A DNA stretch of 64,000 nt. It comes from an uncultured Clostridia bacterium. Lineage in GTDB: Bacteria; Aerophobota; Aerophobia; Aerophobales; AE-B3A. This document shows positions 1 to 64,000 of this stretch, one piece after another; the first letter of the stretch is position 1; each line of letters opens with the position of its first letter. The notes under the pieces were generated by a model. The model saw only the letters and a program-made list of their open reading frames with translations, was not told where the DNA came from and did no database searches. Where the stretch lies: assembly GCA_964543295.1 (NCBI GenBank), contig CAZIXA010000002.1, positions 46,410 to 110,409 of the forward strand, written 5' to 3'. Made by a program: the position numbers and the translations under genes.

Positions 1-535
1 TTGGAGAGAAGCTAAACCTTTACAGGATTTTCTTATGCATCAGGTTATTCGCCGGGCTATAGAAGCAGAACTTCCCATCCAGATTCATACCGGTTTCCAA
101 GAGGGTAGTGGCAATATTATCACTAACAGCAACCCTACGCATTTGGTGAACCTTTTCATCCAGTATCCTCAGGCTAAATTTGATGTCTTCCATGCCTCTT
201 ATCCTTATACCGGCGAGCTTATTACTCTAGCCAAGAACTTTCCTAATGTTTATATGGATCTGTGCTGGATGCACATAATCTCTCCTTATGCTGCCAGAAG
301 GGTCCTCTCTGAATTGATAGAAACTCTTCCCTCCAATAAAATATTTGGATTCGGGGGTGACTATTTAATTGTAGAAGGAGCCTATGCTCATGCTAAAATA
401 GCTCGTGACAACATAGCCAAAGTTCTCACAGAAAAGATAGAGGAGAACTATTTTTCTCTATCAGAGGCATTAGAGTTTGCCCGAAAGATCCTGCGTAATA
501 ACCCCTTGGAAGTGTTCAATGTTGGTTCTGCCTGA
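1..535 (+). CDS. Amidohydrolase-2-like (TIM-barrel metal-dependent hydrolase), 5'-partial. The reading frame is open from position 2, so the gene starts upstream of the window.
   Basis: The frame is open with no stop from position 2 and ends at TGA 533-535. The protein shows fold-level similarity only (motifs HTGFQEG, DLCWMH). Confidence 0.5.
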   Translation, partial: WREAKPLQDFLMHQVIRRAIEAELPIQIHTGFQEGSGNIITNSNPTHLVNLFIQYPQAKFDVFHASYPYTGELITLAKNFPNVYMDLCWMHIISPYAARRVLSELIETLPSNKIFGFGGDYLIVEGAYAHAKIARDNIAKVLTEKIEENYFSLSEALEFARKILRNNPLEVFNVGSA

Positions 536-818
536 TTCGTGAAGAGGCACTAAACTTTTGGTCCCCAATCCCTGAATGAGGTTCGGAGATTCTGTTTTCC
601 GCCTCCTGTAGATCGTCCCTCCTGAAGTACCTTCTACCGGTTAGCCACTCCTCGTTCTGCTCATCGATAAGATCTTTCCATGTTTTTCCCTTATTTTGGA
701 GGAATGATGACCTTTTTGTCAAGGCCATCCGATTTTGCAGAAACTGTAGGGCATGGTCTTTCCAGAAACTAGTATCATATATCTTTGACATCCCCTGCCA
801 AACACATATAATTGTCAT
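516..818 (-). CDS. Hypothetical small basic protein (100 aa).
   Basis: A 100-codon ORF convergent with the upstream hydrolase. No recognisable domain, and it may not be expressed. Confidence 0.2.
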   Translation of the reverse strand: MTIICVWQGMSKIYDTSFWKDHALQFLQNRMALTKRSSFLQNKGKTWKDLIDEQNEEWLTGRRYFRRDDLQEAENRISEPHSGIGDQKFSASSRIRQNQH

Positions 819-873
819 GCAAGAGCTGCAGGGAAAGTGAAGATGTAGTTGAAACGAAGAAGGAGGAGGATTG

Positions 874-1008
874 ATGAAAGAAAAGATGAGAGCTATTGTA
901 TTTGAGGGCAGGCATAAGTTTGGATTGAAAGATGTGCCTGTTCCTCAACCGGGAGAAAAGGAGGTTTTGATAAAGGTGGATACCTGTGGCGTCTGTGGAG
1001 CCGGGTGA
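874..1008 (+). pseudogene. Truncated N-terminal fragment (44 codons) of a paralogous Zn-dependent alcohol dehydrogenase (GroES-like domain). It ends right after the CGxCG zinc-ligand motif.
   Basis: An AGGAGGAGGA RBS lies at 861-870, with ATG at 874. The peptide MKEKMRAIVFEGRHKFGLKDVPVPQPGEKEVLIKVDTCGVCGAG* duplicates the N-terminus of the downstream full-length ADH (…VPSVTSDEVLIQVKVCGICGSDIH) in a different frame. Confidence 0.5.
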
Positions 1009-1042
1009 AGATAGTTATGAAACCTTGGAAGTGGTAAAAAAA

Positions 1043-2068
1043 ATGGTACAGGCAAAATTAGTCTCAACGGAAAAGATAAAATTAGAAAAGGTAAAGGTCC
1101 CTTCCGTAACCTCGGATGAGGTTTTGATTCAGGTAAAAGTTTGTGGGATATGTGGCTCTGATATTCATGCTTATAAAGGTAGGCATCCCTTTGTTCATCC
1201 CCCCATAGTTTTAGGGCATGAATTTTCCGGGTTGGTTTCTGAAGTTGGTTCAGGGGTCAAAGCCATATCAAAAGGGGAAAAAGTAACCGTTGAGCCCAAC
1301 CTAGTCTGCGGTGAGTGCTATAACTGCCTCCGTGGACGATATAATATCTGTCTGAATCTGAAGGTCATTGGATGTGTCGGTCATAATGGTGCCTTCACTG
1401 AATACATTGTCGTGCCCAAAGATAAAGTTATAAAAATACCTCAAGGAATTTCTTGGGATGAAGCAGCTCTAATAGAACCTGCAGCGGTAGCTGTTCATGC
1501 AGTGAAAAAGGCAGAACAAAGGGTAGGAGACAGAGCAGTTGTCCTCGGAGCCGGACCAATAGGTCTTTTGGTTATGCAAGTGGCTAAAGTGAGCGGGGCT
1601 AAAGAGGTGATTGTAACTGATCTACTTGATTATAGATTAAAGAAAGCCCGGGATTTGGGGGCCGATCGGGCCATAAATTCGAGCTCAGAGAATTTAGTAA
1701 ATCTTATTAAAGAAGACTATGGCGAGAGGATTGATCTTATCTATGATTGTGTAGGTATTGAAGAGACAGTCTCTCAGGCTATTCAGATCGTCCGCAAAGG
1801 AACCAAGATCCTCATAGTGGGAGTGCCGGAGGGAAAAATAGGGGTTAACTTAGCTTATGTTCAGGACAGAGAACTTGAGCTTTTGGGAAGCTTAATGTAC
1901 GTAAGGGAAGATTTTACAACCGCCCTGGAGCTAATTCACCAGGGAAAAATCAAGGTAAGACCCCTTATAAGTCATCATTTTACCCTGGAGGAGATCGATA
2001 AAGCCTTCCAGAAAATTCTGACCATGAAAGAAGAGGTTCTTAAGGTACTGATCCATCTCCAGAGCTAA
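1043..2068 (+). CDS. Zn-dependent medium-chain dehydrogenase (sorbitol / L-threonine / L-iditol dehydrogenase-like).
   Basis: Motifs CGICGSDIH, GHEFSG, CGECYNCLRGRYNIC (structural Zn site) and the Rossmann motif GAGPIGL. The ORF track opens at 986, but the conserved N-terminus starts at ATG 1043. Confidence 0.8.
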   Translation: MVQAKLVSTEKIKLEKVKVPSVTSDEVLIQVKVCGICGSDIHAYKGRHPFVHPPIVLGHEFSGLVSEVGSGVKAISKGEKVTVEPNLVCGECYNCLRGRYNICLNLKVIGCVGHNGAFTEYIVVPKDKVIKIPQGISWDEAALIEPAAVAVHAVKKAEQRVGDRAVVLGAGPIGLLVMQVAKVSGAKEVIVTDLLDYRLKKARDLGADRAINSSSENLVNLIKEDYGERIDLIYDCVGIEETVSQAIQIVRKGTKILIVGVPEGKIGVNLAYVQDRELELLGSLMYVREDFTTALELIHQGKIKVRPLISHHFTLEEIDKAFQKILTMKEEVLKVLIHLQS

Positions 2069-2079
2069 AGAGGATTCCT

Positions 2080-4488
2080 ATGAGAAGAGTAAATTATAGG
2101 GTGTGGTGGTTTATCGTTGTGGGTTCACTCTTGTTTTGTTTGGTCACTCCTTTAGTCCAGGCCAAGACCCACCTGGAACTGGCTAATGAGTATGCTGTCA
2201 AAAGCGAGGAGTTTTTTAACGAAGCAGTTTCTGAATATAATTTGGCCCTGGATGAGCCCGGGGCCGATATAGATCAAATCCAATTTTTGTTGGGGAAGCT
2301 CTACTATGAGCATGGCAGGTTTGAGAAAGCTGTCGAGATCCTTTCTTCTCTTTATCCCCAAAAGAAAGATGATTTTCTTGTGGCCAAACTTCTGACTCTT
2401 TCTTATTATAAGACCGGAAATTACACCCGTGCCTTAGTCATCTTTGACAAAAATGAAAATTCGACTGACCAAGAATTTCTCTATTACTATGGACAAACCT
2501 GTGAAAAAAAGAGCCTTTTTGATAAGGCCGTTCGCGCCTATAGCCAGATTAAAGAGGGAAAATACTTATCTTTAGCCAAAAAGAGAATTCTTTTAATCAA
2601 TGCCGGGATGAAGTTGGCCACAGTCGATGATATTGGGGACCCTTATTTAAGGAATTTAATCAAGAGCTCACCCGGCTCGGCTGATTATCCCAATGCCGGA
2701 GCTATCGTTCTTTTAGACGATGAGTGGCTCGAGATTCTCTCAGACGGCACAGCCGTACAGACCACGCATTTTATGGTGAAGATATTGAATGAGCGAGGCA
2801 AACACTATGGGGAGGTAGAAATTAGCTACGATTCCACCTATGAGACTGTAGAAATTGAATACGCCCGAACCATCAAGCCTGATGGGAAAGTTTTTTCAGT
2901 GGGTGATAGACACATTCGTGATGTTTCCCGATACCTGGAGTATCCTTTGTATAGCAATGCTCGAGTGAGAATCGTCTCCATGCCCGAGGTGACCTGGGGA
3001 GCAGTCATTGAATATAAGGCGAAGAAGTATATTAATAAACTGGTCAATGGAGAAAATTTTTCTCTTCAATATGGAATTCAGGGGTACGAACCCTGTCTGA
3101 ATCGTAAGTTGAAGGTGTCGGTCCCTTCCGGGTATAAGCTCCACATAAAATCTTATAATCCAGGTTTTATTTCTTTTCCGGCTGATTTATCTCCCCGGGT
3201 CAGGGTACTGACAGATAGGACAGAGTATGAGTGGAGATTTAGTAATATTCCGGAGATTATTGAGGAGCCGAGCATGTCACCCTGGGTAGAGATTGTACCC
3301 AGTCTTTCCTTTTCTTCCTTCGATAGTTGGCAAATGGTTCATGATTGGTGGCAGAGTTTGGCTGAAGATAAGATGGAATTGGATGAGATAATTAAAGCCA
3401 AGGTTGAGGAGTTAATTCAAGATAAAGAAACGGCGGAAGAGAAAGCAGCTTCAATTTATCACTGGGTTGCCGAAAAAATCCGTTATATTGCGGTAGAATA
3501 TGGAGAAGCTGGCTTTGAGCCGCACGAGGCAAGTGAGGTATTCAAAAATAAGTACGGTGATTGTAAGGATCAGGCAGTTCTTTTAATTGGTATGCTAAGA
3601 TATGCCGGGATTCCAGCTTATCCGGTCTTGATCAGCACCCGGGGTAACTGGAGGTTGGATGATAACTTTCCTGCTTTGGTCTTTGATCATGCTATGGTTT
3701 TGGCCAAGGTTGGGGAAAGATCGGTCTTTCTTGATCCTACCGGGGAAACAGTTTCTTTTGGAGATCTTCCCCGGTCCGATCAAAACAGGAAAGTACTAAT
3801 TCTCGCGGAGGGAAAGGCAGAGATTGAGACTATACCTTTATTTTCTGCCGACCACAATAAATTTATTTTAAAGATGGATTTGAGGATAAGCGAGGACGAG
3901 ACAATTTGGGGAACCAGGCAAATTTTCACTTTTGGTGAATATGACCAGGGACAGAGGTGGTGGATAAAATATACCAAGCCAGCCCTGATCAAAGAACAAC
4001 TTAAGTCGGTCATTAATAATTTTTCGCCTGGGGTAGAGCTCCTGGATTATCACATAAGTAATGCAGAAGAGCTTGGTCAACCCATTGAGATCACGGTAGA
4101 GTTTAAAGGACCCAAGTTTTTAACCTCGTTGGGGGAGGAGAGGCTAATTCCTGTCCTAGGAGGAGTATCGGCCGATTTTGTTTCCCGGGAAAAGAGAAAC
4201 TATCCCCTCGATTTTGGGGTTTTGAGGGAATCAAGGACTCTCATCCAGATTAAACTCCCGGATAATCTTACTGTGAAATATCTTCCTCCTCCCATTATTA
4301 AGGATACCAGGTGGTTTACCTATATTAATAAATATACATTTTCCAACTCGACCGTTTCTTTTGAGGAACTGATGAGTGACAAAGTCACCAGGATCTCGGT
4401 TGACGAATATAGAGAGTATAAAGAGGCTTACGAACTACTAGCACGTCAGACTGATAAACAGGTGGTTTTAAGCAAAGTTACCCCGTAG
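2080..4488 (+). CDS. Secreted transglutaminase-like cysteine protease-fold protein with DUF3857-like and TPR-like N-terminal regions.
   Basis: An N-terminal signal peptide is present. The core YGDCKDQAVLLIGMLRYAGIPAYPVLIST matches the transglutaminase-like Cys core. Length is 802 aa. Confidence 0.65.
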   Translation: MRRVNYRVWWFIVVGSLLFCLVTPLVQAKTHLELANEYAVKSEEFFNEAVSEYNLALDEPGADIDQIQFLLGKLYYEHGRFEKAVEILSSLYPQKKDDFLVAKLLTLSYYKTGNYTRALVIFDKNENSTDQEFLYYYGQTCEKKSLFDKAVRAYSQIKEGKYLSLAKKRILLINAGMKLATVDDIGDPYLRNLIKSSPGSADYPNAGAIVLLDDEWLEILSDGTAVQTTHFMVKILNERGKHYGEVEISYDSTYETVEIEYARTIKPDGKVFSVGDRHIRDVSRYLEYPLYSNARVRIVSMPEVTWGAVIEYKAKKYINKLVNGENFSLQYGIQGYEPCLNRKLKVSVPSGYKLHIKSYNPGFISFPADLSPRVRVLTDRTEYEWRFSNIPEIIEEPSMSPWVEIVPSLSFSSFDSWQMVHDWWQSLAEDKMELDEIIKAKVEELIQDKETAEEKAASIYHWVAEKIRYIAVEYGEAGFEPHEASEVFKNKYGDCKDQAVLLIGMLRYAGIPAYPVLISTRGNWRLDDNFPALVFDHAMVLAKVGERSVFLDPTGETVSFGDLPRSDQNRKVLILAEGKAEIETIPLFSADHNKFILKMDLRISEDETIWGTRQIFTFGEYDQGQRWWIKYTKPALIKEQLKSVINNFSPGVELLDYHISNAEELGQPIEITVEFKGPKFLTSLGEERLIPVLGGVSADFVSREKRNYPLDFGVLRESRTLIQIKLPDNLTVKYLPPPIIKDTRWFTYINKYTFSNSTVSFEELMSDKVTRISVDEYREYKEAYELLARQTDKQVVLSKVTP

Positions 4489-4506
4489 TCAGAAGATTTA
4501 TATGGG

Positions 4507-4542
4507 TTTATTGAGTTTATTGAGTTCATAGAGTTTATTGGG
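4507..4542 (+). repeat. Short tandem repeat of about four 9-mers (TTTATTGAG) between the transglutaminase-like gene and oppD.
   Basis: GGGTTTATTGAGTTTATTGAGTTCATAGAGTTTATTGGG. Confidence 0.6.
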
Positions 4543-4602
4543 TTTAAAGGAAAAAATTGGTGTACAGCCTCAAACTTTTTCCTGAGACTAAAGGAGTTGT
4601 CC

Positions 4603-5610
4603 TTGATATACAGCGACGGAGGGGAAGAGTCCCGAAATATACTTGAAGTCAAGAACCTGAAGACCTATTTTTACACGGATGAAGGAGTAGTTCGGGCTGT
4701 TGACGGTATAAGCTTCCACATAAAAAAGGGGGAGACCCTTGGTATGATAGGCGAATCAGGTTGTGGCAAGAGTGTAACTGCTCTTTCTATCATGCGACTC
4801 GTTCCTCAGCCGCCGGGACGGATAATCGGGGGCGAGATCTACTTCAAAGGTGAGAATCTCAGGGAGAAAAGCGAGCCTGAGATGCGGAGAATAAGAGGCA
4901 ATGAAATAGCCATGGTTTTTCAGGAACCAATGACCTCGCTTAATCCCTTATTTACCATCGGAGATCAGATAGCCGAGGCCATTATTCTTCATCAGAAAGT
5001 GGATAAACGAGAAGCCCAATATCGGGTGATAGAGGTGTTACAGAGAGTCGGTATGCCTGCTCCGGAGCGAAGAGCTCATCAATATCCTCACCAGTTGAGT
5101 GGAGGGATGCGTCAGAGGGCAATGATAGCTATGTCTTTATCCTGTAATCCTGATCTCTTGATTGCGGATGAGCCTACTACTGCTCTGGATGTAACTATTC
5201 AGGCTCAAATACTGGAGTTAATGGAGAGATTCAAAGATGCGTTGGGGATGGCTCTTCTTCTAATCACGCACAATCTGGGAGTCATAGCGGAAGTTTCGGA
5301 CAGAGTAGTTGTTGTCTATGCGGGAAAGACCGTGGAATATGCAGGTGCGCAGACGATCTTTAAGCATCCCAGACACCCTTATATGATGGGATTGCTCGAG
5401 TCGGTGCCCAGATTGGACGATGCCAGTAAAAAGTTAAAGATAATAAAAGGAGCCGTTCCTTTCGGCTTGAATTTGCCGAGGGGCTGTCGATTCCATCCTC
5501 GATGCGAAAAAGTTATGGACGTTTGCAAAGTCAAAGAGCCCCGAATTTTAAAAGTAGAAAAGAACCATTGGGTGCGATGCTGGCTCTGTGATTCAGAAGG
5601 AAAACTATAG
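4603..5610 (+). CDS. Oligopeptide/dipeptide ABC transporter ATP-binding protein (OppD/DppD type).
   Basis: Walker A GESGCGKS, signature LSGGMRQR, Walker [13 protein letters not shown], and the Opp C-terminal Cys-rich tail. The likely start is TTG 4603, placed 6 nt after AAGGAG. Confidence 0.85.
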
Positions 5611-5612
5611 AA

Positions 5613-6620
5613 ATGGTTAAAACAAATGGGAATCTCATGGAAGTGAAGAATCTCAAGAAATACTTTTCCCTGAGAGGAGGATTTCTGTCTCGAGCTACGG
5701 GGGAGATACGAGCGGTTGATGGAGTAAGTTTTTCTATTAGGCCAAAGGAAACCTTAGGATTGGTGGGTGAGAGTGGTTCGGGAAAAACTACCGTGGCCAG
5801 GGCAATCTTAAGACTCTCTTCTATAACTGATGGCCAGATTCTATTTAAAGGACGAAATATTTTTAAACTGGACAAAGAAGAACTCCGTAAGTTACGTCGG
5901 CGCCTTCAAATCATCTTTCAGGACCCTTATGCTTCCTTGAATCCCCGCATGAGTGTAGAAGAGATTGTGGGCGAGGGTATATTTATTCACAGGCTAGCCA
6001 AAGGGCCTGAGAAAAGAGAAAAGGTAGTACGATTGTTGGAGATAGTGGGGCTGTCAGCACATTACCTGAGGAGATACCCTCATGAATTAAGTGGGGGAGA
6101 GAGACAACGCATAGGAATAGCCAGGGCTCTAGCTGTTGATCCCCGGTTGATAGTTTGTGATGAGCCAGTATCGGCACTCGATGTTTCTATTCAAGCACAG
6201 GTCATAAACCTACTGGAGGATCTACAGCAAAGGTTTGGACTTTCTTATTTATTTATAGCTCATGACTTAAGCGTGGTAAGGCATATAGCCCATAGAGTGG
6301 CAGTAATGTATTTGGGTAAAATAGTAGAACTCGCCACCAAGGATGGTCTATATACATCACCTCAACATCCCTATACTGAGGCTTTGCTTTCCGCTGTGCC
6401 CATACCAGACCCCACGGTGGATCGACACCGAATAGTTCTCAAAGGTGAGATACCCAGTCCTGTAAATCCTCCCTCAGGCTGTTATTTTCATCCACGGTGC
6501 TGGTATGCAAAATCTGTCTGTAGAGAAAGAGCCCCTGAGTTGGTCGACTTGGGGGAAAGACATCTAGTTGCCTGTCATTTAAGACGGAAAAAAGTCAAGG
6601 AGGTAAAGACCGATGAATAA
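5613..6620 (+). CDS. Oligopeptide/dipeptide ABC transporter ATP-binding protein (OppF/DppF type).
   Basis: Walker A GESGSGKTT, signature LSGGERQR, Walker B CDEPVSALD, and a C-terminal oligopeptide-ABC tail. Confidence 0.85.
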   Translation: MVKTNGNLMEVKNLKKYFSLRGGFLSRATGEIRAVDGVSFSIRPKETLGLVGESGSGKTTVARAILRLSSITDGQILFKGRNIFKLDKEELRKLRRRLQIIFQDPYASLNPRMSVEEIVGEGIFIHRLAKGPEKREKVVRLLEIVGLSAHYLRRYPHELSGGERQRIGIARALAVDPRLIVCDEPVSALDVSIQAQVINLLEDLQQRFGLSYLFIAHDLSVVRHIAHRVAVMYLGKIVELATKDGLYTSPQHPYTEALLSAVPIPDPTVDRHRIVLKGEIPSPVNPPSGCYFHPRCWYAKSVCRERAPELVDLGERHLVACHLRRKKVKEVKTDE

Positions 6621-8520
6621 GTTTACAACTCTACTACTGGGAATTTGTGTTTTGTTTAGTTTATCTTTCCCTTCAGCGGCTGAGCTTACGAATCCCAAGG
6701 TTATGGAAGGAGAAGTGGGAAAGTATGGAGGTACCCTTGTCTGGTCTGTCTTTGGCAGCGGGCCCAAGACATTTAATTTTCCCATTGCTCAGGAGACTTC
6801 CTCTACCACTCCTTTAAGTTTCTTGTTTAGCGGATTAACCGAGACCAATGGGGTAACTACTGAGGTGGAACCTGCCCTGGCAGAGTCCTGGGAATTTAGT
6901 GAAGATGGGCTGGTCTGGACCTTTCACCTACGCAAGGGTGTTACCTGGTTCGATGGTGAGCCATTTACGGCAGATGATGTTGTCTTCACCTACAATAGCA
7001 TCATTTATAACAAGGATATTGCCTGCGGCATGCGGGATCTCTTAACCATTGAGGGAGAGAGAATAAAGGTAGAAAAAGTGGATGACTACACGGTAAGATT
7101 TACCTTGCCTGTTCCCTATGCACCTCTGCTAAGGCACTTAGGAACAGCCATTATGCCCAAACATATTCTCGAGCCAGCGGTGAAGAAAGGTACCTATATG
7201 ACCACCTGGGGAGTGGATACCCCACCTAACAAGCTCATTGGGACAGGACCTTTTATGATGACTCAATATGTTCCTGCGGATAGAATCATTTTTAAAAGAA
7301 ATCCTCATTACTGGAAGGTGGATAAAGAAGGTAATCAACTGCCTTATCTAGATGGTATGATTATGTTGATTGTCCCTTCCATAGACACTCAACTTCTCAA
7401 GTTCCAGGCAGGTGAGATTGACATCTACGGGATGAGAGGAGAAGATTATGCTGTCCTCAAACCCAAGGAAAAGGAAGGCAACTTCACCGTTACCAAAGGT
7501 GGACCAACATTTGGTTCTGAGTTTGTTATCTTAAACTGGAGCCATCCCGACCCGGTTAAATTCAAATGGTTTAACAATCCCCAGTTTAGAAAGGCCTTAG
7601 CTCACGCTATTGACAGGCAGACCTTTATTGATGACGTCATGTACGGATTTGGCGTACCTCAATGGAGTCCAGTCTCTCCCGCCGTGAAAGCCTTCTACAA
7701 TCCGGAGGTAAAGAAATATCCCTATGACCTGGCCAAGGCGAGAAAGATTTTACAGGAGGCTGGTTTTAGGTTGAAAACTGAGAAAGGCAAGCAATCTAGA
7801 ATGGGAAAAATTGGGCCTTGGTCAAGGTGGATAGTCTTTTCGATATCCATATTGGTGCTTTGCTTTCTTGGTGTATGGACGGCCATCAGAAGAAAATGGC
7901 GAATTATGATCATTTGGATTGTACTAATAGGTGTCATTGTCATAGGCAATTATTATGTTTCCCTGCCGCCGGCTGGACCAAAATATTTATATGACCCGGA
8001 GGGTCATAAGGTAGAGTTTGAGCTCTTCACCAATAGCGGTAATAGTGTCCGGGAGGCTCTGGGTACATTAGTGGCTGATGATCTTAAAAAATTAGGAATG
8101 AACGTTCATTTCCGACCCCTTGATTTCAATCTCTTAGTCCAAAAATTAACTTCCAAACCACAAGGTGACTGGGATGCCATCATCATTGGTTTGACTGGTG
8201 GAGTGGAGCCTCACGGCGGTGCTAATGTCTGGAAGTCTGATGGACAATTACATTCCTGGAATTATAATCCTGAAAATAGATATGACTGGGAACTAAAGGT
8301 AGATGATTTGTTCAATAAGGGTGTCCAGGAATTGGATCCCAAAAAGAGAAAACTAATCTATGATCAATGGCAAATGATTGTTTCTGAGAAGCTTCCCTTC
8401 CTTTATTCGGCCCTATCCACTTACCTTAGTGCGGCTAGAAACACTCTTAAAAATGCCCGTCCCACCGCCTACGGAGGTACCCTTTGGAATGTGGAGGTGC
8501 TTTATCTAGAAAAAGAATAA
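6613..8520 (+). CDS. ABC transporter substrate-binding protein, family 5 (OppA/DppA-like), with an atypical internal insertion of about 55 aa carrying two hydrophobic helices.
   Basis: A signal peptide and the family-5 SBP blocks (LPYLDGMIMLIV, YLYDPEGHKVEFELFTNSGN) are present. Residues around 390-445 (nt 7777-7980) are strongly hydrophobic, as expected for transmembrane segments. Confidence 0.75.
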   Translation: MNKFTTLLLGICVLFSLSFPSAAELTNPKVMEGEVGKYGGTLVWSVFGSGPKTFNFPIAQETSSTTPLSFLFSGLTETNGVTTEVEPALAESWEFSEDGLVWTFHLRKGVTWFDGEPFTADDVVFTYNSIIYNKDIACGMRDLLTIEGERIKVEKVDDYTVRFTLPVPYAPLLRHLGTAIMPKHILEPAVKKGTYMTTWGVDTPPNKLIGTGPFMMTQYVPADRIIFKRNPHYWKVDKEGNQLPYLDGMIMLIVPSIDTQLLKFQAGEIDIYGMRGEDYAVLKPKEKEGNFTVTKGGPTFGSEFVILNWSHPDPVKFKWFNNPQFRKALAHAIDRQTFIDDVMYGFGVPQWSPVSPAVKAFYNPEVKKYPYDLAKARKILQEAGFRLKTEKGKQSRMGKIGPWSRWIVFSISILVLCFLGVWTAIRRKWRIMIIWIVLIGVIVIGNYYVSLPPAGPKYLYDPEGHKVEFELFTNSGNSVREALGTLVADDLKKLGMNVHFRPLDFNLLVQKLTSKPQGDWDAIIIGLTGGVEPHGGANVWKSDGQLHSWNYNPENRYDWELKVDDLFNKGVQELDPKKRKLIYDQWQMIVSEKLPFLYSALSTYLSAARNTLKNARPTAYGGTLWNVEVLYLEKE

Positions 8521-8598
8521 CAAATCCTGGTGTTTGATTAAAAAGGACTCTTAAGAGTTTAACATTCTCGAAATCTTCTAAAGAGTAAAGGAGAGAGC

Positions 8599-9564
8599 TT
8601 GTTAACATATATTGTTCGACGATTTTTGCATATGTTTCCCCTAGTGATCGGGATATCGCTTATCTCCTTTTTCATCATCCAATTAGCTCCCGGGGATTTT
8701 TTAACTCAACAGGCTTTAAATCCTCAAGTTTCAACTCAGAGAATCGCTCAGGAAAGAGCTCGTTTCGGGTTAGATAAACCAGTCTACGTTCAATATTTTA
8801 TCTGGTTAAAGAACGCTCTGCGTCTTGACTTTGGGTATTCCTTTTCTTATCGAGTGCCTGTCTTTAGATTAATTGCCACCAGACTCTTTAATACTTTTAT
8901 CCTTTCCCTGAGCGCCATGATCTTTACCTGGGTACTCTCGATTCCCCTGGGGATAATTTCGGCAATTAAGCAGTATTCCTGGGTAGATAAGTTGCTCACC
9001 TTTGTGGCCTTTTTGGGTTTGGCTATTCCAAACTTCTTCTTCGCCCTACTCCTGTTGTTCATGGCCATGCGCACCGGTTGGTTTCCCGTGGGAGGAATGT
9101 ACAGTATCGACTTTCAGTCTCTGAGTTTATTTGGTAAAATCTGGGATCGTCTCTATCATTTGATCCTTCCCACCATAGTTCTGGGCACCTCAGGCATGGC
9201 CGGGTTGATGAGACAAATGCGAGGGAATCTCCTGGACTACCTTAAGGCTGATTTTGTGACTACTGCCCGGGCTAAAGGACTAAGTGAAAGAGTGGTTATC
9301 TGGAAACACGCAGTGCGTAATGCCATTAATCCCATCATTACTATTTTTGGTCTTTCTTTACCAGGTCTACTTTCCGGCGCTGCCCTCACCGAAATTGTCA
9401 TGGCCTGGCCAGGCCTGGGAAGGTTGATGCTGGAGGCAGTATTAGCCCAGGATCTTTATCTGGTAATGGGTAGTCTCATCATGGGGTCAGTTCTGCTTAT
9501 CCTTGGTAATCTGGTAGCTGATCTATTGCTTGCCTGGGTTGATCCCCGCATCCGCTATGATTGA
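8599..9564 (+). CDS. Oligopeptide ABC transporter permease (OppB/DppB type).
   Basis: Polytopic membrane protein with the N-terminal motif YIVRRF and the EAA-like loop. TTG start. Confidence 0.8.
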   Translation: MLTYIVRRFLHMFPLVIGISLISFFIIQLAPGDFLTQQALNPQVSTQRIAQERARFGLDKPVYVQYFIWLKNALRLDFGYSFSYRVPVFRLIATRLFNTFILSLSAMIFTWVLSIPLGIISAIKQYSWVDKLLTFVAFLGLAIPNFFFALLLLFMAMRTGWFPVGGMYSIDFQSLSLFGKIWDRLYHLILPTIVLGTSGMAGLMRQMRGNLLDYLKADFVTTARAKGLSERVVIWKHAVRNAINPIITIFGLSLPGLLSGAALTEIVMAWPGLGRLMLEAVLAQDLYLVMGSLIMGSVLLILGNLVADLLLAWVDPRIRYD

Positions 9565-9589
9565 GCCAACTTTTAGGGGGAATTGGTAG

Positions 9590-10729
9590 ATGACAAGAAT
9601 ATTCATGCGCTGGAGAAAGAGTAATCTTCCGAAAACAAAATCGCTGACTCGAACTAAAATTATCTGGCGGGGACTTAGACGAAACCAATTAGGCCTAGTC
9701 GGGGGAATTGTTCTCATTGTTCTTTATCTGGGTGCACTTTTTGCCGATTTCGTTAGTCCATATTCTCCGGATCTCCAGGTCCGAAGTAAGAGCTACTATC
9801 CTCCCACCCCTATACACTTCATTGATGCTCAGGGCAGGTGGAGCTGGCGGCCCTTTGTCTATGAGTACAAACTAGTGGATAGAGCTTTTAAAATTTATAA
9901 GCCTGATACCAGCGTGAAGCATCCCTTCCGTTTCCTGGTGAGGGGAACAGAGTACAAGTTTCTGGGTTTAATTCCTTCTCAAATCCATCTCTTTGGGACT
10001 GATAAGCCTGGTTATATCTTTCTTTTAGGGACAGATAAATTTGGACGGGATCTCCTTTCCCGACTTCTTTTTGGAGCTCGTATCTCTCTTTCAGTAGGAT
10101 TGGTTGGCATCCTGGTTTCCTTTAGTCTGGGAGCATTGGTGGGAGGAATATCAGGGTACTATGGTGGTGCGGTGGACAATGTTTTGATGAGATTCTGTGA
10201 AATGATTATGTCTTTCCCGGGATTTTACTTGCTTCTGGCTCTCCGGGCTGTACTTCCCACTAATCTATCTTCAACTCAGGTCTATCTTTTAATTGTACTC
10301 ATATTAAGCTTCATTGGCTGGCCCGGATTTGCTCGAGTGATTCGAGGTATGTTTCTTTCTTTCAGAGAGCAGGAGTTTAGCCTGGCAGCTAAGGCTTTAG
10401 GGAGCACCGATCTTCGTATTATTTTAAGACATATCTTACCTAACACTATGAGCTTTATCGTTGTAGCGGCTACTCTCAGCGTACCAGGTTATATCCTGGG
10501 AGAAAGTGCTTTGAGTTTTTTGGGGTTGGGGATTCAGGAACCGCAGGCCAGTTGGGGCAATATGCTAGCTGCAGCTATGAACACCCGAGTTTTAGTCAGT
10601 TTCCCCTGGATTTTAGCTCCTGGCCTTTTCATTTTTATATCTATTCTCGCTTTCAACTTTCTGGGAGATGCTCTGCGTGATGCCCTGGAACCCAGGATGC
10701 GAACCAGTAGACAAACTTTTACTGGCTAG
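9590..10729 (+). CDS. Oligopeptide ABC transporter permease (OppC/DppC type) with an extended N-terminus.
   Basis: Polytopic membrane protein of OppC-type topology with an N-terminal extension typical of OppC. Confidence 0.8.
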   Translation: MTRIFMRWRKSNLPKTKSLTRTKIIWRGLRRNQLGLVGGIVLIVLYLGALFADFVSPYSPDLQVRSKSYYPPTPIHFIDAQGRWSWRPFVYEYKLVDRAFKIYKPDTSVKHPFRFLVRGTEYKFLGLIPSQIHLFGTDKPGYIFLLGTDKFGRDLLSRLLFGARISLSVGLVGILVSFSLGALVGGISGYYGGAVDNVLMRFCEMIMSFPGFYLLLALRAVLPTNLSSTQVYLLIVLILSFIGWPGFARVIRGMFLSFREQEFSLAAKALGSTDLRIILRHILPNTMSFIVVAATLSVPGYILGESALSFLGLGIQEPQASWGNMLAAAMNTRVLVSFPWILAPGLFIFISILAFNFLGDALRDALEPRMRTSRQTFTG

Positions 10730-10740
10730 TGAAAAAGTGA

Positions 10741-10764
10741 AAAAGGGGACGTGATTATTTTTGG
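10741..10764 (+). repeat. REP element, forward, between oppC and the M16 peptidase gene.
   Basis: AAAAGGGGACGTGATTATTTTTGG. Confidence 0.7.
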
Positions 10765-10853
10765 TGGCGGTAGGCTTCAGCCCGCGGCTACCAATCCAAA
10801 AAAGACAAATATTTTGACATTACTAATGGAAGAACAAAGGAGGTAAAAATAAG

Positions 10854-13484
10854 ATGAGAAAAAGACGGATTCATTGGCTGGCAATTTTGGGATTATTAGT
10901 GGGTCTGAGTGTGGTTTTCTTGCCTTTCTTTGCTGGCCCCCAAGCGGCAACTATTTCGGAAAGTTATCCTCAGCCTCAAAGATACGTCCTGGACAATGGA
11001 ATGACAGTCATTCTGGAGGAAATTCATACTGCTCCTGTAGTGGCCTGGCAGGCTTGGGTGAAAGCTGGAAGCATCACTGAAGGTGAGTACTCAGGCTCAG
11101 GGGTATCTCATTATATTGAACACATGCTATTTAAGGGAACCAAAAAAAGAGGAGTGGGAGAAATTGATCGGGAGATAAGAGGCCTGGGAGGAACCATTAA
11201 TGCTTATACCTCCTTCGATCGTACTGTTTACCATCTGGTGGTTCCCAGTGAGCATTTTGTCACCGCTCTTGATATTCTGGCTGATGCAGTAATGAATTCA
11301 GCTTTTAACCCGGAGGAATTAAAGAAGGAAAGAGAAGTGATACTTCGGGAAATTGATATGGGCAAGGATGATCCTGATCGCTTCTTAGGTCGTTTTTTCT
11401 GGTCTACTGTCTACCACGAGCATCCCTATCGCTATCCGGTTATTGGATACCGAACTCTATTTGAACGATTAACAAGGGAAGATCTCTTAGCCTATTACCA
11501 TAGAATGTACCGCCCTAATAATATGATACTGGTAGGAGTGGGAGATTTTGATTCTCAAGTAGCTCTTGCCCAAATTAAAGAGGCTTTTACCGACTTTAAG
11601 CGAGGATCGCTGCCACCAGTTTACATTCCAGCTGAACCTCGTCAATTGGTGCCAAGGAGAGTGGAAAAAGAATTTGAAGTTAAACAAATTTACCTACTCA
11701 TGGGTTTTCATACAGTAAGTATTCAGAATAAAGATATGTACCCCCTGGATGTTCTGGCTATCATTTTGGGGCAAGGGCGAAGTTCCCGATTGTTTAGAAA
11801 AATTAGAGAAGAAAAGGGACTGGTAAACGCCGTATCTGCCTGGTCCTATACTCCCAGGGATGCTGGTATCTTTGGTATAAGAGCTACTCTGAATGAGGCA
11901 AATAAAAACCGTGCTATTGAGGAAATCTTAAAAGAACTGGACCAATTCAAAGTGGAGCTGGTGAGTGAAGAGGAGCTAGAGAAGGCCAAAAGAAAGGTGG
12001 TAAGTGAGCACATATTCTCCCAGGAGACTATGGAAGATAGGGCCACAGATCTGGCTTCCAATGAGCTGGTGGTTGGAGATGTTAATTTTTCTGAAAACTA
12101 CGTCAAACAAATCCAGAAGGTGAACCGGGAAGAGATTAGACGGGTGGCTAATAAATATTTTCGTCGGAATAATCTTACCATAACTCTTCTCAAGCCAGCT
12201 GTGGAAAAGGCAGCCACCAAGCCAAAGATTTCTGTAAAAAAACCACCGCTCATCAATAAATATGAGATGCCCAATGGCATGAATCTTCTGGTGCGCGAAA
12301 ATCATACCTTACCCACTGTTTTCATGCAGGTCGTATTTAAGGGAGGGCTGAGGTTCGAAAATCAAGACAATAATGGGATATGTAATTTTGTACGAAGTAT
12401 GCTCTTGAAAGGGACTAAGACTAAGTCTGCTCGCCAGATAGCTGATGAAATAGAGTCGCTTGGTGGAGCTATCGATACCTACGGAGGAAATAACAGTTTC
12501 GGCTGCTCGGTTAGCGTATTAAAGGAAGACTTTGATACCGGACTTGATATCCTGGCCGATGTCATTATGAACTCGAGCTTCCCTTCCGGGGAAATAGAGC
12601 GGGAAAGAAGAATCATCTTAGCTCAGATCAAAGCTCAAGAAGATGATATTTTTAATGCTGCCTTTAAACTGTTCAAAGAAACCTTATTTACCCGCCATCC
12701 CTTTAAATTTCAAAGTATCGGCACGGCCCAGAGTATAGCTAAGCTCACCAGAGCCGATTTAATTAAATATTATGATGAATTCTGTAGACCTAACAATATG
12801 GTCCTCGCTGTTTATGGAGATGTAAAGGCATCCGAGGTGGCAAAGAAAGTAGAGCAGGCCTTTGCTGACTTTAAAGCTCAGCCACTGCCTTTGATTCAGA
12901 TTCCCCAGGAGCTAAAACCAACCCAGGTGAGGGTGGCCACCGAGTATATGGAGAAAAAACAGGCTGTGATTATGATAGGGTTTCAGGGCATTAATGTTAA
13001 AAGTGAGGATAGATACACCTTTGAGGTTATGACCTCTATCCTTTCCGGCGGAGGTTCCCGCCTTTACCAGAGCCTTAGAGAACGGCTGGGCCTTGCCTAT
13101 AATATAGGAAGTTTTTCCTTTATAGGACTGGAGGATCCCGGTGCTTACATCTTTTACATAGCTACAGCTCCGGAAAAGATAGAGACAGCTAGAGATGGGC
13201 TTTTGGAAGAGATAAAAAAGCTGATAACGAATGAGGTATCAGAAGAGGAGCTCAATCGAGCTAAGAAAGATTTAATTGGCACCGAGACCATTCGTCTGGA
13301 GACTAACCAGGCTTTGGCTCTTCAGTCTGCCCTGGATGAGCTATACGGATTGGGCTACGAGAATTTTAAACGATATGCTTCCGATATTAATCAAGTTACT
13401 CAAGAGGATATTAAAAAGGTGGCGGCTAAGTATTTTGATCTCGGTAGCTATACGATAGTGGTTGTGGGACCGAAAGAGCACTAA
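10854..13484 (+). CDS. M16-family zinc metallopeptidase (pitrilysin-like), a single chain with two tandem M16 units, secreted.
   Basis: The inverzincin motif HYIEHMLFKG (HxxEH), a duplicated M16 architecture (876 aa), a signal peptide, and AAGGAGG immediately upstream. Confidence 0.85.
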   Translation: MRKRRIHWLAILGLLVGLSVVFLPFFAGPQAATISESYPQPQRYVLDNGMTVILEEIHTAPVVAWQAWVKAGSITEGEYSGSGVSHYIEHMLFKGTKKRGVGEIDREIRGLGGTINAYTSFDRTVYHLVVPSEHFVTALDILADAVMNSAFNPEELKKEREVILREIDMGKDDPDRFLGRFFWSTVYHEHPYRYPVIGYRTLFERLTREDLLAYYHRMYRPNNMILVGVGDFDSQVALAQIKEAFTDFKRGSLPPVYIPAEPRQLVPRRVEKEFEVKQIYLLMGFHTVSIQNKDMYPLDVLAIILGQGRSSRLFRKIREEKGLVNAVSAWSYTPRDAGIFGIRATLNEANKNRAIEEILKELDQFKVELVSEEELEKAKRKVVSEHIFSQETMEDRATDLASNELVVGDVNFSENYVKQIQKVNREEIRRVANKYFRRNNLTITLLKPAVEKAATKPKISVKKPPLINKYEMPNGMNLLVRENHTLPTVFMQVVFKGGLRFENQDNNGICNFVRSMLLKGTKTKSARQIADEIESLGGAIDTYGGNNSFGCSVSVLKEDFDTGLDILADVIMNSSFPSGEIERERRIILAQIKAQEDDIFNAAFKLFKETLFTRHPFKFQSIGTAQSIAKLTRADLIKYYDEFCRPNNMVLAVYGDVKASEVAKKVEQAFADFKAQPLPLIQIPQELKPTQVRVATEYMEKKQAVIMIGFQGINVKSEDRYTFEVMTSILSGGGSRLYQSLRERLGLAYNIGSFSFIGLEDPGAYIFYIATAPEKIETARDGLLEEIKKLITNEVSEEELNRAKKDLIGTETIRLETNQALALQSALDELYGLGYENFKRYASDINQVTQEDIKKVAAKYFDLGSYTIVVVGPKEH

Positions 13485-13526
13485 AGGGGTCAGGTCTCAA
13501 CATTATTTACCCGCTCTATTCCTTCT

Positions 13527-14573
13527 TTATTTTTCTATATGGATTGTTCTGGTGGGGAAGGGAATCTTTATTCCTTTAGATTGCAGTTCCTCATAAGCCA
13601 GAGAGACAAACTTATCTCGAATATCGAATCTTTGCCTAAAATCGGTAATCCAGAAAACTACTCTAAAATTAAGGGAGAAGTCGGCCATTTCCATAAAATA
13701 AACCCGGGGAGGAGGGTCCTCCTGGATTCTCCCTATCTTTTTGATACAATCCATAAGGACTTGCCTGGTTTTTTTTATGTCTGAGCCATAAGCTACCCCT
13801 ATCCTTACCACCATCTTCAAGTTAGCTAAGGGACGGCCATAATTGGTGATTTTACTTGTTACTAGGCTATTGTTAGGAATGATGATCTCATTTCCTTCCT
13901 CGAATGATTTTATCCGGGTCGACCTTAAGCCTATGTCGATAATTTCTCCCACTTCCCCACTTTCTAGTTTGATAAAATCACCTATTCTAAAGGATTGGTC
14001 AGCAATGAGGGCTATTCCTCCAAAGATGTTGGCGAAGATATCACGCAGAGCAAAGCCGAAGACAAACCCGGCAATACCTAGACTGGCCACCAGAGCCGTT
14101 ACTCTAACATCCCAGAGAGTTAAGATAAAGATAATGAGGAGGCCGAATATAATAAAATTCAAAATTTTTCGGCTAAGAATTATTAATTCTCGTCCTTTGA
14201 CCTTACCCGTGACCCTGCTTCTTTGGGTAAACCAGCCTTTAATTAATACATTAATAAAAGAGCTAGCCAGGTAACAGGAGATGGCTATGACTATGGAAAG
14301 TACTATCCGGGAGAAAATTACTCTGGTCTGAGTAGATAAAGGAAGAAAGTTAAAGGCGGTGGTAATTCCAGCCAGGATGATAAGATAGAAGATGGGAGCT
14401 TTTACTTTAGAGAGAATGATGTCGTCAAGTTGGGTGGTTGTTTTCTTGACTAATCTACCAACCAGGTGAGTTAAAATAAGATAGATGACTTTTGCTCCCA
14501 GGTAAAAAAAGGCAAAAGCCAGGATTGCTTTTAGATAGGGACTAATCGCAAGTTTCTCCAGCGATTCTATCAT
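13527..14573 (-). CDS. Mechanosensitive ion channel, MscS family.
   Basis: Three N-terminal transmembrane helices followed by the MscS beta-domain signature (IGDFIKLESGEVGEIIDIGLRSTRIKSFEGNEIIIPNNSL). Confidence 0.8.
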   Translation of the reverse strand: MIESLEKLAISPYLKAILAFAFFYLGAKVIYLILTHLVGRLVKKTTTQLDDIILSKVKAPIFYLIILAGITTAFNFLPLSTQTRVIFSRIVLSIVIAISCYLASSFINVLIKGWFTQRSRVTGKVKGRELIILSRKILNFIIFGLLIIFILTLWDVRVTALVASLGIAGFVFGFALRDIFANIFGGIALIADQSFRIGDFIKLESGEVGEIIDIGLRSTRIKSFEEGNEIIIPNNSLVTSKITNYGRPLANLKMVVRIGVAYGSDIKKTRQVLMDCIKKIGRIQEDPPPRVYFMEMADFSLNFRVVFWITDFRQRFDIRDKFVSLAYEELQSKGIKIPFPTRTIHIEK

Positions 14574-14820
14574 TATCCTCTCTTTTTAATGGCTGGTGTC
14601 TTCAGAATATACAAAAATAGCCTGTTGTCAAGAAAAGGAAGCCACTAGATTATATAGATTTTGTTGGGGTACCATTTTAATATAACTATCTCATCTTAGC
14701 ATTTGCATGTTTCACGAGAGCCTAAACTGATAGCTTTTTTCTTCTCCAGTCTTCTTTCCTCTTGACCTAATTTCACTGGAACTTCATATTCTGTTGTAGA
14801 CCCCCAAATTTCTGAGGTTC

Positions 14821-14900
14821 TCACTTGACACTTCAAATATTTTTATCATTTTTACCAAAAAATGTTAAATATCAATAAAAATGATACTTAAATTAAGGGA
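14821..14900 (+). promoter_or_regulatory. Promoter/operator element, copy 1. TTGACA at 14825-14830, then the inverted repeat TATCA-N7-TGATA at 14870-14886.
   Basis: An approximately 80-bp element repeated at 14990-15070 with about 85% identity. It contains a -35-like TTGACA and a 5-N7-5 inverted repeat. Confidence 0.45.
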
Positions 14901-14989
14901 GATTATCAAGGAAAAAGAGAGGGGTTTAGCGAGACAGATAGGCGAAAATATGCTATGGGTGGCCTTTTCGCTTGGCCGTTTCACCTCCC

Positions 14990-15070
14990 CCTCTTGACAC
15001 TTTGAATATTTTTATTATCTTTAAAAAAAGATGGTAAATATCAATAAAATTGATACTTAAGTGACAAAGA
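14990..15070 (+). promoter_or_regulatory. Promoter/operator element, copy 2. TTGACA at 14994-14999, IR TATCA-N7-TGATA at 15039-15055. It ends about 27 bp upstream of the ArsR-type regulator gene.
   Basis: Same architecture as copy 1. The position fits an autoregulated operator for the downstream wHTH regulator. Confidence 0.45.
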
Positions 15071-15082
15071 GGGAGCTAAAGA

Positions 15083-16015
15083 ATGGATGATAAACTCCTA
15101 GTTGTCCCGGTAACTAAAGGCAAGGAAGATGCATTTACGATTCTTAAATCTCTGGCCTCCAAAGTCCGGCTGGATATATTGGATATATTAAAAGATAAGA
15201 AACTTAATGTGAGCGATATCGCTGAAAAGCTGGGTATTCCTCAATCTACTGTTTCAACTAATCTCAAGTTTTTAGAAGAAGCTGGCTTAGTTAAAGTGGA
15301 GATTGCCTCTGGCAAAAAAGGAGCTCAAAAATTATGTTCTTCCTGTTATGAAGAAGTTGTATTTCAGCTACCCAGTATGAAAAGAAAGCCTCAAGAAAAT
15401 ATCATTGAGGTAGAAATGCCAGTAGGATTATACACAGATTTTAAAGTGAGTCCTCCTTGTGGTCTGTGTTCAAAGGATAAAATCATTGGTTTTTTGGATG
15501 TACCCAACTCCTTTCATGAACCTGCTCGTGCTACGGCCAGTTTAATATGGTTTGAAAGAGGGTTTGTGGAATACAAATTCCCCAACAACCTTCCTATTGA
15601 TAGGGAATTAAAGAGGCTTGAGGTAAGCATGGAATTATCCTCAGAAGTTGTCGGCACTAGTAAAGATTGGCCCTCAGATATAACAGTATGGATAAATGGT
15701 GTAGAGATAGGAGGTTGGACCTCCTCCGGTGATTTTGGAGACAAGCGGGGAAAACTTACTCCTGAGTGGTGGAAATTAGCGGGGTCTCAATATGGACTGC
15801 TCAAGAGATGGAGTGTTACCAAAACTGGGTCCTTTGTAGATGGGGTAAGGATATCCAATGTAACAATATCTAACTTAGGAATTAAAAATCATACTTCCAT
15901 AAAGGTTAAAATTGGAATTAAAGAGGGCGCTAAGAACATCGGGGGTATAAACATATTCGGTAGCAACTTCGGAAACTATGACCAGGATATTGTAATGAGA
16001 CTGGAGTTGGGATAA
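15083..16015 (+). CDS. ArsR-family winged-HTH transcriptional regulator with a C-terminal domain of unknown function of about 220 aa.
   Basis: The N-terminal ArsR HTH signature (VRLDILDILKDKKLNVSDIAEKLGIPQSTVSTNLKFLEEAGLV), the AGAGGGAG RBS, and its position at the head of a sugar ABC/glycosidase locus. Confidence 0.7.
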   Translation: MDDKLLVVPVTKGKEDAFTILKSLASKVRLDILDILKDKKLNVSDIAEKLGIPQSTVSTNLKFLEEAGLVKVEIASGKKGAQKLCSSCYEEVVFQLPSMKRKPQENIIEVEMPVGLYTDFKVSPPCGLCSKDKIIGFLDVPNSFHEPARATASLIWFERGFVEYKFPNNLPIDRELKRLEVSMELSSEVVGTSKDWPSDITVWINGVEIGGWTSSGDFGDKRGKLTPEWWKLAGSQYGLLKRWSVTKTGSFVDGVRISNVTISNLGIKNHTSIKVKIGIKEGAKNIGGINIFGSNFGNYDQDIVMRLELG

Positions 16016-16214
16016 TTTTGCTGCATCCTAAGTAGTAAATAGACAAGTAAAAGCTCTTTCGTTTGAAAAAGGAAAAGCTAAAATCAAGGCCAGGAGGAGG
16101 TGATGAGATTAAGAAAATAAATAGGCTCATTAGCTTGGGAAAGGAAGGCTTCCTAAAAGAGAAGTGTTGGAAAATTAATTTCTCTTTTAGGAGCTTTCCA
16201 CGAAAGTTTGAACC

Positions 16215-17516
16215 ATGTCTCTAAATACGAGGAGGAAAAAAATGAAGAGGTCAAATGTTTTTCCCAAAACAATAACATCTTTAGTAATTGCTTTCTCTTT
16301 GATATCTGTAGGTCTCACTTCGGTTCTTTCTGCAAAGGTGACCCATATTAAATTTGCTGAGTGGAATGCCTTAAAGGACCCATATAATTATGTGAAAGCT
16401 TTTGAAAAGGCAAATCCGGATATTAAAGTCGATTTTACCTTAATTCCTGAAGCAGAATATTCTCAGAAAATTAATACTATGGCAATAACTGGTAATGCTC
16501 CAGATGTTATGGTATTATGGGAATGTGATATAACTAGATTGGCTAAAGCCGGGCTTGTTATCCCACTGGATGAGCATGTAAAACAAACTAAAACTTTCAG
16601 CATGGATGATTTTATTCCCGCTGTTGGTAATTTAATTAAGTCACAAGGTAAAATATACGGATTTCCTTGGTGTTTTGCTACAGAAATATTGTATTACAAC
16701 AAAGATGTGTTTGACAAAGCTGGTTTAGCATATCCGGATGAGAAGTGGACATGGAAGGATTTTGAAAACGCTGCTAAAAAGCTAACTATAGTAAAAGATG
16801 GTAAGGTTGTTCAATGGGGTTGCGATTCTCTTAATTTCCAGGGACTATGGTACTCTCTAATTGGCACAGCAGGCGATGAAATTGTAAATGAAAAAGGTCA
16901 ATTCTCTATAGGAAATGGTGCAAAGGAATTTTTACAATGGTGGTATAACTTGACAAATAAAGATAAGGTAGTTCCATCTCCACAGACTGCAGTAGGTGGG
17001 GTGACATCAGATTTATTCATGGCTGGAAAGGCAGCCATGGCATTCAATGGCAGTTGGATGACCTCAGTTTATAAAGATATAAAAGACTTCGGGTGGGATA
17101 TTGCTCCAATACCGAAAGAAAAGAGACAGTACTCTACACTTCATACAGGATTCTTTACTATCTATGTTAAGAGTAAGGTTAAAGATGCAGCATGGAGATT
17201 TATTGAATTCTGTATGAGCGGTGAAGGGCAGGAAGTAATAAATAAGGCTGGAAATAATCCTTCAGCACGTATATCAATACTTAAGAAGGGTTATTATAAA
17301 GTATATGGCCCTAAAGGTCCAACTCGTTGGGATGCAATTGAAAAGACGGCACAATTTGCTCAGTGGGGATATGTATTACTTCCTCCAGGATTGAGTTTTG
17401 ATGTTGTTAAAGACTTCCATGCGGTAATATTAGGACAAATGAGTATAGATGATGCTCTAAAGCGTGCAATGGATAGAGGAAAGGAAATTTTAGGAGAGAA
17501 AGGAGTTGCTGAATAG
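16215..17516 (+). CDS. Sugar ABC transporter substrate-binding protein (family 1, MalE/AraN-like).
   Basis: A signal/lipobox-like N-terminus, family-1 SBP blocks, and two MalFG-type permease genes downstream. Confidence 0.8.
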   Translation: MSLNTRRKKMKRSNVFPKTITSLVIAFSLISVGLTSVLSAKVTHIKFAEWNALKDPYNYVKAFEKANPDIKVDFTLIPEAEYSQKINTMAITGNAPDVMVLWECDITRLAKAGLVIPLDEHVKQTKTFSMDDFIPAVGNLIKSQGKIYGFPWCFATEILYYNKDVFDKAGLAYPDEKWTWKDFENAAKKLTIVKDGKVVQWGCDSLNFQGLWYSLIGTAGDEIVNEKGQFSIGNGAKEFLQWWYNLTNKDKVVPSPQTAVGGVTSDLFMAGKAAMAFNGSWMTSVYKDIKDFGWDIAPIPKEKRQYSTLHTGFFTIYVKSKVKDAAWRFIEFCMSGEGQEVINKAGNNPSARISILKKGYYKVYGPKGPTRWDAIEKTAQFAQWGYVLLPPGLSFDVVKDFHAVILGQMSIDDALKRAMDRGKEILGEKGVAE

Positions 17517-17633
17517 AGTCAGTCTTATATAAGGGGAAACTGCCACTCCCCCTTTTTAGCGATGGATAGTGTTTGTAGCACCTCACTATTTTCAGTGAGG
17601 TGCTACAATTTTTAGAAAATATTTTAAGATTAT

Positions 17634-18536
17634 ATGAAGAGCAGAATAATGAATCACAAAAAAGGGTCAATCGTTCCCTATATATATTTATCTCCATGGA
17701 TAATAGGATTCGTCTTATTTTCCGGAGGACCTATTATTGCTGCTATACTAATAGGTTTTACCAAATGGGAGCTGATAAGTAACCCTACCTGGGTTGGTCT
17801 TTCTAATTTTGTTAGGATGTTTAGAGTAAGTTCTGAATTTTGGGGTATACTTAGGGTTACTCTTATTTTTACTTTATTTTCTGTGATTGTAACTGTAGGA
17901 TGGGCTCTTTTCTTAGCTTTACTTCTAAATCAAAAGACCCGTGGTACAGGTATATTCAGTTTTTTCTATTTTATTCCAGCAGTTGTACCATTGGTAGCGT
18001 TGACTTTTGTATTCCAGCTAATTTTTAATAAAGAACTTGGAGTTGCAAATTATCTCCTTTATCTAATTGGTATTCATAATGGCCCAAACTGGCTAATGGA
18101 TAGTAGGTGGGTCTTGTGGACTATTATATTCATTTGTATCTATATGTATTCAACAGGACAGATGATGTTGATTTTTGACGGAGCTTTAAAGGATGTGTCT
18201 AAGGAACTATATGAAGCTGCGGAAATTGATGGTGCAAATAGTATAGATAAATTTTTTAAAATTACTCTTCCTGCCATTTCGCCAATTCTATTTTTTAATT
18301 TAGTTATAGCTACAATAGGTTCACTGAACCTGTCATTTACGCTGATATACCCATTAACAGGCGGAGGCCCAGGAAAACTTACTCAGGTGATAAGTTTAGA
18401 CATTTATAACAATGCCTTTAAAAACTTTAGAATGGGATATGCTTGTGCTGAGGCTATTGTACTATTTATTATTGTTGCAATAATATCATTGGTACAATTT
18501 AGACTTTCCCGAAAATGGGTATATTATGAAGTGTAG
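17634..18536 (+). CDS. Sugar ABC transporter permease (MalF/AraP-like).
   Basis: Six transmembrane helices and the EAA motif region (EAAEIDGANSIDKFFKITLP). Confidence 0.8.
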   Translation: MKSRIMNHKKGSIVPYIYLSPWIIGFVLFSGGPIIAAILIGFTKWELISNPTWVGLSNFVRMFRVSSEFWGILRVTLIFTLFSVIVTVGWALFLALLLNQKTRGTGIFSFFYFIPAVVPLVALTFVFQLIFNKELGVANYLLYLIGIHNGPNWLMDSRWVLWTIIFICIYMYSTGQMMLIFDGALKDVSKELYEAAEIDGANSIDKFFKITLPAISPILFFNLVIATIGSLNLSFTLIYPLTGGGPGKLTQVISLDIYNNAFKNFRMGYACAEAIVLFIIVAIISLVQFRLSRKWVYYEV

Positions 18537-18578
18537 TTATTACTTAAGTACAAATTGGCTATTTTTTAGAAAGAGGAA

Positions 18579-19421
18579 ATGTGGAGAATGGAAATGAGTA
18601 ACAAAACAATAAAATTTTTACGATATTTTATAGCGGCATTAGTAGCTATTATTATGTTCTTTCCTATTCTCTGGATTATCTCGTCATCTTTTAAACCTCT
18701 TATAGAGTTTAGTTCCTATCCTCCCTTTCTTATTCCTCGCCACTTTTATCCTGAGAATTTTATTGAATTATTGTCCCAAAGTAAAGTATTAACATATTTA
18801 AAAAACACCGTAATTTTGATTGTGGGAAGCACTGTAGGAACTTTAATATCTAGCTCTATAGTTGCTTATCCTCTTGCACGAATGAACTTTAGAGGTAGAA
18901 ATCTAATTTTTGGAATGATTTTGGCAACTATGATGGTACCGAGTGCAGTTACAATTGTTCCTCAATATATTCTCTTTAACCGATTGGGATGGCTTGATAC
19001 ATTTTTACCAATAATTGTGCCTGCTTTTTTTGCTTATCCCTTTAATGTATTTCTTTTTAGACAATATTATAGAACAATTCCTAAGGATTTAGATGAAGCC
19101 GCTAAACTTGATGGATGCAACAGTTGGCAAATATTTTTAAAGATAATTGTTCCTCTATCTAAACCAATCTTTATAGCGATTGGAGTGCTATCTTCTATAT
19201 ATTGGTGGAATGAATTTTTTATCCCTCTAATTTTTATAAATTCAGAGGACTTAAAACCATTGAGCGTAGGTCTATATAGTGTTTCCAGAACTTTCTTTAT
19301 AACAAGGTGGAATCTTCTGATGGCAATGTCTACAGTAATGATAATCCCACCGATAATTTTATATTTATTTTCCCGTAGATATATAGCTGAAGGAATAAAA
19401 ACTTCAGGGATAAAGCAATAG
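18579..19421 (+). CDS. Sugar ABC transporter permease (MalG/AraQ-like).
   Basis: Six transmembrane helices and the EAA motif (EAAKLDGCNSWQIFLKIIVP). Confidence 0.8.
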   Translation: MWRMEMSNKTIKFLRYFIAALVAIIMFFPILWIISSSFKPLIEFSSYPPFLIPRHFYPENFIELLSQSKVLTYLKNTVILIVGSTVGTLISSSIVAYPLARMNFRGRNLIFGMILATMMVPSAVTIVPQYILFNRLGWLDTFLPIIVPAFFAYPFNVFLFRQYYRTIPKDLDEAAKLDGCNSWQIFLKIIVPLSKPIFIAIGVLSSIYWWNEFFIPLIFINSEDLKPLSVGLYSVSRTFFITRWNLLMAMSTVMIIPPIILYLFSRRYIAEGIKTSGIKQ

Positions 19422-19676
19422 TTAACCTAAAAAGGCATAAAAATAGGCTATGAAGGATCTTTAAGAAAGGTCGTAGATCCAATATATTAGGTATTTATTC
19501 CATTAGGGTGAGCATGAATGTCAGTCCTTAAAAATGAGGGAGTTATTGATAGTGGTCATTATTCCAGATTCCAGTTATTCTCGCTTTCTTCTTTGCCCAA
19601 AGGTATTTTGTAGAGCGAATAACCGTAACCGGGGTGGAAGGTTAAGGTTTTCACAATCAAAGTTGGAGGAGTTATC

Positions 19677-21641
19677 ATGCCAATTAGATGTTTAGAATTC
19701 CAAAGAATTTCCTGGAAGGATAGGGGAGTTGTATCCACAACGAACAGTTCTTTTTGTAAATTGAAACCTATTCCCATCAGAGCTGTACAGATGAGGGCAG
19801 GATTTTGGAAATCTCGAATGGACACGCTTGCGACAGTTATTCTAAAAAAGCAGATGCAAGAGATTCGAAAAAGTGGTGTCCTTGATAACTTTATGCGTGT
19901 TTACGGCAAATCAGATGCAGAGTTTAGGGGGTTTTACTTTGTGGACTCAGATATCTACAAATGGATAGAGGCTGCCTCCTGGGCCCTTCAGACCCAAGAT
20001 CTGCCCGAAATTGAAAAAATGATCAACGAGGCCATTGATATTATCGAGCCGGCTCAAGGTGACGATGGCTATCTTAATACTTACTTTCAAAAGGAAAGAG
20101 CTGGGAAACGTTGGACAGATTTGGAGCATATGCATGAGCTATACTGTGCCGGTCACCTGTTTCAAGCAGCCATTGCTCATCACCGTTCTACCGGCAGTGA
20201 TCGACTGCTCAATATCGCTTGCAAATATGCGGATTACATTTGTGAGGTATTTGGACCTGGGAAAAAGGAAACCCACCCGGGCCATCCAGAGATTGAGATG
20301 GGATTGATTGAACTATATCGGGAAACAGGACTAAAACGCTATCTTAATATGGCAGGTTTTTTCATCGACCACATTGGGGGCAAGGATATGCGGGAACTCC
20401 TGGGACACGCTGTACGAGCGTTATATTTCTGTTGTGGAATGACTGACTACTATGTAGAGACGGGAGACCGAGCCTATCCGAAGGCATTGGAGAGTTTATG
20501 GAAGAGTATGACAGAGACCAAGATGTACGTGACTGGAGCTGTGGGTGGTCGGGTCCACACCGAGTCCTTTGGTCGAGAATTTGAACTGCCAAACGAAAAC
20601 TGTTATGCAGAAACCTGTGCAGCCATTGCCTCAGCGTTCTGGAACTGGCGGATGCTTACCATTAATGGAGAGGCTCGTTTTGCGGATCTCGTGGAATTAA
20701 CATTGTATAACAGCATTTTCTCAGGTATCTCACTTGATGGGGAAAAATACTTTTACGTCAATCCTCATGCCAGTAGCGGTAGGTCTACGGGAGATCCATG
20801 GTACTCCTTTGATAGATCTAGTGCATCTACCCGCCAAACTTGGTTCAAATGTGCATGCTGTCCGCCGAACCTTGCACGAATATTTGCCAGTCTGTCTGGA
20901 TATTTCTATTCAACCAGTAATGAGGGTATCTGGATTCACCTCTATGACAACAATACCGTCAACTGGCGTCTACCAGACGGAACGAAGTTTGTTCTTTCTC
21001 AAAGGACTAACTATCCCTGGGATGGCAAGATTGAAATTGAGATATTCCCGGAGAAAGAAAAAGAATTCAGCCTTTTCCTTCGTATCCCGGGGTGGTGTCG
21101 AAAAGCTTCTATCATGGTGAATGATGAGTTGATATCCGGTGCCATCCAAGCTGGCAGCTATTATGAGATTAAGAGAACCTGGAGGAAGAAAAGCAAGGTC
21201 GTCCTGGATATGGCGATGCCCCCAGTTTTGATGATCTCTAATCCTATGGTGGCTGAGAATCGTTGCAGTGTTGCGCTGAAGCGCGGTCCGATTATCTATT
21301 GTTTTGAAGGAGTAGATAACCCAGGCATATTTGTCCGACAAGCTAGATTAAAGGTAGATTCTGAAAACCCTGGGAAGAACCTTAAAACCGAATTTCGTCC
21401 TGATCTACTCGGGGGTGTTATGGTAATAAGAGGGGAAGGAATGATTCCTGTGGAGAATTGGGGTCCTCTATACAGACCTTTCGAGACAAATCCCGTCAAA
21501 ACTAAACCAGTGGTTCTAAAAACAATCCCTTACTATGCTTGGGATAACCGCGGTGTCTCCGAGATGAGTATATGGATACAAATGGACAAAACTAAACTTT
21601 TATCAGAAAATGTAAAAACTAGTATAGCGTTTTCTAAATAA
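19677..21641 (+). CDS. Glycoside hydrolase family 127 (DUF1680) beta-L-arabinofuranosidase (HypBA1-like).
   Basis: The GH127 architecture and the Cys-rich zinc/catalytic motif FKCACCPPN. GGAGGAG lies upstream of ATG 19677. Confidence 0.8.
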   Translation: MPIRCLEFQRISWKDRGVVSTTNSSFCKLKPIPIRAVQMRAGFWKSRMDTLATVILKKQMQEIRKSGVLDNFMRVYGKSDAEFRGFYFVDSDIYKWIEAASWALQTQDLPEIEKMINEAIDIIEPAQGDDGYLNTYFQKERAGKRWTDLEHMHELYCAGHLFQAAIAHHRSTGSDRLLNIACKYADYICEVFGPGKKETHPGHPEIEMGLIELYRETGLKRYLNMAGFFIDHIGGKDMRELLGHAVRALYFCCGMTDYYVETGDRAYPKALESLWKSMTETKMYVTGAVGGRVHTESFGREFELPNENCYAETCAAIASAFWNWRMLTINGEARFADLVELTLYNSIFSGISLDGEKYFYVNPHASSGRSTGDPWYSFDRSSASTRQTWFKCACCPPNLARIFASLSGYFYSTSNEGIWIHLYDNNTVNWRLPDGTKFVLSQRTNYPWDGKIEIEIFPEKEKEFSLFLRIPGWCRKASIMVNDELISGAIQAGSYYEIKRTWRKKSKVVLDMAMPPVLMISNPMVAENRCSVALKRGPIIYCFEGVDNPGIFVRQARLKVDSENPGKNLKTEFRPDLLGGVMVIRGEGMIPVENWGPLYRPFETNPVKTKPVVLKTIPYYAWDNRGVSEMSIWIQMDKTKLLSENVKTSIAFSK

Positions 21642-21801
21642 CGTTACAACAATTTGTCATTGTGAGTGATAGCGAAACAATCTTAAAATCTTACCAACTG
21701 AGGGATTGCTTTGTCGCTTTGCTCCCTGGAATGACAGGATAAAATGTAAAGTTAATTGGGAAACGAACTACTAGATTAAAAAATCGATATCTTCAAGGCA
21801 T

Positions 21802-21977
21802 AGGAATTTCAATAATTTCTCTGAATCGTTATGAAGTAAACCTCGGCAGACGAGATATCAGAAAAAAGAGGGGAGCAGGCTCGACTTGCTCGAGCGAAGC
21901 GAGAGTCGGCTTCGCCGATCGAGCCATCGAGGGGGGAATTCTGAAGGAATCGGCGAAGCCCTATTTCCCCCCTCGAG
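21802..21977 (+). repeat. Structured repeat element of about 175-190 nt, copy 1 (promoter-like 5' part followed by nested GC-rich stems). The second copy is at 58802-58975.
   Basis: About 95% identity to 58802-58975. Internal inverted repeats: GCTTCGCCGAT/ATCGGCGAAGC and TCGAGGGGGGAA/TTCCCCCCTCGA. Confidence 0.7.
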
Positions 21978-22067
21978 TATCTTGTTCCAAAAGTAGAGAC
22001 ACGACTTATGGAGGGGAATATAGGTTAAGATTTGAAAAAGTACTGATAAAATGAGGGGTTTGTAATA

Positions 22068-23540
22068 ATGAATAATTACAGAATCAAAATTGATACAGAA
22101 AGACAAATTGGCAAAATAGATCTTAATATCTACGGTCACTTCATAGAACATCTAGGAAGATGTATTTATGGGGGTATTTATGAGGAGGACTCTTCTCTTT
22201 CTGATGAGAGAGGTTTCAGAAAAGATATATTGGAGGCAGCGAAAGCTATAAAATGTCCTCTTCTGAGATGGCCGGGAGGTAACTTTGCCTCCAATTATCA
22301 CTGGGAAGATGGGATTGGTCCTAAGGAGAAAAGGCCGGTGCGGTTTGATCTTGCCTGGAGTAAAGAGGAGACAAATAGATTTGGTACAGACGAGTTTATT
22401 GACTATTGTCGAGCAATAGGAGCTGAGCCTTACATTTGTGTTAACATAGGAACTGGCACTTTAGACGAAGCCATACACTGGCTGGAATACTGCAATGGCA
22501 GTGGGAATACTTATTATGCGAAATTAAGAGAAAAAAATGGCCATCTAGAACCTTACCGGGTTAAATACTGGGGGATAGGGAACGAGAACTATGGGGAATG
22601 GCAAGTAGGATACAGATCAGCAAAGGAGTATGCGAAGGTTTTACGAGAATATGCCAAGTTTATGAAAGTGGTTGATCCCAACATAAAAGTCGTGGCTGTG
22701 GGGGCTGATAATCCTGATTGGGATCTTGAAGTAACCAAAACCGCCGGAAAATATATAGACTATATTTCCAATCACCAGTATGTGGGCTCCGGCGACTATT
22801 ATGAAACAGTAGCTTCCATTTACTGGATTGAGAAGAGGCTAAAAATTCTAAAGAGTACGATAGAAATAGCTCAACCTTTAGCAAAAGAGGAAGAAAGAGT
22901 AAAAATCGCTTTTGATGAGTGGAATATTTGGTACAGAAGTACGCCAGAAAATGGCAATGAAGAAAATTATGCTCTGAAGGATGGACTATTCGCCGCTGGA
23001 GTGTTTATTATCTTGCATAAGCTATGTCGGAGCGTGACCCTGGCCAACCTGGCTCAACTGGTAAATGTACTGGGAGCTATCCACACGGAAAGGCATGGTC
23101 TTTACCTTACTTCAATTTATAGAGCTTTTGAGCTTTTTGTTAACCACACGGGAGAAATAGCACTAGATACTTTAGTTAATTCAGAAACTTACGATATTGT
23201 AGGGAAGGCGCATTTCGGTCGCAGAGGGTTCAAGCTAACCAATGTTCCCTATTTGGATGCCTCTGTAACCCTAAGCAGACACAAAGATAAGTTATATATT
23301 GTCACAGTTAATTATCATCGGGAGAAAGACATAGAGTGCCCTATATCCTTGGAAGGTTTTTCCTTTAAGGAAGAAGCAAAAGTCTATGAGCTTAACGGTC
23401 CCGATGTGATGGCGGTAAATGATTTTGATAACCCACAGAGAATCAGGATAAAAGATAAGACAATCAAAAAAGTCAGTCCTAGATTTAGTTATGTTTTTCC
23501 TGCCCATTCAGCCACGGTAATAGAATTCAAAGTGGGTTGA
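22068..23540 (+). CDS. Glycoside hydrolase family 51 alpha-L-arabinofuranosidase (AbfA-like).
   Basis: GH51 catalytic-region motifs (WGIGNENYG acid/base region, FDEWNIW nucleophile region). Length is 490 aa. Confidence 0.85.
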   Translation: MNNYRIKIDTERQIGKIDLNIYGHFIEHLGRCIYGGIYEEDSSLSDERGFRKDILEAAKAIKCPLLRWPGGNFASNYHWEDGIGPKEKRPVRFDLAWSKEETNRFGTDEFIDYCRAIGAEPYICVNIGTGTLDEAIHWLEYCNGSGNTYYAKLREKNGHLEPYRVKYWGIGNENYGEWQVGYRSAKEYAKVLREYAKFMKVVDPNIKVVAVGADNPDWDLEVTKTAGKYIDYISNHQYVGSGDYYETVASIYWIEKRLKILKSTIEIAQPLAKEEERVKIAFDEWNIWYRSTPENGNEENYALKDGLFAAGVFIILHKLCRSVTLANLAQLVNVLGAIHTERHGLYLTSIYRAFELFVNHTGEIALDTLVNSETYDIVGKAHFGRRGFKLTNVPYLDASVTLSRHKDKLYIVTVNYHREKDIECPISLEGFSFKEEAKVYELNGPDVMAVNDFDNPQRIRIKDKTIKKVSPRFSYVFPAHSATVIEFKVG

Positions 23541-23553
23541 CACTCCCCACAGA

Positions 23554-23577
23554 AAAAGGGGACGTGATTATTTTTTA
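23554..23577 (+). repeat. REP element (AAAAAGGGGACGTGATTATTTTTT), forward orientation.
   Basis: Exact 22-24 nt motif shared with 10741, 27733, 33652 (forward) and 28486, 33745 (reverse). Confidence 0.75.
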
Positions 23578-23743
23578 CCAGGGAAAAAATGGCTAAAATT
23601 CGTCTTTTGCTCTTAACCTTTTGGAGGGAACTTTCTGGCAGATTTTACTTCTTATGAGTCTATTTTAAATAAAAACAGTGGAGTGTCAAATAAAAAAAGT
23701 TGTTCGATGTTTAAATCCTGGATTTAAGTATTCTTGACATTTT

Positions 23744-24088
23744 CTATTCCAAACCCAGAATCACTTTTAATGTCACTCCCACCTTCAGGAGATTTTCTTC
23801 GCCAATATTTCCAAGCTTTCTTACCAACCTTTTTCTATCGATTACTCTTATCTGCTCACATAGGAGTACAGAATCTTTTGTCAATCCTCCAATGCCAGCA
23901 GCGATTTTAACGTGAGAAGGCAAAATAGGTTCTCTTATCTTAGTGATGAAAGTGATTATAATTGTACGAGGACTTTTCTCATTCGCTCTTTCTATCTGAA
24001 TAATCAGAGCCGGCCTTATACCTCACTGATCTGTGCCTACAACTGGACTTAAGTCCAGTAGAAACACATCTCCCCTTTTTATTTCCAC
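23744..24088 (-). pseudogene. MazF/PemK/EndoA-family mRNA-interferase toxin gene with an in-frame TGA (minus-strand codon 22, plus-strand 24023-24025) where the family has Gly (EQ-G-G).
   Basis: Translation is (GTG)MEIKRGDVFLLDLSPVVGTDQ*GIRPALIIQIERANEKSPRTIIITFITKIREPILPSHVKIAAGIGGLTKDSVLLCEQIRVIDRKRLVRKLGNIGEENLLKVGVTLKVILGLE. It is collinear with Bacillus EndoA. The GTG start overlaps the antitoxin 3' end. Confidence 0.75.
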
Positions 24089-24282
24089 TTTATCTTCCCT
24101 TTAGCCAGCATTTCCTCATAAACTACAAGCTCAGAGGGATAATCACTCGTATCTGATTCTATTAGACTGCTTGTTTCCTTTTCTATCTGCTCCTCTTTTG
24201 CTAGCCGATGGTAAGCTTCCCTTATCTGCTGGGGAGTCAAATATACAGTTACCGGAATCATTTTTTTCTTTTGTTCAAGCAT
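24079..24282 (-). CDS. Putative antitoxin of the MazE/EndoAI type (67 aa), cognate to the downstream MazF-like toxin.
   Basis: AGGAGG lies 8 nt upstream of ATG. The 3' end overlaps the toxin GTG start. It is a small protein with an acidic C-terminus. Confidence 0.6.
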   Translation of the reverse strand: MLEQKKKMIPVTVYLTPQQIREAYHRLAKEEQIEKETSSLIESDTSDYPSELVVYEEMLAKGKIKWK

Positions 24283-24336
24283 AACTTATTACCTCCTAAT
24301 TTTTAATGAGACTATCGGTATCTACAACATAAGTAG

Positions 24337-24360
24337 AAAATGGGGACGGGATTATTTTTT
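24337..24360 (+). repeat. Degenerate REP element (AAAATGGGGACGGGATTATTTTTT).
   Basis: 20 of 24 nt match the REP consensus. Together with the REP at 23554 it brackets the toxin-antitoxin cassette. Confidence 0.55.
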
Positions 24361-24510
24361 GTTGAGGTGTCTTGAGCAGGGAGACTTATAGATACCAAAA
24401 AGGATCTTTCGTAAGACCAATGAAGGAGAAAAGATAGTAATCTTTTTCATCTATGCTTAACACTCCTATCTCTAAGAAAAAAGGAAACAAAGAGAAAGAA
24501 AAAGCAAGAT

Positions 24511-25014
24511 TTATTGGCTTAGTTTGAAGGCTAAATCCACTGCCTCTTTTGCCGAGTCAACAATGTGAGGTCTTAGATTAAAATTTTTTAATAGAGTTTC
24601 GTCGCTCAGGATATCCATCCAGCCGCCGCTTCCACGTATGAGGATGGTTGGCTTGCCAATATTTAAGGAGTAGGATATCTCATTAAGGGTACCCCACCTC
24701 CCCGCTATTCCAATTACCGCATCAGCGCTATTTACGAGGATATAGTTTCTGGCATAACCAAGGTGGGTAGCGATAGCGACATCGATAAATCTATTGGCCT
24801 TCTCCTTGGCCCCAGGAAGAATTCCGATGGTCAGCCCCCTCCCTTTTTTTGCTCCCTTTGCTGCTTGTTCCATAACTCCACCCTTTCCTCCACAAATTAA
24901 AACTCCATCCCTTTGAGCAATATAGTATCCTACTTCCTCGGCAGTTTTTAATGTAGCCGAAGAAAGTTCCTTATCAGTACTATCGCTTCCACAGACACCT
25001 ATTAACTTTCTCAT
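24511..25014 (-). CDS. LOG-family / TIGR00725-like Rossmann-fold protein (putative nucleotide-binding, lysine-decarboxylase-like).
   Basis: Motifs GGKGGVMEQAAKGAKKG, GILPG and the PGGxGTxxE-like segment GRWGTLNEI. It overlaps the valS stop by 4 nt. Confidence 0.6.
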   Translation of the reverse strand: MRKLIGVCGSDSTDKELSSATLKTAEEVGYYIAQRDGVLICGGKGGVMEQAAKGAKKGRGLTIGILPGAKEKANRFIDVAIATHLGYARNYILVNSADAVIGIAGRWGTLNEISYSLNIGKPTILIRGSGGWMDILSDETLLKNFNLRPHIVDSAKEAVDLAFKLSQ

Positions 25015-27716
25015 ATCTTCTGGACCTCTCTCAACATCCTTTTTAGTTTCCCGGCTCTCGACCGAAGACTACTGCTTTTCTCTTTTTCCTTTCTTACAAT
25101 CTCTGAGGGAGCTTTTCTTATAAAATCTTTGCTTAAGAGTTTCTTTTGCAGGTTTTTTAGTTCTTTTTCTATTGTTTCTAAGTTTTCCTTCAGCCTCCTT
25201 CTTTCTTTATCAAAGTCCATCTGTGGTTTTAGGGGAATGAAAATGTCTATATCATCCACTAAAGAGGAAATAGAACCAGTTGGTTTGGCTATTTTCTCGC
25301 CTATTATCAGCTTCTCTGTTCTTACCAAATTGGCGATATAGGATCTATTTTCACGCAGGAGGTTCAGTTTTTCTTCATTGGGTGATTTAAGGTAAAGATC
25401 TATTTTTTTTGGGGGGGCAATTCCCATCTCTGACCTCACATTACGCGCCTCCTGAATAACTTGCATTAAAAGGTTCATTTTTTCCTCTACCTTTGGCTCA
25501 GCTTTTTTTTCAGCCACTGGCCAGTTGGATATAGTGATGCTCTCCTCGTGAGTGGAAAGACGCTGATAAATCTCCCCAGTGATAAAAGGCATAAAAGGAT
25601 GGAGCAGTTTCAAGGTTCCCTCCAGGACATAATGGAGGATCCACTGGGCTGTGTAGCGGGAAGATTCCCCTTCCTCTCCCAGTAAACGGGACTTTACCAG
25701 CTCTATATACCAATCGCAGAATTCTCCCCAGAGAAACTGATAAATAGAGTTCGCCGCCTCGGAAAATCTATAATGGTCTAAATGCTTGGTCACGCGGTTA
25801 ACCAGAGAAAAGAAACGCCCCAAAATCCATCTATCGCAAAGCTCTGGCGATTTAAGATCATCTACTGTTCCTCCCGGCCTAAAATCGGTAAGATTCATCA
25901 AGGTAAATCTGGAGGCATTCCAGATCTTATTGGCGAAGTTTCGGTACCCTCGCAGTCTATTTTCAGAGAAGCGAAGATAAGGAGAATCTGTCTTTGGGGC
26001 TACCAGGGAGAATCTAAAGGCATCGGTTCCATATTTTTCCATCATCCGCAAAGGGTCCACCACATTTCCCTTAGATTTACTCATTTTTTCTCCTTTCTCA
26101 TCGCCGATTAGAGGATGGATGTAAACCTGGCGAAAGGGGATCTGATGAGTAAATTTAAGGCCCATCATTACCATACGAGAGACCCAGAAAAATAAAATGT
26201 CCCAGGCTGTACAGAGAAGGGAAGTAGGATAGAATTTCTTCAGCTTCTCTTTCTTTTCGGGCCAGCCTAGAGTAGAAAATGGCCAGAGACTAGAGGAAAA
26301 CCAGGTATCAAGGACATCCGGGTCTTGTTCCAAGTCTCTTGAGCTACAACCATCACATTGGGTTGGCTTTCTTGTGGCTACTATCATCTTTCCACAGCTC
26401 TGGCAGTGCCAGACTGGAAGTCGGTGTCCCCACCAAATCTGACGAGATACGCACCAGTCATGAATGTTTTCCAGCCACTGAAAGTAGCCCTTTTTCCAAA
26501 AGGAAGGGATGAATTCAATCTTTTTTTCCTTAACTGCTTTCACTGCCTCCCTGGCCAATTTTTCCATCTTTACGAACCATTGAGGAGAAAGATAAGGTTC
26601 AACTTCTGTCCTGCAGCGATAGCAGTGGCCAATTCTGTAAGGGTAGTCCTCGATTTTTTCCAGGCATCCTCTTCTCTTGAGGTCCTCTAGAATTTTTCTG
26701 CGACACTCGAATCTATCTAAGCCCTGGTAAGAGTCTCCATTTTTATTTATGGTACCGTCTTTATTTAAAACGTTAATAACAGGAAGATTATGTCTTTTAC
26801 CGATGAGAAAGTCATTGGGATCATGAGCAGGGGTAACCTTAAGAATGCCGGTGCCAAACTTAGGGTCAACATATTCGTCATAGACGAGAGGGAGCTCACG
26901 GCCTAAAAGAGGAAGGCTAAGTTTCCTCCCTTTAAGATTTTTATATCTTTCATCTTTCGGATTGGCTGCCACAGCAGTATCTCCTAGCATAGTCTCGGGC
27001 CTGGTGGTGGCAACGACTAGATGAATCTTTTTTGCATCTAGTTTATTTTTAAAGGGATATCTTATATAGTAGAGTTTTCCTTGCTTTTCTTCATATTCCA
27101 CCTCGATGTCTGAGAGGGCTGTCTCGCAGCGAGGACACCAGTTAATGATATAATCACCCCTATAAATATATCCTTCTTTATAGAGGCGAACGAATACCTC
27201 CTCTACCGCTTGGCAATGGGATTTATCCATGGTGAAGGATTTATCCTGCCAACTGCAGGAGACACCTAATTTTCTAAGCTGGGAGAAAATTCTTTCTCCA
27301 TATTTTTCTTTCCATTGCCAAACCCGCTGTAGGAATTTTTCTCTGCCTAATATTTGTCTACTTAGTCCTTCTTCAGCCAGACTTTTTTCCACCACATTCT
27401 GGGTAGCAATGCCGGCGTGGTCAATGCCTGGAACCCATAGCACCTCGTATCCCTGCATTCTCTTGAAGCGAGCCACAATATCTTGCAGAGTGTTGTTGAA
27501 AGCATGACCCATATGTAGGGCGCCAGTGATATTAGGAGGAGGCATTACCATGGAGAAGGCGGTTTTCTTTTTACCCGGATGGGGAGAAAAATAGTTATTT
27601 CTTTCCCAGAAATCTGCCCATTTTTTTTCTATTTCTTGAGGCTCATATCTTTTCTTCATTTTTTCCAGTGGCTTCATCCTCCCAGGCATCTTAATAAGAA
27701 GGAGAGCGATTGTCAA
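25011..27716 (-). CDS. valS: Valine--tRNA ligase.
   Basis: HIGH motif (PNITGALHMGHAF), KMSKS (KMSKSKGN), a C-terminal coiled-coil, 901 aa. The exact start codon is uncertain (candidate ATGs at 27716, 27689 and 27671). Confidence 0.9.
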   Translation of the reverse strand: MTIALLLIKMPGRMKPLEKMKKRYEPQEIEKKWADFWERNNYFSPHPGKKKTAFSMVMPPPNITGALHMGHAFNNTLQDIVARFKRMQGYEVLWVPGIDHAGIATQNVVEKSLAEEGLSRQILGREKFLQRVWQWKEKYGERIFSQLRKLGVSCSWQDKSFTMDKSHCQAVEEVFVRLYKEGYIYRGDYIINWCPRCETALSDIEVEYEEKQGKLYYIRYPFKNKLDAKKIHLVVATTRPETMLGDTAVAANPKDERYKNLKGRKLSLPLLGRELPLVYDEYVDPKFGTGILKVTPAHDPNDFLIGKRHNLPVINVLNKDGTINKNGDSYQGLDRFECRRKILEDLKRRGCLEKIEDYPYRIGHCYRCRTEVEPYLSPQWFVKMEKLAREAVKAVKEKKIEFIPSFWKKGYFQWLENIHDWCVSRQIWWGHRLPVWHCQSCGKMIVATRKPTQCDGCSSRDLEQDPDVLDTWFSSSLWPFSTLGWPEKKEKLKKFYPTSLLCTAWDILFFWVSRMVMMGLKFTHQIPFRQVYIHPLIGDEKGEKMSKSKGNVVDPLRMMEKYGTDAFRFSLVAPKTDSPYLRFSENRLRGYRNFANKIWNASRFTLMNLTDFRPGGTVDDLKSPELCDRWILGRFFSLVNRVTKHLDHYRFSEAANSIYQFLWGEFCDWYIELVKSRLLGEEGESSRYTAQWILHYVLEGTLKLLHPFMPFITGEIYQRLSTHEESITISNWPVAEKKAEPKVEEKMNLLMQVIQEARNVRSEMGIAPPKKIDLYLKSPNEEKLNLLRENRSYIANLVRTEKLIIGEKIAKPTGSISSLVDDIDIFIPLKPQMDFDKERRRLKENLETIEKELKNLQKKLLSKDFIRKAPSEIVRKEKEKSSSLRSRAGKLKRMLREVQKI

Positions 27717-27732
27717 GTTAAAAAAAGGGGAT

Positions 27733-27758
27733 AAAAAAAGGGGACGTGATTAATTTTC
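27733..27758 (+). repeat. REP element, forward, preceded by a partial copy, 49 bp upstream of the RAYT gene.
   Basis: AAAAAAAGGGGACGTGATTAATTTTC, followed by TTGACT-N16-TAAGAT, a promoter-like sequence. Confidence 0.75.
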
Positions 27759-27806
27759 TTGACTTCTTGGATTTTATTAGTAAGATGAAATAGAAAGGAG
27801 AATTAA

Positions 27807-28496
27807 ATGCCTAGACAGGCTCGTGTTGTTATTGCCAACATACCCTATCACATAATTCACCGGGGGAATAACAGACAGGCCATATTTTTTGGTGAGAATG
27901 ATTATAAATTCTTTCTTGAAGCAATGAAAGAAGCCAAAGAAAAGCATCCTAATAAAGTCTATGCCTATGTGTTAATGAGCAATCATGTCCATCTTTTGTT
28001 AGAGCCAAAGAAAAGAGAGAATCTTCATCAATTCATAAAACTTCTTGCTGCAAAATATACCGGCTATGTTAATAGGATTTATCAGAGGACAGGAGTACTT
28101 TGGGAGGGCCGATTTAGAAGCTCTCCGGTGGGAGGCGAAAGATATTTTTTAGCCTGTCTGCGTTACATCGAGATGAATCCTTTGCGGGCAGGGATGGCTA
28201 AGGAGTTAGAAGAATACCCCTGGAGTAGTTACAGATTCCGAGCCCACGGAGAGAACAGCAAGATTTTAGATTACGATGTGTGGTATGAAGCATTGGCAGA
28301 GGAGGCATTAGTCAGGCAGAAAAGGTATAGAAAATTCTTCCAGGAGACAGTTCTGGAAAGTGAATGGAAGTTAATCAGAGAAATGGCCAACAGGGGAGGA
28401 ATAACAGGGAGTCAAAAATTCTCAGAAAAGATTGAGAAGATTTTGGGCAGGAAGATTATATTGAGACCAATAGGAAGACCTAAGATAAAAAAATAA
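27807..28496 (+). mobile_element. REP-associated tyrosine transposase (RAYT; IS200/IS605-like Y1 HUH transposase, TnpA_REP).
   Basis: The HUH motif SNHVHLL and the catalytic Tyr region (YTGYVNRIYQRTGVLWEGRF). The gene is flanked by REP copies in inverted orientation, at 27733 (forward) and 28486 (reverse). Confidence 0.8.
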
Positions 28497-28512
28497 TCAC
28501 GTCCCCTTTTTT
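28486..28512 (-). repeat. REP element in reverse orientation, overlapping the RAYT stop codon.
   Basis: AAAAAAATAATCACGTCCCCTTTTTTT is the reverse complement of the REP consensus. Confidence 0.75.
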
Positions 28513-28526
28513 TACAAGAGAAGAAA

Positions 28527-29372
28527 ATGATATTTTTTTCTGAAAAGTGCTTGGAATACCGGGCCCAGGGTCATCCAGAATCACCGGAAAGAGTAAAGAT
28601 TACCTACGATTATCTAAAGGAAAAGGGATTTTCTTTTCAGCAGGCTCAAGTCTGCAGCGAGGGGGATCTTCTGTTAGTTCACACCAGATCTTTTCTGAAG
28701 AAAGTAAAAGAAAATCGGTTTTTTGATGCGGATACTCCCAATATTAATGGCGTCTATGAACACGCTATTCTCTCGGCAGGTGGGGCTGTTGAAGCGATGA
28801 AAAAAGCTATGGAGGAAGAGCCAAGTTTTTCCTTATTAAGGCCTCCAGGCCATCATGCCGGAAAAGACTATCTCGGTGGGTTCTGTTACTTTAACAATAT
28901 GGCCATAGCGGTGATCAAGGCTCTAGAGAAGGTTGAGAGAGTGGCTATTCTCGATTTTGATGGGCATCATGGAAATGGAACCGAGGATATTTTCCTGGGT
29001 GACCTTCGAGTTGTTTATCTTTCCTTACATCAATATCCTGCCTATCCCGGAACCGGCACAGCTTCTCAAAAGAATTGTCTTAACTATCCTCTCTTACCCG
29101 GGACGGGAGAGGAAAGATATCTTCAGGTTTTCTCGCAGGGTCTGGAAAAGGTTAAAAAATTTGATCCCGCCTTAATCGGGGTCTCGGCTGGGTTTGATGG
29201 ATACAAGGAAGATAGGCTTCTCAATCTGGAACTGGAGGTCAAAACCTATTATAATATTGGCAGATCTATAAAAGATTTGGGTAGACCTTGCTTTGCTGTC
29301 CTGGAAGGAGGCTACAGCAGTGACCTTCCCCTCTGTGTTTATCAGTTCCTCCAAGGGATAGGGGTAAAATAG
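28527..29372 (+). CDS. Histone-deacetylase-superfamily protein (HDAC/AcuC/acetylpolyamine amidohydrolase-like), short form.
   Basis: Motif ILDFDGHHGNGTEDIF (DxDxHHGNG) and the Zn-binding signature GGGY near the C-terminus. Confidence 0.75.
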   Translation: MIFFSEKCLEYRAQGHPESPERVKITYDYLKEKGFSFQQAQVCSEGDLLLVHTRSFLKKVKENRFFDADTPNINGVYEHAILSAGGAVEAMKKAMEEEPSFSLLRPPGHHAGKDYLGGFCYFNNMAIAVIKALEKVERVAILDFDGHHGNGTEDIFLGDLRVVYLSLHQYPAYPGTGTASQKNCLNYPLLPGTGEERYLQVFSQGLEKVKKFDPALIGVSAGFDGYKEDRLLNLELEVKTYYNIGRSIKDLGRPCFAVLEGGYSSDLPLCVYQFLQGIGVK

Positions 29373-29502
29373 ATAAAAGGGTAGGTGCTCCGGACACGCC
29401 GGTTCCCTTTACTCCAGGGATGGATGGAAAACTATTGGGTGCCAGGCGAGGCCCATGTAATAAGGGCAGTTAGAGAAGTTATGGGTGGATAAGGAGGTTA
29501 AG

Positions 29503-30504
29503 ATGGAAAAAGATATTTTGTTTGGCTCCTGTTTACCACCATTTGGTGACTGTGCAGATAGATTCGTATTATCAGGCTACAGTGGTGTAAAAAGAACCCC
29601 CGTAGAGATGATTAAAAGGGCTGGTAAGGTTAAAAGCTTATCGGGAATAGAATTGGTAGGGACCTGGCACCTAAGCGATAATAACATTAGAGAAATAAAA
29701 AAGGTGGTGGAGGACGTCGGTCTTAAGGTCTGTATGGTGACGCCTGATATGTGGGCTAGAGGTAAGTGGGGAAAAGGGGGATTCACCTCCAGAGATGAAA
29801 AAACACGGGAAGAGGCAATAAGAGATGTGAAGGCCTCCATGGATTGGGCCATTGAACTCGATTGTGATGCGATTGAGCTTTGGTTTGGTCAGGATGGATA
29901 CGACTATTTATTCCAGGCTAATTATATGGAAGCCTGGGATAGGTTAGTAGGAGCAACTAGAGAATGTGCCGATTATCGACCTGAGGTAAAGGTCTGCCTT
30001 GAGTACAAAATCAAAGAGCCGAGAACGCACATTTTCGTAGGAACAGCGGGTAAAGCTCTTCTCTTGGCTAAAGAGGTCAATAGGGACAATGTCGGAGTTC
30101 TGGTGGATGTGGGCCATGCCCTGGCCGCCGGAGAGAATCCGGCTGAATCCATTGCTCTTCTTTCCAGAAGCAAGAAGCTCTTTTACCTTCACTTCAATGA
30201 CAATTATGCCACCTGGGATGACGATATGATGGTTGGCTCGGTTCATCTTCTGCAGTACCTTGAGCTACTATACTGGTTGAAAAGGACTGGCTATAAAGGA
30301 TGGCATACCCTGGATATATTCCCCTATCGGGAAGATGGCCTTAGAGCAGTGGAAGAAAGCATCGCCTGGATCAAGGGTCTCTATGAGCTTCTGAATAGGA
30401 TTGATTATCGGAGGATAGAAAAGATAATAGAAGAAGGAGACGCCACTCAAGCATCTGAGATTTTGAGAACAAGCATTCTTTCCTGGAGTCAAAATCGAGT
30501 TTAA
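29503..30504 (+). CDS. Xylose-isomerase-like TIM-barrel sugar (phosphate) isomerase/epimerase.
   Basis: Fold-level features (WHTLDIFPYRED, HFNDN). AAGGAGG lies upstream of ATG 29503; the ORF track opens earlier, at GTG 29485. Confidence 0.55.
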   Translation: MEKDILFGSCLPPFGDCADRFVLSGYSGVKRTPVEMIKRAGKVKSLSGIELVGTWHLSDNNIREIKKVVEDVGLKVCMVTPDMWARGKWGKGGFTSRDEKTREEAIRDVKASMDWAIELDCDAIELWFGQDGYDYLFQANYMEAWDRLVGATRECADYRPEVKVCLEYKIKEPRTHIFVGTAGKALLLAKEVNRDNVGVLVDVGHALAAGENPAESIALLSRSKKLFYLHFNDNYATWDDDMMVGSVHLLQYLELLYWLKRTGYKGWHTLDIFPYREDGLRAVEESIAWIKGLYELLNRIDYRRIEKIIEEGDATQASEILRTSILSWSQNRV

Positions 30505-30539
30505 ATTCTCTATTTGGTCAGGATGAAAAGGCGGAAGAA

Positions 30540-31262
30540 ATGAAGAAATATTTAATCTATGCAATAATGGTAGGTTTAGTTATGTCCCTTTCGAGAGTTA
30601 CTATTTTCTCGGCAGAAAAAAGCAAAGAAGATGTGTACAGGCTGCAAAGAGAGAAAATGGTGGCAGATCAGATTGAGGCTAGAGGAGTCAAGGATGAAAA
30701 AGTCCTTTGGGCCATGAGGACTGTTCCTCGCCACAAATTCGTCTCAGAAGATCTTATAAACTCTGCCTATGAAGATAGACCTTTACCTATCGGCTTCGGG
30801 CAGACCATTTCTCAGCCTTACATCGTGGCTCTGATGACGCAGTTTTTGGGCGTTGGTGAAAAAGATAAGGTCTTAGAGGTGGGCACTGGCTCTGGTTACC
30901 AGGCGGCTATTCTTTCCGGAATTGTTGAGGAGGTTTACACTATAGAAATATTTGAAGAACTGGGAACAATGGCCGGGAAAAGATTAAGAGATTTGGGTTA
31001 CCACAACGTAAAGGTTAAGGTGGCTGATGGATATTATGGCTGGCCGGAGGAAGCTCCCTTTGATGCAATCATTGTTACCTGTGCTGCCACTCATATTCCT
31101 CCTCCCTTGATTGAGCAGTTAAAAGACGGAGGAACAATGTGCATACCGGTAGGTAGTGTTTTCTGGACTCAAAACTTGATGCTGGTGAAAAAGAAGAACG
31201 GTAAAATTACCGCTAGAAGTGTCCTTCCGGTAAGATTTGTTCCCCTGTTGGGAAAGCACTAG
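30540..31262 (+). CDS. pcm: Protein-L-isoaspartate O-methyltransferase with an N-terminal signal/anchor extension.
   Basis: Motifs VPRHKFV, QTISQPYIVALM and the SAM motif VLEVGTGSGYQAA. Confidence 0.85.
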   Translation: MKKYLIYAIMVGLVMSLSRVTIFSAEKSKEDVYRLQREKMVADQIEARGVKDEKVLWAMRTVPRHKFVSEDLINSAYEDRPLPIGFGQTISQPYIVALMTQFLGVGEKDKVLEVGTGSGYQAAILSGIVEEVYTIEIFEELGTMAGKRLRDLGYHNVKVKVADGYYGWPEEAPFDAIIVTCAATHIPPPLIEQLKDGGTMCIPVGSVFWTQNLMLVKKKNGKITARSVLPVRFVPLLGKH

Positions 31263-33645
31263 AGTGGCGCTCTTTTTTTCTATATTCCTGATTTCCTTCT
31301 CCATCCTTTCCTACGAAATCCTTTTGATGAGGATCTTTTCCATAACGAGCTGGTCGCACTTTGCTTATATGATCATTAGTATTGCCCTCCTCGGTTTTGG
31401 TGGTAGCGGAACCTTTATCTCCCTGTTTCAGAATAAATTAAAAAAATATTTTTATCCTTCTTTTACTATCCTCTCCTTTTCCTTCTCCATTTCCCTTTTC
31501 CTTTGTTTTCTCCTTTCTCAACGAATTCCCTTTGACCCTTTTCTCATCGTCTGGTATCGGCGCCAGTATCTTTATCTATTGGAATATTATCTGGTTCTTT
31601 TCGTCCCCTTTTTCTTAGGAGCAAGTTGCGTTGGACTAATGTTTGCTGAATTTCCCCAGAAGATCAGTAGAGTTTACTTCTATAATCTTTTGGGATCAGG
31701 AGGGGGCGCTTTAGGAGCAGTTCTTTTTCTCTATGTTTTTACTCCTCTTCGGGTACTGGTGCTCATAACTTCAATTGCCTTCCTGGCCGCTCTAATTTCC
31801 TCATCTTATCTGGCCAGAAGGATTTTAATCGGCCTTGTTTTCGCTTCCTTTGCCCTGATCTTTCTTTTTTTTCTCTTTCCCCCGAAACTTATGATTTCTC
31901 AATACAAAGGCTTAAGTACCACCTTAAATCTTCCCCAGGCAAAAGTTTTAAACGAGGTCTCATCTCCTCTAGGCCTTATTGACGTTGTCAGTAGTCCAGC
32001 TATAAGGCATGCCCCTGGCCTTAGCCTCAATTTTGAAGGCACGATTCCTCCCCAATTGGGTATTTTTATAGATGCCGACTCTATGTCTGCTATTACTGAT
32101 TTTGGGGGTAGGCTCTCCAATCTAAGATTTCTAGATTATACCACCTCAAGTTTGCCCTACCATCTTCTTCGCCTACCCAAAGTACTGGTTTTAGGAGCTG
32201 GAGGGGGCTCAGAGGTTCTCACCGCCCTCTATCATCAAGCCTCGTCGATTGAGGCTTTGGAGATTAACCCCCAGGTGATAAGTCTGGTGCAGACTGAACA
32301 CAGCGATTTCTCCAATCACCTTTATTCCCTTCCCCAGGTGAGGCCGGTAGTAGCTGAGGGACGTGGTTTTATTCAGTCCAGCGAGAAAAAATATGATCTA
32401 ATTCAGATTGCCCTTTTGGATTCCTTTAGTGCTTCCTCAGCCGGCGTTTACGCCTTATCGGAAACCTATCTTTATACTCTCGAAGCTGTAAAGGAGTACA
32501 TAAGGCACCTTACCCCTGAGGGCATTCTCTCCATTACCAGATGGTTGAAGATGCCTCCACGGGATGGAATTAAGATATTTGCTACGGCAGTAGAGGCTCT
32601 AGAAGATCTGGGGATAAAAGATCCTTCCTCTCATCTCGTCTTTATAAGAAGCTGGGCTACCTCCACTTTGCTCGTCAAACGATCTTTTTTCTCTTCCTCC
32701 CAGATAATGGCAGCCAAGAAATTTTCTCGCATCAGGCTATTTGATCTTATCTGGTATCCAGGCGTAAAATCAGGGGAGGCCAATCGCTACAACACTTTAC
32801 CCGAAGCCTATTATTATGATGCAAGTAGAAAAATTCTTTCCCCAGAAAGGGAAAAGTTTTATCAAAATTATCTATTCTATATAAGGCCGGCTACTGATAA
32901 TTCTCCCTATTTCTTTCACTTTTTTAGGTGGAAGTCTCTACCCTACCTTCTTAAAACCATGGGGAGTCAATGGATTCCTTTTATAGAATGGGGATATATA
33001 GTTTTGATGGCCACTTTGTTTCAAGCAGTAGTGGTGAGTATAGTTTTGATTATCCTTCCCTTGTTCGGGCTCAAAAGCTCCACCACGGTATCGAGGCACA
33101 GGCTACCTATTTTGGTCTATTTTCTTTTTCTGGGCTTAGGATACATGTTTGTGGAGATCTCTTTTATCCAAAAATTCACCCTTTTTTTATCTTATCCTAT
33201 TTATGCGGTGGCGGTGGTAATATCAGGTTTTCTTTTTTTCTCCGGATGGGGAAGTTATCTAAGTGGACGAATCAGAATAGGTCGAGCAGGTAGTGTAGCC
33301 TCTGCTGTGGGAGCAATAATAATTATCTGTCTTATCTATTTGGGGTTCTTAGACAGCATTTTTCGAAGGTTCATCTCTTTATCGGACACCATAAAGATAG
33401 TGCTTTCCCTTCTCTTTCTTTCCCCTTTAGCTTTTTTTATGGGAATGCCCTTCCCTCTGGGGCTTAGCAGAGTTTCTGTCAAAAAGTCCTTCCTTGTGCC
33501 TTGGGCCTGGGGGGTAAATGGCTGTGCTTCTGTGATCAGCCCAGTCCTGGCCACTATCCTGGCCACTTCCGCGGGATTTAATTTAGTGGTGATAATGGCC
33601 CTTTTCCTGTATTTCTTGGCGGCCATAATTTTTGCTCGCCTTTAA
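31237..33645 (+). CDS. Polytopic membrane protein fused to a spermidine/spermine-synthase-like (aminopropyltransferase-fold) domain.
   Basis: Multiple N- and C-terminal transmembrane helices. A central domain carries VLVLGAGGGSEV…IEALEINPQV…DLIQIALLDSF, the spermidine-synthase signature. Confidence 0.65.
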   Translation: MFPCWESTRVALFFSIFLISFSILSYEILLMRIFSITSWSHFAYMIISIALLGFGGSGTFISLFQNKLKKYFYPSFTILSFSFSISLFLCFLLSQRIPFDPFLIVWYRRQYLYLLEYYLVLFVPFFLGASCVGLMFAEFPQKISRVYFYNLLGSGGGALGAVLFLYVFTPLRVLVLITSIAFLAALISSSYLARRILIGLVFASFALIFLFFLFPPKLMISQYKGLSTTLNLPQAKVLNEVSSPLGLIDVVSSPAIRHAPGLSLNFEGTIPPQLGIFIDADSMSAITDFGGRLSNLRFLDYTTSSLPYHLLRLPKVLVLGAGGGSEVLTALYHQASSIEALEINPQVISLVQTEHSDFSNHLYSLPQVRPVVAEGRGFIQSSEKKYDLIQIALLDSFSASSAGVYALSETYLYTLEAVKEYIRHLTPEGILSITRWLKMPPRDGIKIFATAVEALEDLGIKDPSSHLVFIRSWATSTLLVKRSFFSSSQIMAAKKFSRIRLFDLIWYPGVKSGEANRYNTLPEAYYYDASRKILSPEREKFYQNYLFYIRPATDNSPYFFHFFRWKSLPYLLKTMGSQWIPFIEWGYIVLMATLFQAVVVSIVLIILPLFGLKSSTTVSRHRLPILVYFLFLGLGYMFVEISFIQKFTLFLSYPIYAVAVVISGFLFFSGWGSYLSGRIRIGRAGSVASAVGAIIIICLIYLGFLDSIFRRFISLSDTIKIVLSLLFLSPLAFFMGMPFPLGLSRVSVKKSFLVPWAWGVNGCASVISPVLATILATSAGFNLVVIMALFLYFLAAIIFARL

Positions 33646-33651
33646 AATATG

Positions 33652-33770
33652 GGAAAGGGGGACGTGATTATTTTTTGAGATATATTAAGTCGTCTATGAG
33701 GTAGCAGGCAAACTGCAAAGAAAATTGTGAGCCGGAATTTCGTAAAAAATAATCACGTCCCCTTTTCCTG
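33652..33770. repeat. REP doublet (BIME-like). A forward REP at 33652-33677 and a reverse REP at 33745-33770 are separated by about 67 bp.
   Basis: GAAAGGGGGACGTGATTATTTTTTG … AAAAAATAATCACGTCCCCTTTTCC. An inverted pair able to form a long hairpin. Confidence 0.7.
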
Positions 33771-33934
33771 GTAGAAACTCCGATGTGAATGGTTTTGGTG
33801 CGCATGGTCTGAAAACTACAGATGGGCAGGGTCGCTGCAAGGATAGCCCAAGCAGCAAAGATTCAAAAATCAAGACCTGACCCTTTTGAGTGCTCTCAAC
33901 CAAGGACGCTCAGACTCAGCACGGTCTTTGTTTC

Positions 33935-33963
33935 TTGACTTTCTTTGGAAAAGTTGTTATAGT
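33935..33963 (+). promoter_or_regulatory. Sigma70-like promoter (TTGACT-N17-TATAGT) at the head of the glycan island.
   Basis: TTGACT at 33935-33940, a 17-nt spacer, TATAGT at 33958-33963, about 85 bp upstream of the DegT gene. Confidence 0.5.
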
Positions 33964-34047
33964 TTGGGCTAAATGGATAGTTATGCTTTAGGGGTCAAAC
34001 CGCGGAAGTTAAAAAGGGGAAGGATTTGTCCCGCAGAGGAGAAAGCA

Positions 34048-35187
34048 GTGAAGATTCCCTTGCTCGATTTGAAATCTCAGTACAAGACAATCGAAGGAGA
34101 AGTTAATAGAGTGGTAGAAGAGGTTTTGGAAAGTGGACATTATATCCTGGGTCAAAATGTGAAAGCCCTGGAAGAGGAAATTGCTGACTATTGCGAAGTT
34201 AAGTATGCCATAGGAGTTGCCTCGGGCACAGATGCCTTAAGGCTGAGCTTATTGAGCTTGGGAGTGGGTGAAGGAGATGAGGTGATAGTTACTCCTTTTA
34301 CTTTTATTGCCACTGCTGAGGTGATTACTCAGGTAGGTGCCAGACCCACCTTCGTTGATATTGAGGAAAAAAGTTTTAATCTGGATCCCGCCAAGATAGA
34401 AAAGGCCCTAACCCATAGGACCAAAGCCATAATTCCGGTTCATCTTTATGGGCAGGCCGTAGATATGCGCAAGATAATGCACACAGCAAAAGAACACAGT
34501 TTGAAAGTAATCGAAGACGTTGCTCAGGCCTTTGGAACAGAGTATCGTGGATGGGCTGGCCACCCAAAAAAGTTGGGCTCCATGGGAGATGTAGGGTGTC
34601 TTAGTTTCTTTCCGACCAAGAATCTGGGAGGATACGGTGATGGAGGAATGGTTCTGACCAATGACCATGAGGTAGCTAGAAGGATAAAAATGCTCAGAGT
34701 TCATGGTCTAGACTCAAACTGTGGTCATTCTCTACTGGGATATAATAGTCGGTTGGATGAACTGCAAGCGGCAATTCTTAGAGTGAAGCTAAGATGGGTA
34801 GATGAATGGACAAGGATGCGTCGTCAAAATGCATCTCTTTATAATAAGCTGTTCTCTTCTTCTACAGTTCCGGTGAGAATTCCCTTTCAGGCTCCCTATG
34901 CCAGACATAGTTTCTGTGTTTACACTATTCGGATACCCAAAAGAGACAGGTTAAAGGATTACTTGAAGAAAAAAGGGATTGAAACCAAGATTTATTATCC
35001 TCTTCCCCTGCATCTTCAGAAGGTTTATAGGGATCTCGGCTACGATGATCTTGATCTCCCGATAGCGGAAAGAGTCTCTAAAGAAGTTCTCTCCCTACCG
35101 ATATATCCAGAGCTACGCGAAGCGCAGATTGAGTTTGTGGTAAAAGAGATTAAAAATTTTTTTCATAATATTCAATTTGGCCATTGA
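34048..35187 (+). CDS. DegT/DnrJ/EryC1/StrS-family PLP-dependent sugar aminotransferase.
   Basis: The conserved family N-terminus (IPLLDLKSQY) and the PLP-binding lysine region. GAGGAG RBS precedes GTG 34048; the ORF track opens earlier, at 33973. Confidence 0.8.
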   Translation: MKIPLLDLKSQYKTIEGEVNRVVEEVLESGHYILGQNVKALEEEIADYCEVKYAIGVASGTDALRLSLLSLGVGEGDEVIVTPFTFIATAEVITQVGARPTFVDIEEKSFNLDPAKIEKALTHRTKAIIPVHLYGQAVDMRKIMHTAKEHSLKVIEDVAQAFGTEYRGWAGHPKKLGSMGDVGCLSFFPTKNLGGYGDGGMVLTNDHEVARRIKMLRVHGLDSNCGHSLLGYNSRLDELQAAILRVKLRWVDEWTRMRRQNASLYNKLFSSSTVPVRIPFQAPYARHSFCVYTIRIPKRDRLKDYLKKKGIETKIYYPLPLHLQKVYRDLGYDDLDLPIAERVSKEVLSLPIYPELREAQIEFVVKEIKNFFHNIQFGH

Positions 35188-35203
35188 CCTCAGGAGAAAG
35201 GAC

Positions 35204-36151
35204 GTGGCAAGCTACCTGATAACCGGGGGAGCAGGTTTTATCGGATCACATCTGGTGGGAAGGCTATTAAAAGAGGATGAGGAGGTAATAGCTATTGATA
35301 ATTTTGATGATTACTATGATCCCAAAATAAAGAGAAGCAATATCAAAGAATATTTGGGTAACAGGAATTTTGAGTTAAGGGAAGTGGACCTGCGGGATCC
35401 GCAAGAGTTAAGAAGAGTTTTTCAATCCGATAAAATTGCTCAAGTTATCCATTTAGCGGCCAGGGCTGGAGTTAGACCCTCTTTAAGGAATCCTCTTTTG
35501 TATGAGGAAGTAAACATCAAGGGCACCTTGAATTTGTTAGAAATATGCAAGGATTATCCCGTGGAAAATTTTATTTTTGCTTCCTCTTCTTCGGTCTATG
35601 GCACCGCCAGCACTCCCTTTGTGGAAGATGAGAACCTTAACAAACCTACCTCCTTTTATGCAGCTACCAAGCAGGCTGGAGAGCTCATTTGCCATACCTA
35701 TCATCATCTCTACAGTATTCCCACCACTTGCTTGAGACTGTTCACTGTTTATGGTCCCCGACAGAGACCGGAGATGGCCATACATAAATTTACCAGGCTG
35801 ATCGATGAAGGCGGGGAAATAACTATTTTTGGTAATGGGCATTCAAAAAGGGATTATACCTATATTTCGGACATTATTGATGGAATTATGAGAGTACTGC
35901 ACAAAAAATTCGACTATGAGGTATTCAATCTAGGCAGATCACAACCAATCGAGTTGAGAGAACTCGTGGCATTAATTGAGTCGGGTCTGGGAAAGAAAGC
36001 CAGAATAGGACATCTTCCTGACCAGCCAGGCGATCTTCCCATCACTTTTGCTGATCTCACTAAATCGAGGAAGGTATTGGGTTATAATCCCAGGATAGGA
36101 ATAGAAGAGGGTATTAGAAGATTTATCGAATGGCACCGGAATAAACCTTAA
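35204..36151 (+). CDS. NAD-dependent nucleotide-sugar epimerase/dehydratase (SDR; UDP-glucuronate/UDP-glucose 4-epimerase-like).
   Basis: GGAGFIGSHL Rossmann motif and the YxxxK catalytic motif (YAATK). AGGAGA lies upstream of GTG 35204. Confidence 0.75.
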   Translation: MASYLITGGAGFIGSHLVGRLLKEDEEVIAIDNFDDYYDPKIKRSNIKEYLGNRNFELREVDLRDPQELRRVFQSDKIAQVIHLAARAGVRPSLRNPLLYEEVNIKGTLNLLEICKDYPVENFIFASSSSVYGTASTPFVEDENLNKPTSFYAATKQAGELICHTYHHLYSIPTTCLRLFTVYGPRQRPEMAIHKFTRLIDEGGEITIFGNGHSKRDYTYISDIIDGIMRVLHKKFDYEVFNLGRSQPIELRELVALIESGLGKKARIGHLPDQPGDLPITFADLTKSRKVLGYNPRIGIEEGIRRFIEWHRNKP

Positions 36152-36191
36152 TTTTGAGGAAGAACCCCGAGATGTTCTTGAGAGGGTCTCT

Positions 36192-37523
36192 ATGAACATT
36201 TCTATCATTGGTATTGGGCATGTAGGATTAGTTACTGGAGCATGTTTTGCAGAGATAGGCAATCAGGTAATCTGTGTGGATAACGATAAGGAAAAAATTG
36301 CTACTCTGAAAAAAGGAAAAATGCCTATCTACGAGCCTCACCTCGGGGAACTAGTTAAAAAAAACGTTAATGAAGAGCAGCTTTTCTTTTCTACCTCCAT
36401 TGAGGAAGGTGTATCGAAATCCAGCGTGATCTTCATTGCGGTGGGAACACCTCCTAAGGAAAATGGAGAGGCAGATCTATCTTCGGTGGAGAAAGTCTGT
36501 AGTCAGATTGCCCGAAATATGAAGGATTATAAGTTGGTGGTGGAAAAGAGCACTGTTCCAGTACAAACCGGACAGTGGATAAAACGTCTGTTTAACCTGC
36601 ATGATTCTCATCAGGATTTTGACGTTGCCTCAAATCCTGAGTTTTTGCGGGAGGGAAGCGCTATACACGATTTTCTTAATCCGGATAGAATTGTCATCGG
36701 GGTGGAGAATGAAAGAGCAGCCAACATCCTAAAGGAACTTTACTCCCCTATTATCAAACGTAGTTTTGACTCCTCTTTAAAATCTTCTCTGGTCAATCAC
36801 ATTCCCCTGCTTATAACCGACCTTCAAAGTGCAGAGCTAATAAAGCATGCCTCCAACTCTTTTCTGGCTGCCAAGATATCCTTCATAAATGCAGTGGCTG
36901 ATATCTGCGAGAGAGTAGGAGCTGACGTAGAGAAGGTAGCTCAGGGAATGGGATATGATCCTCGCATTGTCCCGGCCTTTCTTAAAGCTGGAGTAGGTTT
37001 TGGAGGTTTCTGTTTTCCCAAGGATCTGCAGGCGTTTATCCAGATAGCGGGAAAGTTTAATTATGATTTTGCTCTTCTCAAAGAGGTAGAGAGAATAAAC
37101 AAAGATAGACCAAGAAGACTGGTGGAGAAAATAGAGGAGGCTTTATGGGTGTTAAAAGATAAAACTATTGGTATTCTTGGTCTTGCCTTTAAGCCAGACA
37201 CCGATGATATGAGATTTGCTCCCTCAATTGAAGTGATAAATCTATTGCAAAAAGAGAAAGCAAAAGTAAAAGTCTATGACCCAGTAGCCATGGACAAGGC
37301 TAAAATGATTTTAAAGGATGTAGAGTACGGTAAAAATCCCTATCTGGTGGCCGAGGGAAGCAATGCCTTAGTCATCGTTACTGAATGGAGTGAATTTCGA
37401 GGTCTTGACCTGGCAAAAATAAAGGGTTTACTGGCCAATCCCATCATCGTAGATGGGAGAAATATCTTCGATCCAGCCAAGATGAAAAAACTGGGTTTTG
37501 TGTATAAGGCAATGGGAAGATGA
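36192..37523 (+). CDS. ugd: UDP-glucose 6-dehydrogenase (nucleotide-sugar dehydrogenase family).
   Basis: N-terminal IIGIGHVGL and the catalytic Cys motif [10 protein letters not shown]. Length is 443 aa. Confidence 0.8.
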
Positions 37524-38449
37524 GAATATTAATAACCGGGGGAGCAGGTTTTCTTGGTTCACATTTATGTGACTATTTGCTGGCTAAAGGTCATGAGGTG
37601 ATAGCTCTGGATAATCTTATTACTGGAAAGGTCGTCAATATCGTTCATCTAGCTGGAAATGAGCATTTCCAATTCATCAAGCAGGATGTGACCGAATATC
37701 TTTATCTTAAGGGGAAAATAGACTATATCCTTCATTTTGCTTCCCCAGCCAGCCCTGTTGATTATCAAAAGTATCCTATTCAAACTTTGAAGGTGGGTTC
37801 TTTAGGAACGCACAAAGCTCTGGGCCTGGCCAGAGAGAAAAAAGCAAAATTTTTGCTTGCTTCGACTTCTGAGGTTTATGGGGATCCTCAGGTAAATCCT
37901 CAAAAAGAGGACTACTGGGGAAATGTTAACTCCCTGGGTCCAAGAGGAATGTACGATGAAGCCAAGAGGTTTGCTGAGGCTTTGACTATGGCCTATCATC
38001 GCTATCATAAGATGCATACAAAGATCGCTCGCATATTTAATTCGTATGGACCCAGGATGAGGAAGGATGACGGAAGGGTTGTTCCTACTTTTATTAATCA
38101 GGCCCTAAAAGGAGAACCTCTCACTGTCTTTGGAGATGGCTCTCAGACAAGGAGTTTTTGTTACGTTTCAGATCTGGTAGAAGGGATATATAAGCTGATG
38201 GTCTCAGAGATAAATGAGCCGGTGAACCTGGGCAGTCCTCATGAGATGAGCATCCTGGATTTTGCTAGATCGGTGCTTGAAATCACTCGCAGCCAGAGCA
38301 AGATAACCTATAAACCTCTGCCAGAGAATGATCCCAGGGTAAGGCGACCGGATATATCCAGAGCAAGGAAATATTTGAAATGGCAGCCAAAAGTCGAGTT
38401 AAGAGAGGGATTGAAGGAAACTTTAGCCTGGTTTGAAAAAGAGACCTAG
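37520..38449 (+). CDS. UDP-glucuronate decarboxylase (UDP-xylose synthase).
   Basis: Highly characteristic UXS sequence ([18 protein letters not shown]…STSEVYGDP…YDEAKR…[11 protein letters not shown]). ATGA overlap with ugd. Confidence 0.85.
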
Positions 38450-38487
38450 CTGGTTTGGATTACGTTTCAAAAACGGGGGAAATTTCG

Positions 38488-38649
38488 ATGCTTGATAAGG
38501 AGTTACTTAAAATTCTGGCCTGTCCTATCTGTAAAAGCGGGGTCAAACTTGAGGGTAATAAAATTATCTGCAGCAAGTGTAAAAAATACTATCCCATCAG
38601 GGATGGTATTCCGGTCATGCTGATAGACGAGGCAAAGGATTTAGAATAA
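38488..38649 (+). CDS. Trm112-like (DUF343/YcaR-family) small zinc-ribbon protein.
   Basis: ILACPICKSG…CSKCKKYYPIRDGIPVML. Confidence 0.6.
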   Translation: MLDKELLKILACPICKSGVKLEGNKIICSKCKKYYPIRDGIPVMLIDEAKDLE

Positions 38650-38716
38650 GAGGTTAATGATCTACTTTAAGAGAGGACGGGAATTTGCGCTGTATCGGGG
38701 CTGAAAGAGGGTCAAG

Positions 38717-39166
38717 GTGGAAGATAGAGCAGTAGAGGAAATAAAACGGCACTTCGATGTGGTAGCGGAAAGCTTAAAAGATGAGATTAAGCTAATAGCA
38801 GAAGGACATGTCCTTCTGAACAAAACAATAGGCGATCTTCGAGAAGATATAGATGAGCTTCGAAAAGAAAATGCACAAGAGCATGCTATCCTCAACAGGA
38901 GAATAGATGATCTCCGTAAAGAGAATGCGGAAGAACATGCTCTCCTCAACAGGAGAATAGATGATCTCCGTAAAGAGAATGCGGAAGAACATGCTATGCT
39001 GAACCAGAGAATAGACGATCTTCGTAGAGAGAATGCAGAGGAACATCGAGAGATCCTATCAGCCATAAAGTTTTCCTACGCTGAGCTGGACCACCGCATC
39101 GTAGCTCTAGAGGACAAATTCGCTGACATTGAGAAACGTATAACTCGTCTAGAAAGTCTTCGTTAG
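38717..39166 (+). CDS. Coiled-coil protein built from four 18-aa (54-bp) tandem repeats (RRIDDLRKENAEEHAxLN).
   Basis: The tandem repeats at 38839-39054 are in frame. No recognisable domain. Confidence 0.55.
   Translation: MEDRAVEEIKRHFDVVAESLKDEIKLIAEGHVLLNKTIGDLREDIDELRKENAQEHAILNRRIDDLRKENAEEHALLNRRIDDLRKENAEEHAMLNQRIDDLRRENAEEHREILSAIKFSYAELDHRIVALEDKFADIEKRITRLESLR
38839..39054 (+). repeat. Four tandem copies of a 54-bp unit inside the coiled-coil gene (two near-identical, two diverged).
   Basis: Units at 38839, 38893, 38947 and 39001. The 38893 and 38947 copies differ at only a few positions. Confidence 0.8.
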
Positions 39167-39244
39167 GATCTTAGAATTGTGGATTGCAGACTTGATTTTT
39201 TGCGTTTTTGACCTAGGACTTAGGACTAACTTGGGGTGAGTAAA

Positions 39245-40309
39245 ATGAAGGCTTTGATCTTAAGTGGAGGAGCAGGTACTCGTCTTCGGCCCATTACCCA
39301 TACCGCAGCCAAACAGCTTATTCCTGTGGCCAACAAACCCATACTTTTTTATGGAATTGAGGCAATTAAAGAAGCAGGTATTAGTGATGTAGGAGTTGTC
39401 ACCGGAGATACTCATGAGGAGATAAAGGAAGCAGTGGGAGGAGGGGAAAAGTGGGGGATTAAGGTTACCTACATTCGACAACCGTCTCCCTTAGGTTTAG
39501 CTCATGCGGTAAAGGAATCGAGAGATTTCTTGCAGGATGAGCCCTTTGTGATGTACCTGGGAGATAACATAGTAAAACAGGGAATAAACTCTTTAGTAAA
39601 AGAATTCCGAGAAAAAAAACCTAATTCCCAGATTCTTCTCGCTCATGTCAATAATCCCCGGCAATTTGGGGTAGCAGAGCTTAAAGGTGATAAAGTGGTG
39701 AGGTTAGTGGAAAAGCCTAAAGAGCCAAAGAGTGACCTGGCTTTAGTAGGCGTGTATATGTTTGATCACCATGTGTTTGAGGCAGTAGACAATATCAAGC
39801 CATCCTGGAGGAATGAGCTAGAAATTACCGATGCTATACAGTACCTAATTGAGCATGGTTATCTAGTTCATTCTCATATCATTAACGGCTGGTGGAAAGA
39901 TACCGGCAAACGTGAGGATTTACTGGAGGCTAACAGGATAATGCTGGACGATGTTAAAACAGAGATAAAAGGAGAAGTGAGTGAAGATTCCAGGATTTAT
40001 GGAAGGGTAAAGATAGATTCTGGAGTCCAGGTAATTAAGAGTGTAATCCGAGGGCCAGCCATAATCGGTAGAGGGTGTAGGTTAATAAAGTCCTACATTG
40101 GTCCTTTTACCTCTGTCTATTATAATACTTTAATTGAAGAATCCGAGATAGAACACAGTATTGTTATGGAGGAATGTAAAATTACTGGCTTGAAATCACG
40201 CATAGAAGACAGCCTCATCGGAAAAAATGTAGTTATCAGTAAGTCAACCGCCAAGCCCCAGGCTTATCGATTTATGCTGGGCGACAGTAGTGAAGTGGGG
40301 ACAATTTAG
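39245..40309 (+). CDS. rmlA: Glucose-1-phosphate thymidylyltransferase, long form with a C-terminal left-handed beta-helix domain.
   Basis: MKALILSGGAGTRLRPITHTAAKQL, and a length of 355 aa typical of the long RmlA clade. Confidence 0.8.
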   Translation: MKALILSGGAGTRLRPITHTAAKQLIPVANKPILFYGIEAIKEAGISDVGVVTGDTHEEIKEAVGGGEKWGIKVTYIRQPSPLGLAHAVKESRDFLQDEPFVMYLGDNIVKQGINSLVKEFREKKPNSQILLAHVNNPRQFGVAELKGDKVVRLVEKPKEPKSDLALVGVYMFDHHVFEAVDNIKPSWRNELEITDAIQYLIEHGYLVHSHIINGWWKDTGKREDLLEANRIMLDDVKTEIKGEVSEDSRIYGRVKIDSGVQVIKSVIRGPAIIGRGCRLIKSYIGPFTSVYYNTLIEESEIEHSIVMEECKITGLKSRIEDSLIGKNVVISKSTAKPQAYRFMLGDSSEVGTI

Positions 40310-40326
40310 ACAAGAGGAGCAATAGG

Positions 40327-41448
40327 TTGAGACTGCTTGTTACCGGTGGAGCTGGCTTTATCGGGAGTAATTTTGTAAGACACACACTCAAAAAATATCC
40401 TGACTATGAAATTGTCGTTCTTGACAAACTCACCTATGCCGGGGATCTTGATAATTTAAAGGAGTTTCTGAATCCAGACAATTTATATTTAAGAAAAGAT
40501 TATAAAACCTCATATGCTCATCATCCGATTGAAAGTTTGTGGTCTGGAGTGAAGGCTAGATTCATTGAAAGAAAGCTTTTAGCCGATCGGCTTCTCTTCA
40601 TTCAGGGAGATATCTGCGATTCTCAATTAGTAGAACGAATAATGCCTGATGCGGATGTGGTAGTGAATTTTGCCGCCCAAAGCCACGTGGACCGTTCCAT
40701 ACTGGAAGCGGGTAGCTTCGTTACCACTGATGTCTATGGTACCTATGTTCTCCTCGAGGCCGCCAGAAGATACAAAAAAAATAGATTCATTCAAATTGGC
40801 ACCGATGAGGCATACGGAAGCATTGAGAAAGGCTCATTCAAAGAGACAGATCCTTTAAATCCGTCCAGTCCCTATGCAGCAAGTAAGGCGGCTGCTGATC
40901 TATTAGTAAAATCCTATTATGTGACCTATGATCTCCCAGTGATAATTACCCGTAGTAGCAATAATTTTGGGCCCTATCAGCATCCGGAAAAACTAATTCC
41001 TTTATTTATTACTAATGCTATCGATAATATGCATCTTCCCTTATATGGAGATGGGATGAATGTCAGGGATTGGCTATATGTTATTGATAATTGTTTTGCT
41101 ATTGACCTGGTGCTTCATAAAGGCAGGCGGGGTGAGATATATAATATTGGCGCAGATAATGAACAAGCCAATATTGAGATAACGAGGATGATTTTGAAAC
41201 TGCTGGGCAAGCCCGAAGACTTGATCAAGTTAGTTCAAGATAGGCCAGGCCATGATCGGCGGTATGCGCTTAACTCTACCAAAATAAAAAAGCTGGGCTG
41301 GAAAACGAGCTATTACTTCGAAGAAGCCATGAAAAGGACTGTTGACTGGTATATGAACAATAAGGACTGGTGGCGGAAAATAAAAGAAAAAGACAGGGAC
41401 TATCGAGAATACTATAGAAAGCAATATATTGAGCGGGAAACCATATGA
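40327..41448 (+). CDS. rmlB: dTDP-glucose 4,6-dehydratase carrying an insertion of about 35 aa after the first Rossmann strand region.
   Basis: LLVTGGAGFIGSNFVRH…LDKLTYAG…HVDRSI…YAASKAA… It begins with TTG after GAGGAG. Confidence 0.85.
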   Translation: MRLLVTGGAGFIGSNFVRHTLKKYPDYEIVVLDKLTYAGDLDNLKEFLNPDNLYLRKDYKTSYAHHPIESLWSGVKARFIERKLLADRLLFIQGDICDSQLVERIMPDADVVVNFAAQSHVDRSILEAGSFVTTDVYGTYVLLEAARRYKKNRFIQIGTDEAYGSIEKGSFKETDPLNPSSPYAASKAAADLLVKSYYVTYDLPVIITRSSNNFGPYQHPEKLIPLFITNAIDNMHLPLYGDGMNVRDWLYVIDNCFAIDLVLHKGRRGEIYNIGADNEQANIEITRMILKLLGKPEDLIKLVQDRPGHDRRYALNSTKIKKLGWKTSYYFEEAMKRTVDWYMNNKDWWRKIKEKDRDYREYYRKQYIERETI

Positions 41449-41552
41449 AAATTCTTATTACCGGGATCAGCGGGATGTTGGTGGTAGACTTTTGGTGTAT
41501 CTTTCGAAGTAGAGCCCTAAAAGAATATCTACAGGAAAGGAAAGGCTTATGA
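41445..41552 (+). pseudogene. Remnant of the dTDP-4-dehydrorhamnose reductase gene (rmlD): a 35-codon ORF with an RmlD-like N-terminus (MKILITGxxGxLV). It is translationally coupled (ATGA) to both neighbours.
   Basis: MKILITGISGMLVVDFWCIFRSRALKEYLQERKGL*. ATGA overlaps rmlB at 41445-41448 and the cupin gene at 41549-41552. Confidence 0.5.
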
Positions 41553-42004
41553 TTGAAGGGGTTAGGTTAAAAGAGCTTAAGTCCATTCCCGATGAAAGGG
41601 GCCGGGTGATGGAAATATTAAGAGCTGATGATGAGGGGTTTGAAAGATTTGGCCAGGTATATATGACCACTGCTTACCCGGGAGTAGTAAAGGCCTGGCA
41701 TTACCATAAACTCCAGACCGATAATATGGCTGTAATAAAGGGAATGATGAAGGTTGTTCTCTACGATGGACGGAAGGATTCGCCGACTAATGGCGAGGTA
41801 AACGAGTTTTTCTTGGGGGAACACAGTTTTAAACTCATCCAAATACCCAAAATGGTCTATCACGGCTTTAAGTGCATAGGTCAGGAAGAAGCTATTGTGA
41901 TAAACATCCCCACCCAGCCTTATGATTATAAACATCCTGATGAGTACCGGCTGGACCCTTATGAAAATAAGATACCCTATGATTGGAGGTTAAAAGAGGG
42001 GTAG
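41549..42004 (+). CDS. RmlC-like cupin, either a short dTDP-4-dehydrorhamnose 3,5-epimerase-like or an FdtA-like 3,4-ketoisomerase.
   Basis: Cupin motif KAWHYHK (compare FdtA RGFHAHK and RmlC RGLHYQ). Length is 151 aa. Confidence 0.65.
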   Translation: MIEGVRLKELKSIPDERGRVMEILRADDEGFERFGQVYMTTAYPGVVKAWHYHKLQTDNMAVIKGMMKVVLYDGRKDSPTNGEVNEFFLGEHSFKLIQIPKMVYHGFKCIGQEEAIVINIPTQPYDYKHPDEYRLDPYENKIPYDWRLKEG

Positions 42005-42119
42005 GCAATCAAAGGCGAGATATAGACAACGGCCTTAAGAAAGCTATTTCAAAACGTGTGACTTATCAACTTACAAGTAAGAGAAAGAGTCAGCGGAATC
42101 TGAGGAAAGGAGATCGGTA

Positions 42120-43196
42120 ATGGTGCAGGAAAATACCGAGTTAATCGATTATCTGGGCGTAATCTGGAAGTGGAAGCTGCTCATAATCCTAATAACAGTA
42201 GTTTGTGCAATTACTTCCGGGGTGATAAGTTTTGTTTTACCCAAAATATATCAATCTTCAGGCATCCTTGAAGTAGGAAGAGTTCCCAGATATAGGGGAA
42301 CAGGCCAGGAGCAGATTGAGCCAATTGAAGATATTGAGTCAGTTAGCGAGGTTCTCGAAAGTGATGAAATGCTCAGCAAGACTAAGGAAAAATTTAATCT
42401 ACATACTACCTTAGGGGGAATAAGGGCCAGGCTGGATGTGGAACCAATTCTTGGCAAGTATATAGGTTCAAGATTGCAGGCCCGCCTCATTAAAATAACC
42501 TTTGAAGATCGGGACCCCCAGTTAACAGTGGATATTCTGAATACTTTGTCAGACTCCCTCATAAAGCAGCATCTCCAGGAGTATCAGACCTCAATAGAAA
42601 ACCTTGACCAGGAGATAGCTAATTCTCAGGAGAAGATAAAAATAATTAACCTAGCGATAGGAACTATTAATAGGCAGATAGCCATAATAGATGACAAGAT
42701 CAAACTCCAGAATGAATATCGGAAAGTGGTTGATCAGCAAATAAAAGTGGCCGAAAAAGCCATTGCTGAAACGAGACAGGATCTTTCCAAACTAGGCTTG
42801 AAAAATATTAGTCCTCTGGAAGTGCTTTTTTTGCGATCTACTTTACGAGATCAGGAGGAAAGGATAGCAAGTTTTCATCGGGAACTAAAAGACGTTGAGC
42901 TTTCCATTGAAGAAAACAAGAGATCTATTGAAGAACAAAAAGCACTTATTGCAGAAAATCAGAAGGATGTTCAGGACTTGCGAGATAAGATAGTATATCT
43001 AGAACATATGAGGGCGATATCGGAGAACACAAAAGTGAGAGATAAGCCAATAAAGCCTGATGCGCCTATCAGACCCAAGAAAAAATTAAATGCAATTATC
43101 GGAGGGGTGGTAGGTTTTGTAGCGGCAATAATCCTGGCCTTCTTTTTTGAATACTTACAAACGGTTGGGATGAGGAAAAGAGAAAAAGTGAGATGA
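42120..43196 (+). CDS. Polysaccharide co-polymerase (Wzz/chain-length determinant family).
   Basis: An N-terminal transmembrane helix, a long coiled-coil periplasmic region, and a C-terminal transmembrane helix (IIGGVVGFVAAIILAFFFEYL). Confidence 0.75.
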   Translation: MVQENTELIDYLGVIWKWKLLIILITVVCAITSGVISFVLPKIYQSSGILEVGRVPRYRGTGQEQIEPIEDIESVSEVLESDEMLSKTKEKFNLHTTLGGIRARLDVEPILGKYIGSRLQARLIKITFEDRDPQLTVDILNTLSDSLIKQHLQEYQTSIENLDQEIANSQEKIKIINLAIGTINRQIAIIDDKIKLQNEYRKVVDQQIKVAEKAIAETRQDLSKLGLKNISPLEVLFLRSTLRDQEERIASFHRELKDVELSIEENKRSIEEQKALIAENQKDVQDLRDKIVYLEHMRAISENTKVRDKPIKPDAPIRPKKKLNAIIGGVVGFVAAIILAFFFEYLQTVGMRKREKVR

Positions 43197-43236
43197 AGCA
43201 GCGGGAAATAAGGAAAGATCACGATGGAAATCAGCT

Positions 43237-45789
43237 ATGAGGAAAAAGCTGCAGTGCGCAAAGGCTTTGATGATGGTTAGCGTCTGGTTCATTGTTTGGC
43301 CAGGAGGAACCCTGTTGGCCAAGGATTTAAGTGGGCTAACAAAGGAAAAGAAGTATCATCCTAAAATGGAGAGCGTCCTGGGGATGCTAACGGATAAATA
43401 CTCCCAGGGTCGGGCAGTGGCTCGGGAATTTGCCTATCAAAGAAAAATTCCCTTCCAGGATGATCAAGTTACCGTTATCTTAGTTCCCCCAGCAGGGAGG
43501 GATGCCTCAGCCATCGATGAAGGAAGTTTGAGTTTATACGGAGCCAACGTAGAGGCGATTTCCCGGCATCTGATCAGAGCGAGGATTCCAATATCAAAGC
43601 TGGTTGAGATTGCCGAGAATGTAGCTGGTGTCTCTTACATTCGCTTGTCTCTTACTCCTCTGCCGGGTTCGGTGACCAGCGAAGGAGTAGCTCTCACCAA
43701 TGCGGTCGACTACCACAGCGCAGGATACGAAGGTCAGAACACTAAGGTAGCGGTCATAGATTTAGGATTTAATGAATTGGAGATGGTGCAAAATGCTGGA
43801 GAACTGCCTTCTAATATTATAACCAAAGATTTTACGGGAACCGGTCTAACCACAGGTTCGAATCATGGAACCAAAGTTGCGCAGATTGTGTATGATATGG
43901 CTCCCCAAGCCCAGCTTTCTTTCATCAAGATAGCTGATGAAGTCGACCTGGAAAACGCTAAGGATTACTGCATTACGGAAGGAGAGGATATAATCAACCA
44001 CTGCTGGGGTTGGCCTAATACCAACTTTACTGATGGAACCGGCCTGATCTGTGACATTGCTAATGATGCCCAATCTCATAATATTCTCTGGGTCAACGCA
44101 GCGGGAAATGCAGCAAGAGAGCATTATCAGGATTTTTTCACTGATGTTGATAGCGATAGTTGGCATGAATTTGCTCCTGGAGACGAAACCAATCCTATTC
44201 AGGTTCTTGGAGACGACATCACCATCTTCCTAACCTGGGATGCCTGGCCCACTACCAAGCAAGACTACGATCTTTATTTATATGACTCTGATTTTAACCT
44301 GGTTGCCTCCTCCACCAATGCCCAAACCGGGACTCAGCCACCTACTGAGAAAATCGTCTATACACCTTCGCACTCCGGTACCTATAACATAATGATTCAT
44401 AAGTTCAGTGCTACCGGGAACGAGGAGCTGAAACTCTTTACTTTTAACTGTGACTTGCAATATTATACTCCTGCTCACAGTCTTTGGCCTCCGGCAGATG
44501 CCGCTGGTGTCATGAGCGCAGGTGCTATCGATCAGGCCAATTGGGAGACGGGACCTCAGGAAAGCTACAGTTCTCAGGGTCCTACCAATGACGGAAGAAT
44601 TAAGCCCGACATAAGCGGCCCCGATGGAGTGAGCCGCTATGCTGGAGGGACTGTTGGCAGAGGTTATGGTACATCCTATGCTGCTCCCCATGTGGCCGGA
44701 GCCGCCTCCCTGCTTCTTTCCAGATATCCTGCCTATACCGCTGATCAACTTAAATTGACTCTGGAGAATTGGGCTGTTGATATGGGGACACCGGGTAAAG
44801 ATAATATCTATGGGTATGGTCGGTTAATGCTGGAGCTTATTCCCGGTGCACCGCCCAGTCTTTCCTGGACTGGCGAGCCAAACTATACCTCTGATGGACT
44901 TGATCCAGAAACAGGGACATCCAGTACTAATTTTATCTATCGGGTGAAATATAGTGATGAGGATAATGATCCTCCTGCTTCAGGTTTTCCCAAGGTTCAC
45001 ATCCTCAAGGGAGGCTCGGAAATCTCGGGCAGTCCCTTTACTATGGATGAGGTCGATTCCGGGGATACCACTTACAGCGACGGTAAACTTTACACTTACA
45101 CCAAAACTGAACTGATTCTGGGAACTGATTATGGCTACTGTTTTGAAGCTGAGGATGTTCATGGGAGCCAAGCCACCGGAGATCCTATTAATGTGGTTGA
45201 TGGTCCGGATATTAGTGAAGAAATACCTGTTTTGGAAGTTGATCCTGCTTCCTTGGCTTTCGGTGAAGTGAAAGTGCCTCAAACTAAGACCATGACCTTT
45301 CGTGCCTATAACACTGGTACAGGAAAGTTGAGCGGAACGATCAGCGATGATAGAGACTGGATAACGGTAGATCCAACGAGCCTTACAGAGAATGATAATA
45401 CTATCTCAGTTACTGTGGACACAGGTATCATGGATGCAGAGCGATGGAAGGAGTACAGCGGGACTGTAACGGTCATCTCCAATGGGGGGACAAAAACCGT
45501 AGATGTAAGTGTTACTCCTACTTGCGTCAAAGTCTATCCTAATCCCTTTAATCCCGGGTGTTCTCGGCTTACCTTCTGGGGTTCCGGGGTTCCTCATGCT
45601 ACGATTAAAATCTACACTGTGAGCGGAGAACTAGTCAAAAGTTTATATGAGATTAGCGGAGAATATAAAATTTACTGGGATGGTAAAAATGAAGAAGGAA
45701 AACCTGTAGTTGCTGGAATTTACCTTTTTGTAGCCAATAATCCGGAAGGAAGGGATACTGGAAAATTCATGATAATCAGAAAGCCCTGA
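43237..45789 (+). CDS. Secreted subtilisin-like serine peptidase (S8) with a C-terminal Por/T9SS-type sorting domain (TIGR04183-like).
   Basis: Catalytic triad regions D (VAVIDLGF), H (HGTKVAQIV) and S (GTSYAAPHVAGAAS). A signal peptide is present. The C-terminal domain reads YPNPFNP…TIKIYTVSGELV…WDGKNEEGKPVVAGIYLF. Confidence 0.8.
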   Translation: MRKKLQCAKALMMVSVWFIVWPGGTLLAKDLSGLTKEKKYHPKMESVLGMLTDKYSQGRAVAREFAYQRKIPFQDDQVTVILVPPAGRDASAIDEGSLSLYGANVEAISRHLIRARIPISKLVEIAENVAGVSYIRLSLTPLPGSVTSEGVALTNAVDYHSAGYEGQNTKVAVIDLGFNELEMVQNAGELPSNIITKDFTGTGLTTGSNHGTKVAQIVYDMAPQAQLSFIKIADEVDLENAKDYCITEGEDIINHCWGWPNTNFTDGTGLICDIANDAQSHNILWVNAAGNAAREHYQDFFTDVDSDSWHEFAPGDETNPIQVLGDDITIFLTWDAWPTTKQDYDLYLYDSDFNLVASSTNAQTGTQPPTEKIVYTPSHSGTYNIMIHKFSATGNEELKLFTFNCDLQYYTPAHSLWPPADAAGVMSAGAIDQANWETGPQESYSSQGPTNDGRIKPDISGPDGVSRYAGGTVGRGYGTSYAAPHVAGAASLLLSRYPAYTADQLKLTLENWAVDMGTPGKDNIYGYGRLMLELIPGAPPSLSWTGEPNYTSDGLDPETGTSSTNFIYRVKYSDEDNDPPASGFPKVHILKGGSEISGSPFTMDEVDSGDTTYSDGKLYTYTKTELILGTDYGYCFEAEDVHGSQATGDPINVVDGPDISEEIPVLEVDPASLAFGEVKVPQTKTMTFRAYNTGTGKLSGTISDDRDWITVDPTSLTENDNTISVTVDTGIMDAERWKEYSGTVTVISNGGTKTVDVSVTPTCVKVYPNPFNPGCSRLTFWGSGVPHATIKIYTVSGELVKSLYEISGEYKIYWDGKNEEGKPVVAGIYLFVANNPEGRDTGKFMIIRKP

Positions 45790-45822
45790 GAGATTAATTA
45801 ATCTGGGGGAGGATAAGGGAAG

Positions 45823-46947
45823 ATGGAAAAAAAGATATTGGTAACGGGAGGAGCGGGATTTATTGGCTCCTACCTCGTCGATAAATTAATTGAGCTGGGC
45901 TATGAAGTCATGGTTTTCGATAACTTGGAGCCTCAGGTACATGGAGACGGCCAGAAAATACCGGAATATTTAAATAAAGAATGTGAATTTATTAAGGGAG
46001 ATGTCCGAAATAGGGACGAGTTTAAAAAAGCTTTGAAGGGTAGAGAGATCGTTTTTCATCAGGCTGCTGCAGTGGGAGTGGGGCAGTCTATGTATGAAAT
46101 TAATAAATATACCGAGGTTAACATTTTGGGCACGTCGAACTTACTTGATATCCTGGCCAACGAAAACCATCAGGTGGAAAAGCTAATTATCGCTTCTTCA
46201 ATGTCGGTATATGGTGAGGGAAAATATAGCTGTGTTGATTGCGGAGTAGTTTATCCCAAATTGAGGTCGTTATCACAACTCAAAGAAGGAGAGTGGGAAA
46301 TGAGGTGTCCTTTCTGTAACCAGGAAGTACAAAGTTTACCTACGGATGAAGAGAAGCCACTCTATCCCACTTCTATTTATTCCATTTCCAAGAGGGACCA
46401 AGAGGAGATGTGCTTAACCATCGGAAGAGCCTACTGTATTCCCACCGTGGCCTTGAGATACTTCAATGTTTATGGCCCCAGACAAGCACTGTCCAATCCT
46501 TATACCGGGGTAGCAGCCATATTTTCTTCCCGTATTTTAAATAACCACCCACCCTGTATCTTTGAAGACGGTTTACAGTCCCGGGATTTTACCCATGTCA
46601 GTGACATCGTTCAGGCTAACCTTCTGGCTATGGAGAGCAATGATGCAGATTACGAGGTTTTTAATGTGGGTACAGGTCGGCCTTTAACAGTTTTGAGTAT
46701 CGCCGAGGCTCTTATCAAAAGCCTTAACTCATCAGTGGATATGAATATAGTGAGAAAATATAGAGAAGGGGATATCAGGCACTGCTATGCTGATATTTCT
46801 AAAATTCGGGACCAACTTGGTTTCCAGCCCAAAGTGAAATTCGAAAAGGGTATTTCTGAGTTCGTTGGTTGGGTACGAGGTGAGAAGGCTAGGGATCAAT
46901 TTGAAAAATCGAGAAGAGAATTGGAGGAAAAAGGATTAGCAGTCTAA
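45823..46947 (+). CDS. NAD-dependent epimerase/dehydratase (SDR) carrying a CxxC…CxxC zinc-ribbon insertion.
   Basis: GGAGFIGSYL, the YxxxK motif (YSISK), and an inserted CVDCG…CPFCNQ segment. Confidence 0.7.
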   Translation: MEKKILVTGGAGFIGSYLVDKLIELGYEVMVFDNLEPQVHGDGQKIPEYLNKECEFIKGDVRNRDEFKKALKGREIVFHQAAAVGVGQSMYEINKYTEVNILGTSNLLDILANENHQVEKLIIASSMSVYGEGKYSCVDCGVVYPKLRSLSQLKEGEWEMRCPFCNQEVQSLPTDEEKPLYPTSIYSISKRDQEEMCLTIGRAYCIPTVALRYFNVYGPRQALSNPYTGVAAIFSSRILNNHPPCIFEDGLQSRDFTHVSDIVQANLLAMESNDADYEVFNVGTGRPLTVLSIAEALIKSLNSSVDMNIVRKYREGDIRHCYADISKIRDQLGFQPKVKFEKGISEFVGWVRGEKARDQFEKSRRELEEKGLAV

Positions 46948-47144
46948 ACACCTTGCGTCAGCCATATCAGTTGATATATTTTTGATAAGCCGATAATCCA
47001 AAGAATCCCCGAGAAGCCTTCCACATAATAACTTCCAATTCTTCCCGGGGTCGCGTGTTGCATCTCAACCCTCTCGGCTACTTGAGGTCGGTTGGTCAGA
47101 CGATCTATTTTTTAACAAGCTAGCTACGTAATGCCAATGTAGAG

Positions 47145-49685
47145 GTGCGAGATACTGTGTGGCTGAAGAAAGTTGAAAAGTACTGGCTTCTTATAATTAT
47201 TCTTGAGTTTGCCTTTTTTCTCAGAGCTTATGGGATGAGTTTTGGTCTTCCGTACATCTATGAGGCCGATGCTCACATATACATAAATGGTGCTGTCGGT
47301 TTCCTACGAAGAGGGGACTGGAACCCGTATGTGGGGCTTTTGGTCAATGTGGCCGCAATTTGTGGGGCACTCTACATAATTTGGAAAAAAAAGAGAAAAG
47401 CTTATATATTGTTAGTATTCTTCTTAATATATTCCTTATCCATAGCCGGATTTTTGGGAAGGGCTTTTCATTGGACAATGCCAATCTTTCCCCTCTCAGC
47501 TATTTTTGCGGGCGTGTTTATCGTCAAAGCTGCTAGCTATGTTTTGGACAGGAGGGGTCTGACTAGACACACAAATTTAATTTTGGTTATCAGTGTTTTG
47601 CTTATAACATCTCCTTCCACAGTATCAGCTATTCACCAGGATTATCAACTTACACAAAAAGATACCCGGGCTTATGCTAAGGAGTGGGTTGAACAAAATT
47701 TACCCAAAGGGAGTAAAATCGGACAAGAGGGATGTACCGGTCTACATTTAGACCGAAATTTATTCCAGATTACGGAAAAGTTCACCCTTAGCGATAAGGA
47801 TTTACAGTACTACGTTGGGACAGGATTTGATTTTTTACTGGTAAGCGATGACAGATATGGGCGTTACTTCAGCGATCCAAAGAGATACCCTCATAATGTG
47901 AGGTTCTACCGTACTCTATTTAAACAGGGAAAGCTTTTAAAAGAATTTAGACCCAGCTTTACCCGACCTAGTCCGACAATTAAGATAATCGATATCAGGG
48001 GTTTTAGGCAATCACCAGCAGCAGACAGGGGGAAATGGCAGGTTGATCCTTCTAATCTGGTGATAATGAAAGGCAGTAGTGCCACACTTCCGGAATCAAC
48101 CGCTGCTACCGACCTAAAGAATTATATAACCAGCAAGACCAGTATAACGCCAGGTATAGTCACCGATACATATACCGGGAGTAAGCAGATCATCAGTATC
48201 GGTATGCCTGCAACGAGCAGCGAAATATCGAGTTTCGTGGGAAGTAAATCATTGCCAAAATGCGATGGTTACGCCATTGATATCCCGAACAGTGGTAAGA
48301 TACACATTAGTAGTAAAACTTATGGTCGGGGAGTAGTATATGGTGTATACCATTTGATGCATTTGATGAAGTTTTCCGGGAATAAGATAGTGTTGGAAGC
48401 AGCCAGTCTTTATGAGGAACCAGATTTTAAGATTAGAAAAGTTCATATAAACGAGTGGTTAAATACTAGTATATTTATGGAAGAAACTTTTAAAATAATG
48501 GTGAGGTATCCATACCGTTTTAATGCAATTCAGGAGTGGAAAATATATAGGGACATTATGCCATCATTGTCTGACAAGGAATATTTACGTAGATATGGAT
48601 TAGAGTTTAATGATGGTGATTTGTATTACGAACCGCCCAACGACACTGTTGAGGGTTGGACAGCCACTATTAGAGATCAGTTGGATCCAGATAGAACTAA
48701 TAATTATATAACTGGTCTTTGTGCTTCAAGTTGGGAGATTTACGATGCATATCAATATCCACCATTTCTGCAGAAGACGTACGATATTGTTAAGGGTGAA
48801 TATGGTAAAGAGGTAGTCTTACGATGTTTAGTTGACTATAGATTTCATCCTCATACTATAGAGAACCAATGGAATAAATGGAAAACGGTACTGAATGATC
48901 TTCCTTTCTCAGATTTTCAGGTTAGAGCTTACTCTGATTATGGTTCTGAACAGGCACCCTGGAATCCAGGAAATCCCCAGTTGAATCCAATACTGAACAA
49001 TTCAGTTAAAGGAGAGAAAATTGTCGAATTCAAACTTTACGATGAGCAGATACACGGAGGAAGAGGGGAAGGAGTAGAGCTATGGCCCCAAATGGTGGAC
49101 CCGCTTCCACAAAATCGGGCAAATTATTTTAAGGACAGGTTCGTCCGACATAAAAATAATGGTGTTAAGGGAGTAACTATATGGCTTGGGAAGGGTCACG
49201 ACAGCGTCGATGCATTTTGTGTTAATGATGAAATCAATTTGTCTTCATTATATGCATTTGGCAGTCTTGCCTGGGATACTAATCAGGGTGTTGAGAATGA
49301 AGTTCTTTATGCTTGGGCTAAAGATAAGTACGGTCCGAAAGCAGCACCGCATATCGCTCATTATCTGGTTAACACCTATGAAGCTTTTCTCTACCAGGTT
49401 TATAAGATGGATTATACTGGTACAGATAATACGCAAGCTATATTTGGTACTTGGCCTCATCATATGACTACCAATCCAGAGCTTGATCCTAGAGCTAAGA
49501 GAGCCATGGATGAGATGTATTACTCCTTGTATGCTGCAAGACCATATTTGTCTGCCTCGGTGTATAATGAATATTTAACACGGACAGATAAATTATGTAA
49601 ATTTCTCACCGACAATTCTGGTGGCCACACTCCCCCACCGCAAAGTAATATCAAGCGGCAAAATTCCAGCCAAGCTGAACAGTAA
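47145..49685 (+). CDS. GT-C-type (ArnT/PMT-like) polytopic membrane glycosyltransferase fused to a large C-terminal extracytoplasmic domain of about 550 aa and unknown function.
   Basis: N-terminal transmembrane helices with a first-loop acidic motif (YIYEADAH) typical of GT-C enzymes. GTG start. The C-terminal domain is unassigned. Confidence 0.5.
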   Translation: MRDTVWLKKVEKYWLLIIILEFAFFLRAYGMSFGLPYIYEADAHIYINGAVGFLRRGDWNPYVGLLVNVAAICGALYIIWKKKRKAYILLVFFLIYSLSIAGFLGRAFHWTMPIFPLSAIFAGVFIVKAASYVLDRRGLTRHTNLILVISVLLITSPSTVSAIHQDYQLTQKDTRAYAKEWVEQNLPKGSKIGQEGCTGLHLDRNLFQITEKFTLSDKDLQYYVGTGFDFLLVSDDRYGRYFSDPKRYPHNVRFYRTLFKQGKLLKEFRPSFTRPSPTIKIIDIRGFRQSPAADRGKWQVDPSNLVIMKGSSATLPESTAATDLKNYITSKTSITPGIVTDTYTGSKQIISIGMPATSSEISSFVGSKSLPKCDGYAIDIPNSGKIHISSKTYGRGVVYGVYHLMHLMKFSGNKIVLEAASLYEEPDFKIRKVHINEWLNTSIFMEETFKIMVRYPYRFNAIQEWKIYRDIMPSLSDKEYLRRYGLEFNDGDLYYEPPNDTVEGWTATIRDQLDPDRTNNYITGLCASSWEIYDAYQYPPFLQKTYDIVKGEYGKEVVLRCLVDYRFHPHTIENQWNKWKTVLNDLPFSDFQVRAYSDYGSEQAPWNPGNPQLNPILNNSVKGEKIVEFKLYDEQIHGGRGEGVELWPQMVDPLPQNRANYFKDRFVRHKNNGVKGVTIWLGKGHDSVDAFCVNDEINLSSLYAFGSLAWDTNQGVENEVLYAWAKDKYGPKAAPHIAHYLVNTYEAFLYQVYKMDYTGTDNTQAIFGTWPHHMTTNPELDPRAKRAMDEMYYSLYAARPYLSASVYNEYLTRTDKLCKFLTDNSGGHTPPPQSNIKRQNSSQAEQ

Positions 49686-49923
49686 CTGATGGTATACCGG
49701 ATACCCTACTCTACTGGCTGCGAACGAAGCAAACTCGGTAGTCGCCGGTAGCCGCAGGCTTCAGCCTGCGTAAAACCTTAGCCTGTGTTTATGCGCATCC
49801 TAAAGGGTGCGGCTACCCGCTCTATTCTTTGCAATCAACAACATGGAACGTCCTTCACTTTACCTCATAAATATGATCCGAGCTCTTGAAGGAATAGTGC
49901 GGTATGCTTGCAAATGTAGGATT

Positions 49924-49953
49924 TGACTTTTCAAAGAATACAGTTATTATAGC
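49924..49953 (+). promoter_or_regulatory. Sigma70-like promoter (TTGACT-N17-TATTAT) upstream of the GT4 gene.
   Basis: TTGACT at 49924-49929, TATTAT about 17 nt downstream. Confidence 0.4.
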
Positions 49954-50009
49954 CCATAAATGAGATATTAGTGCTTGGAAGAGAAGCACTTTTTGGCTTG
50001 ACCACATCC

Positions 50010-51236
50010 ATGAAGAAGTTGCGAATATGTATGATTACGACCTTTTATCCTCCATATCATACGGGAGGCTGTGGAATTCACGTATATCATCTATCAAATT
50101 TGCTTGCTCAGCAGGGTCACCAGGTGGAGGTTATTCACTGTATCGATTCCTATTTTACTAAGAGACAGACCAAGCAAAAAGGCAGGTATGAAAAGCATAT
50201 AAATCTAAAAGTTCACGGGATAAAAAGTGGCGTAGGCCGAATAGCACCCACCATTACTTATCTAACTGGCTATCCTGTTTTGGTAGGTAATAAAATTAGA
50301 AGAATCTTTACTAAAGGTTTTGATGTTATTCATTACCATAATATTTCGCTGCTTGGTGGGCCAGCCGTGTTAAGCTTTGGAGATGCCATAAAACTCTTTA
50401 CCCTTCACACGTACTGGTTAATCTGCCCTACTCACTACCTATGGAAATTTAATCGTGAAATTTGCCAGAGTAAAGAGTGCTTGAAATGCTTGATCTTTTA
50501 TGGGAAGTTGCCACCTCAACTCTGGAGGTACTTAAACCTGAGGGATAAGATGCTCAAAAATGTGGATGTACTTATCGCACCCAGCCAGTTTCTCAAATCT
50601 AAGCATGTAGAGGAGGGTATTAAAAACCGCCTGGACTGGATACCCCATTTTGTTTTTCCTCCTCGAGAAAATGATACGCTGAAGGAAGAAAACACTACAT
50701 TAGATCTAAAAAATCTTATTCCTTATTTTTTGTATGTGGGACGTTTAGAGCCTAATAAAGGGGTACAGGTCTTAATAGAAGCTTATACTAAGAAGATGAG
50801 AAAAAGTAGGCTATTGGTCGCTGGTGAGGGCACGTATTGCCAGACTCTCAAGCAACAGGCCAGAAATAACCCTAATATAATATTCCTCGGCCAGCTTCCA
50901 CACCAGAAGCTCGCATCTCTGTACAGGAATGCTCTGGCTTTAATCATACCTTCTCTTTGGCCTGAGATTATTACCTTGGTGGTTATAGAGGCGATGTCTC
51001 ATGGTATTCCTGTTGTAACTACTGGCAATGGAGGTTTAATGGAAGTTGTTGATGGCAATAAAGCAGGGATTATCTATGGGGAGGTAGACGAATTGGTTGA
51101 TGCTCTGGACCTCATTGAAGATAATCGAGATCTGAGAAATGAGTTAGCAGCTAACGCCTCGAATGCATACCAGAAATATTATTCACCAGAGGCTTATCTT
51201 CATAAATATTATAGCTTGATAAATAAATTCCTCTAG
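50010..51236 (+). CDS. Glycosyltransferase family 4 (GT-B, retaining).
   Basis: The GT4 C-terminal signature (EAMSHGIPVVTTGNGGLMEVV). The ORF track opens at GTG 49971, but ATG 50010 matches the conserved N-terminus (MKKLRICMITTFYPP). Confidence 0.8.
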   Translation: MKKLRICMITTFYPPYHTGGCGIHVYHLSNLLAQQGHQVEVIHCIDSYFTKRQTKQKGRYEKHINLKVHGIKSGVGRIAPTITYLTGYPVLVGNKIRRIFTKGFDVIHYHNISLLGGPAVLSFGDAIKLFTLHTYWLICPTHYLWKFNREICQSKECLKCLIFYGKLPPQLWRYLNLRDKMLKNVDVLIAPSQFLKSKHVEEGIKNRLDWIPHFVFPPRENDTLKEENTTLDLKNLIPYFLYVGRLEPNKGVQVLIEAYTKKMRKSRLLVAGEGTYCQTLKQQARNNPNIIFLGQLPHQKLASLYRNALALIIPSLWPEIITLVVIEAMSHGIPVVTTGNGGLMEVVDGNKAGIIYGEVDELVDALDLIEDNRDLRNELAANASNAYQKYYSPEAYLHKYYSLINKFL

Positions 51237-51268
51237 AAATTTGTGGAAAAGGCAGTCAGGGAGGACTA

Positions 51269-52381
51269 TTGGTGGTCAAAAGATTGAGTAGAGAGCTTAT
51301 CTGGAAATATCTACCTCTTGCCATAACTGGTTTTTATGATTACCAGATAAAGGTTCATTTCAGCAGGATTCTACCTCCCAGAACGCTCATATTTCCCGTA
51401 ACCTATCGATGTAATTCACGATGTCTCATGTGCAATATATGGAAAAAGGATCGAAAACCAGAGATGAGTTTAAAAGAGCTGGAAGTGGCCTTCTCAGATA
51501 ATTTATTTAGAAAAATCCAAAATGTTAACATCACCGGCGGAGAACCAACCTTACGGAAAGACCTGAGTCAGATTGTCCGATTGCTCGTAAGGAAGATGCC
51601 AGAATTAAGAAAGATTACCCTTACCACAAATGCCCTTAATGTAAGTAGTGTAGTTACTTCTTCTGCAAAAATATCAGAAATTTGCCGTGAGAAAGACATT
51701 GATTTCCTGGTGGGAATCTCCCTGGATGGCATTGGTGAGGTTCATGATGAGATAAGAAATGTTCCGAGAGCTTTTGAGAGGACTAGCCAAACTATTTTGA
51801 AAGTTCAGGAACTTCAACAACTTCATCATAATAGGATGAGGTTAAACGTTAACTGTACCATAACCAAAAAAAATCTACCCGATCTGGAAAATCTTATTGA
51901 TTGGTGCAGTCGACATAATGTCTATGTCAACTTCATAATTGCTGAGTTTTCCGAAAACTACTATTCGAACGAAGGTGTAGAGAAGCAATTGCGGATCGAA
52001 GACGAGGACATGGATTATTTTCTGAGTTTTCTCCAAAAACTAGCAGCGGAGAAATCGCTTTTCAACTTGTCAGCCTATTTTTACAGTGACATGCTAGAAG
52101 TAATTAAGAACAATAAAGCAAGAACGGCTCCCTGTATCTTCTGGTTTGACGGATTTGTCTTTGACATCTACGGGGATCTTTATTACTGCATTCTCTGGGA
52201 TAAGATTGGAAACTGCCGTGACAAAAGTTGCAGTAGTATCTATTATGATCCTAAGAATGTTCTCTACCGGAAAGATCTTTTAAGAACAAAGTGCGCCAAC
52301 TGCACCAGCAGTTGTTTTCTAGAAATAGCGACCGGGAAAGAGCTAATCAAATACTTGAAGTTTCTATTATTTTACCATTAG
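51269..52381 (+). CDS. Radical SAM protein with a C-terminal Cys-rich (SPASM/twitch-like) region.
   Basis: CxxxCxxC (YRCNSRCLMC) near the N-terminus and C-terminal cysteines (CANCTSSC). Confidence 0.7.
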   Translation: MVVKRLSRELIWKYLPLAITGFYDYQIKVHFSRILPPRTLIFPVTYRCNSRCLMCNIWKKDRKPEMSLKELEVAFSDNLFRKIQNVNITGGEPTLRKDLSQIVRLLVRKMPELRKITLTTNALNVSSVVTSSAKISEICREKDIDFLVGISLDGIGEVHDEIRNVPRAFERTSQTILKVQELQQLHHNRMRLNVNCTITKKNLPDLENLIDWCSRHNVYVNFIIAEFSENYYSNEGVEKQLRIEDEDMDYFLSFLQKLAAEKSLFNLSAYFYSDMLEVIKNNKARTAPCIFWFDGFVFDIYGDLYYCILWDKIGNCRDKSCSSIYYDPKNVLYRKDLLRTKCANCTSSCFLEIATGKELIKYLKFLLFYH

Positions 52382-52393
52382 GAAGGGTAAGGT

Positions 52394-53134
52394 ATGGCAG
52401 AAATAGATATAAACGTAGATCAAAGGATGGTAATTTCTGAAGCTGGCACACGTGAAAATTTCCATAAGTATATTGAGCGAGTAACCGGTCAACGATCTTT
52501 CGGTCCCTTCCTTTGTCAGGAGCTCATCTTTGCCCTCTTTGCTAATCTGCCCACCGCCTTGGGTTCGGTACTCAGGACCGTTGTTTATCGCTCGTTTCTG
52601 GGAAAGATGGGTTCAAATTGCTTTATTGAAGAAGGTGTTCGTCTTAGAATACCCCAGAAGATTTTTCTTGGGGATCGAGTATTCATAGGAAAAAACTGTG
52701 ACATAGATGTTGAGTATCTTGATAGCGAGATAAGGATTGGTGATGACGTGCATATATCGCGTGACACTATAATCTTAGCTGGGATAGGTAAAACTATCAT
52801 CAATGAGAGTGTCAGCATAGGTGCAGGTAGTTTTATTTATGGATCCGGTGGGGTTGAAATTGGTAGGGATTCGCTTTTGGCTGATCATGTAAGAGTAATG
52901 GCTGGAAGCCACAAATATAAAGACGTATCCAAATTAATACGTCTTCAAGGAGCATGTTTGAAAAAGACAACCATTGGCCGAGATGTATGGTTAAGCTCGT
53001 CAACCATAGTTTTAGGAGGAGTCACAGTTGGTGATGGAGCAGTAGTGGGAGCAGGTGCAGTAGTGAGCAAAGATATACCCAGTTACAGTATCGCCGTGGG
53101 TGTACCGGCAAAGGTTATCGGAAAAAGAGAGTAA
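52394..53134 (+). CDS. Hexapeptide-repeat (LbH) acetyltransferase, sugar N-/O-acetyltransferase-like.
   Basis: Multiple hexapeptide repeats (IGDDVHI, IGAGSFI, IGRDVWL, VGDGAVVGAGAVV). Confidence 0.75.
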   Translation: MAEIDINVDQRMVISEAGTRENFHKYIERVTGQRSFGPFLCQELIFALFANLPTALGSVLRTVVYRSFLGKMGSNCFIEEGVRLRIPQKIFLGDRVFIGKNCDIDVEYLDSEIRIGDDVHISRDTIILAGIGKTIINESVSIGAGSFIYGSGGVEIGRDSLLADHVRVMAGSHKYKDVSKLIRLQGACLKKTTIGRDVWLSSSTIVLGGVTVGDGAVVGAGAVVSKDIPSYSIAVGVPAKVIGKRE

Positions 53135-53168
53135 ATCGTAGTAAATTATTAAAGATGGTAAACACTGA

Positions 53169-54074
53169 ATGAGAGAAATGTTGCAAGTAAGAAAAAGAGT
53201 TATAAAGTGGATTCTTCAGGGTCTCTTGATTGCTGTAATTTTCTATTTTTTGGCAAGAAACTTATACGTCAACTGGAACAAGATTGTCGAGTATGACTGG
53301 AATATAAACTACTACTTCCTGGCATCCTCGTTGGTCCTTTCCATAGTAGGTGCTTTCTTGATAGCTCTTGGATGGAACTTGATACTGAGAGTGCTGGGGG
53401 GCAGGCTAGGATACAAAAGAGCCCTTAAGATTTTTTTCATTACTGATTTGGCTAAATATGTGCCTGGTAAAGTATGGACTATAGCCGGAAAGATTTATCT
53501 ATGTACAAAAGAAGGTATTTCCCTTGCTAAGACATCAGCAAGCGTGGTTATCCAACCCTTGATACAGGTAATAACCGGAATATTAATGTTTCTCGTCTCT
53601 CTTCCATTCTGGACGAAAACCAGCGATTTTATGAACAAACTTTACTTTTTTTTCCCCCTGATTCCCATTGGTTTGGTTCTTCTGCACCCGGCCATAATGA
53701 CTAAGCTACTCAATTTTGTGTTGACCAGATTAAAACAAAAACCGATAGAGTTAAACACAAAATACAGAGATATATTATTAATCTTGCTCTTATGGTGTGG
53801 TTTATGGACTTTATCAGGGATTACCTATTACTTTTTGATTATTTCAGTACAGTCTTTTCCTGTTTCATGGTTGCCAGTGACGATTGGCATCTTTTCGATA
53901 GCTGGAGTATCTCAATTTTTGACACCCTCTGGCATAGGAGTACTGGAAGGTGTGCTAACAGTCTTGCTTAGTCTGTATCTTCCTGTACCCATAGCTATTC
54001 TTATCGCACTTTTAGCTCGGGTTTGGAAAACAGTGACTGAACTAGTATGCGTAGCGATTACTGTGAAGTTTTAA
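53169..54074 (+). CDS. Flippase-like domain membrane protein (lysylphosphatidylglycerol-synthase TM-region family, PF03706-like).
   Basis: Eight predicted transmembrane helices and the motif KIFFITDLAKYVPGKVW. Confidence 0.6.
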   Translation: MREMLQVRKRVIKWILQGLLIAVIFYFLARNLYVNWNKIVEYDWNINYYFLASSLVLSIVGAFLIALGWNLILRVLGGRLGYKRALKIFFITDLAKYVPGKVWTIAGKIYLCTKEGISLAKTSASVVIQPLIQVITGILMFLVSLPFWTKTSDFMNKLYFFFPLIPIGLVLLHPAIMTKLLNFVLTRLKQKPIELNTKYRDILLILLLWCGLWTLSGITYYFLIISVQSFPVSWLPVTIGIFSIAGVSQFLTPSGIGVLEGVLTVLLSLYLPVPIAILIALLARVWKTVTELVCVAITVKF

Positions 54075-54199
54075 ATTTTTTGTAAAATGTATTCATGGAA
54101 AAATCTCGATATATCCTTGACGAGATTTCTTGGTTGTTATAAGCTACATTTAGCGTTTTAGGAAAACTGAACTACAGTCCAGAACGGAGGATATTCAGT

Positions 54200-55630
54200 A
54201 TGTCCAATTCCAAAGTACTTTTAATTAGTCCACAAATAGATTATGCAAAAATGTTTGGAAAAGCAAGCGCAACTACCCCCTCGATGATTCCCTTAAACTT
54301 ACTATATCTGTCCGCGTATTTAGAGGGTAAAAACATTCCCGTAAAAGTACTGGATGGGCAAGTAAATGACTTGAGTGAGGAGAGTTTAATAAGGCATATT
54401 AAACAATTCAACCCAAACATTGTGGGCATAAGTTGCCATACACCATTAGTATATCTTGCTCATAGAATTGCCAAGACGGTAAAAAGCGCTTCCCGTCAAA
54501 TAACAGTCATTATGGGGGGTCCTCATCCGAGTGTACTTCCTGACGAGACAATAGCTGATGAGAATGTTGATATAGTAGTTAGAGGTGAGGGTGAAATCAC
54601 ACTTTTTGAGTTGGTAAAAGCGATTGAAAGCGGCACTAATCTAAATTTAATTCTGGGGATAACGTATCAGGATAACGGAAATATTGTCGCTACTGCAGAT
54701 AGGCCTTTAAACACGGATCTTGATTCGCTGCCCCTTCCTTCAAGACATCTCGTCCCTATCAGGGAATATCACCCTCAAGCAGATATTTACTACCGATTCC
54801 CCTGGACTATTATGCTTACCTCCAGAGGATGTCCATACAAATGTATATTTTGCGCTTCCAGGCGAATCTCAGGACATAAATATCGAGTGAGAAGTCCAGA
54901 AAAGGTTGTTGAAGAAATCGACGTCCTGGTAAACCAATATGGCATTAGAAATATCGGCATAGCCGATGATAACTTTGTTGTCGACAGAAAGAGGACAGAG
55001 CGAATATGTGATATACTTATTAAGGAGGGCTACCACCGAAGAGTGGACTGGGTGTGTGCACTCAGAGCAGATGGGGTTGATAAGCCTCTCCTGAAAAAGA
55101 TGAGAGCCGCAGGCTGCAAATGTATCTGTGTCGGTATTGAAACAGGGTCTCAGCGGTTGATGAATATTCTTAAAAAGCATCTTAAGTTAGAAAAAGTGGA
55201 GGAAGGGGTCAGAATGATGAGGGAAGCAGAAATCAAAGTCCGGGGCACTTTTTTGCTGGGAATTCCAACAGAGACAGAGGAGGAAACGCTACAGACCGTA
55301 CATTTTGCTAAGAAATTAAGTCTCGATTTTGCTAAGTTTAATATTATTACTCCCTATCCAGGCACAGAATTGTATGAAATGGCTAAGGACAGAGACTTGG
55401 TCGCGGACGATACGTGGTCCAGGTTAATTCCAGGCATCGGATTCAGTGAGGCAGAGCCGGTCTTTGTGCCTAAGGGAAGAAATCCCAAAGAGTTAAAAGC
55501 CAAGCAACAAAGAGCTACCAGGACATTCTATTTTCGGCCGCGGCCAATTTGGAATTTAGCTAATAACATACGATCCTTTGATGATTTTAAGCGGTATTTT
55601 TATGCGGCAAAATTATTGCTGAAATGGTAG
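54200..55630 (+). CDS. B12-binding-domain radical SAM protein (class B, COG1032-type), paralog 1.
   Basis: An N-terminal cobalamin-binding Rossmann-like domain and CxxxCxxC (SRGCPYKCIFC). Confidence 0.8.
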   Translation: MSNSKVLLISPQIDYAKMFGKASATTPSMIPLNLLYLSAYLEGKNIPVKVLDGQVNDLSEESLIRHIKQFNPNIVGISCHTPLVYLAHRIAKTVKSASRQITVIMGGPHPSVLPDETIADENVDIVVRGEGEITLFELVKAIESGTNLNLILGITYQDNGNIVATADRPLNTDLDSLPLPSRHLVPIREYHPQADIYYRFPWTIMLTSRGCPYKCIFCASRRISGHKYRVRSPEKVVEEIDVLVNQYGIRNIGIADDNFVVDRKRTERICDILIKEGYHRRVDWVCALRADGVDKPLLKKMRAAGCKCICVGIETGSQRLMNILKKHLKLEKVEEGVRMMREAEIKVRGTFLLGIPTETEEETLQTVHFAKKLSLDFAKFNIITPYPGTELYEMAKDRDLVADDTWSRLIPGIGFSEAEPVFVPKGRNPKELKAKQQRATRTFYFRPRPIWNLANNIRSFDDFKRYFYAAKLLLKW

Positions 55631-55666
55631 CCCTCCATCGAGAGGAACAAATACGGGAAAATCACT

Positions 55667-56410
55667 ATGGACATCAGTATGTATCAGGATTTTTACAACC
55701 TCGAAGAAAAGCACTGGTGGTTTCTTGGTCGTCGCAAGATTGTCTTCTCTATGTTAAATAAGTATTTACCAAATGGAAGCCAGTTAAGAATACTCGATGT
55801 GGGTTGTGGTACAGGTGCTACTTTAAGGAAATTGGAAAAATATGGCCATGCTACCGGTGTAGATATATCTGAAGAGGCAGTCAAGTTCTGTAAATTGCGC
55901 GGCTGCAGGAACGTGTATAAAATTGACAAACAAGGCCTTTTCTTTGAAGATTACACGTTTGACGTGGTTGTTGCCCTGGATGTTATTGAGCATATTACTG
56001 ATGATTGCGCTGCCTTATCGGAATATTACCAAATTACCAAACAAAATGGAATTTTGGTAGTTACCGTACCTGCCTATAATTTCCTTTGGGGAGCTCACGA
56101 CGAAATAAACCATCATAAGAGAAGATATACTGCTAAGGAGTTAAAGAATAAAGTTGAAAAAGCGGAATTCGCTGTCAAAAAGCTAACTTATTTTAACACA
56201 TTCTTGTTCCCATTCGTTCTTCTAGCCAGAATGAGTCAACGGGTGACCAAAATGATAAATGGCAGGTATAAACTTCGATCTGATCTCAAACTGCATCATT
56301 CAGGTATAAATGATATTTTGAAAACCGTATTCTTTCTTGAAAACCGATTCTTAAAAGAATATAATTTTCTATACGGTGTATCATTGTTATGTGTGGCAAA
56401 AAAGAGTTAA
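55667..56410 (+). CDS. Class I SAM-dependent methyltransferase.
   Basis: Motif I LDVGCGTGA and a post-I acidic residue (GVDISEE). Confidence 0.8.
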   Translation: MDISMYQDFYNLEEKHWWFLGRRKIVFSMLNKYLPNGSQLRILDVGCGTGATLRKLEKYGHATGVDISEEAVKFCKLRGCRNVYKIDKQGLFFEDYTFDVVVALDVIEHITDDCAALSEYYQITKQNGILVVTVPAYNFLWGAHDEINHHKRRYTAKELKNKVEKAEFAVKKLTYFNTFLFPFVLLARMSQRVTKMINGRYKLRSDLKLHHSGINDILKTVFFLENRFLKEYNFLYGVSLLCVAKKS

Positions 56411-58074
56411 TATCTGTAAATGCGAGAAGCAAGTCGTCCCGATTGCTCAAAAATGAGGATTTCATACTGGTTGGTTTCTTAACCCTGGTGGCACTTACCA
56501 TTAGGCTGATATCTTTGCATTTTTACCATTTTATTGGGATAGACGGTGGGGTAGATGGTGTTGGCTATGCTATTAGTGGCAAAAACCTCTTTTGGGGGCT
56601 GGGTTATTCCTTTCAGGGTCATCCTCAGTTAGTTAACCCTCCTTTCTATCCTGTATTAATTGGAATTTCATGGCTCTTTACCCATAATCTGGAATTTTCC
56701 GGTCAGATAGTGTCTGTCATTGCCGGAAGTTTGCTGGTTATACCCGTTTTTTACTTAGCAAAAGAGATGTATACAAGAGAAACGGGGATATGGTCTGCTA
56801 TCTTTGTTGCTGTCTGTCCTCCTCTAATATTCGGCTCCACTGAGGTTCGTGTTGCCTCGTTGTATACACTACTGTTGTCGGCGATGGTAGCTATCGGATG
56901 GAGGGCTCTACGAAGTAAATATCTATTTTGGTCTGCACTCACCGGTCTAATGTTAGCTTTATGTTATCTGACCCGTGCAGAAGCTATTATGTTTCTAGTT
57001 ATCTTTCTTCTTCTCTACCTACTTTTGTTTAAACTCAATATTGGCTTATCCTCATTCACAATAAAGACAATTATATTAAAAACCACTGTTCTCATAACAG
57101 TCTTTGTGTTAGTTTCATTTCCTTTTTGGCATTTCTTGCATCGTCACACAGGCAGATGGACACTTAGTGGAAGAGGCCCTTATACCTTCATTGGCTACTA
57201 TGGAGGTGATTGGGAGAAAGTCAATTTTGAGCTGGCCTCGAATCCAGAAGCAGCGCAGTTAAAATGGTTGAACCAAGGTGGGTTGCTGAATTTTGTCATA
57301 TCTAATCGCCATAAGCTACTGGCAAGATGGGAACGCAATATAGTGAGCATATGGTCTGGTCAGGATAAACAGGCTCAGCTGTTAAGAATCCCACGTTGGG
57401 TATTGAGAGGTGGGCTAATCCTCTTAACATTATTTATCGGCTTTGCATTCATTAAATTTATTCGGGCCCGACATATAGCGGCAAAGCATATTTATCTACT
57501 TATCATAGTTTCTTCTTCTCTCATCTATTTTTTCTTCGCCATTGATTGGCGCTATTTCTATCCTTATATTCCCTTTTTCTTAATTGGACTCGCACGAATA
57601 ACAACCATCATTCAAAACCGGCCCAGAGAGAGTCTTACCTCTGGGAACAGAACTCTTACTAAGTTTTTTGTATGTTCCCCGGTAGTGATACTTTTAGCAG
57701 GTATGAGCTATTATTCAGGGGTTCTAATAGGGAAGAAAGTGAATTACGCTCCTTATGAATACAAAATAATGGGCCAATGGATGAAAGAAAACATAGATGA
57801 TATTGAAAATAAGATTGTAATGTCCAGGAAACTGGGGGTGTCTTTCTACGGGGGAGCGAAGCACGAGCCCCTCTACTATGGTGAATACCCGGGATTAATT
57901 ACCTATGCAAGGTCTAAAAAAGTTGATTATTTGGTAATAGACCAATGGACAATTCCGAAAACCAGACCTCAGTTTGCCTTCTTGCTGAAAGAAGACCAAA
58001 AGCATCCAGGATTAAAGCTGGTTCACAAAGTAAGATATAAAGATCGAAAAACAATACTCTACAAAATTGAATGA
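56389..58074 (+). CDS. GT-C-type polytopic membrane glycosyltransferase (ArnT/GT39/GT83-like).
   Basis: About 12 transmembrane helices, a first-loop DGG/VDGVGY region, a C-terminal soluble domain, 561 aa. Confidence 0.6.
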   Translation: MCGKKELISVNARSKSSRLLKNEDFILVGFLTLVALTIRLISLHFYHFIGIDGGVDGVGYAISGKNLFWGLGYSFQGHPQLVNPPFYPVLIGISWLFTHNLEFSGQIVSVIAGSLLVIPVFYLAKEMYTRETGIWSAIFVAVCPPLIFGSTEVRVASLYTLLLSAMVAIGWRALRSKYLFWSALTGLMLALCYLTRAEAIMFLVIFLLLYLLLFKLNIGLSSFTIKTIILKTTVLITVFVLVSFPFWHFLHRHTGRWTLSGRGPYTFIGYYGGDWEKVNFELASNPEAAQLKWLNQGGLLNFVISNRHKLLARWERNIVSIWSGQDKQAQLLRIPRWVLRGGLILLTLFIGFAFIKFIRARHIAAKHIYLLIIVSSSLIYFFFAIDWRYFYPYIPFFLIGLARITTIIQNRPRESLTSGNRTLTKFFVCSPVVILLAGMSYYSGVLIGKKVNYAPYEYKIMGQWMKENIDDIENKIVMSRKLGVSFYGGAKHEPLYYGEYPGLITYARSKKVDYLVIDQWTIPKTRPQFAFLLKEDQKHPGLKLVHKVRYKDRKTILYKIE

Positions 58075-58748
58075 GACCTCCAATTATGTTAAGCAAGATT
58101 CCGTCTGAGTTGTTCGGCCTTTATTCTAACCTGGGAGTTAAAGCAGCATCATATGCACCTCTGCGTTGGCGTTTGTGTCCGTTTGAGGAGATAGAGAAAC
58201 ATGTCCCTGAGGAAGGAACAATTATTGACATAGGTTGTGGATATGGCCTACTGGCTAATTTTTTAGTCTTAAGGTCGAGCAAAAGAGATGTCACCGGGAT
58301 AGACCTTTCAGTGGGAAGAATTAGGGTAGCCCAAAAAACTACCGATAATCGAAAGAAAGTCCAATTCAAGCTTATGAATGCACTTGATTTGCAATCAGGA
58401 GAGTACAGTACTGTAGTAATGAGCGACTTTCTGCATCATATTGATTACCAAGCCCAGGAAGAACTACTGGTTCGTTGTTATCAAAAACTGCCCCCCGGGG
58501 GGCTTCTCATTATCGAAGAAGTGGATAATAGACCGCTCTGGAAATATTGGTTTGCCGTCATCAACGACAAGATCCTGAACGTTGGTGAGCGGCAGTTTTT
58601 TCGTGGCCGCCATGAATTCCAGGAGCTTTTGCAGAGAATCGGCTTTTTGGTGAGGACAAAGAAAGTAGATAAAGGTATCCCGCTATCTGATATTCTATTC
58701 ATATGTAGAAAGAAAGGCAGTTCAACAACCTCTTCAAGAACCTTATAA
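58071..58748 (+). CDS. Class I SAM-dependent methyltransferase.
   Basis: Motif I IDIGCGYGLL and a post-I GIDLS segment. Confidence 0.8.
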   Translation: MRPPIMLSKIPSELFGLYSNLGVKAASYAPLRWRLCPFEEIEKHVPEEGTIIDIGCGYGLLANFLVLRSSKRDVTGIDLSVGRIRVAQKTTDNRKKVQFKLMNALDLQSGEYSTVVMSDFLHHIDYQAQEELLVRCYQKLPPGGLLIIEEVDNRPLWKYWFAVINDKILNVGERQFFRGRHEFQELLQRIGFLVRTKKVDKGIPLSDILFICRKKGSSTTSSRTL

Positions 58749-58801
58749 TTAAAGAGAAAGGCAGGGAATCCGTCGAACTCACGGAGGAAATTTTAAGGTA
58801 T

Positions 58802-58975
58802 GGGAATTTGAATAATTTCTCTGAATTGTTATCAAGTAAACCTCGGCAGACGAGATATCAGAAAAAAGAGGGGAGCAGGCTCGACTTGCTCGAGCGAAGC
58901 GAGAGTCGGCTTTGCCGATCGAGCCGTCGAGGGGGGAATTCCGAAGGAATCGGCGAAGCCCTATTTCCCCTCTCA
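58802..58975 (+). repeat. Structured repeat element, copy 2 (see 21802-21977).
   Basis: About 95% identity to copy 1 over roughly 175 nt. Stem 1 is retained with a C-to-T change that gives a G-U wobble; the terminal stem 2 is degraded. Confidence 0.7.
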
Positions 58976-59000
58976 ATATGTTCGAGATGGAATTGAAGGT

Positions 59001-59777
59001 ATGATCATAATACTATTGCCAGCTTACAATGAGGCATCTGGTATTGAAGAGCTACTTGGTAGAATAGGAGAAGTGCTTAACTATAACGAATATCAGGTTA
59101 TAGTGGTAAATGATGGGAGCACCAATGGAACAAAAGAAATCGTTACTAAATGCGCTCAACGGCAACCGATCACTTTACTAAATCATCGAGTTAACCTGGG
59201 GCTGGGGAAGGCTATGGAAACGGGTATTTTGTATACTTGTTCTCACTTCAAAAGCAATGATATATTAGTAACTATGGATGCCGATAACACCCATGATCCC
59301 CAGATGATAAAACAAATGGTCCAGAAAGTCGACAACGGGGTAGATATGGTGATTGGTTCTCGTTTCGTTAAGAAAAGTGGGGAGATAGGTGTCCCTACGT
59401 ATCGCAAGCTACTCAGCAGAGCGGTGAAAATCCTGTTAAGAGTGATTTTCCCTGGGGTCAAGGTAAAGGATTACACCAGTGGTTACCGAGTATATCGGGT
59501 TAGTCTACTTAAGAAGGCACTAAAAGTTCACCATCCATTAGTCAAATCACGAGGATTTGGGGTAATGGCAGAGCTACTTTTGAAACTAAATTGCCTAAAG
59601 CCTTTGGTAGTTGAGGTGCCCCTGGTATTACACTATAACCATAAAACGGGCAAAAGTAAGATCAAAATTTTGTCAACGGTGATTGAATATGGGAAGATGA
59701 CCTTTGACCTGAAAAGAGAGGAAATCCTGGGTCACTGGAGAGTCGATAATCTAAGGAATATTCATAATGGCCGCTGA
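59001..59777 (+). CDS. GT2-family polyprenyl-phosphate glycosyltransferase (DPM1/ArnC/GtrB-like).
   Basis: LLPAYNE…VIVVNDGSTNGT…TMDADNTHDP (DxD). Confidence 0.8.
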   Translation: MIIILLPAYNEASGIEELLGRIGEVLNYNEYQVIVVNDGSTNGTKEIVTKCAQRQPITLLNHRVNLGLGKAMETGILYTCSHFKSNDILVTMDADNTHDPQMIKQMVQKVDNGVDMVIGSRFVKKSGEIGVPTYRKLLSRAVKILLRVIFPGVKVKDYTSGYRVYRVSLLKKALKVHHPLVKSRGFGVMAELLLKLNCLKPLVVEVPLVLHYNHKTGKSKIKILSTVIEYGKMTFDLKREEILGHWRVDNLRNIHNGR

Positions 59778-59789
59778 GAAGAAAAAGTT

Positions 59790-60164
59790 ATGAGGATATT
59801 CGATATTCTTGCCATCTTCGTTTCTGTTTGTTTTGCTGTTGTCGGGCAACTACTGTTGAAGATGGGAATGTTACGCATTGGTAGATTTTCCCTTAATATT
59901 TCTACCATAGTACAACAATATGCCAGAATCCTTTTGAATCCCTTTGTCATAGCCGGAATTGTTAGTTTTGCCCTGAGTATGCTGGTTTGGCTGTATGTGC
60001 TCTCAAAGCTGGAGCTTAGCATTGCCTTCCCATTCGTTGCGCTCAACTATGTCCTGATATTATTCGTCTCCCATTTTTTACTTAAAGAGACGATTACTCC
60101 CGTTAAGATCATGGGCGTGGCCGTGATTGTACTCGGGGTTTTTTTGATTTCAAGAGGTGGTTGA
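59790..60164 (+). CDS. Small 4-TM DMT/SMR-like membrane protein (ArnE/ArnF- or GtrA-like flippase subunit).
   Basis: Four transmembrane helices, 124 aa, the GQLLLK motif, and a position immediately downstream of the ArnC-like GT2. Confidence 0.6.
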   Translation: MRIFDILAIFVSVCFAVVGQLLLKMGMLRIGRFSLNISTIVQQYARILLNPFVIAGIVSFALSMLVWLYVLSKLELSIAFPFVALNYVLILFVSHFLLKETITPVKIMGVAVIVLGVFLISRGG

Positions 60165-60227
60165 AGGAACCACTAAGTCGAATAGGATCTTCGGGAGTCT
60201 CAGATAGAAGTTAGAAGGATAACGCAG

Positions 60228-61433
60228 GTGAAGGTACTGGTAACAATCTTTGAAGAGTTGGTTCCCGTAACTGGTGGAGGGACCCCAAGAATATCAAATA
60301 TAATAAAGGCTCTGGTCAGGAAAGAACACGAAGTTTATGTCGCCTCGTCTATTGGGGTGAGAAAAGAGAATGCCATTGAGCAGATGGGGTGTGTTGGTCT
60401 GGGGCCTCTTTTGAAGGTGAGTCGCTTAAGTTCAAAAAAAATGGTAAAGTATCTGTATGCTCATCCCCTGAATATATGGCGAGTGGTAAAATATGCCAGA
60501 AAAATAAAACCCGATCTGATTATCTCTCATAACACTATCGCTGGGTTTGCTGCGCTTTTGGCAAAACGGTTCCAAAAAGACTGCCTTGTGGTTTTGGATC
60601 TGACCGATCTACTATTTGAGTATCTGGGAGACTATTACCCTGGGGGATGGATGAGGTTAGTTCAACTTGAGGGAAAGCGTCTGGAAAGAAATACCATTAG
60701 AGAATCGGACAAAATAGTTACCGTTAGCAATTCCATGAGGGATATTCTTTTGACCTATGGCGCAAAGTTAGAAAATATTGAGGTGATTTGTGATGGAGTG
60801 GACACGAAGATTTTTAAACGGACATATGAGAGTGAACTGAGGAATAAATTTGGCAAGGATGCCGAAGATATTGTTATATTTCAAGGAGTAATCGATCCTC
60901 AGGACAATCCCCAGATTATTTTAGATGCAGCCAAGGAGGTGTTGAAGAAACACCGCCAGACAATGTTTTGGATAATAGGGGATGGAACAGCCCTGCCCAA
61001 GCTCAAACAAAAAGTTGTTGAGGAGAATTTAGCCGAGTATTTCTATTTTTCAGGATGGGTCAAGCAAGAAGAAGTAGCTCACTACATCTCAGCTAGCGAC
61101 ATTGGACTTGTCATTCTTCCGGACAGCTTGTCGGCCCGGGGCAGGGTAACCCTTAAGGAATTCGAGTATTGGGCTTGCGGTGTTCCCGTTGTTGCTCCTC
61201 AACTGTCAGCGCTTGAAGAGGTGGTTGAGGACGGAAAGACAGGTTTTTTCTGGCAACCAGGTAACTTTAAGGATCTTGCCCAGAAGATAATGCTTCTCAT
61301 TGAAAGCAAAGATATGAGAAAGAAAATGGGACAAAAGGGGGTGGAGGTGGTCAAAGAGAAATTCGAATGGCAGAAATTGACCAATCATTATGTAAAGGTT
61401 TGCGAGAATTTCGTGAAGAGGATACAGGAATGA
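60228..61433 (+). CDS. Glycosyltransferase family 4 (GT-B).
   Basis: The GT4 C-terminal EX7E-like region (EFEYWACGVPVVAPQLSALEEVVEDGKTGFFW). Confidence 0.75.
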   Translation: MKVLVTIFEELVPVTGGGTPRISNIIKALVRKEHEVYVASSIGVRKENAIEQMGCVGLGPLLKVSRLSSKKMVKYLYAHPLNIWRVVKYARKIKPDLIISHNTIAGFAALLAKRFQKDCLVVLDLTDLLFEYLGDYYPGGWMRLVQLEGKRLERNTIRESDKIVTVSNSMRDILLTYGAKLENIEVICDGVDTKIFKRTYESELRNKFGKDAEDIVIFQGVIDPQDNPQIILDAAKEVLKKHRQTMFWIIGDGTALPKLKQKVVEENLAEYFYFSGWVKQEEVAHYISASDIGLVILPDSLSARGRVTLKEFEYWACGVPVVAPQLSALEEVVEDGKTGFFWQPGNFKDLAQKIMLLIESKDMRKKMGQKGVEVVKEKFEWQKLTNHYVKVCENFVKRIQE

Positions 61434-62872
61434 GAGTCTTATTGATAGTGCCTGGGACTTACTCTTGGAGGTATCCCGGCCCTATTCAGCCTCATACTGG
61501 GATAGCTTACCTAGCGGCGATTTTGAAGAAGAATAGAATTGAAGTGAAAATATTGGATATGTGCTTGAGAGACCATACTAGACAGCTTTTTCCAACTCTT
61601 GATATTTTTCGTCCGCAACTAATAGGTATAACGGTATTTAGTCTTCACTATAAAAGAGTTTATGACTTGATCCATAAGATTAAGAATCAGGGGAAGTACC
61701 AGGTTGTTCTTGGTGGTCCTCATATCTCAGCCATTAGAGATGCAGCGCTGAGGAAAAGCGAGGCAGATTTTGCCATAAAAGGAGAGGGAGAGAAGACTTT
61801 ACTTGAGTTATGTAAGGCCGTAGGAGAACCGCATCCTGATTACAGTAACATTGAAGGACTAATTTGGAGATCTGAGCACGGCGTGGTAGAGAATAACGAT
61901 AGGCCCTTTATTGATAACCTGGACGCTCTTCCTTTTCCCGCCTATGAGGAGTTTCCGTTAGAAAAGTATTTTTGTTATAAGGACAAAACCCTATCTATCA
62001 TTACCTCCAGAGGATGTCCACGGCGCTGCATTTTCTGTTCGGTTAGACTTTCTACGGGAGGGAAATTCAGACCTCGAAGTCCAGAAAATTTGGTGGCCGA
62101 AATAAAACACTGGTATGAACAAGGATGGAAAAGTTTCGAGTTTCAAGATGACAATTTTACCTGTGATATGAACAGAGCGAAGAGAATTTGTGAGCTCCTG
62201 GTCAGTAAAAACTTGGCTATTAGATGGTCTTTACCGAACGGGGTCCGGGCAGATAAACTTGACAGAAAACTGCTAGAAAAAATGAGGGAATCCGGGTGCT
62301 TCCGGATTGCATTGGGTGTCGAGTCTGCCGATAACGATGTCCTCCGGAAAATAAAAAAGGGGACCAAAATTGAGCAAGTTGAAGAGACTGTAAAAATAAT
62401 TAAGCAGGTGGGAATAGAGGTAGTGGGTTTTTTCATTGTGGGTCATCCTACTGAGACCTATGAACGGTTTATGGAAAGTGTTGATTTTGCCAGACGTATG
62501 TCATTTGATCAGGCGAGCTTTTGGAATCTGGTTCCCTACCCGGGGACAGAGCTTTTGGAATGGGTAAGGGATAATGCAGTCTTACTTTATCCGGAAGAGG
62601 TTTATCTTAATCGAGCCTCTTATTGTGAAGGCAGGCCAATTTTTGAAACGGCTGATTTTTCTGCGAAAGAAAGAAGAAAAGCATGGAAGTTTGGCCATTC
62701 CTTAGAGAGAAAAACTATTGCCTACGGGAAAATGGGCATGTTCTGGGGAGGTGTTGGCTTGGTCATATCTTCAATCCCCATTTTGGAACGAATCCTGGTC
62801 CGATTAATAAAGGCAAACCAAATAGGTAGATTTTACTATGAAGTCTTATCTTCTTGGATAGAAAAGATATAG
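61430..62872 (+). CDS. B12-binding-domain radical SAM protein, paralog 2.
   Basis: MRVLLIVPG…, CxxxCxxC (SRGCPRRCIFC). ATGA overlap with the GT4. The ORF track opens at 61367, but ATG 61430 is the likely start. Confidence 0.8.
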   Translation: MRVLLIVPGTYSWRYPGPIQPHTGIAYLAAILKKNRIEVKILDMCLRDHTRQLFPTLDIFRPQLIGITVFSLHYKRVYDLIHKIKNQGKYQVVLGGPHISAIRDAALRKSEADFAIKGEGEKTLLELCKAVGEPHPDYSNIEGLIWRSEHGVVENNDRPFIDNLDALPFPAYEEFPLEKYFCYKDKTLSIITSRGCPRRCIFCSVRLSTGGKFRPRSPENLVAEIKHWYEQGWKSFEFQDDNFTCDMNRAKRICELLVSKNLAIRWSLPNGVRADKLDRKLLEKMRESGCFRIALGVESADNDVLRKIKKGTKIEQVEETVKIIKQVGIEVVGFFIVGHPTETYERFMESVDFARRMSFDQASFWNLVPYPGTELLEWVRDNAVLLYPEEVYLNRASYCEGRPIFETADFSAKERRKAWKFGHSLERKTIAYGKMGMFWGGVGLVISSIPILERILVRLIKANQIGRFYYEVLSSWIEKI

Positions 62873-62925
62873 AGTAAGTACTGGTGGTAAATAGTACTCC
62901 TTGAAAATTACCGGAGGTGTTGATT

Positions 62926-64000
62926 ATGAAAGTTCTGGTTACCAATCCTCCCTGGCCAGGATCAGGATATGGAGCCAGGTCAGATGTGAGATGGCCGCAC
63001 AAGAGAAGCGACAAGTTTATAGAATATCCTATCTATTTGGCTTATGTGGTAGCGGTTTTGGAGAAGGCAGGGATCGAGGTGGAGTTTATCGACGCAGTAG
63101 TAGAGGAGATGTCCATACCGGATTTTGCTGATGCCGCAGCAAAAATTAATCCCAATATGGTGGTTATTGAATGCTCAACTCCTTCAATTCAATATGATCT
63201 TTTGACGGCTAAGAGTCTAAAAGAGAGGATGAGCGATGTTTTCATAGTCTTGGTCGGCTCTCACCCCACTTTCTTCCATAGTCAGATTATGAAGGAAAAT
63301 CCCCAGATTGATGCCATTTGTAGAGGAGAGTTTGATTTGACAGTTAAAGATGTGGCAGTGGCTCTTTCAAATGGAGATAAACTTGATGAAGTAAAAGGGA
63401 TTACCTATAGAAATAAGGAAGGAATCCAGGTAAATGAAGATCGTCCCTTGATCCAAGACCTTGATGAGCTACCCTTTCCGGCCAGGCATATTGTAAAGGG
63501 CGATAACTATAGACAGGGTACTTTTACCGGTAAACGCTGTACCACTATGGTTAGCTCCCGAGGGTGTCCCCATCGCTGCACCTATTGTCTGTGGCCGAGA
63601 ACCTTGTACGGCAGCCGATTCAGGGCTAGAAGTGCGGAAGACGTGGTAGCTGAGGTGGAGCAGCTAACAAGAGATTATCACATTGATGAGATCTATTTTG
63701 ATGACGATTCCCTGGCTCTGAATCGAGCACGAATATTAAGAATTTGTCGACTGATCAATCAAAAAGGCATCAAGGTTAAATGGATACCTCAGTGTCGAGT
63801 GGACAGCATGGATGAAGAAGTTCTTAGGGCTATGAAAGAAGCAGGCTGCCATTACATAAGGTTTGGAGTGGAGTCGGGTTCCCAAAAGATACTCGATATT
63901 ATGAAGAAGGGAACCACCTTAGCTAAGATTAGGCGTGCTTTTGATTTATGTCGGAAGGTGGGCATAAAAACCCAGGCATTTTTCTTATTTGGGATTCCGG
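62926..64000 (+). CDS. B12-binding-domain radical SAM protein, paralog 3, 3'-partial (runs off the window).
   Basis: GGAGGTG RBS lies upstream of ATG 62926. MKVLVTNPPWPGSGYGAR… and CxxxCxxC (SRGCPHRCTYC). The frame is open to 64000. This gene is absent from the ORF track. Confidence 0.8.
   Translation, partial: MKVLVTNPPWPGSGYGARSDVRWPHKRSDKFIEYPIYLAYVVAVLEKAGIEVEFIDAVVEEMSIPDFADAAAKINPNMVVIECSTPSIQYDLLTAKSLKERMSDVFIVLVGSHPTFFHSQIMKENPQIDAICRGEFDLTVKDVAVALSNGDKLDEVKGITYRNKEGIQVNEDRPLIQDLDELPFPARHIVKGDNYRQGTFTGKRCTTMVSSRGCPHRCTYCLWPRTLYGSRFRARSAEDVVAEVEQLTRDYHIDEIYFDDDSLALNRARILRICRLINQKGIKVKWIPQCRVDSMDEEVLRAMKEAGCHYIRFGVESGSQKILDIMKKGTTLAKIRRAFDLCRKVGIKTQAFFLFGIP

Follow-up and report, generated by a model that had tools for sequence, protein, structure and literature searches.

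A probable rmlD remnant, left by an in-frame internal deletion, in the rml operon of related uncultured bacteria

The window, i.e. the whole 64-kb stretch of DNA analysed here, carries rmlA, rmlB and a short cupin gene in one contiguous series, with a 35-codon open reading frame (mini-ORF) between rmlB and the cupin gene (Table 1). The initial annotation had described an rml operon without rmlD, and our data agree: the three products are identified by their profile scores, and a tblastn search for rmlD in the 64-kb window recovered none, the sole match (24%) being at the level of SDR proteins in general. The other SDRs of the window score at most 60 bits on the RmlD model TIGR01214. Beyond the window, no rmlD was found in the 5.4 kb upstream; the downstream reading covered about 0.4 kb.

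The mini-ORF starts with ATG and encodes 35 residues, MKILITGISGMLVVDFWCIFRSRALKEYLQERKGL, followed by a stop codon. Both of its ends are shared with the neighbouring genes, as had been pointed out in the initial annotation: the ATG overlaps the rmlB stop in an ATGA at 41445-41448, and the TGA overlaps the ATG of the cupin gene in an ATGA at 41549-41552. Searches of the peptide against Pfam and NCBIfam (both E ≤ 0.01) and against the PDB gave no match. Since the peptide is too short for such searches, orthologous loci were used instead. Promoter and terminator scans of 38400-43300 returned sites no more numerous than in shuffled sequences, with no hint of a new transcription signal inside the remnant.

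Table 1. Features of the rml operon in the window
Feature	Position	Strand	Evidence
rmlA, long-form glucose-1-phosphate thymidylyltransferase	39236..40309	+	TIGR01208 rmlA_long 508 bits (cut-off 320); same position in all syntenic relatives
rmlB, dTDP-glucose 4,6-dehydratase	40327..41448	+	TIGR01181 453 bits (cut-off 365); stop TGA 41446-41448 overlaps the remnant ATG
Probable rmlD remnant, 35-codon open mini-ORF	41445..41552	+	In-frame 780-nt internal deletion; positional rmlD orthologues; junction identical in L001 and L088-L094
5' block, rmlD nt 1-44 (codons 1-15, start of Rossmann GxxGxxG)	41445..41488	+	40/44 nt identical to L008 rmlD
Junction segment, 24 nt, CTTTTGGTGTATCTTTCGAAGTAG, of unassignable origin, containing both deletion breakpoints	41489..41512	+	Similarity to rmlD no better than shuffles
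3' block, rmlD nt 849-888 (last 12 codons and stop)	41513..41552	+	Identical nt: 36/40 to L008, 34/40 to L095
Cupin, 151 aa, predicted divergent short RmlC-superfamily dTDP-4-keto-6-deoxyhexose epimerase homologue	41549..42004	+	PF00908 54 bits (cut-off 27)

The gene order of close relatives is rmlA-rmlB-rmlD-cupin, with an RmlD of 295 aa (TIGR01214 326-334 bits, cut-off 224), and relatives whose cupins are 83-90% identical to that of the window have a PF04321 gene of 283-304 aa between rmlB and the cupin gene. An intact rmlD is located exactly at the position of the remnant in L095, L008, L003, L005 and L097-L114. The overlaps of the rmlB stop with the rmlD start and of the rmlD stop with the cupin start (ATGA/TTGA) occur already in L095 and L008, whose operons are intact, implying that they are ancestral and were kept by the deletion rather than made by it. 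In the JGI metagenomes, every rmlD orthologue recovered at 60% identity or more lies in the rmlB-rmlD-cupin context, and none at a second locus.

Nucleotide alignment with these intact genes supports the earlier proposal that the mini-ORF is what an internal deletion left of rmlD. At the 5' end, 43-44 nt share 93% identity with rmlD of L008 (a 43-nt blastn block, E 5e-14 in a small search), and 41513-41607, which runs from the 3' block into the cupin gene, is 89% identical to L008 (E 2e-28). At the protein level, the likeness to the RmlD N-terminus, previously described for 10 residues, extends to 15 (MKILITGISGMLVVD in the mini-ORF against LKVLITGISGMLGVD), and the final 12 residues, unnoted before, match the RmlD C-terminus (ALKEYLQERKGL against ALKEYLEERKGL in L095). 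The net loss from the 888-nt rmlD is 780 nt, or 260 of 295 codons, in frame. TGISGML is all that survives of the glycine-rich loop, its final Gly being replaced by Val, and the YxxxK active site is absent from the remnant, as the YGRSK of intact L095 and L008 falls within the deleted part. The junction string of the deletion allele reads GTAGACTTTTGGTGTATCTTTCGAAGTAGAGCC. When the 24-nt junction was compared with the inner 804 nt of rmlD, the observed score was reached by 109 and 129 of 500 shuffles; small collinear matches to internal rmlD given by the aligner were therefore dismissed as chance, being no better than the shuffled controls.

The same junction occurs on eight contigs representing three haplotypes (L001, L088-L091 and L092-L094) in assemblies from JGI and Logan that stem from different samples, and its recurrence in independent assemblies demonstrates that it is not an artefact. 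Among the three haplotypes, the 108-nt remnant has 6 variable sites, no indel and no stop. L002 has no remnant, and its rmlB stop sits 8 nt inside the cupin gene. Its rmlA is 90.7% identical in nucleotides to that of the window, against 94-96% for several intact lineages. As judged from its sequence, L002 is a second, independent and different rmlD-loss allele, in which the loss is complete. Intact and deleted alleles occur together in one sediment metagenome. The divergence between haplotypes is mosaic across the region, from 0 to 43 differences per 100 nt, suggesting that the deletion allele may have spread by recombination. rmlB and the cupin gene are still under purifying selection in the deletion carriers, with dN/dS values of 0.20-0.23 and 0.11-0.16, respectively, that may partly pre-date the deletion owing to the mosaicism.

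The class of the cupin bears on what the operon can make. The initial annotation held it to be as close to the 3,4-ketoisomerase FdtA as to RmlC, and this parity is not borne out: the cupin scores 54 bits on PF00908 and 52 bits on PF14667 against 23.5 bits on PF05523 (FdtA; gathering score 23.0), and the PDB chains of RmlC are matched at E values of 3e-10 to 1e-5 against 0.35 for QdtA and 0.47 for FdtA. In the PDB it is closest to 3EJK (E 1e-27), with an archaeal RmlC (E 3e-10) coming next, and on the equivalog model TIGR01221 it reaches 39 bits with a cut-off of 155.75. With the AF2 model of the cupin (pLDDT 84), the best 50 Foldseek matches in the PDB are without exception RmlC-type epimerases (RmlC, ChmJ, NovW, EvaD, StrM, DdahB/MlghB; TMq 0.75-0.92) or CapF (TMq 0.60), and neither FdtA nor QdtA is among these 50. 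Across many phyla, 80 GTDB species loci of the cupin family have rmlB within 3 kb in 60 cases and rmlD in 45; of the 53 loci with 3 kb or more to either side, 43 have rmlB and 36 have rmlD. The genome of the window itself is absent from this GTDB scan, in which the best cupin match is 87% identical. The orthologous cupins of the closest relatives are coupled to true rmlD genes. An FdtA-type enzyme as the best reading of the cupin was accordingly rejected on Pfam, PDB, Foldseek and rmlB/rmlD linkage.

Some residues of the cupin are less typical of RmlC. H51-Y-H53 is invariant in 33 members of the family, and such an HxH motif is what we take to be the defining mark of FdtA and QdtA. The catalytic residues of RmlC are the His63/Asp170 dyad, Lys73 and Tyr133 in S. 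enterica numbering (PMC7949155). In HMMER pairwise alignments, H51 of the cupin aligns with catalytic His63, Lys73 falls in a gap, and Tyr133 lies opposite the invariant N119, with an invariant Y125 nearby. From sequence and the structural model, the cupin is best read as a divergent RmlC-superfamily homologue with predicted epimerase activity, and not as FdtA-like.

Taken together, the mini-ORF is very probably a remnant of rmlD after a 780-nt in-frame internal deletion, shared by several related uncultured bacteria. The ancestor of the lineage, which is known from metagenomes only and is probably related to Candidatus Aerophobetes, would have had a translationally coupled rmlA-rmlB-rmlD-cupin operon, from whose rmlD an internal deletion would have taken 260 codons, leaving codons 1-15, a 24-nt junction that is scrambled or unassignable, and the last 12 codons with the stop. 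Since a whole number of codons was lost and the two ends of the gene survive, the relic starts on the rmlB stop and ends on the cupin start. Ribosomes arriving from rmlB could re-initiate, translate the 35 codons and terminate at the start codon of the cupin gene. The earlier suggestion of a deletion that preserved coupling thus stands as far as the frame and the retained overlaps, ancestral in L095 and L008, are concerned, whereas functional coupling through the mini-ORF, whether working or kept by selection, is the part that we infer. The breakpoints can be placed to within the 24-nt junction, and the history may have had several steps, such as more than one deletion or compensating frameshifts. 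The reverse event, insertion of rmlD into an ancestral mini-ORF, is implausible since the remnant holds both rmlD termini. The deletion of rmlD is an ordinary gene loss. The relic cannot be a reductase, having lost the YxxxK motif, the substrate-binding domain and the greater part of the Rossmann fold. With RmlA, RmlB and an RmlC-type cupin as the sole remaining products of the operon, dTDP-L-rhamnose could be formed only if another locus supplied a 4-ketoreductase; failing that, the 4-keto intermediate would have some other use.

A generic Rossmann N-terminus could in principle give an RmlD-like look to an ORF that arose by chance or by mis-assembly, and MKILITG-type N-termini are indeed found in several SDR genes of the 64-kb window. 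The probability of this is negligible, as the blocks at the N-terminal and C-terminal ends align with the positional orthologue at 89-93% nucleotide identity and the junction is identical on eight contigs from independent assemblies; the two-ended alignment and the recurrent junction rule it out. The open frame may owe its persistence to selection, acting either on a translational relay that hands ribosomes on from rmlB to the cupin or on a small hydrophobic peptide (MKILITGISGMLVVDFWCIF and then a basic tail). The ORF is open, of equal length and free of indels in all three haplotypes, and 4 of its 6 variable sites are synonymous with none at codon position 1. The independent L002 allele likewise keeps upstream translation overlapping the cupin start, although the same allele shows that the relic is dispensable. 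The density of variable sites in the remnant is 5.6%, compared with 19.3% at cupin third positions (Fisher p 0.0015), 11.3% in the cupin-wzz spacer, 9.2% at rmlB third positions and 10.5% at rmlA third positions, but the last three differences are not significant (p 0.15-0.37). Since the low diversity is significant only against cupin third positions and the region is mosaic, it permits no conclusion on purifying selection. The substitutions number only 6, and all synonymous changes are transitions while both non-synonymous ones are transversions, so that a mutational bias would suffice to account for the pattern. The low diversity would be expected just as well of a young allele that recombination has spread in the mosaic region, and an in-frame result has a prior of approximately 1/3 by chance. 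Selection on the mini-ORF therefore seems unlikely to us, albeit worth considering.

What the locus makes after the loss of rmlD is a separate issue. The initial annotation suggested a dTDP-amino-dideoxyhexose (Fuc3NAc, Qui3NAc or viosamine), for which the cupin would act as an FdtA/QdtA-like 3,4-ketoisomerase together with the DegT aminotransferase and LbH proteins encoded in the window. The invariant H51-x-H53, a PF05523 score barely at the gathering threshold and the unmatched equivalents of RmlC Lys73 and Tyr133 (PMC7949155) are in its favour. However, the cupin matches RmlC-type models and structures far better, nearest relatives with 83-90% identical cupins couple them to bona fide rmlD, and the association of the family with rmlB and rmlD spans phyla. 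The DegT gene (33973) lies 6 kb upstream and adjoins genes for a UDP-glucose dehydrogenase and a UXS/ArnA-like SDR decarboxylase, surroundings whose predicted functions point to a UDP-sugar route. The LbH protein (52394) resembles a WcaF-like O-acetyltransferase (94 bits) rather than a VioB/QdtC-type N-acetyltransferase (57 bits on the NeuD/PglB/VioB model, cut-off 161), and the UXS/Trm112 neighbours are found also in relatives with intact rmlD. We thus regard an amino-dideoxyhexose locus as very improbable. Completion of dTDP-L-rhamnose by a second rmlD or an analogous 4-ketoreductase elsewhere, the operon copy having been redundant before the deletion, is a tentative possibility that we would entertain without expecting it. 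It is consistent with the intact rmlA, rmlB and cupin genes and the purifying selection that persists in deletion carriers, and the two distinct loss alleles suggest that the loss is tolerated; against it, rmlD is absent from the window and the 5.4 kb upstream, and every close metagenomic orthologue resides in the operon context, none at a second locus. More speculatively, the relic might be selected as a ribosome bridge or as a new hydrophobic peptide while the RmlD-less operon, which has lost the gene twice independently, feeds another end product, the deletion then being an adaptive glycan switch and not decay. For example, dTDP-4-keto-L-rhamnose might be taken by a non-orthologous reductase or transaminase. 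We consider such a switch quite unlikely.

The reading of the mini-ORF as an rmlD remnant is mainly a matter of annotation: a remnant, not a gene, is the label that the 35-codon ORF should carry, and since the reductase is missing from the rml operon, automatic calls of a dTDP-L-rhamnose pathway would be wrong or incomplete. It is also a neat natural case in which an in-frame deletion has spared the two translational-coupling junctions of an operon. The coexisting alleles and the second, independent loss may be useful for studies of glycan-locus turnover and of termination/re-initiation coupling. In addition, the locus highlights a large family of 151-aa RmlC-like cupins with thousands of members in many phyla, which is biochemically uncharacterised and appears to have active-site residues unlike those of canonical RmlC.

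Compared with RmlD (TIGR01214/PF04321) of rmlABCD/rfbABCD operons, the remnant has the same slot, the same overlap with the rmlB stop, the first 15 and last 12 codons and a stop overlapping the next gene. It differs by the absence of 260 of 295 codons, of YxxxK and of the substrate-binding domain, and is best described as a pseudogene relic without activity. The cupin shares with RmlC (PF00908/TIGR01221) and with the 'dTDP sugar isomerase' of PDB 3EJK, for which we found no published activity, the RmlC fold (TM 0.75-0.92), the DERG, SPT.G and HGF motifs, H51 and the linkage to rmlB and rmlD. In contrast to RmlC, it is shorter, at 151 aa against roughly 180-200 aa, and contains HxH, and equivalents of Lys73 and Tyr133 are not evident. 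CapF/WbjC, in which an SDR reductase carries a cupin epimerase (PF14667) as its C-terminal fusion partner, offers a further parallel: the cupin scores 52 bits on PF14667, nearly its PF00908 score, and the ancestral order of reductase and then cupin, the stop of one overlapping the start of the other, mirrors the CapF domains. Here, however, the genes are separate and stand in a dTDP- rather than a UDP-sugar context, and the structural match is confined to the cupin domain (TMq 0.60).

Gene remnants and pseudogenes are a general phenomenon of bacterial surface-polysaccharide loci. The present case resembles them in that a biosynthetic gene of a glycan cluster is deleted, close relatives carry either the intact or the deleted allele, and the flanking DNA is mosaic and recombines. 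It differs in that the rmlD deletion is in frame, leaves an open mini-ORF and keeps both ancestral overlaps, so that the polarity and coupling of the operon may be unaffected.

Between rmlB and the cupin gene of the window lies a 35-codon ORF. An ATGA is common to its ATG and the stop of rmlB, and a second one to its TGA and the start of the cupin gene, as the initial annotation had described on reading the sequence. The flanking genes were likewise correctly named as long-form rmlA, rmlB and a cupin gene, judging from the TIGR01208, TIGR01181 and PF00908 matches. Searched by itself, the 35-aa peptide has no match in Pfam, NCBIfam or the PDB, and therefore its RmlD-like N-terminus needed testing against orthologues.

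Features of the rml locus and the surrounding glycan cluster (window positions)
Feature	Position	Strand	Details
Sugar-gene block	33973-38449	+	DegT aminotransferase (33973), GalE-like SDR, UDP-glucose 6-dehydrogenase, UXS/ArnA-like SDR
Coiled-coil-like ORF	38717-39166	+	149 aa, between Trm112 and rmlA; no NCBIfam match
Tandem repeat in that ORF	38849-39046		54-nt unit x3.7, RRIDDLRKENAEEHA units; TRF score 277
RmlA, long form	39236-40309		TIGR01208, 508 bits (cut-off 320)
RmlB	40327-41448		TIGR01181, 453 bits (cut-off 365), in two stretches owing to a ~37-aa insertion relative to the model
Mini-ORF, rmlD remnant	41445-41552	+	ATG start; MKILITGISGMLVVDFWCIFRSRALKEYLQERKGL*, 35 aa
Cupin	41549-42004		151 aa; PF00908 54 bits, PF14667 52 bits, PF05523 (FdtA) weakly, 23.5 bits
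S8 peptidase	43237-45789	+	850 aa; BACON_2 and FlgD_ig-like domains
GalE-like SDR	45823-46947	+	374 aa; ~35-aa insertion with CxxC...CxxC splits the Epimerase domain
Radical SAM enzymes	51269-52381; 54200-55630; 61430-62872; 62926-64000		three with B12-binding domains; start 61430 as recorded, mechanical ORF start 61367 wrong
LbH protein	52394		WcaF-like, O-acetyltransferase type
Methyltransferases	55667; 58071

Contigs of relatives were retrieved as those encoding close members of the cupin family. Where the cupins are 83-90% identical, the common gene order is UXS-like SDR, Trm112, rmlA, rmlB, X, cupin, Wzz, S8 peptidase and 374-aa SDR. X is a PF04321 gene of 283-304 aa (L003/L004, L005-L007, L095, L008 and L097-L114, the last set from a metagenome scan) and encodes a bona fide RmlD, scoring 326-334 bits on the equivalog TIGR01214 (cut-off 224). 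The suspected absence of rmlD from the window's operon is borne out; in relatives an RmlD-coding gene fills that slot. In L095 and L008, rmlD starts with a TTG that overlaps the rmlB stop, and its own stop overlaps the cupin ATG; both overlaps in the window therefore go back to junctions of a tightly packed ancestral operon in which rmlD was intact.

Among relatives, the rml operon is a hotspot for small rearrangements: a DUF4258/DUF2283 pair is inserted between rmlA and rmlB (L093, 1413-1892), ~1 kb splits rmlB (L120, 721-2928), and ~1 kb is inserted between rmlD and the cupin gene (L117, 1093-2069). In L003 and L088, rmlA directly follows Trm112, unlike in the window, where the 149-aa ORF intervenes. 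Many syntenic relatives have conserved the S8 peptidase, unusual for a glycan cluster, in the slot flanked by Wzz and the 374-aa SDR. This SDR is conserved in all relatives, with rmlD present or absent, and from its sequence the insertion looks like a zinc ribbon.

In L008 and L095 rmlD is 888 nt long, and aligning the window to these genes defines the deletion. Nucleotides 1-44 of rmlD are represented by window 41445-41488 (40/44 identical to L008; blastn block of 43 nt, 93%, E 5e-14), and nt 849-888 by 41513-41552 (36/40 for L008, 34/40 for L095), the 3' blastn block extending into the cupin gene (95 nt, 89%, E 2e-28). The 24 nt at 41489-41512 resemble the inner 804 nt of rmlD no better than shuffled controls; both breakpoints lie inside this segment, finer placement being impossible. 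In net terms 780 nt (260 codons) are missing, which leaves the reading frame unbroken. The product combines 15 N-terminal RmlD residues (MKILITGISGMLVVD versus LKVLITGISGMLGVD in orthologues), 8 junction-encoded residues (FWCIFRSR) and the last 12 RmlD residues (ALKEYLQERKGL versus ALKEYLEERKGL in L095). The relic lacks the YGRSK (YxxxK) motif and nearly the entire SDR fold and therefore cannot act as a reductase. The nucleotide match at both termini strongly supports the proposed internal deletion. The accompanying idea that the deletion preserved translational coupling stands as regards the frame and the two retained overlaps, but these overlaps were inherited rather than made by the deletion.

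The 108-nt remnant recurs with the same junction in several independent assemblies, which rules out an assembly artefact. Three haplotypes carry it. The first, L001 (Logan SRR14802572), does not differ from the window. The second, from three JGI samples plus one Logan run (L088-L091), has a 95% identical cupin, and the third, from three JGI samples (L092-L094), has one that is 93% identical. Among them the remnant differs at 6 sites, 2 non-synonymous (L12W, K26T) and 4 synonymous, without indels or stops. Deleted and intact alleles coexist in sample Ga0307432, on contigs L089 and L099 respectively. A further relative, L002, carries a different allele: rmlD is wholly gone and the rmlB reading frame terminates 8 nt into the cupin gene (…AAAGTTTATGATTGA). 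Descent of this allele from the remnant allele is conceivable, but several intact lineages are closer to the window than L002 is in nucleotide identity of both rmlA (94-96% versus 90.7%) and rmlB (84-92% versus 83.6%), so that an independent second loss is the most parsimonious reading. Taken together, the sequence comparisons strongly support the deletion reading and refine it as to size, frame, both retained termini, ancestral overlaps, and shared and independent alleles.

Among the three deletion-carrying haplotypes, dN/dS indicates purifying selection on rmlB (0.20-0.23) and the cupin gene (0.11-0.16), suggesting that the truncated operon is still in use. Along this mosaic region, haplotypes differ at 0 to 43 positions per 100 nt. 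Within the otherwise conserved rmlB, positions 40456-40655 (aa ~44-110) form a recombination or mosaic patch, differing by 30-43% between the window and L088 where the flanks differ by 1-9%. The deletion allele may have spread by recombination, so the dN/dS values may partly pre-date the deletion. That the mini-ORF serves as a translational relay or peptide seems unlikely: its open frame and conserved overlaps are as compatible with a young neutral relic as with such a role. Variable sites make up 5.6% of the remnant, versus 11.3% of the cupin-wzz spacer and 9.2%, 10.5% and 19.3% of third positions in rmlB, rmlA and the cupin gene, the difference being significant only against the cupin third positions. 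The possible coupling relay is a minor point meriting follow-up.

With two orthologous RmlDs as queries, tblastn of the 64-kb window found no RmlD; its one match, to the UXS-like gene at 37520, is at SDR level (24%). The other SDRs of the window (35177, 37520, 45823 and rmlB) reach 23-60 bits on RmlD models (cut-off 224), and the 5.4 kb upstream hold no rmlD. The glycan cluster, with its glycosyltransferases, radical SAM enzymes and methyltransferases, continues to the right-hand window end, past which our reach was about 0.4 kb only. The rmlD orthologues recovered from JGI metagenomes with 60% identity or more all lie in the rmlB-rmlD-cupin context and none at a second locus. Because of these negative results in the window, upstream and in the JGI metagenomes, RmlD has likely been lost from the organism.

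The dTDP-amino-dideoxyhexose suggested by the initial annotation is not supported, given the UDP-sugar context of DegT, the WcaF-like LbH protein and a cupin that RmlC matches better than FdtA does. Gene content around DegT points to a UDP-sugar route, and the block it opens seems to lead from UDP-glucuronate to a pentose or amino-pentose, apart from the dTDP route. Two neighbouring genes, those for the UXS-like SDR and Trm112, are also present in relatives with rmlD retained. The radical SAM enzymes and methyltransferases suggest C-methylated or otherwise modified sugars. The rmlD case itself, though well documented, is ordinary: an uncultured lineage has lost one gene of a surface-glycan operon.

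The 151-aa family that includes the cupin is very large and tightly conserved (7992 matches at E <= 1e-5, the best 120 being 72-100% identical), several matches carrying the name Candidatus Aerophobetes. Its thousands of members span many phyla and usually adjoin rmlB and rmlD: of 80 GTDB species loci spread over many phyla, 60 have rmlB and 45 have rmlD no more than 3 kb from the cupin gene, as do 43 and 36 of the 53 loci with full flanks. By sequence, the best match among solved structures is 3EJK, an uncharacterised 'dTDP sugar isomerase' (E 1e-27) and the only solved family member, followed by archaeal and bacterial RmlCs (3e-10 to 1e-4) and CapF (2e-5), with QdtA and FdtA far behind (0.35 and 0.47). 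The Foldseek top 50 for the AlphaFold model (pLDDT 84) are only RmlC-type epimerases (RmlC, ChmJ, NovW, WbcA, EvaD, StrM, DdahB/MlghB) or CapF. The PDB matches, the Foldseek hits and the rmlB/rmlD linkage all favour the RmlC type and do not support the initial suggestion that the cupin may be FdtA-like. We file the protein as a divergent RmlC-superfamily epimerase homologue acting as the rml-operon cupin, its exact chemistry being putative; this uncharacterised short RmlC-like family is a further minor point meriting follow-up. Compared with canonical RmlC, the cupin reaches only 39 bits on the equivalog model (cut-off 156), and the positions of Lys73 and Tyr133, whose roles are summarised in PMC7949155, are unmatched by pairwise alignment and appear lacking in the family, the invariant residues of which are H51-x-H53, D58, K68, H105, N119 and Y125 (family alignment A1).

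Follow-up and report, generated by a model that had tools for sequence, protein, structure and literature searches.

The 64,000-nucleotide stretch of DNA analysed here (the window) comes from an uncultured, probably Aerophobetes-related sediment bacterium and contains a gene cluster for a cell-surface sugar into which four radical SAM enzymes are built. All of the island genes lie on the + strand. The upstream part of the island (33973..46947) contains nucleotide-sugar genes together with genes for Wzz and a secreted S8 peptidase, in the order DegT (33973), SDR (35177), UDP-glucose dehydrogenase (36192), SDR (37520), RmlA-like (39236), RmlB-like (40327), cupin (41549), Wzz (42120), S8+BACON+FlgD_ig (43237) and SDR (45823). 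The nucleotide-sugar genes are as an earlier note on this DNA had described them. The segment from 51269 to 64000 is, with about even confidence, the distal half of a cell-envelope glycan island that varies between strains. Genes for an initiating phosphoglycosyltransferase, Wzx, Wzy or a ligase were not found within the window, nor were lipid-synthesis genes (SHC, HpnH, Tes, lipid acyltransferases).

An 846-aa protein (47145..49685), in which ~5 TM helices at the N-terminus precede a large soluble domain, had been proposed to be one of two GT-C membrane transferases in the island. That assignment was not borne out, given the number of TM helices, the lack of any match to a GT-C family and the absence of a homolog from every related locus examined. 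The protein has no above-threshold match in Pfam or NCBIfam, its soluble domain giving only weak, sub-threshold matches to the N- and C-terminal domains of GH67, and it is left unassigned.

It is followed by a GT4 glycosyltransferase (GT4a, 49971..51236; Glycos_transf_1 E 2.5e-31, Glyco_transf_4 E 2.7e-16), which has a 71% ortholog in the related loci L002-L004, and by a radical SAM protein that lacks a B12 domain and has a SPASM/twitch-type C-terminal Cys cluster (51269..52381; PF04055 E 1.3e-14). The latter contains a CX3CX2C motif at C48/C52/C55 and, towards its C-terminus, C289-x12-G302-x4-C307 plus C342-x2-C345-x3-C349. When the protein is aligned with SPASM-annotated relatives, C289, G302, C307, C345 and C349 are the same in every sequence. 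Its designation as a SPASM enzyme is borne out by this motif, while the Pfam SPASM model itself is not matched. An LbH (hexapeptide) acetyltransferase (52394..53134; Hexapep E 1e-16) is WcaF-like, scoring 94.5 bits against a cut-off of 192 with the WcaF-family subfamily model. Next to it is a flippase-like polytopic membrane protein of the PF03706 (LPG_synthase_TM/YbhN/HpnL-type) family (53169..54074; PF03706 E 1.7e-25) with ~8 TM-like segments; the NCBI-annotated protein has 297 aa, so its start may be at 53181. The two class I SAM methyltransferases predicted earlier were recovered as MTa (55667..56410; Methyltransf_11 E 1e-18) and MTb (58071..58748; Methyltransf_23 E 7e-18), and the second of the two predicted GT4 enzymes as GT4b (60228..61433; Glycos_transf_1 E 3e-24).

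Three genes contained within 56389-60164 have the character of a lipid-linked sugar module, as had been suggested. The GT2 enzyme (59001..59777; Glycos_transf_2 E 3e-27) resembles polyprenyl-phosphate sugar synthases of the Dpm1/ArnC/GtrB/PpgS type. Among solved structures, its closest matches are without exception polyprenyl-phosphate glycosyltransferases, namely Pyrococcus DPMS (5mlz, E 9e-28) followed by ArnC and GtrB, and its top NCBIfam match is PpgS at 83 bits, which is below the cut-off. The adjacent gene encodes a small EamA/ArnF-like transporter of 124 aa (59790..60164; EamA E 1.5e-10) with four TM-like segments, a candidate subunit of a lipid-linked sugar flippase. It matches ArnF over the full profile length with 73.1 bits (E 3e-20) versus a cut-off of 99. 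The third component is a PMT_2/ArnT-like GT-C membrane glycosyltransferase (56389..58074; PMT_2 E 2e-10, 41.5 bits versus a cut-off of 26.1) with at least seven TM-like segments, and its orthologs adjoin the homolog of the B12-binding radical SAM protein B12a in L002, L005, L006 and L086.

The remaining radical SAM proteins are B12a (54200..55630; PF02310 E 3e-22, PF04055 E 1e-23), B12b (61430..62872; PF02310 E 2e-18, PF04055 E 9e-30) and B12c (62926..64000, cut by the window end; PF02310 E 5e-19, PF04055 E 5e-22). All three match both the B12-binding and the radical SAM domains, in agreement with the earlier note. The NCBI protein for B12b has 480 aa, which places its start at 61430 rather than 61367. 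With pairwise identities of 35%, 34% and 29%, the three proteins are old paralogs. Residues C211/C215/C218 of B12a are invariant in 25 homologs, and in B12c the CX3CX2C motif lies inside SRGCPHRCTYC. In NCBIfam, HpnJ ranks first for each of the three (173-242 bits, cut-off 578) and is followed, depending on the paralog, by BchE, ApyD (a RiPP radical SAM enzyme) or a P-methylase family. For B12a the HpnJ score is 235 bits and ApyD is third best with 191 bits; for B12b, HpnJ (173 bits) and the P-methyltransferase family (167 bits) both remain below their cut-offs. An AF2 model of B12a (pLDDT 90.6) has AprD4, TsrM, MgmA and OxsB as its best fold matches. The closest solved structure is AprD4 (TM 0.73-0.78, E 4e-27, identity ~22%), a cobalamin-independent sugar diol dehydratase with a soluble aminoglycoside substrate. 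Known C-methylase families score much lower than HpnJ on all three paralogs in NCBIfam. The paralogs are more similar to HpnJ, BchE and AprD4, none of them a methylase, than to known C-methylases, and nothing specific was found for the C-methylation or cross-linking that had been envisaged. The comparison with class-B enzymes proposed at that time yields a likeness to HpnJ, BchE and AprD4 without any curated family cut-off being reached, and no enzyme in the island reaches a curated equivalog cut-off.

The core of the island is kept in the close relatives L002-L005, in which the number of radical SAM genes varies from 3 to 7. The cupin, Wzz, SDR and S8 genes are all present in L005, while of these only S8 and SDR were seen in L002, at the locus edge. 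MTb has orthologs of 54-77% in L002 and L005, and B12b is variable, with an 81% ortholog in L005 and none in L002. Orthologs of B12c are 85-89% identical in L002-L005 and 63-64% identical in L035 and L086, where a GT4b ortholog (54%) is found directly upstream. Judged by gene order, GT4b is a conserved partner of B12c. The linkage of radical SAM and glycan genes is also kept where the homologs of B12a or B12c are only 39-64% identical (L006, L035, L086 and L089). L086, from a PVC-group MAG with a 39% identical B12a homolog, has the same order as the window: LbH, a B12-rSAM::PF03706 fusion, PMT_2, GT4 (54%), the B12c ortholog (63%) and GT2. GT2, B12a, PF03706, LbH, PMT_2 and GT4b are kept in L006 (50%), and PF03706, LbH, GT4b (54%), B12c (64%) and GT2 in L035. 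L089 (49%) contains four B12-rSAM genes, a SPASM rSAM, a methyltransferase, a GT4, an LbH, two PF03706 genes and an epimerase. The LbH homologs (41-45%) adjoin PF03706 in L006, L035 and L086. Two gene fusions were also found. P0108, encoded in L086, joins a B12-rSAM domain to a PF03706 membrane domain, and P0112 consists of an N-terminal B12-rSAM and a C-terminal methyltransferase, in the same order as window genes 54200 and 55667; MTa and this methyltransferase domain share 28% identity (E 1e-11).

A census of 38 species-representative loci with homologs of 31-50% identity, in bacteria and archaea, was used to profile the neighbourhood more widely. The 138 ORFs within two genes of a homolog include 19 further radical SAM genes (16 with B12 domains), 10 GT2, ~10 class I methyltransferases and four PMT_2 genes, compared with four PMT_2, three GT4, two DegT, two GT9 and two EamA genes among the 99 ORFs located 7-10 kb away, enrichment being judged against general-knowledge glycosyltransferase frequencies and not a true genomic background. 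Four radical SAM genes among ~13, where the background is a few percent, together with the conserved arrangement, are not explained by chance, and the comparison of genomes shows that the linkage between radical SAM and glycan genes is real. The earlier view that the two belong together is therefore upheld, with support from the two fusions, and parts of the arrangement recur in distant genomes. Rather than being conserved only as separate pieces, the locus shows synteny across phyla. Loci that lack glycosyltransferases were also encountered around some relatives of B12a of 44-48% identity. L087 and L091 (47-48%) contain two TldD/PmbA genes, an ATP-grasp, a SPASM rSAM, a further rSAM and an unassigned membrane protein, and in L092 the relative is situated among giant surface proteins. 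Two small ORFs near L091 resemble a toxin-antitoxin pair, one matching an RHH family faintly and the other PIN-like by its sequence alone.

We propose that the core of the island specifies an Arn/Gtr/PpgS-type 'three-component' periplasmic glycosylation route in which radical chemistry at the membrane tailors a lipid-linked sugar, an explanation that we hold at even strength. The GT2 (59001) would place a sugar on polyprenyl phosphate at the cytoplasmic face. This lipid-anchored sugar, or else a short glycan that the GT4 enzymes assemble on the lipid, would then be tailored at the membrane by the HpnJ/BchE/AprD4-like B12 radical SAM enzymes, the SPASM/twitch radical SAM enzyme, the two methyltransferases and the LbH acetyltransferase. 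The ArnF-like protein (59790) and/or the PF03706 protein (53169) would flip the product, and the GT-C (56389) would hand it to an acceptor in the envelope. The substrate would accordingly be lipid-linked rather than nucleotide-linked, and the radical SAM enzymes probably perform unusual chemistry on membrane-anchored sugars. By analogy, this could be ring contraction to a cyclitol (the reaction proposed for HpnJ and Cds), deoxygenation (AprD4), C-methylation or epimerization. In ArnC/ArnD/ArnEF/ArnT, GtrA/GtrB/GtrC and mycobacterial PpgS with its GT-C, a Dpm1-type GT2 likewise forms a polyprenyl-phosphate monosaccharide, a small membrane protein serves as flippase and the GT-C makes its transfer outside the cytoplasm; the Arn pathway also has a modification step before flipping, in which ArnD deformylates the lipid-linked sugar. 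Unlike these systems, the window has a far larger tailoring set (three B12-rSAMs, a SPASM rSAM, two methyltransferases and LbH) and an extra membrane component in PF03706. We know of no three-component glycosylation system that includes radical SAM enzymes, and a literature search found none.

A close precedent is the hpn cluster, in which the B12-domain radical SAM protein HpnJ is accompanied by the GT2 HpnI and by HpnL, which shares one InterPro family with PF03706 (bioRxiv 10.1101/2025.07.29.667474). Contraction of the hexose ring in lipid-linked head groups has been assigned to two radical SAM enzymes, HpnJ and calditol synthase, the chemistry of HpnJ being known solely from genetics (PMC13459092). 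As in the proposed route, the sugar on which HpnJ works is carried by a membrane lipid, and the handling of acetyl groups falls to HpnK there and would fall to LbH here. However, the window proteins score far below the HpnJ cut-off, the PF03706 protein fails the HpnL model, SHC, HpnH, HpnG and HpnK are missing from the window, and the window has three or more paralogs as well as GT-C, an ArnF-like transporter, GT4s and methyltransferases. Sulfolobus calditol synthase (Cds), compared here by description, is a radical SAM enzyme proposed to contract a lipid-linked hexose head group to a cyclitol (PMC13459092), but it is archaeal, acts on tetraether lipids and has no described glycan-island context. 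The proposal is tempered by the lack of any equivalog match, by the soluble substrate and cobalamin independence of AprD4, by the glycosyltransferase-free loci of some 44-48% relatives and by the absence from the window of an initiating phosphoglycosyltransferase, Wzx, Wzy or a ligase. The island is a good experimental lead.

In antibiotic pathways, soluble sugar intermediates are the substrates of radical SAM enzymes such as AprD4, GenK and DesII, and GenK, DesII and BtrN are further sugar-tailoring examples from natural products. It is conceivable, if unlikely, that the window enzymes similarly tailor soluble dTDP- or UDP-sugars before glycosyl transfer, the membrane proteins merely exporting the finished glycan. 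The full nucleotide-sugar set upstream (RmlA/B-like, cupin, DegT, UDP-glucose dehydrogenase and several SDRs) would suit such a role, as would the tight pairing of B12c with a GT4, a nucleotide-sugar-donor class. AprD4, the closest solved relative in fold and sequence, works on a soluble amino sugar and has the same Rossmann plus partial TIM-barrel architecture; enzymes of its kind carry out radical chemistry on amino or deoxy sugars. On the other hand, AprD4-type enzymes are only ~22% identical, belong to secondary-metabolite clusters of actinomycetes rather than envelope-glycan loci with GT-C or flippase genes, and have no membrane-domain fusion, whereas P0108 puts a radical SAM domain at the membrane. 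B12a moreover adjoins GT-C and PF03706 rather than nucleotide-sugar genes (L086, L006, L002 and L005), and its best NCBIfam match, HpnJ, is assigned a lipid-linked substrate (PMC13459092). A membrane lipid, glycolipid head group or polyprenyl carrier as the final target, for example in a cyclitol- or methyl-bearing glycolipid flipped by PF03706 in the manner of MprF, differs from the proposed route mainly in the final product and otherwise overlaps with it; we consider it quite unlikely. Lipids are prominent substrates of B12-domain radical SAM enzymes (HpnP/R, GrsA/B, Gmm and HpnJ), and Cds, a radical SAM enzyme, modifies a lipid head group (PMC13459092). PF03706 comprises the MprF flippase domain and the HpnL family (bioRxiv 10.1101/2025.07.29.667474), and glycolipid synthases occur among GT4 enzymes. 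Yet the window lacks lipid-synthesis genes, and Wzz, the nucleotide-sugar genes, several GT2/GT4 enzymes and GT-C argue for a polymeric or transferred glycan.

PMT_2 is also the family of protein O-mannosyltransferases, and with the RiPP-like gene sets of L087 and L091, the ApyD match of B12a and the conserved secreted S8 peptidase, it could suggest that a peptide or surface protein is the target of the radical SAM enzymes and is O-glycosylated by the GT-C, yielding a modified glycoprotein instead of a radically altered sugar. This is very unlikely, since the intergenic gaps of the window island hold no plausible precursor-peptide ORF, and a leader peptidase/transporter pair, an RRE and a cyclodehydratase are all missing from the island. 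The small ORFs near L091 seem to be of toxin-antitoxin type, and it is glycan genes (GT2, GT4, GT-C, LbH, methyltransferases and DegT) that stay together in different lineages. A concern raised in the earlier note, that the paralogs are ordinary COG1032 enzymes occurring in unrelated contexts, applies in part: the family is generic and huge, with >583 relatives matching two short patterns in species-representative genomes of most anaerobic phyla, its database names are generic (YgiQ or BchE), and L087, L091 and L092 are glycosyltransferase-free. Gene content also differs between close relatives, as expected if housekeeping enzymes without a glycan role were carried in a recombination-prone variable island. 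That they are nothing more is highly improbable and already largely refuted by the L086 synteny, the GT4b/B12c pairing and the P0112 fusion. Gene order is kept in the PVC-group genome despite 39-63% identity, both fusions are collinear, and glycan genes recur around the homologs in the 38 bacterial and archaeal loci.

From position 49971 to the end of the window all genes lie on the + strand and are densely packed. The gene order of this distal part of the glycan island, read from Pfam and NCBIfam, begins with a GT4 glycosyltransferase (49971), a radical SAM protein without a B12 domain (51269), a WcaF-like LbH acetyltransferase (52394) and a PF03706 polytopic membrane protein (53169). These are followed by the first of three radical SAM proteins with a B12-binding domain (B12-rSAM; B12a, 54200), a class I methyltransferase (MTa, 55667), a GT-C protein of the PMT_2 type (56389), a second class I methyltransferase (MTb, 58071), a GT2 glycosyltransferase (59001), a 124-aa EamA/ArnF-like protein (59790), a further GT4 (GT4b, 60228), and the paralogs B12b (61430) and B12c (62926), the last of which runs past the window end. 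The window belongs to an NCBI contig of 186,326 bp; gene content beyond 64000 was inferred from the loci L002 and L005 of close relatives. The nucleotide-sugar genes that the earlier note had placed upstream are all present: DegT, UDP-glucose dehydrogenase, several SDR epimerase/dehydratases, RmlA/B-like genes and a cupin. The upstream part of the island also encodes Wzz and a secreted S8 peptidase.

The best solved relatives of the GT2 protein at 59001 are the Pyrococcus Dol-P-Man synthase (DPMS; E 9e-28 over residues 3-238), three ArnC structures and GtrB, every one of which is a polyprenyl-phosphate glycosyltransferase, and its top NCBIfam matches are PpgS, ArnC and the Dol-P-hexose transferase, each under its equivalog cut-off. 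At the level of homology it is a putative Dpm1-type polyprenyl-phosphate-monosaccharide synthase. The 59790 protein, with four TM-like segments, matches EamA (E 1.5e-10) and, over the full profile, ArnF at 73 bits, under the cut-off of 99. The GT-C protein at 56389 scores 41.5 bits against PMT_2 (gathering score 26.1) and has at least seven TM-like segments; a PDB profile search with its family returned no match at E up to 1. The three genes lie within 3.8 kb. Together the GT2, the ArnF-like four-TM protein and the PMT_2 GT-C form the predicted complement of genes for three-component periplasmic glycosylation of the Arn/Gtr/PpgS type. The earlier note had counted a second GT-C, at 47145, which is not recognisable as one. 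This 846-aa protein (47145-49685, +) matches no GT-C family, its N-terminal 185 residues giving none at E up to 10; it has about five N-terminal TM-like helices, lacking a core of at least eight, followed by a large soluble domain with sub-threshold matches to the N- and C-terminal domains of GH67. It has no counterpart in the related loci and was seen in the window island only.

Each of the three paralogs carries an N-terminal Rossmann-type B12-binding domain (PF02310; E 3e-22, 2e-18 and 5e-19 for B12a, B12b and B12c) and a radical SAM core (PF04055; E 1e-23, 9e-30 and 5e-22), in agreement with their first description as paralogous B12-binding radical SAM enzymes. All have the CX3CX2C cluster motif (GCPYKCIFC, GCPRRCIFC and GCPHRCTYC), and C211, C215 and C218 are invariant across 25 homologs. 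The pairwise identities are 35%, 34% and 29%, and the three are therefore old paralogs, not recent duplicates. An AF2 model of B12a (pLDDT 90.6) matched AprD4, TsrM, MgmA, OxsB, CysS and TokK (E 1e-19 to 4e-27) with TM scores of about 0.64-0.78, AprD4 being best (0.73-0.78) and the others following in that order; the nearest solved sequences are AprD4, MgmA (9ccb), OxsB, CysS, TokK and TsrM. The class B architecture predicted by sequence and model is thus established, and it decides neither cobalamin use nor the reaction. AprD4 shares the B12-binding domain with the paralogs, yet it works as a sugar diol dehydratase in the absence of cobalamin.

The top NCBIfam match of all three paralogs is HpnJ (TIGR03471), at 235, 173 and 242 bits for B12a, B12b and B12c, under the equivalog cut-off of 577.6. 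BchE is second-best for B12a and B12c, and a P-methyltransferase family, ApyD and PhpK are next-best for B12b, whereas the C-methylase families (HpnR, KedN5, TsrM-type and RiPP C-methylases) reach only ∼60-110 bits. This comparison gives no particular support to the C-methylation suggested in the original reading; the nearest relatives of the paralogs are AprD4 and HpnJ, the latter a putative sugar ring-contraction enzyme, and not C-methylases. None of the hopanoid genes shc, hpnH, hpnI and hpnK occurs within the 64-kb window. Because all scores fall under the cut-offs, no island protein belongs to a characterised equivalog family. In the census of homologous loci reported below, CobD/CbiB genes make up 3 of the 138 ORFs immediately neighbouring B12-rSAM homologs, and in one distant locus, L089, a URO-D-family gene (6693-7754) lies between the PF03706 and B12-rSAM genes; the URO-D family takes in corrinoid methyltransferases such as MtaA. 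Both observations hint at real corrinoid use.

The SPASM label that had been given to the radical SAM protein at 51269 stands in part. Pfam reported PF04055 alone and not the SPASM domain (PF13186), and the NCBIfam SPASM-family matches, over residues 37-347, are far under their cut-offs; the cysteine motif is nonetheless present, as CX9-15GX4C (C289-x12-G302-x4-C307) followed by C342-x2-C345-x3-C349. C289, G302, C307, C345 and C349 are invariant in SPASM-annotated relatives, and the second cysteine motif is shorter than the canonical CX2CX5CX3C.

Close relatives, whose B12a orthologs are 82-87% identical, keep the island with differing content. L002-L004 hold seven radical SAM genes over 21 kb, five of which are B12-rSAM genes, and L005 has three B12-rSAM genes, no 51269-type gene and three GT2 genes after B12c; common to all is a core of LbH, PF03706, B12a, GT-C, methyltransferase, EamA, GT4b and B12c. 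The linkage extends to more distant homologs. In the PVC-group MAG GCA_043804695.1 (L086), LbH, a B12-rSAM::PF03706 fusion, PMT_2, GT4 (54% to GT4b), B12-rSAM (63% to B12c) and GT2 follow in the order of the window. The fusion protein (P0108; L086:2568-4976, 802 aa), with an N-terminal B12-rSAM and a C-terminal PF03706 part and with the PMT_2 GT-C directly after it, unites the counterparts of genes 54200 and 53169 in a domain order that is the reverse of the window gene order. In a second fusion (P0112, 698 aa, from a Logan assembly) a B12-rSAM is followed at the C-terminus by a class I methyltransferase domain that is 28% identical to MTa, in the order of genes 54200 and 55667. L006 (B12a 50%) carries GT2, B12a, PF03706 (33%), LbH (45%), PMT_2 (38%) and GT4b (49%); L089 (49%) four B12-rSAM, a SPASM radical SAM, methyltransferase, GT4, LbH, two PF03706 and an epimerase; L035 PF03706, LbH, GT4b (54%), B12c (64%) and GT2; and L007 (45%) a Bac_transf initiating transferase 0.8 kb downstream. 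Two further candidate fusions were rejected: PF03706::LbH in L006 is an artefact produced by the reading frame of a long GTG ORF, and the 867-aa PF03706 protein of L035 has no Pfam domain in its N-terminal 570 residues and so carries no B12-rSAM part. A homolog search with the PF03706 protein yielded close sediment relatives almost exclusively, and no further fusions.

A census covered 38 species-representative loci of bacteria and archaea with homologs 31-50% identical to B12a. Among the 138 ORFs at most two genes from the homolog, 19 encode additional radical SAM proteins, 16 of them with a B12 domain, and there are 10 GT2, roughly 10 class I methyltransferase, 4 PMT_2, 4 GDSL and 2 DegT genes; the 99 ORFs at 7-10 kb include 4 PMT_2, 3 GT4, 2 DegT, 2 GT9 and 2 EamA. 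The most extreme array seen, in the MAG 'bacterium E14_metabat.bin.161' (L016, 4718-17900), has seven B12-rSAM paralogs in 20 kb, packed into ∼13 kb of it, with two EamA genes, one GT2 and another radical SAM gene on the flanks. Synteny in the close relatives L002-L005 and in the distant loci L006, L035, L086 and L089, together with the fusions, P0112 among them, and the census, therefore refutes the view that radical SAM and glycosyltransferase genes are conserved only as separate pieces.

A more prosaic reading, raised in the earlier note, is that the paralogs are ordinary COG1032 proteins found in unrelated contexts, and part of it is correct. Their radical SAM family is enormous and generic, with more than 583 relatives in species-representative genomes, labelled YgiQ or BchE in the source databases, and some relatives at 44-48% identity have no glycosyltransferase nearby; against it, the glycan linkage is kept elsewhere. 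The same glycosyltransferase-free loci lend some weight to a second, unlikely alternative, in which the radical SAM enzymes would act on a peptide or protein substrate. L087 (CSSED10-310) and L091 contain two TldD/PmbA genes, an ATP-grasp, a ∼620-aa polytopic membrane protein, a B12a homolog and a SPASM radical SAM, as well as a 23S_rRNA_IVP-family protein and a further radical SAM, and the B12a relative of L092 has giant FG-GAP and FlgD_ig surface proteins as neighbours. The window island itself, however, has no precursor-like ORF; the gaps 49685-49971 and 58748-59001 hold no credible small ORF for a RiPP precursor, a check that can miss short peptides.

The polytopic membrane protein (620-650 aa), the B12a homolog and the SPASM radical SAM recur as a trio (L087:8133-14195, L091:8116-14207 and L089:8046-12560), in L089 inside the glycan cassette, and may form a separate RiPP-like or membrane-linked system. 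The membrane protein has an N-terminal 'SDDFV...YRP' motif that raised the suspicion of a TMTC/PMT-like GT-C; Pfam (E up to 10), a PDB profile search and hhalign against the window GT-C family (probability 0.2%) did not identify it as a GT-C.

Gene content, homology-level identities, synteny and fusions were observed, and we infer the following order of steps for a lipid-linked glycan pathway. The GT2 at 59001 would form a polyprenyl-P-sugar at the cytoplasmic face, and the GT4 enzymes may lengthen a lipid-linked acceptor. Since their reaction requires SAM and a reductant, the radical SAM enzymes must be cytoplasmic, and they would then work on the membrane-anchored sugar, a placement suggested by the PF03706 fusion and the constant nearness to GT-C, with methyl and acetyl groups added by the methyltransferases and the LbH acetyltransferase. 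The ArnF-like and/or PF03706 proteins would flip the product, and the GT-C at 56389 would pass it to an envelope acceptor. Candidate reactions are ring contraction, deoxygenation, C-methylation and epimerisation. Orthologs of both B12a and B12c occur in other lineages, and the two therefore probably differ in role, whereas B12b and the extra paralogs of L002 are accessory, a pattern suggesting that the glycan is diversified at strain level. Tentatively, and as a possibility we rate below an even chance by some distance, the widespread HpnJ/BchE/AprD4-like clade would act at the membrane on polyprenyl-P-sugars in GT2/flippase/GT-C systems, making carbocyclic, deoxygenated or C-branched envelope sugars in many uncultured anaerobic bacteria and archaea, and surface glycans would be diversified as islands acquire and lose paralogs (3 to 7 radical SAM genes in each, among close relatives).

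The proposed tailoring parallels the Arn pathway, in which ArnD alters Und-P-Ara4FN before flipping. In the hopanoid HpnI/J/K/L module a B12-domain radical SAM is encoded in one cluster with a GT2 and a PF03706-superfamily protein (PMC13459092; bioRxiv 10.1101/2025.07.29.667474). That clustering parallels the island, which resembles HpnIJKL, would function like the three-component glycosylation pathway, and unites both with multiplied radical SAM enzymes. Full-text searches of a literature set with few subscription journals turned up no account of O-antigen, EPS, capsule or three-component glycosylation loci that contain B12-domain radical SAM genes. The general idea of radical SAM enzymes in oligosaccharide cassettes is already hinted at by TIGRFAMs annotation, where a 'B12_rSAM_oligo' family is placed in an uncharacterised oligosaccharide cassette. 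Radical SAM chemistry on sugars is known so far mainly from antibiotic pathways and two lipid head groups; if the proposal is true, it also enters envelope-glycan biosynthesis, at the lipid-carrier stage. It would likewise give a first functional context to the 'COG1032 / BchE-like' genes, of which anaerobes of sediments and the subsurface (among them Omnitrophota, Bathyarchaeia, DPANN archaea, PVC-group bacteria and Aerophobetes) have a very large and abundant set, and suggest a role for PF03706/HpnL-type membrane proteins, including those of hopanoid clusters. Unusual sugars or cyclitols would be expected in the envelopes, as possible biomarkers or phage/immune determinants. The cassette of GT2, B12-rSAM, PF03706 and GT-C is compact and therefore amenable to heterologous expression.

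Several other features of the island were recorded. The S8 peptidase (43237-45789, +) has C-terminal BACON and FlgD_ig domains, occurs at the equivalent position in L002 and L005, and may be either a glycoprotein target or a protein with a sorting domain. Directly upstream of the DegT gene, 31237-33645 (+) encodes an 802-aa polytopic membrane protein with ∼8 TM helices at each end and a central spermidine-synthase-like domain (PF01564, E 1e-4, slightly under threshold). A perfect G+C palindrome, GCCCCCCGGGGGGC, lies at 58490-58503 within the MTb coding sequence. Rfam at gathering thresholds, with the cobalamin riboswitch model included, and a tRNA scan gave no match anywhere in the window, and so none in the largest gap of the distal island (58748-59001, 253 bp). 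We claim no operon boundaries because promoter and terminator scans were not clearly over shuffled expectation.

Outside the island the window is ordinary bacterial chromosome that encodes an M16 peptidase, arabinofuranosidases of families GH127 and GH51, Opp-type and sugar ABC transporters, and a ValRS. Identity of this ValRS is 64-65% to that of Candidatus Aerophobetes MAGs, 54-55% to Nitrospinota and up to 94% to sediment-metagenome relatives; sediment metagenomes also hold many variants of the island genes (74-98%). An IS200/Y1-type transposase gene (27807-28496, +) adjoins the ValRS gene and separates the housekeeping region from the glycan island. G+C content dips to 0.34-0.38 at 14000-20000, compared with ∼0.43 elsewhere, in a stretch that encodes an ArsR-family regulator and a sugar ABC transporter and is followed immediately by the GH127 and GH51 arabinofuranosidase genes (19677-23540).
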